Assembly (NCBI GenBank): GCA_004764695.1
Contig: SMSO01000034.1
Span: 1,984,001 to 2,048,000 of the forward strand
DNA: 64,000 nt
Source of the DNA: Schizochytrium sp. TIO01
Taxonomy: Eukaryota > Protista > Bigyra: Labyrinthulomycetes
Direction: 5' to 3'
Shown here: in pieces, positions 1 to 64,000 of the stretch
How the letters are laid out: every line of letters begins with the position of its first letter
Numbering within the stretch: position 1 is the first letter of the stretch
Notes under the pieces: generated by a model
Told to the model about the DNA's origin: nothing
The model's database searches: none
Seen by the model: the letters and a program-made list of their open reading frames with translations, nothing else
Made by a program: the position numbers and the translations under genes

Positions 1-14000: not shown

Positions 14001-14674
14001 AGCTGCTTGTTAGCCACCATCAAAGAATGGTATTGTGTGCCTCGACGGGTAATCATTCATGTTAGTGTATATATAATTAGACATGAAATGGTGTCATCAG
14101 ATCCATTGCCTCAACACACGAAATGTTACTTATCACTTACATGAGCCCAGACATTACTGTAGTCTCCATCAGTGCGTTTGCGAGAGCAACCCAATGATCA
14201 TTGCTAATATTAATGTTCTTGAGTCTATTCATCGAGAATTTCCTCCGAAACACCGAGAAAGAACAGCTTCCGTCAGTCATTATTTAATGATCGTCTACAA
14301 TGCCGCGCGAATACGGAATCTTTAACGAAAACTCACTTCAAGGTTGATTCCACACGATTTTCCTTGACTGCCTCAGTCAAGGCTTGCCAACCTTCGTTGC
14401 TAATTTGAACTCGTGCCCAATGGTACCCACTTAGTCTATTATATAAAAAAAAGAGATTTGGAATCATCAGCAAACTCAAAGTCAGCAACTCTTTCAAATC
14501 TGTATCCAGCACATGAATAAAGCACGCAAGTCGGGGAAGTCAAATTTTTACTAACTGGCTAGATATTCTTGGTCTGGTATTTCTGTGTCCAAAGATCTTC
14601 TCTTACTTTTACACTTACTCTATATTTTTGGTAACCGAACCTTCACGAAGCTTTCGGAGCGTCTGCTTGTTCAT
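11057..14674 (-). pseudogene. LRR gene A: 15 exons, 13 one-repeat LRR exons plus terminal RELRCIH domain; one in-frame TAG (pseudogene or skippable exon)
   Basis: Manual splice model, all introns GT-AG and phase 2. Exons: 14674-14619 (MNKQTLRKLREGSVTKNI), 14435-14337, 14224-14141, 14002-13919 (TAG at 13947-13945), 13740-13657, 13525-13445, 13318-13235 (LDDNTIGSKGCLALAEVLKVNETLRIL), 13101-13018, 12832-12749 (LGNNNIDNKGCAALADALKTNHTLTML), 12617-12534, 12414-12331, 12110-12027, 11798-11715, 11530-11444, 11378-11057. Total 1485 nt, divisible by 3. Confidence 0.85.
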
Positions 14675-15287
14675 TTCGCCAAAGAAGTCACAAGAGTGAT
14701 CTGAAATCATGTTTTCTCTAATCATTTTCGTCCCTCGTTCGTGCCTGGCGACGGTACTTTCAACAGTTGACTCCGAGAAGAACCTAAGAAAACTTCACTT
14801 AGTCTCCCGCCACCCGTTTCTACGCTACACGATCAGCGTGTAGTAGAAGCTCCCTGTGTATACTGCACTTCAAGAGCGCCCTCCCTCGCCGATCGTTCGT
14901 TCGAGCTTTGTCTCTTGTCAATCCTTGCTAAGCCAACGCTCGCGAAGAAAAGGGTCGCCGACTCGCAATCGTGTTGCTCGTCGCTGCTGATGTTGCTTAT
15001 GCTCCCTGCTCTCTGCTGCGCCACACTTGCTGTTCCGTCGTAAATAGTGATTTGATCAATCTCTGCAGCGACTTGGGTTCTGCATTCTTTTTCTGCACTT
15101 GAGTCCTTCATAACAATATCTACTAGGCCTATCTTTACCAAACTAGTTAATAACTTCTACTATAATATCTTTTGTAGTGATGTTTGCTCCAGACGTTCCA
15201 CTACCACTATCTTGTTGCACTACCATAGAAGTAAATAACAACCAATTTAAAACTGAGTATAAATAGAGTATGCACCAAGTCATCAGC

Positions 15288-15405
15288 ACATTCGATCATA
15301 CCACGCGGGTAACACCTCATCTCATTCGCACTGAGAAGTAAAGTCGCGTAGGGCCGGGTCAGTAGTATGATAGGGGACTGCATGCGAAGCCCCGGTGTTG
15401 AATGT
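15288..15405 (+). rRNA. 5S rRNA
   Basis: 118 nt ACATTCGATCATACCACG...GGTGTTGAATGT with pairing termini, box C-like AGTAGTATGATAGGGGACT and a following oligo-T Pol III terminator. Confidence 0.93.
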
Positions 15406-16663
15406 TTTTTTTTCCTTTATTTTTTACCGTTGCACTACAAGAGAGCAACTCCACGGTTGATATCACAATATTATTAAAAAATCATTTCATGAAAATAAAC
15501 CTGCCCGAAGAGGATTACAAGCACTGTAAGAACGGCAATTAGGCATCTACTCTCGGTCAAAGATGCTCCTCTTTTTGAAACTTTCCTTCCCTTCTTTCTG
15601 GCACACCTTTGGTCGCAGCCGCCAGTAGCTCTGATCGTTGAAAGCAACTCTCTGCTTTTTTCACATTGAAGCCGTGAAGCAAATATCCAACGACTCGACA
15701 CATCTTTAAAATCCGAAAATTGTCGACTTGCTCTCCATTCTCTCCCAAGCTTTCCCGATCTCAAGATAATCTATCATAGATCGCATCACAAACCTATTAC
15801 TATCTGATAGACAAAAACCTACTCCCGACAAGCAATTTATTTCTTGTATGACACAGTTACGAGTTTTCGTCGCTTCAAGACCTCACCAAAAACAACAAAA
15901 AGACTACAAGTTTTTGGCTCTTCTGTCTAATCGACCCCGATACAAGGACCTCTTCTTGCCTACTACTCGTTACACAAAACGCCATGACAATCGAAACTCG
16001 ACCTCCTTTTGCTCAACAAAACCCTACTCAATGCTATATATTATCAAACCAAAACAATAGCACCCATACACGATCACAAATGGATAGGGACCTTCCTACC
16101 ACGTTCTGTATTGTGTGTGACTTGGTAGAAGCACAACGCCTCCTCGTCTTTCTTCAAGAGCAGAATCCATTTTCACACCTTGCGCTCTCAGGAAAAAATT
16201 GACTCAACGGACCTTCGAAAACACTAGCAGCGCTTAACCTACGTATACAACCATGTATCATACCCAGCAACCTACTACTCTCGCCAAAGCCAGCCATCCT
16301 CGCAAACCCGTAACACGAGGCAGCGCGCACGCACGATATCCACGCCCCCGCGACCTCTCGCGCGCAACACCCCTTCACGCGTTCGTTACTCGTGACCGAG
16401 GCTTGGTCTGCAGAGGCAATTGCGAGGCATCGCAAGGAGTTCGCCCGTTCCTCCTTCTTTGCTGCAAAGAAGAAGGAGAAGAAGAAGAAGACAGAGCAGG
16501 AGTCTCCATTCCTGATCAGCAGCGCGAGCAAAGACTCAAACTACTCTCTCTCTCTCTCTCTCTTTCGAGCGCCAAAGCAAAGCGAAGACTAAGACAAGCA
16601 AAGTCAATCAACGCGATTGATCAATCCATCCATCAAAGGTGACACTCACTGCTGCAAAACACG

Positions 16664-19600
16664 ATGACTACGGCAAGCAAAATTGAGGACATCAGAGAAG
16701 ATACGACGGAGATTCGGTAGGTGCACGATGCAGAAGGGAGGAGACAGAAGAAGGAGGCATCGCGTCGTCGATGTGTTGTAGTAGTCAGCTTTGTAGAAGA
16801 AGAATAGTTTTGTACTAGTAGTGGCACTCATGAAGAAGTTGGAAATGGCATATACTTACTCTCACTTGTTCACAAACAAACAAACAAACACAGTCTTGGT
16901 GGGCACGACATTGGCTGGGAGGGCGCAAAGGCCGTCGCAAAGGCACTCGAGGGATGCAAGAACCTTCAACAATTGGAGTACGTTTGTGGAATCATCCACG
17001 AGGGAAAGCTATCGTAATAGTCAGGACCAAGCTTTTTCTTTCTTTCTTTTTAGTGCTTGGTGTTTGTAGACTGCTGGTACACTACCTAAGTAGTTTACGT
17101 AGTTGGGTACGCAAAGAAAGGCAAAGAAGTCTTTTCTATTTTACAAAGAGAAGAAGGAAATCTATATAATTTGATAGGCAGCAGCAGCAGCAAAAGAAGA
17201 GATGATTGCTATTTCTTGTGAGGAAAAACAAAACAAAACAGGATCAACTGACTGGACCTGTCTTTCCTGACAACGAATGAACAAAACAAACTTATTCATT
17301 TATACTCACAGTCTTGACAACAACAACATTGACGATGAGGGCGCAAAGGCCGTCGCAAAGGCACTCGAGGGATGCAAGAACCTGACTTATCTGAAGTACG
17401 TTTGTGGAATCATCCACGAGGGAAAGCTATCGTAATAGGCAAGACCAAGCTTTTTCTTTCTTTCTTTTTAGTACTTGGTGTTTGTAGTACTGCTGGTACA
17501 CTACCTAAGTAGTTTACGTAGTTGGGTAGGCAAAGAAAGGCAAAAAAGTCTTTTCTTTTTTACAAAAAGAAGAAGGAAATCTATAGAATTTGATAGGCAG
17601 CAGCAGCAGCAGAAGAAGAAGAAGAGCTGATTGCTTTTTATTGTGAGGAAAAACAAAACAAAACAAAACAGGATCAACTGACTGGACCTGCCTTTCCTGA
17701 CAACGAATGAACAAAACAAACTTATTCATTTATACTCACAGTCTTCGTAGCAACAACATTGGCTCGGAGGGCGCAAAGGCCGTCGCAAAGGCACTCGAGG
17801 GATGCAAGAACCTTCAAACTTTAAAGTACGTTTGTGGAATCATCCACGAGGGAAAGCTATCGTAATAGTCAGGACCAAGCTTTTTCTTTCTTTCTTTTCA
17901 GTGCTTGGTGTTTGTAGTACTGCTGGTACACTACCTAAGTAGTTTACGTAGTTGGGTACGCAAAGAAAGGCAATGAAGTCTTTTCTTTTTTACAAAGAGA
18001 AGAAGGAAATCTATATAATTTGATAGGCAGCAGCAGCAGCAGAAGAAGAAGAGCTGATTGCTTTTTATTGTGAGGTAAAACAAAACAAAACAGGATCAAC
18101 TGACTGGGACCTGTCTTTCCTGACAACGAATGAACAAAACAAACTTATTCATTTATACTCACAGTCTTCAGTGGAACCAAATTGGCTCGGAGGGCGCAAA
18201 GGCCGTCGCAAAGGCACTCGAGGGATGCAAGAACCTGACTCATCTGAAGTACGTTTGTGGAATCATCCACGAGGGAAAGCTATCGTAATAGTCAGGACCA
18301 AGCTTTTTCTTTCTTTCTTTTTAGTGCTTGGTGTTTGTAGTACTGCTGGTGTAGTTGGGTACGCAAAGAAAGGCAAAGAAGTCTTTTCTTTTTTACAAAG
18401 AGAAGAAGGAAATCTATAGAATTTGATAGGCAGCAGCAGCAGCAGAAGAAGAAGAAGAGCTGATTGCATATTATTGTGAGGAAAAAGAAAACAAAACAGG
18501 ATCAACTGACTGGACCTGTCTTTCCTGACAACGACTGAACAAAACAAACTTATTCATTTATACTCACAGTCTTTACAACAACAACATTGGCTCGGAGGGC
18601 GCAAAGGCCGTCGCAAAGGCACTCGAGGGATGCAAGAACCTTCAAACTTTAGAGTACGTTTGTGAAATCATCCACGAGGGAAAGCTATCGTAATAGTCAG
18701 GACCAAGCTTTTTCTTTCTTTCTTTTTAGTGCTTGGTGTTTGTAGTACTGCTGGTACACTACCTAAGTAGTTTACGTAGTTGGGTACGCAAAGAAAGGCA
18801 AAGAAGTCTTTTCTTTTTTACAAAGAGAAGAGGAAATCTATATAATTTGATAGGCAGGAGCAGCAGCAGCAGAAGAAGAAGAAATAGAGCTGATTGCTTT
18901 TTATTGTGAGGAAAAACAAAACAAAACAGGATCAACTGACTGGACCTGTCTTTCCTGACAACGAATGAACAAAACAAACTTATTCATTCATACTCACAGT
19001 CTCTCTGAGAACGACATTGGCCCGAAGGGCGCAAAGGCCGTCGCAAAGGCACTCGAGGGATGCAAGAACCTTCAACAATTGTAGTACGTTTGTGGAATCA
19101 TCCACGAGGGAAAGCTATCGTAATAGGCAGGACCAACCTTTTTCTTTCTTTCTTTTCAGTGGTTGGTGTTTGTAGTAGTGCTGGTACACTACCTAAGTAG
19201 TTTACGTAGTTGGCTACGCAAAGAAAGGCAAAGAAGTCTTTTCTTTTTTACAAACAGAAGAAGGAAGGGCAAAACGAAATCTATATAATTTGATAGGCAG
19301 CAGCACAAGATGAGGTGATTGCTTTTATTGTGCGGAAAACCAAAACAAAACAGGATCAACTGACTGGACCTGTCTCTCCTGACAACGAATGAACAAAACA
19401 AACTTATTCATTTATACTCACAGTCTTGGTGGGGGGGGTTGGGGGTGCAACAAGATTGGCTCGGAGGGCGCAAAGGCCGTCGCAAAGGCACTCGAGGGAT
19501 GCAACAACCTAACTCATCTGAAGTACGTTTGTGGAATCATTCACGAGGGAAAGCTATCGTAATAGTCAGGACCAAGCTTTTTCTTTCTTTCTTTTCAGTG

Positions 19601-22600
19601 CTTGGTGTTTGTAGTACTGCTGGTACACTACCTAAGTAGTTTACGTAGTTGGGTACGCAAAGAAAGGCAAAGAAGTCTTTTCTTTTTTACAAAGAGAAGA
19701 AGGAAATCTATATAATTTGATAGGCCGCAGCAGCAGAAGAAGAAGAAGAGGTGATTGCTTTTTATTGTGAGGAAAAACAAAACAAAACAGGATCAACTGA
19801 CTGGACCTGTCTTTCCTGACAACGAATGAACAAAACAAACTTATTCATTTATACTCACAGTCTTCGTAGCAACAACATTGGCGATGAGGGCGCAAAGGCC
19901 GTCGCAAAGGCACTCGAGGGATGCAAGAACCTGACTCATCTGAAGTACGTTTGTGGAATCATCCACGAGGGAAAGCTATCGTAATAGTCAGGACCAAGCT
20001 TTTTCTTTCTTTCTTTTTAGTGCTTGGTGTTTGTAGTACTGCTGGTGTAGTTGGGTACGCAAAGAAAGGCAAAGAAGTCTTTTCTTTTTTACAAAGAGAA
20101 GAAGGAAATCTATAGAATTTGATAGGCAGCAGCAGCAGCAGAAGAAGAAGAAGAGCTGATTGCATATTATTGTGAGGAAAAAGAAAACAAAACAGGATCA
20201 ACTGACTGGACCTGTCTTTCCTGACAACGACTGAACAAAACAAACTTATTCATTTATACTCACAGTCTTTACAACAACAACATTGGCTCGGAGGGCGCAA
20301 AGGCCGTCGCAAAGGCACTCGAGGGATGCAAGAACCTTCAAACTTTGTCGTACGTTTGTGGAATCATCCACGAGGGAAAGCTATCGTAATAGTCAGGACC
20401 AAGCTTTTTCTTTCTTTCTTTTTAGTGCTTGGTGTTTGTAGTACTGCTGGTACACTACCTAAGTAGTTTACGTAGTTGGGTACGCAAAGAAAGGCAAAGA
20501 AGTCTTTTCTTTTTTACAAAGAGAAGAAGGAAATCTATAGAATTTGATAGGCAGCAGCAGCAGAAGAAGAAGAGCTGATTGCTTTTTATTGTGAGGAAAT
20601 ACAAAACAAAACAGGATCAACTGACTGGAGCTGTCTATCCTGACAACGAATGAACAAAACAAACTTATTCATTTTTACTCACAGTCTTGGTTGCAACAAC
20701 ATTGGCTCAGAGGGCGCAAAGGCCGTCGCAAAGGCACTCGAGGGATGCAAGAACCTTCAAGAATTGTAGTACGTTTGTGGAATCATCCACGAGGGAAAGC
20801 TATCGTAATAGTCAGGACCAAGCTTTTTCTTTCTTTCTTTTCAGTGCTTGGTGCTTGTAGTACTGCTGGTACACTACCTAAGTAGTTTACGTAGTTGGGT
20901 ACGCAAAGAAAGGCAAAGAAGTCTTTTCTTTTTTACAAAGAGAAGAAGGAAATCTATATAATTTGATAGGCAGTAGCAGCAGCAGAAGAAGAAGAGGTGA
21001 TTGCTTTTTATTGTGAGGAAAAACAAAACAAAACAGGATCAACTGACTGGACCTGTCTTTCCTGACAACGAATGAACAAAACAAACTTATTCATTTATGC
21101 TCACAGTCTTTACTGGAACAAGATTGGCGATGAGGGCGCAAAGGCCGTCGCAAAGTATCTGCACAAAGCATGTCCTTCTATTAGAATCTAGTAAGTTTCG
21201 TTTGTTCTGCTGCTGATTCCAGCTTGTGCAGAGCCTTGCCTTCGCTGGTTCTCTCCATGTCTCCATATGGACTTTCGAGGCCGTCTTTAGATGCGTTCAT
21301 CGTTTTTCTAACAATCCCTTTTCTTCTCCTTCTTTCGTTCGTTCGTTTACAAAACGCAGCTGTGACATTTTGTCTGGAACCCCTAAAGAATTGTTCGAAA
21401 GGGTGTGTTCTCCTGGAGAGGACATTGCAGATTTCTCGTCAGAGCTCGATTCCTATGCTTCCATAGAGACTGCAGAAAGCGAGCCTTCTGCAGAGCCCAA
21501 GAACGAGCAAGATGGCGATGAGAGCGCCGGGCTTGCTACTTTGGATGGATCTGGGTAAGTTCATGCGGTCAGTCTTTGTTTGGGATCGTGTAATTATTCA
21601 TTCCACGAATTGTGTTATTGAGATAGAGGGTATCCTAACTTTTGCTTTTGCCTTTATTACTGGTTCAACACCATTTTGCTCGTTTGCTTACGTCTTCTTG
21701 TTCGCCTCAGAGAACGGCCGGATGGAGCGAGCGTGAGTTTCGCTGATGTGGTGCAGCTTGCCAAGAAAGTCTCGGACTTGCGCGCGGACCGAGGTGGGGT
21801 CAGAGGAAACTCCCTGCAGACTGGGATTGCCCTGCTTGAGGAATTCGTTCGACCGGCGATCCAGGGCTACTTTGGCCAAGTGAAGTTGCGACAGGTTTTC
21901 GCTGACATCAAGAACTCCAAAGAGAGTCTTGACGTGCTACAAGGCCAGATTCGTGCAAGCTCTGCTGATGGCTTGGCCAGCCTCATCGAAAAGCGGAACA
22001 CCGAACGGAGGTACCTGTATTCACTTTTGCAGGTTGTGTACCCATGGGTTCGCGCCAACCTTTGTGAAAGTGATGAGAGTGCAGTGCGAAAATTCAAAGT
22101 GAAAATTGAAAGTTTGGTAAGCGATCTAAAGATCAACCTTGCTCCAGTCGATGAAGAGACCATCGCAGATGACTTCAAACACTGCCAAGAACTCGTTATT
22201 CAGGCTGTCCAATGCGTGGAAGGGTACAAGAGGAGTGGAGAAGGCCAACCCAACAAAATTGGTGAACGAAGCCAACAAGCTGTAAAGAGCGTCATCTCTC
22301 GATTGTCTGAGCTAGGACTTGGTGATGGATTATCGGTTGCCCTGAGGACACCTGAGCAGGCCATGGAGCTAGAACCCGAGTTGTCTGAACTTGAAAGTGC
22401 TCTCAAGGAAGAGATTGATGTTCTACAAGGTGATACTTTTAGTGTCCAATTGTCCGAAATTCTTTGCGCGATAAGCTCAACATTTGCTCGATTTGAAGGA
22501 TACTCTGAAAGTTCTGCGTTGACTGACGCGAGCAAATGCACACCAACAGAGCTCTCTGAGCTGTATGACTATGTAGCACTGGGTTTGAAAGAACCAAATA

Positions 22601-24393
22601 TCATAGATGTTGAGGCATTATACCAGAAACTTGACAAGGCGAGGAAAGCTACAGAAAGTTTGAGGAGAATCAAAGAAGAACTTGAAACAGAAGAATTCGA
22701 TGAGGAAGAGCGATCATATTTTATAAATCGAATCAAGAAACAAGAGCTCATCCTCTCTCAAGGCAACCCAATATACCTTAGCAAAGCTTTTCGTCATAAG
22801 CTTGCTGAGACTCTGCAACACGCGCAGGAACATTATCCGGAGTTACTGCAAGATAGAGCCTGGCTGAAAAAGCTTCACGTAAGTGCAGAGGGTGTTTTTG
22901 AAGTAGCATGTTCTGACCTTTGGTTGCCGAATGTCACCGTCGCGGACTTCAAGCCTGTCGGCGAGCCCCTGTCCGTTGGAGGTGGCAAGAGAGTCCAGAA
23001 AGTATTTGATGGAGATGATAAAACTATGGTTCTCAAAGAGTTTCAGCTTGGACATCTAAGTCAATCTAAAACCTTCTACAGACAAGTTGCCAATCTGGGC
23101 AAAGTGGTGTCTCAGCACGTGATCCGTATCACTGGTGCTTTTGTGGACATGGCACATGGAGTACCGCGTGGTTGTATTATTATGCCTTTCTACGAGCAAG
23201 GTGACCTTGCCAAGTGGATTGAGAGTCATCCTAACGAAGGCAAAGCAGCGCGTGATCGACTTGCTGTTGGCCTACTTATCGGTGTGGCGGATTTACATAC
23301 CCACGGCATTGTGCATTGTGACATCAAACCAAAAAACATTTTTCTCACAAGCAACGGGACACCATTGATCGGCGACTTTGACGGCATCAAGAATGCAGAC
23401 TACACTGCAACTTACACATCACTTCAGGCAACGCCACCGTACGTTGCCCCCGAGTTGCAGAATGGGCCTGTAGATAGGTTTGAAACAGCGATGGACATGT
23501 ACTCTGTAGGCATCAGCTTAAAGGAGCTGTATCCTACTGAGCGAACCGCTGCAATGCAGAAACTTATCGATGCTCTTACAGCAACATACCCTGGGCAGCG
23601 TCCTACCGCTCGCCAAGCACTCCAACATGAAGCTTTTGGAGCTCCTAAGATCCCTGTCAAAATATGTCTAGTATGCAGGGAGGAGCATCTTCTTTCCGAC
23701 GGCACGAGCTGTGAGAGAGGGCACTTCCTTTGCCGAGACTGTATCGAAACTTCAGTAGAAAAAGCTGCGCAGCCACAGGCTTTTGTGACTATTGCTGATG
23801 ATGGGACAATGTCGTGTATTGAGCCTGGTTGTGATCGGGGAATCACGGGTCAAGAGTTGACTCGCCTTGCACCGAGGGCTTTGAATCATCTTTTGTTGAT
23901 TGCAAAGACGAGAGCAGAATGTGAAGCATCGGCCCAAGCTGAGAAAGAGACCCAAAAGCGCATAGCTGAAGCTTTACAAGTAGATGGTGACGTGCGGAGG
24001 CATTTACTGCACATAAAAGACAATATTTTGAACATGTTTTGTCCAAATTGTCATGTTTTCTTCTACGAATTTGATGCATGCTGTGCGGTAAAATGTGGTA
24101 ATGATACTTGTGGTCATCATTTTTGCGCTTGGTGTCTCGAGTATAGCTCTGAGAGCAGCGCTGCTTGCCATGATCATGTGCGTGAGTGCCCAAGAAATCT
24201 TACCAAGAAAAATAAAGTTTTCGCTGATTCAATCGAGCAGGTTCGTGAGGCATGGCGATTGCTACGCACAGAACGACTGTGCGAGTACTGGAATGAGAAT
24301 ATAAAAGACGAAAATCTTCAGGATGCTCTCAGACAGCAGCTTGTGCCTCTGCTAACGCCAGACATCGTTGACCCAGGATTTGGACTATGGTAA
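16664..24393 (+). CDS. LRR gene B: 14-exon, 1289-aa protein; RI-like LRR x11 - helical region - Ser/Thr-type kinase - RING - Rcat(RING2)-like domain
   Basis: Exons 16664-16716 (MTTASKIEDIREDTTEI), 16894-16977, 17312-17395, 17742-17825, 18165-18248, 18570-18653, 19000-19083, 19424-19522, 19861-19944, 20266-20349, 20685-20768, 21107-21190, 21360-21554, 21711-24393. All introns GT-AG, phase 2; total 3870 nt with no internal stop. Kinase motifs VLKE, HCDIKPKN, GDFDG, YVAPE, DMYSVG; RING CLVC..CERGHFLCRDC..CIEPGC; Rcat-like CPNC-x9-CCAVKC..CGHHFCAWC. Confidence 0.9.
16894..21190 (+). repeat. Tandem exon-intron array, ~405-440 bp unit, 11 LRR exons
   Basis: Unit = CACAG|T CTT-x-x-AAC-x-ATT GGC-x-GAG GGC GCA AAG GCC GTC GCA AAG GCA CTC GAG GGA TGC AAG AAC CTx-x-x-xTx-NN|GTACGT plus a near-identical ~320-345 nt intron carrying (GCA)n(GAA)n. 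Confidence 0.95.
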
Positions 24394-25820
24394 CTTCAAA
24401 AAGATAAGCTGTATTAACTAATCTTTGGGTACATTGTTTTGTGTAGTTGCCTAAGCTTAGGTTAGAGCAAGGTTTTCATTGTTTTCCTTGAAGTGAACTT
24501 GACAACTATGAAGCAGATCTCTTACTAGCTCAATCTCTCTGACTCTTGGATACGCTTCTATGATCTTCTCTTGTCAAATTCAAAACGCACCATTGTCCTT
24601 CAGTACGTTATATCTCCTTAATATTGAACTTTACGACTTATTCTCTGCTTTCAGTCTTTCCCGGGGACATCGCTTACTCTATAAGACCATACAGCCCCTC
24701 ATGGCTCCATCCTGTCATCAGAGCGACTGGCTAATCCTGAGCTTTTGAACCTGCTCCTGTACGTTTCCTAAAACTATGTGACGCCGAAGCATTCGTAATA
24801 CGTTACTACTTCGAGCAGATATTTCATTCATCAAAGGCAATTGTAGGACTATAACACAATTCACAGATTACGAAGTCTTTCCTACTGTAGAGACTAAGGT
24901 AATTCAATTTCATATTAAACAGTTTATTAACCTATCTTTCAGCAACTTTGGGAGGGCTGAGTCCACCTGGTCGTACAGCTTTTGATAAACTCGTCCCTGT
25001 CGAGTTGAATTGACGGCCAGAATACATCGCAGTAATGTCAAGCCTTGATTGATTATATGGCGTTCATTCGTCTAGAATACGTGTTACCTTTACGCAACCA
25101 AGCTCGCTTCTTCCGACTTGAAGTTCATTAATAATAGTAAAGTGTCTTTGTATTGAGTGTGCAAGAGCCGTATTGCCATGCTAGAATATGTGAGAAGACA
25201 CACTTCGCTGGCATTGCAAAGCCTAACATTTACTTACAGTCCAGCTCGCATCAACGCTAGACACAGCCGCATCGAAGATATCGCATGGCAGATGGGTGAG
25301 TTCTTGTGCATGGCAATCCTTAGATGTTATTGAGATTGGAAATTATTAAGAAGGTTGAAGTTGTGATTTTACTGGCGATTACAGTTTGGGTACGTCAAGT
25401 ACTAAGCTGGATCATTAATTGTCATGCGTGCTTCCTTAAACTCTTTTGATTATTCCGTTACATCGATTACATTCAACAAATGATAAGACTGACACAAGTT
25501 AAACTATCTGCTGGAGTAGATAGGTTGTGATTTCCTCCTAAACTCTACAAAATCACACAATTAGAATTGAATAATTCAAATACTGAGAGTATAGGCACTT
25601 ATTTTCTCATTCTTTTCTCCTTTTCTACTTTTATTAAATTGACAACAAACACGCACACTTCAGACCGTGGCGTTGCCTCACCCGACTATCTTTAATTCCA
25701 TAGGCTTCAAATTGCCCGGATTGGGTCTACAAGTGGTCAGAAAGGTGTTTAACAAGCATGGTCTTGCTGCTTGTCTGCAAGAGCTTGGCCAACGAGGTCA
25801 GCAGTCGAAGGCAACAATTT

Positions 25821-25925
25821 AAACAGCAACGCAAGAAACAGTAACGCAAGAAACAGCAACGCAAGAAACAGCAACACAAGAAACAGCAACGCAAGAAACA
25901 GCAACACAAGAAACAGCAACGCAAG
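25821..25925. repeat. 15-bp minisatellite (AAACAGCAACGCAAG) x7
   Basis: Read directly; explains the repetitive spurious ORFs at 25727-26106. Confidence 0.9.
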
Positions 25926-26204
25926 AGCGTGGAAATTCACGCACGAGCATATATAGCAAGAGCTCTTTTGATAAATAAATCGAAAGATTCAAGGAGCGCT
26001 TGCGAATGGCTCGTGAAGAAACTCGACACCAAGGTGAAGAACTAGTCACAGTCAGCACAATCCAAAGAACCTCTTGCGCCCGACACTTCCATCTCACCTG
26101 CTCCACATGATTTGCGTGCCTACAAAGAGAACATCACGCATGCTATTCACATTGCCCAATGATCCCTGACCCTTCTTGTTCGAACCTGTGGACCTGCACT
26201 ATAT

Positions 26205-26625
26205 GTCATTGCTGAGATCTCCAATCGAAGGAACGAGTGGATAAGACATTGCCAGAGTTCTTGGTGTCCCTTTGTAAAGCCCAATAGAGATAAGGTTTAC
26301 ATTAGAACAAGAATAGGCAGCCAGACTCATGAGGATGCTGAAGCCAAGAACTAGAAGTGTGAATGCACATCACGGAAACCCAAGCTTGGTTTAGCTTGGA
26401 TCAATGGTTGGAGGAGGTTGGATAACCTAACCCCATCGATTATCTCTAACCACATACAAGAATGTCTTAATCTCCCTAATTACTACATGGATCCATCTGT
26501 CCTGGAATTCATTCCTCAGGACAGCAGTTCGCTAACACTTAAATCAACCTTCTTTTAACCTTCATCAAGCTTCTTGCCTTCATTCTTACAGTCAACCTCA
26601 CGCTAATCAGTATCACCTTTCAGCA
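26205..26625 (+). repeat. Dispersed ~420 bp repeat family, copy 1
   Basis: GCTGAGATCTCCAATCGAAG...AGAGTTCTTGGTGTCCCTTTGTAAA...CAGTCAACCTCACGCTAATCAGTATCACCTTTCAGCA; homologous to copies 2-4. Confidence 0.8.
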
Positions 26626-27234
26626 GTCATGAAGAGGTGAAGCCGGATAGTATAGACATAATAATATTGCGCCAAGCTGCATTGCATCTGTTATTCATGC
26701 TTGAAGTCCTTCATCAGCTCAATATGTAATGGCGGACTCTCAGAAATATGTGAGAATGAGAAACACTTTTTATGTCGCGAATGCAAGGATATAATTCCAA
26801 TCTTCCAGGTTAGAGAGGCAACCTTCCATCAGCGACTTGCGTTTGCTGGCAAACGCAAGTCGCATAATCTTATACAAGGAGTAGAGTCCAGACGACCGAG
26901 GAAAATGCCAGAACTCGGGCAGGGCATGCTGAACGCATAAGGGCCGCATATGCTATACGCCAAGCTTGAGAAATGGTCAGGTACAAAGAGGATGAAAATG
27001 GTAGAATACAAGCTCAAGTCGAGGAAGTGCAAGGATTCGAGAGGAGCATACCAAACGTGTAACGGATGCACATGCTACGCGTAAGACTGAGGAACGGGAT
27101 AGGTGCAAGCCCAAGAAAAGACTTACGTGCAGCGCCAAACTCAACAGGCACAGCGTGTATTAGCAGAGCTCGCAAGATGTGAAGCAGAGCAGGAAAGAGG
27201 AATAGTCCTACGGCGCGCACAGATACATATACGC

Positions 27235-27655
27235 CACCTGATGAGATCTCCAATCGAAGTAGCTAGTGGACAATACATTGCTAGAGTTCTTGGCGTCCCT
27301 TTGTAAAACCCTCACAGGCACAGGGCCTACAATAGAGCAGTAGTAGACAACCAATTTTACGTGGCTGCCAGAGTGAAGAATCAAAAGCGTGAATAAACAT
27401 AGCAAGGTTTAATTATGGTGTAACTTAAATCAATAGATGCAAAGATTAAATTAACCTAGCCCTGTCAAGCATCTTTAACACTATTCAAGAAAACCTTAGC
27501 CTCCGAAACTACTACATGAATCAATCTATCCTAGAGCTCATTTCCAGGACAGCCGTTCGCTAACTCTTAAAATCAACCTTCTTAAAGCCTTCATCAAGAT
27601 TCTTGCCTTCATCTTTACAGTCAACCTCAAGCTGACAAAAATCATCTTTTACCAG
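27235..27655 (+). repeat. Dispersed repeat, copy 2, preceded by a relic ORF ending ...RSPIEVASGQYIARVLGVPL*
   Basis: Same anchors as copy 1; ORF 27103-27306 ends inside the repeat. Confidence 0.75.
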
Positions 27656-30266
27656 CTACATGGAGAATTCTATATTACTGACATGCTGTCCCAGCAGTCA
27701 TCCAGTTTTGATTTTGATGGAGACTTTGCTCTGGCTTGCTTAACGTGTGGTTGCACATTACCTTACAAACTGCTAAAGCGTTGAAGGAACTCGCAGACGC
27801 ATCCTTCACTGTAGTCAGAGGAATTCCAGCTCTTATGGAGTTGCTAAAACTGACGAAGAGTTCCGAAATTCTTGTCATGCGCGATACCAACGGCGCTTCA
27901 GAACTTATTGGGGCCCTGACGAAGCTCAAAGCGATTTAGGAGACGTGCTGAGGCTAACGCATGACAGAAGCTCACTAAGATCTTCTTGAGCCTTAGCTAC
28001 AAACACTTGGCTTCTTTTAATGTGCCCCTTCATGAATTGTTCTTCCTCATGAAGTACCTGTAGATCTCACTCTTTAACAAAGTAATTTACTACCACCTAC
28101 TCCCCAAGTGGTAGCTATGTACATTATTTAAGTGCAATCGCCAGTGAGGTTCCCCTACAACAAAAGTCCAAAACAATGTCAATAGAAATCTTGAAATGTT
28201 AATTAAAAAATTCAAGGCATCTAGGAAATCGAATAAAAGCAAGCAGAATGAGAATATAAGAAAATTATCATTATGGCGTACGTGCAGGCAAACCAGTGGT
28301 TTATGCATTTACCTGCGATGTTGAAATTATCTAAATGTATTGTTCCAAGACTACCCTGCAGAGATCTTGATGTTGCAGTGCTAGTGCTCGTAAGACGCTC
28401 GACGCGTTCGATCTCCCCATTAAATATCACTATAATAACCCTTACCTTCAGTCATCTCCCTAGAAGAGTAGCATTGGCTTGCCTAGAGTTTCACAAAAGA
28501 TCATCTATCTTCTCTTCAAAAGTTCAAAGAAACTCAATCTGCCTCGGACTTTTTGTCTCAGCAGCACTATTTTGTCTTTGCTGACATTGACTCCTCTTCC
28601 TTTTTTGTGCTAGATTTATGAATTTCTTTCAGCAAAGACATTGTCTTGTTTCAGTTCGACCTCTACTCAGGCGAAAGTAATGCCAGTCTGTCAGCCATAC
28701 AACTCGCTTCCCAGGTTTTGAATCTACTTCTGTAAAACATTTTACTGATAAATCTTTCAACCATAAGCTCTTCAATCCTCCTTTTTTTTTTTAAGTAAAT
28801 CTCTTTGAAATTATTCCATTGACATCTTCTATCTCCTGACCATTCACATGTGGCAACATTGGAGACCTTGCAGTCAGCTTGGTCATCTCAGATATTGTAG
28901 CGTTGCTTATATTTGCTTAGCTTACATCACAGAAAGGTATTGTAGGTTTCCCCGGTACTATGTAACTTGCAACCAAGGTAATGTGCTTTGATAATGCTAC
29001 TTCTATGCAACGCTACGAAGATTGCTGTCCAAGGTGTCCAATCTGAGTGACCCAAGTTTTCCTTTTTTTTTTTTAATGATGTGTTTGTTTTGCCATTACA
29101 AGTTTTGTCAGGAATAACGGCACGTTCTGGTTCTGGATAAGGCCATACAGTTCACACATTCCATCTTTAGATTCAGTAAATATTCGAGCGATTTCAGTAT
29201 CTAAGAGAAAAAAAAATGAAACGATTGGACCACCGCTTAACATTCTCTGTATGGAACTATCGCAACGCTCGACCTTAATGTCATGACCAAGTACCCCGTA
29301 AGGTTTAGGTTGACTTCTTGCACAGTGCTAAATCATAAACGTCTTTATCTTATTAACCAGTTTTTATTAATGAATCGAATCATCACTTCCCTTTACCCAG
29401 TAAGCATGTCTCCTTTTAGATTTTAGACATCCTCCCGTGAGATAGGAAACTCAAGGAGGTGAATATGCAAAACCCTTTGCAAAAAGTTGTCTTCAGCATA
29501 TTTATCCAAAGCGACTGAACGCCCTAATGCCTTAGACACGCCACAACAACCAGAGTGCAATCGCAGAAATGTCGAGTTATGAATTGTGTTCCCTAGAATC
29601 TTTTAGATAAACTTGCAAGTATCAACAGGATCCTGTAAATGATGCACATTCTTAAAATTTATAACAGTGGGTTTTTCGCTGAGGTATACAAATCGAGGCA
29701 GACTTGTATAGGATGTGCATACACTTAGCACTTTGCCAGAGCCTTCTAATAAGCCAGACTGAGTCATCGGCTGAGTATGGGTTTGTAACCTAGCCTTCAG
29801 CTCCTACAGTTCATGCCCCGATTTGCCTTCAACTATGCAAGCTAGAGTAAAGCAACGACTACTACTTATTCGCTTATGCAAGATGCCGTTGAAAATTCTC
29901 AATCATTTCGGGCAATTTCGGGCTAGAAAAAGAACTGCAATACATTTTTCAACCGTATACAATATTTGTAATATTCACAAGTGAAGCAATCGGTTCTTGA
30001 AAAGGCGTAGGCTACAACTCAACCAACAGGATAGAGGCATAGGTTTACGAAGTTTTCGTTTTTAGATAAGTCTATCCAAAATGCAAAGTCGGCACTTGTT
30101 TAGTAAGTTACTCTGCGACACATGTTTCTGTTGTGTCTAAAAATAGCAGACTTGCTGATTGCTGACTTTGCTGCTGCTCAATATCAACTGGTACTTCAAC
30201 AAAGTGAAACAAATTAATTGATATGGAGGTCTGTAGTATAGAAGCCAGAGTTCGACTTGCTCGATC

Positions 30267-30384
30267 ACATTCGATCACACCACGCGGGTAACACCTCATC
30301 TCATTCGCACTGAGAAGTAAAGTCGCGTAGGGCCGGGTCAGTAGTATGATAGGGGACTGCATGCGAAGCCCTGGTGTTGAATGT
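30267..30384 (+). rRNA. 5S rRNA, second copy
   Basis: 118 nt, two substitutions relative to 15288-15405; followed by TCTTTTT. Confidence 0.9.
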
Positions 30385-32256
30385 TCTTTTTGCAATTTTT
30401 TCCCAAACCACTCATTTTTGGTACTTTGATATGAATCACTAATAATTGAGCAATGATATCAGTTCTCCACACAAAGCGGGGTTAATCTGTTCATTTTTGA
30501 CATACGTACTGGTGTCGTTGTCTTACTATCAACATTCCTGAATAATAAAATTGATAGGGCATCACAAAATTGATGTATCCTATTTTTTTTGCAATGCATT
30601 CTAAATTAGGCACAAAGAGAAAAATAAACAAAATCACTTTGCATTAATGGATGATCTACTAAGGAAAGACAGGGGCAGTTGCATTCTCTGTAAAGCACGT
30701 TTGCAGAAACAAATGAAACTTACGCACGAAAGTCTCAGTAAAGTGAATAGAAGATTCACAGAAAAAGGTCACACTTGCTTTTAAAAGGGGCCATGCTTAC
30801 CACGACTCTCAATCGCGAGATATATATTGTTCATTTCAAACGCCATTCGCCGGCCCGAGGATTAATTTTTCATCTTGTTCGTTTGCCCTGGTGGCGGACT
30901 CACAAGGTAACAACGCAGTAGTTGTAAGTTGAAGATGCCCATCAGCAAATTTAAGGAAATGACATGTTTAACAGCTTTCCTGAAGACAGCCATGTTATAA
31001 TTACTATATTTCGAAACAAAGGCAAGTACGAGGAACTTTGATTTAAATTCTCAAGCCACCTAAATTGATTTGGGATTCTAGAGGAACAAATTTGGCCATC
31101 AAGTGATTTACGAGATTTTGTTTTTAGTTTTTCCTAAACCAAGTTACTATTGGTACTTCAGTATAAACCTGCTAGGGTGGAACACATTCATTTACGAAAA
31201 ACCGAAGTCATAACTTAACAATATAACACAACGTTGTAATTGTCGCAACACTAATATGCCAAAATACACTAGATCTGATTGCTTTTCGTGCACAGTGCGA
31301 AAGATAATGATATTTCTTTACTCTATCACTTTATGAAGGAAGCACTAGTATCTGTATAGAGTCCGACAAAATGCACTACGAAATTCATGTCTGTTTTAGG
31401 CATTTGCAATGGTGGCTGCGGTGATTGCTTATTACACCATGAAGGACCCAGATCAGAAACCCTATTCAAAAAGGTTGTTATTGCTATTATCCTGGCTAAA
31501 ATGTGCATAGCATAAGAACAAAAACTTCATAACCCCCAGGTCTGAGACCACTCGATATGGTGATTATTTGATTTTCTTGCCACCCATGAAGTTGCTCGTG
31601 TTTGTGAAGAATTGTTCGTTACTTTAGTCAGCAGCAAATTTCAAAACCCATAACCAAGAGCAAAACAGTCACATACTGAGATTGACCAAGCTTGTGAATC
31701 AGCATCGATTACTTTCTCTAGAGAACATGCATTTGCCTTGATGTCAGACCGGAGGCCTTGCTTGTCGAAGGGCCAATGATAGCAGGAGCTCGAGCCTCGT
31801 CGAAGTCTCGCAGAGCCAAAGTTACTGCGATTTGATGTCACAACATCGTTCGTTTTGGCGGCCAAGCAGAGGAAACCGGAAGCTACGTAGCCTTCAAGCA
31901 CAGGTAGTCAACCCAGCATGTTTGCTAAGACCAAACGAACCACCCACTATGCCCCACCTGCGCACGGCCAGAGCGTCTGAAGCAGATCTCTATGATTTGA
32001 TTCAAGTTCTAATGCTTCTCCTTTTAATTATTCCCACACTTTGTTATAGAAATGAAAGACTAGAGTTCAATCTATCTAGAACAATAGTTAAAGAATTATC
32101 TAACTAGGATTTACATAACCTTAGCCTGCTTGCAATTCTACAGTTGAGAACTATGATTGCAAGCAACTACTTTACCTACACTAACGTCAAAGCCAGACAT
32201 TGTACGTTTTGATTGCGCAACACCTTCTTCTATTTTTCTCTAAGCTGGAGAAGGGG

Positions 32257-32672
32257 TTGCTGAAAGGTGATACTGATTAGCGTGAGGTTGACTGTAAAGA
32301 TGAAGGTAGAAGGCTAGATGAAGGCTATAAGAAGGCTGATTTAAGAGTTAGCGAACTGCTGTCCTGAGGAATGAATTCCAGGACAGATGGATTCATGTAG
32401 TAGTTAGGGAGATTAAGACATTCTTGAATGTGGTTAGAGATAATTGATGGGGTTAGGTTATCCAACCTTCTCCACCATCGATCCAAGCTAACCAAGCTTT
32501 GGGAGTCAGTGATGTGTAATTACACTTCTAGTTCTTGGCTTCAGCAGCCACATAAATCTGGCTGCTTATTCTTGTTCTAATGTAAACCTTATTTCTAATG
32601 GGTTTTACAAAGGGACACCAAGAACTCTAGCAATCTCTTGTCCACTAGTTCCTTCGATTGGAGATCTCAGCA
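32257..32672 (-). repeat. Dispersed repeat, copy 3 (inverted)
   Basis: Plus strand shows TGCTGAAAGGTGATACTGATTAGCGTGAGGTTGACTG...TTTACAAAGGGACACCAAGAACTCT...CTTCGATTGGAGATCTCAGC, the reverse complement of copy 1. Confidence 0.8.
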
Positions 32673-35600
32673 GGGGTGTCTTTTTTTCTTTCGAATCTGT
32701 ACGACGACTGCAAACTTCGAATTATTTAATCTGTGCATAAATGCAGTGAATAATAAGTGCTTTTGAATCCTTCATTGGGACTTTACACACAGCTTCCTCC
32801 CGAACACATCTCTGTCAAAGCTTAACTTGCAAATCGTTAGATAGCTGCTTGTTTATATATTTTATGGTGTGATCTCACAAAATGCGTTCTTTTTTATCCT
32901 TTACGAGTTCCTCTTTGTGTGGCATCTCCAAATTGACAAATGTCCTTCCTTAGCCATAAAACGGACTAGTTATGAAATAAGTTGTAGTTTTCGTTCTTTG
33001 TGCGATTCCTTATTGCACTGTATTCTCCTTCAAACCAGGTTTTCTTTTTCAATTTTATTGAAAAGCAGAGGGTAACTTATTGTGCTTAGCTACCAAACAG
33101 TTGGTCAGAGGACTTGCTTCGAAAGAGCTGCAACATCATCGTATTTCAAAGGTTCTGGAATCTATCTAAATATGTTGTGGCGTTTTGGCGCTTGCAGAAA
33201 GCTGCATTATATCTGTTCTAAAGAATGTCAATGCGTATAGACCGGGATTTGTACGCATTTGCTTAATCAAGGTCCGCCATTACACTAAACACTCTTTGTG
33301 TATAGTATATGATTGTTACTTTAGAGTCTTGATGGAAACTGGATTAGTTTAGTTGCCTTCATCAAGCGTACAATACTTAATATAAACTGTGTTTGCCTCC
33401 AGGAAACAAAATTTCCAATTCATCGACACTCAAAAAAACAAAGTTCGACTTTACTGCGGCTTCCTCAAACATTCGAGGAATAGTCCCTATAAAAGCTTTT
33501 TGATAGACGAGGTCTTACAAAAGGTCTACCCTCTAAGGATAATCTCTACAAATATAACTATTGAAGTAATATACAGCTACTGTCTAACCTAACCTAACCT
33601 AACCAAGCTCTCCTATCCACTCATTACCCTGCCTGTATGCAGACCTGAAACCCCGATAACTCATATTTCATCCTCTTTCTCTTTCTCCTGAGTTCGTCAT
33701 CCTTGTCAGACTACCTCTCCACGCTTCACAGCTCAGGCTACTCTGCAATAATAACTTTGAAAATTTCTTTGTTCCACAGTTCCCTCTCGTTGAATAATTT
33801 TTTATCGTCATCTAGCACAATACCTCTTACTAAACTGTCCCCAAAATTAAAACAATACACAACGCATTTCAGAACACTCCGTAATTATGATGCTATCTTC
33901 TCAATTTCAAAACAAGTAAGGATTTTTATTCAAAACCATTCTGAGGTCTCGATTAAAAACGTCTTATCAGGCAACATCTAAAATAAATTAAAATCGCTCT
34001 GCAATCATTCTTCTCTGACCTCAGCGTCCATTGCTCTGTGATTGCTCTTAAGCTTGATCTACTATTATGGTATACAATTTTGAACTTGACAATTAACGTT
34101 TTAGTTAATCCTGCAACAAGTGGGTTTCTTCAGAGCAACTCAGATTGCTGCCTACCCAGTGCTACCTGTACTGGTGCGCAGTACTCAGACTCGTTTTAGT
34201 GCAACCACAGAATCATCATGAAGACTACTTTAATAAAAAAGAAGATCTCATCTACAGCGATAATTTCTGTCATTTCAAAAATTGCCATATTTCTCACTTT
34301 AAAAAAAAGAAAAAAAAAAGTACAAAACTTGTTTTGTTTTTAATGAAATAATTAGAAATAAAACATCTTCTTCTTATAAATTGTTTTAATTAATTAAAAA
34401 CAAAACATTAAATTAAAATGATTTTATTCTATAAACAATAATTTTGAAATTTATTAAACTAAAGCAACTTTTACAGATAAGTTGAATGATAAACCTACTC
34501 TACTAGGAATTGAAAATGTATGGCAAATTGGAGGATAATGTCGCAGAGGTTGAAAGACTTTACGCAATGATTGCCGACGGTTGTGAATGTGTTTGTTCTA
34601 TTCTTTAGGCAATCTTGCTAGAATAATATGAATGGACCACTGAGCGATGGTGCCGGCTTAAATTGATTTCATTGCAACAAGAAATCTAGACTCTCTGGGA
34701 GTTCATTACTATCCAAGCTTGAACCAAGGTAGTCCTCTAATCGATAATATTCCGATCAATAGTTTTGTTCTTAATTATTATGTCTTTTTATGTATTAAAT
34801 GAAGCATTCACATTGCATTAGTAACAACTTGTGATGCTTTTGTTAATCCCGTAGTTAATGTCATATAATGATAACAAGCGATCCACACAATTTTTATCTC
34901 GGAGGACACTTACAAGCATATGTTGTGGGTGAAGGTGTATCTTTACGTTAAAAAGCGTATGACATATTGATATAAGTTCTGCAATTCAAAATGTTTAGGG
35001 ATAGATAAGCTTTATATTCTCTTCTTTTTTTAAACCATTTCTTTTTAAAAGCAAGTTTAACAAATATTTAGTCTGTCTTCTCTTTCTTCAAATTAACTCT
35101 TAAAAAACAAAAAATAGGTGATGCTATTATCTTCGTATTTAATTGTTCAAAATTGGAAAACAGATTGACGCCGGTAATCTAGAGCTTTACAGCGCGTTGT
35201 ACCAATTTTCATACTACATCAAGCCAGCTGGCTTTATATTTAGTGTTTTTTTTTTGTTTTTTTTTTAATGGATCGATTTAAAGTAGTTTAATATAAACGT
35301 ATGTAGTAAACATACTTTTTTAATGTCTCCCGAACAGTTGCACTGCACCTAACTGATTCATAGTTTCATAATCCAGGTTACGATTTTGAGTTTGGAGCAA
35401 TGTAGTTAGTATAGCAAAACACAAACATATATGTCAGACATCAAAGTTATGTAATCAGAACGAAAATTTGATGTAGCTTTTAGACAGGGCCAACATTCAC
35501 AAAATCATTTTAAGATTTATTAGACATTCCCCAGGGCCAAGAAATATATAGCAAATTCAAATAACATGCAGGCCGACAGAGCGTTTTGCTGATCAACACA

Positions 35601-37438
35601 ATGATCTATTATAAATAAGCAACTAATTTTGTATTATCTCTTTATTTTGAAAATAAATAGAATGCTTAAATGTATATTTTAAATGTTTACTCCTTTCTTA
35701 GAAAAATCTTTAAAAAGATGTTTTAAAATTCATCTTTTAATTGTAATAACTTTTAAAATTTTGAAATGAATACAAAATTTTAAAACTAAATAAATATTTT
35801 AAAAATAACAACACGAGATTGTTTACTACAAATGTTTGTTTTACTTTATCATCAGAAAGACGGGTCGCAGTCGCAGCAAACAATAACAAAACGTTCAACA
35901 ACCCCCTTAGATATTTCAGTTTGATTCGTACCTTTGCGATCCACAATGCATGATAACACTTTTGGCTTAATAGCTGTCCAAAAATACTACGTTGCTTATT
36001 CGAATCATGAACGATTCTTTCAATCGAAATTGTGAGATTACATCAGCAACTGTTGCTCTTGTCATACTTCATTTTGATTTAAATTCTTCTTAGGCGAGTT
36101 TATGCATAAGGTATACTTTCTTTAAATTATACTGAAACTTAGGCTGATGCCTTTTCATGATTTAAAATAATACTGTTTAGTAACGGTGCTTTAAAATATA
36201 ATGTGCTAGTTTAAACATGTTCGAATGTATTGTTTGTTTCTTAGAACAACGGGTGGACATTTGAACCGGCCAAGTCAGGCTGTTTGTCAGCATGTTAAAT
36301 TATCTCAAGCATTTCTTTATAGACTCTGAGGCACCTAGTTTACTTTTCAAAGTAGCTCACATTCAGAGAACGCCAACCTACTTGTCAAACCTACTTGTCA
36401 AACCAACTGTGTCATTTGATTACATGCCACTAAATTTCTTTGAAAGTAACAGTCTTCAGAAATGTTGTGCGTACGTGGAGGTCAATGAGACTTTGTCCAA
36501 GTGCTTTTCGTAGAACTGAGGAAACATAATTCATTATTGTAGTTGTGTCGGAGAAACTGCTACCCAGACAAGGAGCAGAATCATCTCTTGGACACTGATG
36601 ACAGGCTCACTTAAGAATAATTTGTTTAGCACAAAGTACGAATCTCTTAGTTTCTTGCGAAGTTATACACAGCTAAGTGCCTAACCTCGCCTACCTAACC
36701 TAATCTAGCTCTCCTGTCTGACACTCTTCGGTCCGACATGATACATTTATTCTGCCTGCATTCAACTTTGAAACTCTAATATCAAAATATCCTCTTCCTC
36801 CACTTTCTCCTGAGCGGACCGTCCATGGTAGACCCCCTCTGCACGCTTCGCTACACAAGCCAATCTACAATTACTTCGAAATCAACCATTTTTGACTGGT
36901 ATATTCAGCACAACATGGGCGGGTCCTAGAGTATATGTTATCATCGCAATGCACTTATGTGTTGCCTACAATTTTCAGAATGATATTTTTATTTTCAAGG
37001 TAGTACATGTTTTAGCAATTGTAGCTATAGATATAATTATTCTGCTTTGTGAGAAATAATAACCATACAATAATCAAGCTTGAGTGCACCAATTTTAGAA
37101 AGATTTTGTTCCTGTCAAAAAAGTAGAATTTACCTCATTGTGGAAACTATTCTATAATAACTCATTATCCGCAATAAGGGATTTCTAAAGCCCAGGACAA
37201 CGCAGGCTTAAGGTAAGGTAATAACAAAAGTTAAGTCTATACATACTGCAAATAGGAACTCAATTGTAGATTGTTCATGTGCAAAATGAGGGGCATGCTA
37301 GAATTGCTGAATCTTGATGTTCTCAAGATAAGCTTTTCCTAGTCTCCAAGCCATCAAGTTGAGTCGAAGTCTTGCACGGCAGGATGCCTTCCACATACAA
37401 AAAACGTTTTATTAATATTTGCACACACCAAAAATATT

Positions 37439-37511
37439 TGATCGAACCGAGAGTCGAACTCGGGACCAACAGCTTACTAAACTGTCACTCTACCAACTGA
37501 GCTATCCGAGC
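37439..37511 (-). tRNA. tRNA-Thr(AGT)
   Basis: GCTCGGATAGCTCAGTTGGTAGAGTGACAGTTT-AGT-AAGCTGTTGGTCCCGAGTTCGACTCTCGGTTCGATCA; cloverleaf with one acceptor-stem mismatch. Confidence 0.85.
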
Positions 37512-37681
37512 GCAAGTTCATGCCCTTGGCTTTAGTGCAGAATCAAGCTATCCTACAATTCAATCTCTATGCTTGCAAAAATGTTGCCTTAAGCATGTTC
37601 TTTCAATCAAGTCCTAAGGAGCATATGATACTCTGTCTGAATTTAAGAACTCTTCAAATGTGCAAAAAATCAAATTAGATT

Positions 37682-37753
37682 TACAGATGACGAGGATCGA
37701 ACTCGTGACCTTCCGCGTGTCAGGCGGACGCTCTACCACTGAGCTACACCTGC
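37682..37753 (-). tRNA. tRNA-Val(GAC)
   Basis: GCAGGTGTAGCTCAGTGGTAGAGCGTCCGCCT-GAC-ACGCGGAAGGTCACGAGTTCGATCCTCGTCATCTGTA; all stems pair. Confidence 0.9.
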
Positions 37754-38585
37754 GAGGTGAGGATCTGGCCCTCTACTGCTGGTTTCTTTCCATCATTCCT
37801 TTACGTATAATAAATGTCCAAACCAACTAGGGATTTATATTCGAAATTACCATTCTAGAACAGAACATTCTCTTTGCGTGGCGATCGCGGTTTTCAAAAG
37901 AAATTCTCCACCGAAATTCGCATACATTTGTCTCTTTTTTAAGTCAAAATATTCAGCAAACAGGCTATCAAAAGGTGTTTGTAAGTCTCTAAACTCTTGG
38001 ACGTGCCCATGACCACCACAAAAACAAAACAAAAGAAATACCAAAAATTCTAACAATATAGCAATAAAACAAGATCCCCAAAGTAAACGAAGAATGTCGG
38101 TTTAATGAACAGGAGAAACTGACTAAAGAGCAACCAATGGGTATGCTCACTGTCATTTCTATATCAATGATATAGAAAAGCACCACGAAAACGTTTTATG
38201 AATCTAGATATCCTTGTATCCCTAAGAAGATCCATCTAGATATTTCAAAAGCAAGACCATAATAAAAGCCTCGATGAACAATATTAAAAAAGTCATTGGT
38301 GTAGCTATGAACAAACAAATTCATCCGTCTGCATTATTTCTAAAAGTTTCAAATGCACCTATCAAACACTCGCTTTTAACCCTATCCCGAAACATAGTCA
38401 CTAAAACCAGATAAAATTACTGAATGCGCATTTGTGCTTAAACTGTGAGAAAATAACTGGATCAAAGGAGATCATCGGCACGAGCCTTTTGAAGGTCAAC
38501 ACATTTAAAGGAAACTTTCACTTTTCACAATGCCGGTTGCGTGTTTTATGCAAGTGAGGTTCTAGAAATGTGAGCAAAAGTGATT

Positions 38586-38968
38586 GCTGGAAGGTGATGC
38601 TGATTAGATTGAGGTTAGCTGTAAGGATGAACAGAAGAGGCTTGATGAAGGCTCAAGAAGGTTGATTTTAAGAGTTAACGCACAGCAAATCCCAGGACAG
38701 ATGGATTCATCTAGACATTTTTTTTAAAGTTGTTAGAGATACTCGATGGGGTTAGGTTAATCCAACTTCTCCAACCATCGATCTAAGATACACCATGCTT
38801 GGATGTAAGTAATGTGTATTCACACTTCTAGTTCTTGGCTCCGGCAATGACTGTCTATTCTTGATCTATTGTAAACCTTATGTCTAGTGGGGTTTCATAA
38901 AGGGAGGCCAAGAACTCTAGCAATGTCGTGTGCACTAGTTTCTTCGATTAGAGATCTCAGCAGTGATA
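38586..38968 (-). repeat. Dispersed repeat, copy 4 (inverted, more diverged)
   Basis: Same anchors; minus-strand frame reads ...LLRSLIEETSAHDIARVLGLPL*. Confidence 0.75.
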
Positions 38969-39738
38969 TATTACTCGTAGCTACTATACTGGAAACCTTC
39001 AAAGGGTTACAACTACCGACTGGTCTCTGATCTTCCTTACCATTCGAAAACTTAATTCCCAACCTACAAAACAATTTGATAGTGAGATAATTCAAGTTCT
39101 TTCAACAACTACAGCAGTTTTAGAATATAAGATAACAATTGTATGCTGCTGATAGAATTTAAACGACGAAGGGAAGCTACAGCATCTTGCTTGTTAGGAA
39201 GAATAACAATCAAAATATTACAATTTAATACCCATTCGTAGAAAACGTTATGTGGGATAATAGCGTGAACGGCTATTGCAAGGATACAACTCTGAAAAGA
39301 TAAACTTTTGCAAATAGAAAGGATCAAACTCTGGATCACTGCATGTGATTATATCTAATAGATCTTGAATAAATAGTATATACGTCCTGAGCCTTACCAC
39401 TTGGACATTGCTGCTCACAATCTAATTGCTTATGCACAATGCGTTTTTATGGATGGTCTCAGCTAAAGTCAAGAGCCTTGAAGGAGATTCCCTCGATTGC
39501 AAATCTTACATTTAGGTATAATTAACATACTCTCTCTCATATTTTTTAATTGTAGCTCAACAAGAAATTTGCAAAACCGGCAATAAGATACATCGCCTTA
39601 TCGCATCCAACGTGAACATATTTGAGACTAAAAGCAGCTTTCCAAAAGCCAACCATTTCAGTTTGTCTCAGCGTGCTAGAATGTTTTGATTGATACCTTA
39701 CTCAATCAGCGCTTAATCAATGAGTTTTAATATTTTAC

Positions 39739-39802
39739 TGCTGTTTTGTCCAAGTGCTGTTTTGTCCAAGTGCTGTTTTGTCCAAGTACAGTTTTGTCCA
39801 AG
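39739..39802. repeat. 16-bp minisatellite (TGCTGTTTTGTCCAAG) x4
   Basis: Read directly; fourth copy has two substitutions. Confidence 0.9.
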
Positions 39803-40055
39803 TGCAATAAAGAAGTATCATGAATTTTTCCGAGATCCTGTCTTCTCAATAGTGATCGTCATTCTCTAATTTCCTGTTCGTTTCAGTCTACTAAAACAAT
39901 CATTCTTTGTAGCTACTTAAATTCCTTGTTAATAAAGCTTCCAAGCTATACAAACCACAACAATCAAAATCAAAAAGAAGAACCTCTCTGGCATGGAGAC
40001 GCACTTACTCCTTCAGAGATAATATAGTAGCATCATAAAGAAATACAAAAATAAT

Positions 40056-52600: not shown

Positions 52601-54300
52601 CACTTAAACAGAAAGAGAAGGTTTTTCTTGATAAGCAACTCTCCGCTCTACTTATAAAGATAGACACAACGAGAGTAGGAAGTAAGACTCACAAAATCCC
52701 AGTCCCGAAAATGAAGACATGTCCCTACGACGACATAGAAGCACCGGCAACGTATAAGGCAATGAGACAACTACCAAGGGCTATACAATTATTATGGATT
52801 GAAGCAATGAATGGTGAATGTAGAAATCTTGCACGTGCCGGAGTGCTGGAACGCGTACATCTGGACACAGTACCAGAAGGACTATCTCCTATGGGAACAA
52901 GATGGGTATTTACAAAGAAGCCGTCACCATCGAACATATTAAAAGCTAGAGTTGTAGTTCAAGGCTATGACGAGAAAGTTGAAAATATATACGATATCTA
53001 CTCGCCAACTGTTAATGTAGTAAGCATTCGTGTAGCAACGATTATTGCACTTACAAAAGGATATGATGCAATCACAGTTGACGTAACAGCTGCGTTTCTG
53101 GAAGCACACATACCAGATGATGAATTTTTGTACATTCGTGGCATAGAAGGGGTCGAACTGAAAGAAGGCTATTGTTTCAGACTTCGCAAGAGTCTTTATG
53201 GTCTCAAAAGTGCACCTCGCCGATGGATGGATCATCTGACTGCGGTTCTAGAAAACTATGGACTGAAACGATCTATAACTGATGCATCACTCTTTATAGG
53301 TGAAGACTTACTCATGACTATTCATGTCGATGACATGCGAATCTTTGGAACACCCTCAGCAATTAATTCTATAGTTGAGGAACTACAGGCAAATGTAGGC
53401 ATTAAAGTGAACCGAGACCAGAAGTGTCATTATCTTAGTGATACACATGTATACATGAAATCACGAAAGACTTGTACTATCAGTCAAAGAGAGTACTGTA
53501 AAAAGGCTCTTAGACGCTGTAAGATGGATCAATGTAATCCAGTCAAAACTCCGTCCATTCTCAAAGAGTTGAGTGTACATACTGAAGATTCAGTGAATGA
53601 GAATTATCGTTCTCTGGTAGGAACACTTATGTACCTGCACAAAACTCGTCCTGATATGGCCTACACGCTGCACCAGCTAGCAAGTCATGGACAAAAGAAT
53701 GGTAAAGAGCACATGACTGCACTTAAACATGCATTCCGTTATGTACAATACACAAAGGCACTGCCACTTACCCTAAAAGGTGTTAAGTCGGTGAAAGATC
53801 TGGAACTTCAGGTATACACTGATGCATCATTCAACAAGAAGAATGACAAGCTACGCCGTAGTGTTTCAGGATACGTTATAATGTTAAATAACAGTGCTGT
53901 ACTATGGAAGACAGCTAAACAGGCTACAGTAGCAAAGAGTGCATATGAGGCTGAACTAATAGCAGCAGTTGCAGGAGTTCTTTATGGGGAATTCATTAGA
54001 CAATTGCTAGCTGATATGAGCATCCATATTGACGTAATACAGCTATTTGTTGACAATCAACCATTGGTCAAACGAGTTAAGAAAGAAGATGTCAATAGTG
54101 AGTCAGGATACCTGGCAGTACAACTTGCTGTACTAATTCACAGAAGACAAAATCAAACACTCAAAATTCATCATGTCAAAGGTACGGATAATATAGCTGA
54201 TCTATTAACCAAACCACTTGCACTCCAATCACATTGGAAACATGCGAGTCGTATTCTCAATGCAATAGGACCTGCCAAGCAGTTTGCGGGGGTGTATTGA
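49633..54300 (+). CDS. Copia polyprotein (partial Gag with two CCHC knuckles, protease, integrase, RT, RNase H), 1555 aa
   Basis: CFRCGLWNHSAENC, CSICNETGHKNTKC, IMDSGCNLH, LHLKLGH..CIDC, DVMGP..IRTDG..NPAEGINR, VDVTAAFL, KSLYGLKSAPRRW, IHVDDM, YTDASF..AELIA..VDNQ..NIADLLTK. Stop codon lies inside the 3' LTR. True start uncertain. Confidence 0.93.
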   Translation: MLLSLPLRKVNPKVETMLKQEGHLIEQQILQYAKQHNSTAASADYNGMDALQANVFRPRRFKQRLSQSNRSSQSHRLGGRRNPHTSKESCFRCGLWNHSAENCKYTTMKCSICNETGHKNTKCPQRNKSLHKESREHAKKRKRYQAKNHNKTLNVTLGHDSYDSDDESCISMNLAGALRVCRVNTDPTKPNQKSEGIIMDSGCNLHVTPHLELLKNYKTINTMSMKDAQGESVHIVGKGTLELQLRTDSNRIVPMEITAYHAPDLDHTLISTMRLTKCGYSVHHEQNHHYMKTPHGEIIILQKQSNLPMLIPVRALTATALAIRATKGLDKTNRDWLELHLKLGHASKQRMASSLGISASHINYRCIDCKIANFERLPVTKGPHKPYANAPRQAATADVMGPFNVPGLPQRFRYAITYRDLYSDFASVYYMRSTEEVVLTLDKFRKQWLKDTNNPHVTIRTDGATYFKGGSFASRIKDLKWTHQFSAPHSHATNPAEGINRVLMNGLRSHLKTASLGRKYWSFALSHTVHIRNRTASSRNVLSPYERHFGVAPDNSKFHIFGAPCVYKKFPVPPKLDDRGDIGYFLGYARNYTHGTYHVLTKKGKIIQSREVIVYDDAITENVRNRIETPDLDITTDEIQHWAYEDANKQIEGENFQVTPEATPKTRPLVDSQLQIVTPRPISTNSPQDSINKNNSPQGSRNKTNSPQDSINKNNSPQDSTNKNNSPQGSRNKTNSPQGSNGKDHSMADETPQDGARQASDKTSQDDVQTVTDKTSQDDAQHEPRIQISPRSLQQSIRTDPLAVGGTTREAKDAFGVESLAVGGTTREAKDAFGVEHFAVGGTTREVKDTFGVRTTREANDALGELTTREANDAFGDRRNNVSKDNTTDIRMEDHNDSHSEPESGEDHILDNHNDSQSDSDTAQDLANNSQHSRDDRRRSKRVRKQVVPLNVDYSAKGAASKHRYYAQSLKRSRMEGKNDNNLADSKSVTLKQKEKVFLDKQLSALLIKIDTTRVGSKTHKIPVPKMKTCPYDDIEAPATYKAMRQLPRAIQLLWIEAMNGECRNLARAGVLERVHLDTVPEGLSPMGTRWVFTKKPSPSNILKARVVVQGYDEKVENIYDIYSPTVNVVSIRVATIIALTKGYDAITVDVTAAFLEAHIPDDEFLYIRGIEGVELKEGYCFRLRKSLYGLKSAPRRWMDHLTAVLENYGLKRSITDASLFIGEDLLMTIHVDDMRIFGTPSAINSIVEELQANVGIKVNRDQKCHYLSDTHVYMKSRKTCTISQREYCKKALRRCKMDQCNPVKTPSILKELSVHTEDSVNENYRSLVGTLMYLHKTRPDMAYTLHQLASHGQKNGKEHMTALKHAFRYVQYTKALPLTLKGVKSVKDLELQVYTDASFNKKNDKLRRSVSGYVIMLNNSAVLWKTAKQATVAKSAYEAELIAAVAGVLYGEFIRQLLADMSIHIDVIQLFVDNQPLVKRVKKEDVNSESGYLAVQLAVLIHRRQNQTLKIHHVKGTDNIADLLTKPLALQSHWKHASRILNAIGPAKQFAGVY
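51682..52262 (+). repeat. In-frame minisatellites in the IN-RT linker: 30-bp unit x~6 (NSPQDSINKN) and 48-bp unit x~3 plus partial copies (AVGGTTREAKDAFGVE)
   Basis: Visible in both DNA and translation. Confidence 0.85.
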
Positions 54301-54489
54301 AGTATAACAGCTAGGTGTGTACTCTGGTGTGTATGGGAACACCAAGTAGGATGTACATAAGCCAAAACCCTAAACCTAAGACAATGAAGACCTTGTCAGC
54401 AGTTCCTGAATGTTAATGCTAACTATTCTTTTCCTTCATCTCTCTACCTACGCTATCTCTTGGTGATCGCCTCACGCTAACTTGCAATA
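54295..54489 (+). repeat. 3' LTR
   Basis: Identical to the 5' LTR; followed by TSD CTTTC. Confidence 0.95.
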
Positions 54490-56028
54490 CTTTCATATTG
54501 AATGTGCATAACTCAAAACAATTACTTTCGTCGTTAACTTGTGAAGCAGACTAGTATGTGGAGTCGTCCAAGCAATGGAGGTCGTGAAAGGAAAAGAAGA
54601 AGGAAGGCAAGGCATTCACGGTAAGGCTCTGCTCTCCCGGACAATTTATACGACGGGCGTCCACCTCATGAAGAGTGCCCACACTACTGGGCGTCAGATG
54701 CCCGGTGGATTGAATGCCGTACGCAGCTCTTACATCTTTATCCCTTGATATAGGGCGATAGAAGCTGCGCTAAAAAAGAGATTGCTTATTGAGTTTATCG
54801 AAAAAGTAATCAGAGTAGACCAGAAATGAGGCGTTAAAGTGCAGCAAACTTTGCTAGGGATATTCCCATGATACTTTTGACTGCTCGAGCTTTTGAGTCA
54901 TTACACGCTTCTTCTTCTTCTAGCTACTTTCTTATTTGAACACAGTCTATATCAGGTTACTTTACCAGAATACAGAATCTCAGATTCGCTAAATATAGCT
55001 ATTGCATATTAGCTTCTGCAATGGACCGCACAGAGGTAGTCTGACAAGAGCACGAGCTTTAGTAAGGTGGTCAGTGAGACCTGATGAAGAGAGTGAAAGG
55101 GAAAGAATATTATTGAGTTTATTGAGCTTGTAGACACAGACAAGCTCAATACATAGATTTCGCGTCAAAGGGCTCAGTTAGTTTAGATTCGGGTAATACA
55201 CCTGGATAGATATGGCTTTGGTAATAAATGAGGCCTGAAACAGCATTCTGTTTTGAACGCACAACAACGCACAACAACGCCATCCTTGTTGGAGAATGGC
55301 CCCATACTCTCGTCGTCAATTACTTTGCAACAGGTTATTAGTTATTAAATCACATGTGTCATTAAATATTTTGTCTGGCAGCTATAGAAAAGCAGAAAAC
55401 AATGGTCAAGCTTCCCCATAGACGTTGTTGCAAAAGCTGTTTCATTTTCATAATTTATCGAGCCTTCTCAAACTTGTAGAGGTCGACCTGAGTAAACTAT
55501 GAACTTAAAGAAGCTGAAACTTGAGTCATCCGAATATGACAACCGACATTTTCGGATGGGGATCTGAGGAACTTGAAAACGGATTCCAAACTCACATTCC
55601 AAACTCCAAAATACGTATAAAGAATTATGCACTTATAAGGCATTATTTAACGTAAGGGTGGATTTATTTTATCCATGCAATGAACCCTCAAGCACTTTAT
55701 TCTAAATGCAACCTACTACGGAGTTTTGAGCAATACGGCAACTTTTCACTTCACATCTTGAAAATCACTGATTGCCACATGCACGTTCACTAGTCGTGTC
55801 TTGTGCTCTAACCTCTTTCAAAATATTGTCTCTGACTCTTACGGCGTTTAATTTATTCGCTTCGTAAATTGTCAATATCAGTATTCAATCAAAATGTTTC
55901 CATCACCTACACGCTCTATATTATGATAATTAATATTTTCTAGCACATTCATAATCCTATGAATCTATAAAATAGTAATATTCTTCACATAGTTAAATAT
56001 ACAGCAACAAGGTTTAATAAAGAATAAA

Positions 56029-59000
56029 CTATTTAGAACTATTTTTATTCAAAATATAAGGGCCTAGACATCCCAATGCTCCACGAAAGGCAACGTTTGC
56101 AGCTTCCAGCAAATCAAGCTCTACTTTCTGCGCAACAAGATAGTCCTCTTTCGGACTCAGCTCACCAAAGCTGTTAGCAGGCCAAGCTTGTGTAAGAAGA
56201 CTACGCTTCACTGAAAACGGCAGACTAAATACATTGTTTATAACATGTATACAACGAAGCTCACGAGATATCTGTTCAAGCATTTTCCTTCTTGCCTTTG
56301 CAGAACAAATTTGCTTATTCAATTCGAGCTCCTTGTACATTTCATCCGTCAACCCATCGGACATTCTAAGGATCAGTAAAAACCAAATGACATCAACTCC
56401 GTTCGTCAGTTAACAATTTCACGTCATCAAAAGGCACCCACAGTATTGCCAGTACAGTTTCATTTATTCTCTGATATTATCATGTTCTTTGTTACATCCA
56501 CAATCAACCCAACAAACAATGCCGCAACAAACTTGCAATGACGCGAAGAAAAACATAGGCAAAACAACACCGATCCACCCACCAAACAACAAACCAAGCA
56601 TCATGTACAAACAAGTCCACCAGCTGCGGTGTTGCGTAGACAACTTACTTGAGTGATGTCAGCGACCGGTTCTCTTTCAGCGACGCAGCCACTGCCTTGG
56701 CGCCCTCTGAGCCGATATCGTTGCCAGCAAGACTGTCGATTTGATTGAATGATGGCAAGCAATACATTACATTGCAATGCATTACATTGGATACATGCAT
56801 GGACGTGAGTGATCTTTGGTTGGCTTTCAGCATTTATCTTTGTTGTGTTGTCATTTTGCTCTTTGTTCGATGGATGTATACTCACTCAAACAGACAACTC
56901 ATCCATCCATCAAACAAACAAGCGATTGCATAAACTTGCAAAACAACACCGACCCACCCACCAAACAACAAACCAAGCATCATCTACAACCAAGTCCACG
57001 AGCTGCGGTGTTGCGTAGACAACTTACTTAAGTGATGTCAGAGACAGGTTCTCTTTCAGCGCCGCAGCCACTGCCTTGGCGCCCTCTGAGCCGATCTGGT
57101 TGCGTTCAAGACTGTCGATTTGATTGAATGATGGCAAGCAATACATTACACATTAAATATTACAATAGATGCACGCATGCATGCATGGACGTGAGTGATC
57201 TAGGTTGGCTTTCAACATTTATCTTTGTTGTGTTGTCATTTTGCTCTTTGTTCGATGGATGTATACTCACTCAAACAGACAACCCATCCATCCATCAAAC
57301 AAACAAGCGATTGCATAAACTTGCAAAACAACACCGACCCACCCACCAAACAACAAACCAAGCATCATGTACAAACAAGTCCACGAGCTGCGGTGTTGAG
57401 TAGACAACTTACGTTAGTGATGTCAGCGACCGGTTCTCTTTCAGCGCCGCAGCCACGGCCTTGGCGCCCTCGTCGCCGATTTCGTTGCCTTCAAGACTGT
57501 CGATTTGATTGAATGAAGGCAAGCAATACATTACACGTTACATATTACAATAGATGCACGCATCCATGCATGGACGTGAGTGATCTAGGTTGGCTTGCAG
57601 CATTTATCTTTGTTGTGTTGTCATTTTGCTCTTTGTTCGATGGATGTATACTCACTCAAACAGACAACTCATCCATCCATCACACAAACCAGCCATTGCA
57701 TAAACGTGCAAAACAACACCGACCCACCCACCAAACAACAAACCAAGCATCATGTACAAACAAAAAGTCCACGAGCTGCGGTGTTCCGTACACAACTTAC
57801 CGAAGTGATATCAGAGACCGGTTCTCTTTCAGCGCCGCAGCCACTGCCTTGGCGCCCCCTGAGCCGATTTCGTTGCGTTCAAGACTGTCGATTTGATTGA
57901 ATGATGGCAAGCAATACATTACACGTTACATATTACAATAAATGCACGCATGTATGCATGGACGTGAGTGATCTAGGTTGGCTTTTAGGATTTCCTCTTT
58001 GTTGTGTTGTCATTTTGCTCTTTGTTCGATGGATGTATACTCACTCAAACAGACAACTCATCCATCCATCAAACAAACAAACAAACAAACAAACAAACAA
58101 ACAAACAAACAAACAAACAAACAAACAAACAAACAAACAAACAAACAAACAAACAAACAAACAAACAAACAAACAAACAAACAAACAAACAAACAAACAA
58201 ACAAACAAACAAACAAACAAACAAACAAACAAACAAACAAACAAACAAACAAGCGATTGCATAAACTTGCAAAACAACACCGACCCACCCACCAAACGAC
58301 AAACCAAGCATCATGTACAAACAAGTCCATGAGCTGCGGTGTTGCGTAGACAACTTACTCAAGTGATATCAGCGACCGGTTTTCTTTCAGCGCCGCAGCC
58401 ACTGCCTTGGCGCCCCCTGAGCCGATTTCGTTGCGTTCAAGACTGTCGATTTGATTGAATGATGGCAAGCAATACATTACACGTTACATATTACAATAAA
58501 TGCACGCATGTATGCATGGACGTGAGTGATCTAGGTTGGCTTTTAGGATTTCCTCTTTGTTGTGTTGTCATTTTGCTCTTTGTTCGATGGATGTATACTC
58601 ACCCAAACAGACAACCCATCCATCCATCAAACAAACAAGCGATTGCATAAACTTGCAAAACAACACCGACCCACCCACCAAACAACAAACCAACCATCAT
58701 GTAAAAACAAGTCCAAGAGCTGCGGTGTTGCGTAGACAACTTACGATAGTGATGTCAGCGACCGGTTCTCTTTCAGCGCCGCAGCCACTGCCTTGGCGCC
58801 CTCGTCGCCGATATCGTTGCCCCAAAGACTGTCGATTTGATTGAATGATGGCAAGCAATACATTACACGTTACATATTACAATAGATGGATGCATGCATG
58901 CATGCATGGACGTGAGTGATCTAGGTTGGTTTTCAGGATTTATCTTTGTTGTGTTGTCATTTTGCTCTTTGTTCGATGGATGTATACTCACTCAAACAGA

Positions 59001-62000
59001 CAACTCATCCATCCATCAAACAAACAAGCCATTGCATAAACTTGTAAAACAACACCGACCCACCCACCAAACAACAAACCAACCATCATGTACAAACAAG
59101 TCCACGAGCTGCGGTAATGCTAAGACAACTTACTCAAGTGATGTCAGCGACCGATTCTCTTTCAGCGCCGCACCCACTGCCTTGGCGCCCTCTGAGCCGA
59201 TGCTGTTGCTTTGAAGACTGTTGATTTGATTGAATGATGGCAAGCAATAATTTACATTGCATGAGATGCACGCATGCATGCATGGACGTGAGTAATCTAG
59301 GTTGGCTTTCAGGATTTCATCTTTGCTGTATTGTCATTTTGCTCTTTGTTCGATGGATGTATACTCACTCAAACAGACAACTCATCCATCCATCAAACAA
59401 ACAAGCCATTGCATAAACTTGCAAAACAACACCGACCCACCCACCAAACAACAAACCAACCATCATGTACAAACAAGTCCAAGAGCTGCGGTGTTGCGTA
59501 GACAACTTACGATAGTGATGTCAGCGACCGGTTCTCTTTCAGCGCCACAGCCACTGCCTTGGCACCCTCTGGGCCGATATAGTTCCATTGAAGACTGTCG
59601 ATTTGATTGAATGATGGCAAGCAATACATTACACATTACATATTACAATAGATGGATGCATGCATGCATGCATGGACGTGAGTGATCTAGGTTGGTTTTC
59701 AGGATTTATCTTTGTTGTGTTGTCATTTTGCTCTTTGTTCGATGGATGTATACTCACTCAAACAGACAACCCATCCATCCATCAAACAAACAAGCGATTG
59801 CATAAACTTGCAAAACAACACCGACCCACCCACCAAACAACAAATCAAGCAACATGTACAAACAAGTCCATGAGCTGCGGTGTTTCGTAGAAAACTTACA
59901 ATAGTGATGTCAGCGACCGGTTCTCTTTCAGCGCCGCACCCACTGCCTTGGCGCCCTCTGAGCCGATCTGGTTGCGTTCAAGACTGTCGATTTGATTGAA
60001 TGATGGCAAGCAATACATTACACGTTACATATTACAATAAGTGCACGCATGCATGCATGGACGTGAGTGATCTAGGTTGACTTTCAGCATTTATCTTTGC
60101 TGTGTTGTCATTTTGCTCTTTGTTCGATGGATGTATACTCACTCAAACAGACAACTCATCCATCCATCAAACAAACAAGAGATTGCATAAACTTGCAAAA
60201 CAACACCGACCCACCCACCAAACAACAAATCAAGCAACATGTACAAACAAGTCCATGAGCTGCGGTGTTTCGTAGAAAACTTACAATAGTGATGTCAGCG
60301 ACCGGTTCTCTTTCAGCGCCGCACCCACTGCCTTGGCGCCCTCGTCGCCGATATTGTTCTCCCGAAGACTGTCGATTTGAGTGAATGATGGCAAGCAATA
60401 CAATACACGTTACATATTACAATAGATGCACGCATGCATGCATGGACGTGAGTGATCTAGGTTGGCTATCAGCATTTATCTTTGTTGTGTTGTCATTTTG
60501 CTCTTTGTTCGATGGAGGTACACTCACTCAAACAGACACCTCATCTATCCATCAACAAACAAGACATTGCATAAACTTGCAAAACAACACCGACCCACCC
60601 ACCAAACAACAAACCAACCATCATGTACAAACAAGTCAACGAGCTGCCGTGTTGCGTAGACAACTTACTTGAGTGATGTCAGCGACCGATTCTCTTTCAG
60701 CGCCGCAGCCACTGCCTTCGCGCCCTCTGAGCCGATATCATTCTCTGAAAGACTGTCGATTTGATTGAATGATGGCAAGCAATACATTACACGTTACATA
60801 TTACAATAGATGCACGCATGCATGCATGGACGTGAGTGATCTAGATTGGCTTCCAGGATTTATCTTTGTTGTGTTGTCATTTTGCTCTTTGTTCGATGGA
60901 GGTACACTCACTCAAACAGACACCTCATCTATCCATCAACAAACAAGACATTGCATAAACTTGCAAAACAACACCGACCCACCCACCAAACAACAAACCA
61001 ACCATCATGTACAAACAAGTCAACGAACTGCCGTGTTGCGTAGACAACTTACTTGAGTGATGTCAGCGACCGGTTCTCTTTCAGCGCCGCAGCCACTGCC
61101 TTCGCGCCCTCTGAGCCGATATCATTCTCTGAAAGACTGTCGATTTGATTGAATGATGGCAAGCAATACATTACACGTTACATATTACAATAGATGCACG
61201 CATGCATGCATGGACGTGAGTGATCTAGATTGGCTTCCAGGATTTATCTTTGTTGTGTTGTCATTTTGCTCTTTGTTCGATGGATGTGTACTCACTCAAA
61301 CAGACAACTTATCCATCTATCCATCGAACAACCAACCAAACGAACAAACAAACAAGCGATTGCATAAACTTGCAAAACAACACCGACCCACCCACCAAAC
61401 AACAAACCAAGCATCATCTACAACCAAGTCCACGAGCTGCGGTGTTGCGTAGACAACTTACTCAAGTGATATCAGCGACCGGTTCTCTTTCAGCGCCGCA
61501 GCCACTGCCTTGGCGCCCTCTGAGCCGATGCAGGTGTTTCTAAGACTGTCGATTTGATTGAATGATGGCAAGCAATACATTACACGTTACATATTACAAT
61601 AGATGCACGCATGCATGCATGGACGTGAGTGATCTAGGTTGGCTTTCAGCATTTATCTTTGTTGTGTTGTCATTTTGCTCTTTGTCCGATGGATGTATAC
61701 TAACTCAAACAGACAACTCATCCATCCATCCATCCATCCATCCATCAAACAAACAAACATGCGATTGCATAAACTTGCAAAACAACACCGACCCACCCAC
61801 CAAACAACAAACCAAGCATCATGTACAAACAAGTCCACGAGCTGCGGTGTTGCGTAGATAACTTACTCAAGTGATGTCAGCGACCGGTTCTCTTTCAGCG
61901 CCGCAGCCACTGCCTTGGCGCCCTCGTCGCCGATGTAGGTGTTTCTAAGACTGTCGATTTGATTGAATGATGGCAAGCAATACATTACACGTTACATATT

Positions 62001-63929
62001 ACAATAGATGCACGCACGCATACATGGACGTGAGTGATCTAGGTTGGCTTTCAGCATTTATCTTTGTTGTGTTGTCATTTTGCTCTTTGTCCGATGGATA
62101 TATACTCACTCAAACAAACAACTCATCCATCCATCAAACAAACAAGCGATTGCATAAACTTGCTTGCCAAAACAATCCCGACCCACCCACCAAACAACAA
62201 ACCAAGCATCATGTATAAACAAGTCCACGAGCTGCGCTGTTGCGTAGACAACTTACGATAGTGATGTCAGCGACCGGTTCTCTTTCAGCGCCGCAGCCAC
62301 TGCCTTGGCGCCCTCATCGCCGATATCGTTGCCTCCAAGACTGTCGATTTGATTGAATGATGGCAAGCAATACATTACACGTTATATATTACAATATAAG
62401 CACGCATGCACGCATGGACGTGAGTGATCTAGGTTGGCTTTCAGGATTTATCTTTGTTGTGTTGTCATTTTGCTCTTTGTTCGATGGTTGTATACTCACT
62501 CAAACAGACAACCCATCCATCCATGAAACAAACAAGAGATTGCATAAACTTGCAAAACAACACCGACCCACCCACCAAACAACAAACCAACCATCATCTA
62601 CAAACAAGGCCACGAGCTGCGGTGTTGCGTAGACAACTTACTTGAGTGATGTCAGCGACCGGTTCTCTTTCAGCGCCGCAACCACTGCCTTGGCGCCCTC
62701 TGAGCCGATATCGTTGACCGAAAGACTGTCGATTTGATTGAATGATGGCAAGCGATACATTACACGTTACATATTACAATAGATGAACGCATGCATGCAT
62801 GGACGTGAGTGATCTAGGTTGGCTTTCAGGATTTCATCTTTATTGTGTTGTCATTTAGCTGTATGTTCGATGGATGTATACTCACTCAAACAGACAACTT
62901 ATCCATCCATCCATCCATCCATCCATCCATCCATCCATCCATCCATCCATCAAACAAACAAAGAAGCAATTGCATAAACTTGCAAAACAACACCGACCCA
63001 CCCACCAAACAACAAACCAACCATCATCTACAAACAAGGCCACGAGCTGTGGTGTTGCGTAGACAACTAACTTACTCAAGTGATGTCAGCGACCGGTTCT
63101 CTTTCAGCGCCGCAGCCACTGCCTTGGAGCCCTCGTCGCCGATATAGTTGCCTTCAAGACTGTCGATTTGATTGAATGATGGCGAGCAATACATTACACG
63201 TTACATATTACAATAGATGCACGCATGCATGCATGGACGTGAGTGATCTAGGTTGGCTTGCAGCATTTATCTTTGTTGTGTTGTCATTTTGCTCTTTGTT
63301 CGATGGATATATATTCACTCAAACAGACAACCCATCCATCCATCAAACAAACAAGCGATTGCATAAACTTGCAAAACAATACCGACCCACCCACCAAACA
63401 ACAAACCAAGCATCATGTATAAACAAGTCCATGAGCTGCGGTGTTGCGTAGACAACTTACGATAGTGATGTTAGCGACCGGTTCTCTTTCAGCGCCGCAG
63501 CCACTGCCTTGGCGCCCTCTGAGCCGATTTTGTTCCACGAAAGACTGTCGATTTGATTGAATGATGACGAGCAATATATTACACGTTACATATTACAATA
63601 GATGCACGCATGCATGCATGGACGTGAGTGATCTAGGTTGGCTTTCAGCATTTATCTTTGTTGTGTTGTCATTTTGCTCTTTGTTCGATGGATGTATACT
63701 CACTCAAACAGACAACCCATCCATCCATCAAACAAACAAGCGATTGCATAAACTTGCAAAACAACACCGACCCACCCACCAAACAACAAACCAAGCATCA
63801 TGTACAAATAAGTCCACGAGCTGCGGTGTTGCGTAGACAACTTACTCAAGTGATGTCAGCGACCGGTTCTCTTTCAGCGCCGCAGCCACTGCCTTGGCGC
63901 CCTCTGAGCCGATCTGGTTGCGTTCAAGA
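56029..63929 (-). CDS. LRR gene C (5'-partial): at least 19 one-repeat LRR exons plus terminal RELRCIH domain exon
   Basis: 84-nt exons at 63846-63929, 63461-63544, 63076-63159, 62642-62725, 62257-62340, 61867-61950, 61462-61545, 61053-61136, 60669-60752, 60285-60368, 59900-59983, 59511-59594, 59134-59217, 58745-58828, 58359-58442, 57801-57884, 57413-57496, 57028-57111, 56649-56732. Each reads GACAG|T-LxxNxIG(S/D)[21 protein letters not shown]|GTAAGT with no stops. Terminal exon 56365-56029 follows TACTGATCCTTAG in matching phase 2. Confidence 0.9.
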
Positions 63930-64000
63930 CTGTCGATTTGATTGAATGATGGCAAGCAATACATTACACGTTACATATTACAATAGATGCATGCATGCAT
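56560..64000 (-). repeat. Tandem exon-intron array, ~385 bp unit, at least 19 copies, running off the window
   Basis: Near-identical ~300-nt introns whose lengths vary mainly through (CCAT)n and (CAAA)n tracts. Confidence 0.95.
58070..58252. repeat. (CAAA)n microsatellite expansion (~45 units) inside one array intron
   Basis: Other units carry only 2-4 CAAA copies at the same site. Confidence 0.92.

Follow-up and report, generated by a model that had tools for sequence, protein, structure and literature searches.

A repeat array beside 5S and rDNA genes forms the LRR exons of a spliced gene for a predicted kinase and RBR-like ligase

Positions 16664-24393 of the window (the whole 64,000-nucleotide stretch of DNA that was analyzed) are a real, spliced 14-exon gene, predicted from its sequence to encode a 1289-aa cytosolic protein. 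The best explanation of the data, which we consider probable, is that this spliced LRR-kinase-RBR-like gene belongs to a homogenized family with a selected recognition surface, and that the units of its array are Group 5 LORE-TEARS.

Gene model, splicing, and repeat class

The gene sits between two consecutive 5S genes (15288 and 30267), and the 5S-to-gene spacing is repeated at other copies of the gene. Its features, all on the + strand, are as follows.

15288-15406, +: 5S rRNA gene upstream of the LRR gene (Rfam RF00001, 96.5 bits)
16664-16716, +: predicted exon 1, ATG; 17 codons + 2 nt, donor GTAGGT (sequence reading)
16889-21155, +: tandem array of ~430-bp exon-intron units, 10.1 copies (Tandem Repeats Finder)
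16894-21190, +: eleven LRR exons, flanking introns both phase-2 (regex and translation)
16894-16977, 17312-17395, 17742-17825, 18165-18248, +: LRR exons 1-4, 84 nt each
18570-18653, 19000-19083, 19424-19522, +: LRR exons 5-7, of 84, 84, and 99 nt
19861-19944, 20266-20349, 20685-20768, 21107-21190, +: LRR exons 8-11, 84 nt each
21360-21554, +: acidic linker exon, 195 nt, acceptor CAG, donor GTAAGT (sequence reading)
21711-24393, +: last exon, 1 nt + 893 codons + stop (2683 nt; ORF 21676-24393, translation)
21712-22977, +: ~420-aa helical region, no Pfam family
22978-23631, +: predicted protein kinase domain with HCD, DFD, and APE (Pkinase profile)
23665-23832, +: RING1-type zinc finger, C652 to C707 of the last-exon protein
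23878-24030, +: predicted long helix at the IBR position of RBR ligases (AF2)
24040-24189, +: Rcat/IBR-type zinc finger, candidate catalytic C790 (codon 24079-24081)
30267-30385, +: next 5S rRNA gene (Rfam, 93.8 bits)

Tandem Repeats Finder gave the array a period of 430 with 88% matches, and individual units measure 405-435 bp, with an intron of ~340 nt in each. The pattern CACAG-exon-GTA(C/A)GT recovered 11 exons, so the initial annotation, which placed an 84-nt exon in each unit, was correct for ten of them and incorrect for the one of 99 nt. The longer exon is already present in that annotation's own list of motifs. All 11 exons start with the T that completes a split codon and translate without stops in that phase, and the quoted motif lists (LGGHD to LYWNK and QQL-D to QEL-Y) were reproduced exactly by translation. 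The last exon starts at 21711, with codons from 21712 in frame with the 905-aa ORF, and no splice-junction codon is a stop. The sum 53 + 10 x 84 + 99 + 195 + 2683 = 3870 nt gives 1289 codons plus a stop, agreeing with the earlier reading of the short ATG exon, the LRR exons, the linker, and the 905-aa ORF as one open 1289-aa frame. The protein has no signal peptide or transmembrane segment, as had also been stated, and exon 1 is hydrophilic. Exon 1 with intron 1 is found at 84-100% identity at 12 paralogous loci and at 75% at a broken copy (L023). The linker exon, for which a Pfam search gave no match, matches paralogs at 80-98% identity; most of these matches cover the whole exon, and four cover only 52-68 nt of it.

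Splice junctions were then examined in sequencing runs. Runs X4, X8, and X22 are probable RNA (a guess), consisting of assembled contigs from related strains (33-55% shared k-mers) that sample mostly paralogs; run X1 is DNA. The 21554->21711 joint (GT..AG) and the joint of LRR exon 11 to the linker, read as 21188->21375, were present in all three probable RNA runs, and joints between LRR exons were present in two or three of the three. None of the predicted junctions occurred in DNA run X1. The splicing of LRR exons to each other, to the linker, and to 21711, predicted by the initial annotation, was thus seen in the probable RNA runs and not in the DNA run.

Over 146 exons, the repeat consensus is L-x-x-N-x-I-G-x-E-G-A-K-A-V-A-K-A-L...N-L-x-x-L-x. 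The repeat fits the RI-like LRR (Pfam LRR_6), which has 28-29 residues and the consensus LxxLxLxxNxIGxxGA...L. Ten of the 11 window exons match LRR_6 and no other family, at profile positions 10-24, in line with the proposal of one RI-type LRR per exon; when exons were searched singly, one scored 24.4 bits (gathering cutoff, 23.4) and the others 16.6-22.4. The intron cuts the beta-strand, LxxL/xLxxN, mid-codon. As this codon is split at the same phase throughout, every LRR exon is interchangeable with every other.

Kinase, helical region, and RBR-like module

The last exon would supply the constant part of the protein. Pfam matches in its 893 aa are to kinase families only, with neither the ROC-COR GTPase of ROCO receptors nor the NACHT/NB-ARC NTPase of NLR (STAND) receptors. 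The ~420-aa helical region has no Pfam family and no usable ESM Atlas match and is kept in relatives at 50-57% identity. The predicted kinase domain was recovered by the Pkinase profile at E 1.6e-27 (97 bits; cutoff, 31.7). Neither the paralogs nor relatives at 50-57% identity vary at K442, D537, N542, or D555, and K539 and Q458 are likewise invariant in A1. The alphaC Glu that pairs with the beta3 Lys is missing, with the invariant Gln (Q458) at the expected position, and DFD stands in place of the DFG motif.

Downstream, RING1 follows the pattern C-x2-C-x11-C-x3-H-x2-C-x2-C-x24-C-x4-C, which conserves eight Zn ligands, and its Cys are at least 90% conserved among 64 relatives. In the AF2 model of the module (pLDDT 93.4), the best Foldseek matches are RBR ligases. 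RING1 of the model aligned with RNF216 RING1 at VIA Z 11.2 (rmsd 2.4 Å, 89 residues) and with Parkin and ARIH2 RING1 at Z about 7.5. No IBR finger lies between RING1 and Rcat: there is no conserved Cys/His between module C74 and C144, and AF2 predicts a continuous helix at module residues 90-140 (pLDDT >90). The Rcat-like finger has the family consensus CPxC-x9-GC-x4-C-x4-C-x3-FCAWC..H-x-H..C, with Ala for Gly in the window protein, and its candidate catalytic Cys, module C157 (C790 of the last-exon protein), is at least 90% conserved. This finger aligned with the RNF216 helix-RING2 (residues 647-772) at VIA Z 5.0-5.5, and its ESM Atlas neighbors are RBR/Rcat_RNF216 clusters. No Pfam model was above threshold for the module in the window; IBR_1, IBR, or IBR_2 matched in 21/64 relatives. 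The fold matches and the conserved Cys pattern of the Rcat-like finger support the proposed RING and Rcat, with no IBR between them.

Taken with the structure model, these patterns predict that the protein joins a kinase of the Ser/Thr type to an RBR-like ubiquitin ligase in which RING1 is followed by a long helix and then by an Rcat-type finger. Like RBR ligases (RNF216, Parkin, HHARI/ARIH1, and HOIP), the module would have the RING1 fold, a helix and then an Rcat-type finger, and the CPxC...GC...C...C...FCxxC spacing, in which the Cys at the catalytic position is conserved. Unlike them, it lacks both the IBR and the His that would stand two residues beyond the candidate catalytic Cys. Given the Gln for the alphaC Glu, DFD for DFG, and an Rcat without the His, either enzyme could be inactive.

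The RBR-like module has 1,924 relatives among public proteins. Other public proteins join the kinase and RBR-like cassette to ankyrin, WD40, or ubiquitin-like domains. A public 1240-aa protein (P0017) combines LRR_6, kinase, and C-terminal module as in the window (39% identity over 676 aa). These data define a widespread, unannotated, putative RBR-like ligase module with the order RING1-helix-Rcat and no IBR, which is coupled to a kinase and to repeat sensors that can replace one another (LRR, ankyrin, and WD40).

Unit exchange and variation at concave-face codons

At least 51 paralogs share 58-84% aa identity with the last exon, and about 43 of these run full length with no stop; gene-body dN/dS is 0.29 and dS 0.26. 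The 420-bp unit has at least 345 matches in the genome, at 91-97% identity on 20 contigs, and 29 of the 31 listed array sites lie directly upstream of a gene body on the same strand. Nearly all exons are distinct (137/146), and no two arrays are alike. Frameshifted exons (14/167) may be pseudogenes or assembly errors.

Exchange of units between arrays on different chromosomes is shown by several comparisons. Intron distance is 0.026 within arrays and 0.028 between them, the nearest neighbor lies in another array for 86/120 units, and window positions 12400-17600 are 99.5-100% identical to contig C5, with identity falling inside the array after unit 2. What is exchanged between paralogs is a tandem unit in which equal-phase introns flank near-equal-length exons with one LRR each. 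This exchange accounts for introns and a helix-coding core that are ~97% alike everywhere, though intron conservation could partly reflect constraint.

Variation is concentrated in five or six codons, for the solvent-exposed concave positions x25, x26, x28, x2, x3, and partly x5. These codons are different in almost every unit, and nearly all of the differences change the residue. Over 120 units, all from one germline assembly, nucleotide diversity is 0.028 in introns and 0.075 in exon sequence outside the variable codons but 0.56 (0.556) in those codons themselves, an approximately 20-fold contrast between variable codons and introns. This agrees with the initial observation that coding sites vary more than the neighboring introns. 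Amino-acid entropy reaches 3.4, 3.2, and 2.6 bits at codons 2, 3, and 26 and is mostly <0.8 bits at core codons. At the variable codons, pN is 0.60 and pS 0.37; 84% of pairs differ in amino acid, and same-residue pairs differ in codon in only 9%. Residue use is rich in N/Y/T/S/G/D, with only 5% aliphatic. A single in-frame stop occurs at the variable codons of the 146 family exons, against 16-36 expected from base composition, which marks a coding frame well beyond chance. The array is an unusually clean natural case of diversity at five or six residues predicted to face a ligand, within surrounding DNA that is homogenized.

We infer that selection keeps a diverse recognition surface on the homogenized scaffold. 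The LRR arc would bind a variable ligand, and binding would be read out as phosphorylation and ubiquitination. The family may then form a germline-encoded repertoire of sensors or restriction-type ligases that act inside the cell, with viruses or parasites of this protist as plausible targets. The presumed organism carries persistent mirusviruses (PMC12606086), and as it is also culturable and transformable, the immune hypothesis is directly testable.

The family could also be real and variable with a role other than defense, as an endogenous substrate adaptor or in self/non-self or mating-type recognition. The fusions of the kinase and RBR-like cassette to ankyrin, WD40, and ubiquitin-like domains fit substrate adaptors as well as immunity, and nothing links expression of the family to infection. 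We nevertheless judge such a role rather unlikely, as endogenous substrates seldom drive near-saturated, residue-changing diversity in every repeat of ~50 paralogs. The fast-recombining subtelomere-type blocks and aliphatic-poor residue use also appear, by analogy, to resemble recognition repertoires such as VLRs and plant R genes.

Rather than arising by ordinary mutation and later selection, the beta-strand diversity might be made by a dedicated mechanism that targets mutation or carries out templated conversion over very short tracts, perhaps somatically; the arrays would then be the substrate of programmed diversification. Unit pairs with 0-1 intron differences, including identical 334-nt introns and exon cores, still differ at about 4/6 nt of codons 2-3, a hexamer that lies 4 nt into the exon. 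Across the ~60 nt that separate them, the 5' and 3' variable patches show almost no linkage; hexamers recur across arrays (CGTAGC in 7, TACAAC in 8), which fits copying; and the hexamer patch also holds length variants and frameshifting indels. All of this would suit such a mechanism, but untargeted hypermutation would also yield synonymous variants and stops, and the rarity of both (9% and 1 vs 16-36) calls for selection on the protein whatever the source of the variation. The analysis identified neither an enzyme nor a template store as a candidate, and we regard this mechanism as unlikely. Its fullest form, in which programmed diversification at the splice-flanking beta-strand codons, possibly with any-to-any exon skipping, turns homogenized subtelomeric cassettes into an open-ended repertoire of LRR-kinase-ligase sensors in the cytosol, seems to us quite improbable. 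If true, a non-animal host of persistent mirusviruses would have an adaptive-like form of immune logic.

LORE-TEARS and known exon-shuffled LRR systems

The initial annotation mentioned ~421- and ~385-bp Aurantiochytrium rDNA-spacer repeats, and these are indeed so described, as Group 5 and Group 0 LORE-TEARS of Aurantiochytrium limacinum (bioRxiv 10.1101/2023.06.15.545109; Collier et al. 2023, Curr Biol). They were published as non-coding spacers and proposed to maintain chromosome ends, with Group 5 as a ~421-bp unit in about 5 copies between two consecutive 5S genes by subtelomeric rDNA (bioRxiv 10.1101/2023.06.15.545109). The window array matches this position, likewise lying between two consecutive 5S genes, and as in LORE-TEARS, the rDNA reads outward to the contig end and the 5S genes read inward, with elements repeated at many chromosome ends; the rDNA/5S/array layout also occurs at the ends of contigs C5 and C34. 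By period and position, the units appear to be Group 5 LORE-TEARS. Two differences stand out: here both classes (~421 and ~385 bp) carry in-frame LRR exons, whereas they were published as non-coding, and this assembly has internal copies, whereas the preprint gives them at only one site.

That the repeats are only structural non-coding spacers for chromosome-end or rDNA maintenance, with incidental exon-like features, is how LORE-TEARS were published and would suit repeats that lie beside rDNA and 5S genes and are homogenized together with those blocks, but it is highly improbable, being contradicted by constant phase and splice sites, depleted stops, a conserved LRR consensus, spliced joints in the probable RNA runs, and the intact, constrained kinase-ligase exon attached at 29/31 array sites. 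A second, structural role is compatible with the coding role. In the coding interpretation that we prefer, at least two LORE-TEARS classes appear to serve large LRR gene families as exon-intron modules, and if so, the "universal subtelomeric rDNA" blocks of this protist also house a fast-evolving receptor-like repertoire.

In VLR-type and contingency families, cassettes located where chromosomes are prone to recombine exchange sequence, and this keeps up their diversity. A conceptual analogy may be drawn with lamprey VLRs, var, VSG, and plant R-gene clusters (e.g., PMC6102362), which share concave-face diversity and cassette recombination. They differ from the window protein, which is predicted to be cytosolic with enzymatic effectors and is known here from a germline assembly; in that one assembly, there was no evidence of somatic assembly or mutually exclusive expression for the window family.

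Closer parallels exist in Ectocarpus, where ROCO and NB-ARC-TPR receptors have one exon per LRR and exon shuffling (Zambounis et al. 2012, PMC3341825; PMC11378527), with positively selected concave-face sites and a proposed immune-receptor role (PMC3341825; 2024 follow-up PMC11378527). Ectocarpus is a stramenopile, as is the organism here, and its receptors share single-exon LRRs, exon shuffling, concave-face variability, and a proposed immune role with the window family. They differ in their 72-nt exons, plant-type LRRs, and ROC-COR GTPase effector, whereas the window family has no ROC/COR or NB-ARC and its units are satellite-like in homogeneity.

Tetrahymena LRR genes, as described by Xiong et al. 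2019 (PMC6564038), also have one fixed-length exon per LRR. Their exons are 90 bp, nearly all introns (>98%) are in phase 2 and split a "junction" codon, and exon plus intron form a ~347-bp tandem unit that shows up in the genome as a repeat; through ectopic recombination, paralogs come to carry scrambled sets of exons, and some members are fused to a protein kinase (PMC6564038). The passages of that paper examined here contain no positive-selection analysis, and the term occurs 0 times in them. The existence of these phase-2 90-bp LRR exon arrays makes the novelty in kind weaker than the initial annotation implied. Array organization of this kind is already known in Tetrahymena and Ectocarpus, and the window family is a variant on it. 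Relative to Tetrahymena as so described, the variant has 84-nt exons, RI-type repeats, and about 50 genes vs >1,000, together with a constant partner (helical region, predicted kinase, and RBR-like ligase), rDNA/5S linkage, and a sharp, quantified contrast between hypervariable concave codons and near-identical introns.

Gene model and splicing

Tandem Repeats Finder returned a single array at 16889-21155 (period 430, 10.1 copies, 88% matches), and a scan for CACAG/exon/GTA[CA]GT, combined with reading of the sequence, placed 11 exons in it, all 84 nt long except one of 99 nt. The initial T of each LRR exon closes the codon that the preceding phase-2 intron interrupts, the exon is open in phase, and its last two bases open the next split codon. 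The resulting translations agreed exactly with the motif lists of the initial annotation. Pfam LRR_6 was the sole match for 10 of the 11 exons, every time at profile positions 10-24, a placement set by the intron, which splits the beta-strand. Three further exons keep the phase.

Exons flanking the LRR array (window positions)
16664-16716, + strand: exon 1, with the ATG; 53 nt, donor GTAGGT
21360-21554, + strand: linker exon
21711-24393, + strand: last exon

The exons sum to 53 + 10x84 + 99 + 195 + 2683 = 3870 nt, giving 1289 codons and a stop. Both this arithmetic and an exon-by-exon check, with no stop among the junction codons, bore out the single open 1289-aa frame that had been proposed.

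Splicing was checked over 20680-25200, an interval outside most of the array and chosen to keep clear of the long repeat, with assembled contigs from three runs of presumed RNA (X4, X8, and X22), which come from related strains (33-55% shared words) and mostly sample paralogs, and from the best DNA run (X1). A GT..AG joint excising 21555-21710 was present in all three RNA-type runs, at depths of 570, 30, and 387, as was a joint connecting exon 11 to the linker exon. Exon-to-exon joints, of the type 20768 to 21117 or "goes back 74", appeared in two or three of these runs; the 20768 to 21117 joints carry differing variable letters between them, their source being paralogous exon pairs. X1 had no such splice joint within this interval. 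The splicing predicted for exon 11 to the linker and for 21554 to 21711 was thus recovered in the probable RNA runs and not in the DNA run. By contig depth, a soft measure only, pure-intron bins of the RNA-type runs lay 4-42 times below the first exon-containing bin (20680-20830) in summed depth, and those of X1 showed no drop relative to that bin.

A homologue search of public proteins found only three close relatives. The public protein P0017 (1240 aa) has 39% identity over 676 aa and combines LRR_6 (E 1.4e-33), Pkinase, and a matching C-terminal module, an architecture that provides independent support for the gene model. The suggested lack of membrane targeting also held, with a maximum Kyte-Doolittle value of 1.34 over 19 residues, below transmembrane level, and a hydrophilic N-terminus without a signal peptide.

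The kinase and RBR-like modules of the last exon

The ~420 residues before the kinase are helical and gave no known Pfam family and no usable ESM Atlas match. The Pkinase match covers last-exon residues 423-607 (E 1.6e-27); the four catalytic residues Lys, Asp, Asn, and Asp never vary, but Gln replaces the alphaC Glu and DFD replaces DFG.

The C-terminal 260 residues of the window's own protein matched no Pfam model above threshold. An exhaustive profile search collected 1,924 relatives of the C-terminal module at E <= 1e-3, and two zinc-finger patterns were conserved in a 64-row alignment, from which AF2 produced a model with a pLDDT of 93.4; a model from 12 paralogs alone (pLDDT 56) was discarded. 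Nearly all top Foldseek matches were RBR ligases, the first being RNF216 (E 5.6e-5). VIA-align placed module residues 16-110 on RNF216 RING1 (Z 11.2, rmsd 2.4 A, 89 residues) and residues 116-249 on its helix-RING2 (Z 5.0-5.5). The ESM Atlas neighbours were RBR/Rcat clusters, and Pfam IBR_1 was matched by 21 of the 64 relatives. A sequence-profile search of the PDB was weak, returning the RNF4 RING (E 0.005), ARIH1 RING2 (E 0.49), and nothing else. Between the two fingers, the AF2 model has a single long helix with zero zinc ligands, and the IBR is therefore absent. The second finger is spaced CPxC-x9-[G/A]C-x4-C-x4-C-x4-C-x2-C, which we take to be the Rcat spacing of Parkin and HHARI; the conserved C790 would then occupy the catalytic position.

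Four public proteins from other organisms (P0018, P0021, P0040, and P0045) join a kinase plus RING1-helix-Rcat to various partners, namely ankyrin repeats, LRR + ankyrin, a WD40 propeller, or a ubiquitin-like domain. A kinase-ligase cassette with swapped partner domains is consistent with modular sensor-effector logic.

Hypervariable codons within homogenised arrays

Matches to the repeat unit numbered at least 345, at 91-97% identity and spread over 20 contigs of the 64-Mb assembly, many of them <=100 kb from contig ends. For the last-exon protein, 316 candidates yielded at least 51 paralogs at 58-84% identity, of which ~43 are full-length and uninterrupted by a stop. At 29 of the 31 array sites listed, the array immediately precedes a body of this kind in the same orientation. 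Twelve bodies, drawn from the less diverged paralogs, gave a mean dS of 0.256 and a dN/dS of 0.29, indicating purifying selection on the body.

From 20 arrays, we extracted 167 LRR exons, 146 of them 84 nt long. Amino-acid entropy reached 3.4 bits at codon 2, 3.2 at codon 3, 2.6 at codon 26, and 1.7 at codon 25 and was also high at split codon 28; core codons mostly fell below 0.8 bits. In the register L24-x-x-L27-x/L1-x-x-N4 (slash, exon junction), the variable codons coincide exactly with the x positions in LxxLxLxxN, which form the solvent-exposed concave face of LRR structures. Nucleotide diversity was 0.556 at variable codons, 0.075 in the remaining exon, and 0.028 in introns (335 columns, 120 units), in keeping with the initial claim that coding sites vary more than their introns. 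Of the 146 exons, 137 were distinct, and no series was common to two arrays.

The pattern at the variable codons is more readily reconciled with selection on the protein than with blind hypermutation. A single stop was observed at these codons, against 36 expected, or 16 when two-allele codon 8 is excluded, and the residues they encode are biased toward N, Y, T, S, G, and D, aliphatic ones making up 5%. The residue differed in 84% of exon pairs at hypervariable codons, same-residue pairs used an alternative codon in 9.4% (3% in the core), and each residue had almost always one codon; the variation is therefore overwhelmingly amino-acid-changing. A Nei-Gojobori pS of 0.37 at these sites was rejected as a synonymous divergence, since with almost always one codon per residue it is a product of multi-step paths.

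Introns are homogenised across arrays, with equal distances within (0.026) and between (0.028) arrays and a nearest neighbour in a different array for 86 of 120 units, whereas the attached bodies diverge at dS 0.26. Contig C5 of the same genome is colinear with window 3605-24295, at 99.5-100% identity over 12400-17600 and then 85-95% inside the array past the second unit, which marks a recent exchange tract with an endpoint within the array. The near-identical segment, matching G000:C5 ~35100-40300 in an end block, holds an "aged" LRR gene, a 5S gene, the promoter, exon 1, and the first two LRR units. Also on this contig, L021 (G000:C5:13016-14596) consists of three units and an ATG exon flanked by two 5S genes; with no kinase-ligase body detected downstream, this short array is an orphan or else a truncated copy.

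The least explained feature is how far introns and variable codons are decoupled. Unit pairs with 0-1 differences over ~335 intron positions differed at 3.95 of 6 nt in codons 2-3 of the next exon, and the 5' and 3' variable patches were nearly unlinked. A shuffled module of half-exon, intron, and half-exon was unsupported, as linkage across the intron was at chance (6 vs 4.4, P 0.26); linkage of patches within an exon was slightly above it (11 vs 4.7, P 0.02). An apparent excess of core differences in identical-intron pairs came from one frameshifted exon in array L018. The decoupling keeps alive a rival, less likely reading in which a targeted or micro-conversion mechanism diversified the variable codons. 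Taken together, the observation behind the initial annotation is confirmed and its hedged interpretation of a diversifying receptor supported; an immune role for the family is an inference.

Frameshifts affected 14 of the 167 exons (lengths 79-85 or 100 nt), mainly in L004 (C7:1062000-1071999), L013 (C12:10000-19999), and L018 (C23:26000-35999), with the indels mostly within the hypervariable hexamer; either the arrays have become pseudogenes or the consensus is wrong at points where near-identical repeats diverge. In four arrays (at window 19424-19522 and in L008, L009, and L010), the 5' variable patch carries a G-rich in-frame insertion (LGGGGWGC...), and a 33-nt insertion occupies this position in L009. 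The binding loop thus varies in length.

rDNA setting and known systems

rDNA, 5S, tRNA, and repeat features (window positions)
3940-7283 (28S) and 7670-9456 (18S), - strand: first rDNA operon, complete 18S-5.8S-28S
15288, + strand: 5S gene, before the focal gene
30267, + strand: 5S gene, after the focal gene
37439-40632: four tRNA genes, between the rDNA operons
41424-46945, - strand: second rDNA operon, complete 18S-5.8S-28S
56559-64000, - strand: 385-bp tandem array, 4 + 14.7 copies; 84-nt phase-2 exons, RI-type LRRs

The two operons share an orientation, lie ~34 kb apart, and are internal to a contig running past 4.8 Mb. The focal gene sits between the two 5S genes, and this order recurs at contig ends in C5 and C34. 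From the gene end to the second operon (24400-41400, 17 kb), neither strand has an ORF >=150 aa, and the interval contains 5S and tRNA genes and a 15-bp tandem repeat at 25821-25926. Exons of the 385-bp array have a variable 5' patch and a constant 3' end, with motifs such as LERNQ, LSWNK, and LEGNY followed by 22 further residues.

The order of rDNA, 5S genes, and repeats is that of the Aurantiochytrium limacinum preprint (bioRxiv 10.1101/2023.06.15.545109), where a ~421-bp repeat between consecutive 5S genes is named Group 5 LORE-TEARS and a ~385-bp repeat between 18S and 5S is named Group 0. Judged by period and position, a match of descriptions and not an alignment, our units correspond to Group 5, and by period the 385-bp array is the Group 0 counterpart. 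The G-quadruplex predictions published for LORE-TEARS probably stem from the G-rich insertion; a literature search found the term LORE-TEARS in no other paper. The TIO01 assembly differs in having internal copies, whereas the preprint gives one internal rDNA/LORE-TEARS site only.

The Tetrahymena account (PMC6564038) describes thousands of LRR genes with 90-bp exon arrays, >98% phase-2 introns, and some kinase fusions, their exon-intron units registering as repeats scrambled by ectopic recombination. Ectocarpus ROCO genes have a 72-nt exon per LRR, undergo exon shuffling, and carry concave-face sites under positive selection (PMC3341825). Our LRR exons, 84 nt in all but one case, share phase 2 with those described for Tetrahymena and one LRR per exon with both systems. 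This kind of gene is therefore already known. What is new is the organism, the constant helical-kinase-RBR-like effector without an IBR, the rDNA and 5S linkage, the match in period and position to a published "spacer," and the measured difference in diversity between the hypervariable codons and the homogenised sequence around them.

Follow-up and report, generated by a model that had tools for sequence, protein, structure and literature searches.

Long repeated elements near chromosome ends have been described in Aurantiochytrium limacinum MYA-1381 under the name LORE-TEARS (Collier et al., bioRxiv 10.1101/2023.06.15.545109; later Curr Biol 2023). They were presented as long repeated spacers without database similarity, for which a structural or regulatory role was suggested, and a text search of the preprint and its supplements found neither "LRR" nor "leucine". 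Group 0 of these elements has a median unit of 385 bp, 1.8-20.6 units and approximately 94 elements per genome. Genes in which LRRs and exons correspond are known from several other eukaryotes. In Ectocarpus, the LRR-ROCO genes carry one LRR per fixed-length exon, undergo exon shuffling and have been proposed as candidate immune receptors, with positively selected sites on the concave face (Zambounis et al. 2012, PMC3341825; Teng et al. 2024, PMC11378527). The LRR genes of Tetrahymena comprise tens of thousands of 90-bp exons and are associated with a LINE-like element (Xiong et al. 2019, PMC6564038). In vertebrates, the LRR domains of NLR proteins and ribonuclease inhibitor show a strict correspondence of exon and repeat, which permits in-frame exon skipping (Hoss et al. 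2019, PMC6642158).

Here, we present a computational analysis of a 64,000-nucleotide window of the Schizochytrium sp. TIO01 genome, in which a 385-bp array on the minus strand is an intact, intron-rich protein-coding gene rather than a satellite. It resembles LORE-TEARS group 0 in its unit of 385 bp, its 20 units and its location, with 18S on one side and the nearest 5S gene on the other, and the approximately 94 elements per genome compare with about 100 C-terminal exons here. In both organisms, the telomeres are of the TTAGG type and rDNA transcription runs towards the chromosome end, and LORE-TEARS group 5 (median 430 bp; flanked by two 5S genes) corresponds to a further array of the window, array 1. 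The likeness is one of unit size, copy number and position; in contrast to the published non-coding spacers, the arrays described here are exon-intron arrays of intact genes.

With the LRR-ROCO genes of Ectocarpus, likewise a stramenopile, the gene shares one LRR per exon, frame-compatible exons and a repeat number that varies among paralogues. The Ectocarpus exons, however, measure 72 nt, encode plant-type LRRs of 24 residues and are fused to a ROC-COR GTPase, whereas 84-nt exons, RNI-type LRRs of 28 residues and only a helical tail are found here, together with introns conserved like the exons and a location within the rDNA block at chromosome ends. Tetrahymena offers single-length tandem exons, phase-2 introns, clonal amplification of whole exon-intron units and an exon number that varies in close paralogues, and its youngest LRR genes are mostly subtelomeric; the accessible parts of the article report neither an rDNA link nor sharply bounded hypervariable codons (PMC6564038). 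As in vertebrate NLRs, the repeats belong to the RNI-like class of 28-29 residues and the fold matches NLRP1, NOD2 and NLRP3, but the units are far more uniform, the family lies in rDNA blocks and a NACHT domain is missing, for which there is no room because the 5S gene is only 458 bp upstream of exon 1. From Paoletti, Saupe and co-workers, fungal NLRs with highly internally conserved WD40, ANK or TPR repeats are said to act in non-self recognition; these repeats are reportedly near-identical in DNA save for a few codons of the interaction surface and are shuffled by recombination. They differ from the present case in repeat type and in lying within one exon, accompanied by an NTPase and an effector domain.

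Structure of the gene and its family

Tandem Repeats Finder reported a 385-bp period over 56559-58080 and 58242-64000, the array being split in two by a (CAAA)45.8 run. On the minus strand, splice-aware scanning detected exactly 19 LRR exons in the window, each 84 nt long, flanked by AG/GT and in one stop-free frame (Table 1). These are the same exons as in an initial annotation made from the sequence alone, and the variable peptide starts listed there, from LERNQ to LAGND, agree item by item. The annotation had counted "at least 19" repeats and proposed to search past position 64000 for the first exon. This search located one further LRR exon as well as a 65-nt first exon with an ATG, and the next 20 kb held no additional LRR exon of the 385-bp array type, which sets the number at exactly 20. 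The complete gene (locus L006) has 22 exons, namely the 65-nt first exon, the 20 LRR exons (19 in the window) and a terminal exon of 112 codons. Joined in silico, they form a CDS of 2082 nt (693 codons plus stop) that is open from ATG to TAG with no internal stop.

All 21 introns show GT/AG borders and are in phase 2 by the usual definition, because the upstream exon gives two bases of the split codon and the downstream exon the third, which is always T. The introns measure 283 to 474 nt, the LRR exons uniformly 84 nt, and by sequence inspection read-through into an intron closes the frame a few codons past each LRR exon. As each LRR is one 84-nt exon between phase-2 introns, the frame survives the gain, loss or exchange of any number of units. 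Apart from 15 hypervariable nucleotides, the exon-plus-intron units of the array are about 95% alike. The product is a 693-residue cytosolic LRR-only protein composed of a 21-residue N-terminal cap, twenty 28-residue RNI-type LRRs and a 111-residue lineage-specific helical tail.

Table 1. Positions of features in and next to the window
Feature	Position	Strand	Remark
Array 1	16889-21190	+	further 84-nt LRR exon array in window
18S rRNA gene	45159..46945	-	part of rDNA operon 41424-46945; downstream of LRR gene, same orientation
Conserved 3' flank and spacer, probably with 3' UTR	54490..56028	-	83-95% identity to paralogous loci
Terminal exon	56029..56365	-	base 1 completes split codon, then 111-residue C-terminal domain and TAG; frame continuous with LRR exon 20
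Last intron	56366..56648	-	283 nt, phase 2, GT..AG; 280-297 nt in paralogues
385-bp exon-plus-intron array	56649..64000	-	LRR exons 2-20 of 20 and introns
LRR exon 20 (LAGND...)	56649..56732	-	splice-aware scan
LRR exon 19 (LERNQ...)	57028..57111	-	splice-aware scan
LRR exon 18 (LEGNE...)	57413..57496	-	splice-aware scan
LRR exon 17 (LERNE...)	57801..57884	-	splice-aware scan
(CAAA)n microsatellite expansion	58070..58252	.	in intron after LRR exon 16; 474 nt versus modal 301 nt
LRR exon 16 (LERNE...)	58359..58442	-	splice-aware scan
LRR exon 15 (LWGND...)	58745..58828	-	splice-aware scan
LRR exon 14 (LQSNS...)	59134..59217	-	splice-aware scan
LRR exon 13 (LQWNY...)	59511..59594	-	splice-aware scan
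LRR exon 12 (LERNQ...)	59900..59983	-	splice-aware scan
LRR exon 11 (LRENN...)	60285..60368	-	splice-aware scan
LRR exon 10 (LSEND...)	60669..60752	-	splice-aware scan
LRR exon 9 (LSEND...)	61053..61136	-	splice-aware scan
LRR exon 8 (LRNTC...)	61462..61545	-	splice-aware scan
LRR exon 7 (LRNTY...)	61867..61950	-	splice-aware scan
LRR exon 6 (LGGND...)	62257..62340	-	splice-aware scan
LRR exon 5 (LSVND...)	62642..62725	-	splice-aware scan
LRR exon 4 (LEGNY...)	63076..63159	-	splice-aware scan
LRR exon 3 (LSWNK...)	63461..63544	-	splice-aware scan
LRR exon 2 (LERNQ...)	63846..63929	-	splice-aware scan
LRR exon 1	64314-64231	-	outside window, locus L006
Exon 1 (65 nt)	64927-64863	-	outside window, locus L006
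Divergent 5S gene	65385-65503		outside window, locus L006

The C-terminal domain has 101 matches in the genome, which represent about 100 genes. It was called uncharacterised at first, and no Pfam family was found for it; this wording has to be amended, as the domain is a lineage-restricted helical module of these roughly 100 genes, with three helices in the AlphaFold2 model (3-47, 50-59 and 71-109; pLDDT 73). In place of this module, sibling arrays in the same genome have kinase-RING or ROC-COR-TIR effectors spliced to them. The number of LRR exons per array varies from 4 to 20, and the complete model of a 65-nt exon 1, n LRR exons and the terminal exon is present in 17 of 20 paralogous loci. 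Most copies are located near TTAGG telomeres, between 18S and a divergent 5S gene; in 17 of 21 loci, the 5S gene is found 300-500 bp upstream of exon 1, and 18S is downstream.

Array 1 agrees with the 385-bp array in exon length, phase and variable positions (its exons are 84 nt long and start with TCTT), and blastn gave no significant match between the two introns. From these features, the initial annotation had deduced that one architecture was amplified twice from different founders. Unrelated introns and a common exon architecture are in line with independent founders, but "twice" is too few: the genome-wide exon count, proposed there as a check, gave at least 1012 matches to the exon pattern, compared with none in the reversed control; the periods of these arrays are about 385, 420-430 and 475-480 bp.

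Coding constraint, hypervariable codons and transcripts

Throughout the family, indels are kept to the introns, as had been proposed as a sign of selection on the coding unit. In 21 loci, 267 of 271 exons are exactly 84 nt long, AG/GT-flanked and stop-free, whereas, of 223 introns, 56% have a length other than the modal 301 nt. In the saturated codons of the family exons, 0 stops were seen versus approximately 72 expected from column frequencies (P ~1e-37, or ~1e-20 leaving out the dimorphic codon 9).

The hypervariable 15 nt are codons 3, 4, 6 and 9 and the split junction codon. Among the units of the array, nucleotide diversity amounts to 0.53 at these sites, compared with 0.057 in the introns and 0.050 in the remaining exon sites, which bears out the restriction of hypervariability to a few codons. 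The same pattern extends across 267 family exons, with an entropy of 3.0-3.7 bits at positions 3, 4 and 6 and less than 1 bit elsewhere, and 174 distinct hypervariable haplotypes occur among 242 exons. Even where two units diverge by less than 1% in 219 nt of flank plus framework, 41% of their hypervariable nucleotides differ. The recent duplicates L017 and L018, with an intron divergence of 0.36%, differ in the hypervariable codons by whole-triplet swaps only (TGA to ATC and TCA to GAC, both common alleles). Judged from such comparisons, much of the visible diversification looks less like new point mutation than like short conversion events that reshuffle existing triplets.

The pN/pS of the framework is only 0.76, so that homogenisation accounts for more of its conservation than any purifying selection that could be demonstrated. 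Within the hypervariable codons, pS (0.54) is close to pN (0.60), and classical dN/dS inside these codons is not in itself evidence of positive selection. Instead, the argument from diversity relies on three points: a tenfold higher diversity than at intron and framework sites, the lack of stops, and the composition of the five variable positions, whose residues are polar, charged or aromatic.

Single LRR exons match Pfam LRR_6 with E values of 3e-4 to 4e-3, and the relative P0011 reaches 81.8 bits. In the AlphaFold2 model of P0011 (pTM 0.70), which indicates the fold class in this relative, S27, L28, the junction residue, L2 and x3 form the strand, x4 and x6 the loop, and x9 the helix start. 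By this model, the variable codons would map to the LRR beta-strand, to the loop behind it and to the residue that opens the next helix, and the variable residues are the predicted binding face. The top Foldseek matches of the model were the LRR domains of tropomodulin, NLRP1, NOD2 and NLRP3.

Transcripts with the predicted splice junctions exist in related sequences from MMETSP. The C-terminal domain is carried by P0001, P0012 and P0013, while in P0007, from a paralogue, a last LRR exon is spliced to the terminal exon across the predicted junction, and P0002 joins six consecutive exons of one LRR each from a gene about 90% like gene A of the window. None of them exceeds 90% identity with any copy in the TIO01 genome, and they represent either another strain or species or chimeric assemblies. 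For the 385-bp subfamily, the support for expression and LRR-to-LRR splicing comes only from relatives and from one junction.

Possible origin and function of the gene family

Taken as a whole, we regard it as likely that the intact gene belongs to a concerted family which is shaped by conversion and diversifying selection and constitutes an intracellular recognition repertoire. The family, mostly placed in the 18S - gene - 5S block at chromosome ends, would evolve in concert: unequal crossing-over would alter the repeat number, and gene conversion would hold framework codons and introns about 95% identical across units and loci. The five hypervariable positions would be kept maximally diverse, with short conversion tracts moving pre-existing variable triplets among near-identical units and diversifying selection keeping repeats and paralogues distinct, so that a germ-line repertoire of binding surfaces could result. 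We infer that the LRR proteins may bind variable intracellular ligands, e.g. viral or other non-self proteins, and the helical tail might have a role in assembly or signalling. The approximately 100 genes are, accordingly worded, a candidate recognition (immune-like) repertoire.

RNI-like LRR proteins have non-immune roles as well. Expressed LRR proteins with a function outside defence, such as allorecognition or mating-type discrimination, cytoskeletal or flagellar scaffolding, or regulation linked to the rRNA genes, would agree with the tight, conserved linkage of the family to 5S and 18S genes and with the 20-LRR gene product, in which no NTPase, TIR, death-fold or other signalling domain was found; the leading fold matches of P0011 also include tropomodulin/leiomodin and axonemal LRR proteins. 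We consider such a function unlikely, since about 100 copies, saturated variation of the binding face and a variable repeat number are atypical of housekeeping scaffolds. Allorecognition fits the pattern equally well with defence, and the two cannot be separated here.

The variable codons of real genes could also be diversified by a targeted or somatic mechanism, e.g. local hypermutation, programmed cassette exchange or combinatorial skipping of the symmetric phase-2 exons, in place of germ-line conversion and selection. The variable patches are contiguous DNA triplets, as diverse at synonymous as at non-synonymous sites and uncoupled from flanks identical over more than 200 nt, and every exon is splice-compatible with every other. 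However, recent duplicates differ by swaps of common existing triplets, as conversion predicts, and the synonymous third-base diversity at Leu28 consists of two old haplogroups and CpG transitions (CGA, TGA, CAA), not of random mutation. Position 6 holds A at its second base and position 4 a purine, which allows only hydrophilic or aromatic residues and points to selection on the protein. As the germ-line genes are, in addition, complete here, unlike lamprey VLR genes, diversification of this kind seems quite improbable.

That the 385-bp units are non-coding subtelomeric spacers serving chromosome-end or rDNA maintenance, with LRR frames as relics or chance products, is hardly credible: the same repeat type was published as long repeats without database similarity in A. 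limacinum, and the introns are conserved as much as the exon framework, so homogenisation works on DNA and not on protein, but nearly all exons hold length, splice sites and frame while introns freely gain and lose bases, the near-saturated codons are free of stops, start exon, terminal exon and stop codon are kept in 17 of 20 loci, relatives have transcripts with the predicted junctions, and a DNA-level role alone cannot explain exon integrity, absence of stops and transcripts. In Schizochytrium sp. TIO01, the arrays that correspond in unit size and position to the published non-coding spacers are coding gene arrays.

The 20-LRR copy is located 2.0 Mb into a 4.85-Mb contig, and a retrotransposon lies about 1.5 kb downstream of its stop codon, so that this copy might be silenced. 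It differs from the LORE-TEARS in being internal to its contig and not terminal, and the TIO01 contigs are larger than the published chromosomes.

Structure and splicing of the leucine-rich repeat gene

The minus-strand array which begins at 56029 shows a period of 385 bp from 56559 to the end of the window (Tandem Repeats Finder), with a (CAAA)46 run as its sole break. On the minus strand, every unit contains an 84-nt segment between AG and GT which is open in one frame. The 19 exon peptides listed in the initial annotation agree item by item with the exons found here. Its count of at least 19 exons holds for the window, and extension into the next 20 kb (locus L006) adds one more leucine-rich repeat (LRR) exon, resulting in a total of 20, as well as exon 1, which is separated from the first LRR exon by a 548-nt intron containing an (AAGC)73 run. 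Joined to the terminal exon, these exons form a frame of 2082 nt with a single stop, located at its end. All 21 introns are phase 2 introns, the codon being split after its second base. The following exon contributes the third base, which is invariably T in the LRR exons. Reading through an intron leads to a closed frame within a few codons, and the protein therefore needs splicing. All 20 repeats comprise 28 residues and the RNI-type pattern fits across the exon junction (L25-T-S-L28-j-L2-x-x-N5..., in which j denotes the split junction codon). Neither a signal peptide-like N-terminus nor an enzymatic or NTPase domain was found in the protein. Perfect tetranucleotide runs, (AAGC)73, (CAAA)46, (ATCC)13, and (CATC)7, are found in several introns of the array, always at the same point, so that this intron has a microsatellite-prone site.

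Evidence for splicing comes from transcripts of relatives. A comparison of a profile of the 111-residue C-terminal domain (tail) with 1.84 billion representative proteins retrieved no more than three true clusters, whose origin is MMETSP transcriptomes or JGI; the remaining three matches are coiled-coil or low-complexity noise. After a start in retained intron sequence, transcript P0007 continues with a last LRR exon spliced to the terminal exon. The codon at this junction, GA+A, is as predicted for certain paralogues, for example L015 or L019. In P0002, six consecutive exons with one LRR each are joined. This transcript derives from a gene about 90% like gene A, a second LRR gene of the window, and is collinear with six of its exons (12616 down to 11060) at 82-94% identity. 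The best identity of any copy in this genome to P0007 is at most 90%, and therefore the transcripts are either those of a relative or chimeric assemblies. At the level of the lineage rather than of this copy, they demonstrate splicing and expression of the architecture.

Features of the window and of the adjoining 20 kb (L006); positions above 64000 lie past the window
Feature	Position	Strand	Remarks
rDNA operon 18S-5.8S-28S	3940-9456	-	complete; Rfam
Gene A, second LRR gene	11060-12616	-	same helical tail, 35% identity; tail match at 11060-11377
5S genes	15288-15406 and 30267-30385	+	Rfam
rDNA operon 18S-5.8S-28S	41424-46945	-	complete; Rfam
18S gene downstream of the LRR gene	45159-46945	-	
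5.3-kb insertion	49166-54489		relative to four paralogous spacers; ORF 49633-54300, +
Terminal exon	56365-56029	-	in the joined frame
Additional (20th) LRR exon	64314-64231	-	past the window
Exon 1	64927-64863	-	65 nt; ATG start; last two bases of the exon directly followed by GTAAGT; past the window
5S gene, identical	65385-65503 (L006:1385-1503)	opposite to LRR gene	458 bp upstream of exon 1
Tetranucleotide runs	L006:559-850; 58070-58252; 62901-62951; 61719-61746		introns of the array

Constraint on the exons and predicted fold

Nucleotide diversity among the units of this gene is 0.057 in the introns and 0.050 at 69 framework bases of the exon, and reaches 0.53 at the remaining 15 bases, tenfold above the introns. 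These 15 bases are made up of codons 3, 4, 6, and 9, of the third position of Leu28, and of the two bases with which the exon ends inside the split codon. In order to extend the comparison, 20 paralogous loci were taken and their units located with a profile built from this array. According to the initial annotation, the reading of the exons as coding would fail if those of other copies carried stops or frameshifts at the rate seen in introns. In fact, 267 of 271 family exons are exactly 84 nt long, flanked by AG and GT, and stop-free, whereas 56% of 223 introns deviate from the modal length of 301 nt. The four exceptional exons carry insertions of 1-2 nt and belong to L022 (on the 18.5-kb contig G000:C29) and L027 (at the end of G000:C24); they may be assembly errors or true pseudogenes.

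In 242 non-redundant exons, no stop was observed in the four variable codons, compared to about 72 expected from per-column base frequencies. The variable positions are mostly occupied by S, G, Y, R, N, D, E, Q, K, and W. At position 6 the second base is conserved as A, and at position 4 a purine is conserved, which excludes aliphatic residues. Stop-free variable codons, preserved exon length, and this residue composition are properties of a translated sequence.

Single exons matched the second half of the Pfam model LRR_6 (PF13516) at positions 10-24, with E-values of 3e-4 to 4e-3 and 17.5-20.9 bits. Since a single exon covers no more than a portion of one model copy, these scores do not reach the cut-off for whole proteins (23.4); the relative protein P0011 reached 81.8 bits. 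The LRR pattern tested was the RNI-like one of 28-29 residues, LxxLxLxxNxIGxxGaxxLaxaLxxNxx. The AlphaFold2 model of P0011 (pLDDT 78, pTM 0.70) consists of five LRRs and the tail, and its alternating 5-residue strands and 13-residue helices give this relative the predicted form of an alpha/beta solenoid, in which the concave face is lined by a parallel beta-sheet. Foldseek matched it to the LRR domains of tropomodulin, NLRP1, NOD2, and NLRP3 with E-values down to 2e-9. In the model, the strand is formed by S27-L28-j-L2-x3, the variable residues x4 and x6 lie in the following loop, and x9 is the first helix residue. The variable residues of this predicted structure thus map to the strand and the loop that follows it. 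Since j and x3 alternate with core leucines, the geometry of LRR solenoids should orient them towards the concave surface.

For the tail, three helices are predicted, of which the first and the last are long and the middle one is short. The tail belongs to no Pfam family, has no fold match in the PDB (best Foldseek E-value 6.8), and found no usable match in a protein atlas. Prediction of a tail homodimer gave a score of 0.00, the fold of the partner being uncertain.

A gene family in the rDNA spacers

The terminal exon and its flank are present in at least 43 genomic copies at 82-95% DNA identity, and a six-frame search with the 111-residue tail yielded 101 matches ranging from 97% down to about 35% identity. 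Divergent subfamilies show 35-63% identity in the tail. Among these, gene A of the window was examined; its 84-nt LRR exons are divergent and non-homogenised. The genome-wide count of exon starts, which had been proposed in the initial annotation as a way to number the loci, returned 1012 matches to a 35-place pattern and none for the reversed control. These matches form arrays with spacings of about 385, 420-430, and 475-480 bp. The LRR exons of 17 of the 20 paralogous loci are preceded, at a distance of 140-750 nt, by a conserved first exon of 65 nt (MSD..P..ALE.LQNGAT.L) and followed, after 280-297 nt, by a terminal exon that is likewise conserved. These 17 complete paralogues contain between 4 and 20 LRR exons, and therefore repeat number varies among intact genes.

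With the 18S gene downstream and a 5S gene upstream, the gene occupies the 18S-5S spacer. In 17 of 21 loci (L006 and 16 others), exon 1 is preceded at 300-500 bp by a divergent, 100% identical 5S gene. A short, conserved promoter region therefore serves, in divergent directions, a Pol III gene and a gene that is presumably transcribed by Pol II. In other copies, about 3.8 kb separate the stop codon from the 18S gene; here this stretch is enlarged by the 5.3-kb insertion. The ORF of the insertion encodes a copia-like Gag-Pol protein of 1555 residues with CCHC knuckle, integrase, and reverse transcriptase motifs, and the tandem repeats at 51684-52262 fall inside it.

Contig ends of this assembly carry (TTAGG)n, and many family members are located 5-110 kb from contig ends or on short contigs. 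The two rDNA operons and two 5S genes of the window sit 2.0 Mb into a 4.85-Mb contig with telomeres at both ends. The block known from chromosome ends is here present in an internal copy, which may be the trace of a chromosome fusion or else an assembly join. Between the two rDNA blocks, four tRNA genes are clustered on the minus strand (37439-40632), and tRNA genes also occur upstream of the 5S gene in L008, L017, and L025. Beyond the 5S gene of L006 there are long intron-free ORFs for an MscS-like channel protein (3552-6284, plus strand; borderline match to Pfam MS_channel_2nd) and for a PI3/PI4-kinase-like protein (6953-8569, minus strand).

A comparable arrangement has been described for Aurantiochytrium limacinum, whose telomere-to-telomere genome has TTAGG telomeres and subtelomeric rDNA transcribed towards the telomere (bioRxiv 10.1101/2023.06.15.545109). 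Its LORE-TEARS repeats include group 0, comprising 94 elements of 1.8-20.6 units with a median unit of 385 bp between 5S and 18S, and group 5, with a median unit of 430 bp between two 5S genes (Table S5 of the same preprint). The array described here (385 bp x 20, between 18S and 5S) fits the definition of group 0 exactly, as does the other LRR exon array of the window (430 bp x 10, between the 5S genes at 15288 and 30267) that of group 5. From unit size, copy number, and position, we infer that both arrays are LORE-TEARS elements. The words "LRR" and "leucine" are absent from the preprint and its supplements (bioRxiv 10.1101/2023.06.15.545109), and the term "LORE-TEARS" was found in no other paper of the literature searched. 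A repeat class published as enigmatic non-coding spacers of chromosome ends in a model thraustochytrid would accordingly encode a large intact family of LRR proteins with a variable surface. The reading of the unusual chromosome ends of that genome would change as well, each rDNA unit having its own variable gene.

Origin of the diversity and possible role

The framework of the exons shows a pS of 0.061, equal to the intron diversity, and a pN of 0.047; the uniformity of the units is therefore mainly due to concerted evolution. Where two units differ by less than 1% over 219 bases of flank and framework, 41% of their variable bases are nevertheless different, and thus the variable triplets are uncoupled from their surroundings. 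The most recent duplicates compared, L017 and L018 (0.36% intron divergence), have only two differences at variable sites, both of them exchanges of whole triplets between common alleles (TGA -> ATC, TCA -> GAC), together with three framework changes clustered within 7 nt. This pattern is the signature of short conversion tracts with ends that are invisible in identical flanks. The pair L025 and L026, aligned one repeat out of register, was left out of the comparison. In the mechanism we propose, conversion and unequal exchange among at least 1000 units would homogenise everything, and selection would discard products with look-alike repeats or stops while keeping old and new variants at the five positions.

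A locally raised mutation rate may likewise be a source of the diversity. The synonymous third base of Leu28 seemed to argue for such local hypermutation, but its diversity resolves into CpG transitions (CGA, TGA, CAA) and a second old haplogroup (CTA-T..). A shuffled module of "half exon + intron + half exon" was rejected: units that carry an identical variable haplotype also agree in the junction triplet within the exon in 51% of cases and in the one beyond the upstream intron in 34%, against a background of 18%, and therefore linkage simply follows distance.

The size of the family (about 100 members), the saturation of its binding face, and its variation in length are features of recognition families, and we therefore favour intracellular ligand recognition as its role, the helical tail perhaps serving as an assembly or signalling module. 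Allorecognition or another role may apply instead. A far bolder reading takes the approximately 100 rDNA-embedded LRR genes as a clonally variable recognition system, an antibody-like repertoire of a single-celled protist, directed for example against persistent mirusviruses. Subtelomeric, nucleolus-associated chromatin would restrict expression to one or few genes at once, as for var or VSG, phase-2 exons compatible in any combination would permit exon skipping, and the binding surfaces would be renewed as conversion continues among no fewer than 1000 near-identical units. Taken jointly, we regard these propositions as quite improbable. The organism is a persistent mirusvirus host, culturable, and genetically tractable, and therefore the hypothesis of a recognition repertoire in a protist is directly testable. 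The gene family also offers an unusually clean study case, with introns and framework homogenised to about 95% and five codons saturated.

Comparison with known systems separates the gene from several of them. NLR proteins are defined by a central STAND NTPase (NACHT/NB-ARC); here, only the 65-nt first exon lies upstream of the LRR exons, followed by the 5S gene, and no long ORF was found between the two. In lamprey VLR, an incomplete germ-line gene is completed by copying flanking LRR cassettes, whereas the gene described here already runs from ATG to stop in the germ line, its introns being of the ordinary GT/AG kind. The ROCO subfamily of Ectocarpus possesses a ROC-COR GTPase effector, which is absent here, the sole non-LRR part being the 111-residue tail without Pfam match. 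The gene shares features with the exon arrays of Ectocarpus ROCO genes and the 90-bp type of Tetrahymena, and after brown algae and ciliates this would be the third independent protist lineage with receptor-like diversity from arrays of one repeat per exon. The class is characterised by one repeat per exon with constant length and symmetric phase (84 nt and 21 phase-2 introns in the present gene), a repeat number that varies among close paralogues (4-20 in this family), and excess variation at exposed concave residues; the tenfold excess observed here maps to the strand and the loop after it in the model of the relative.
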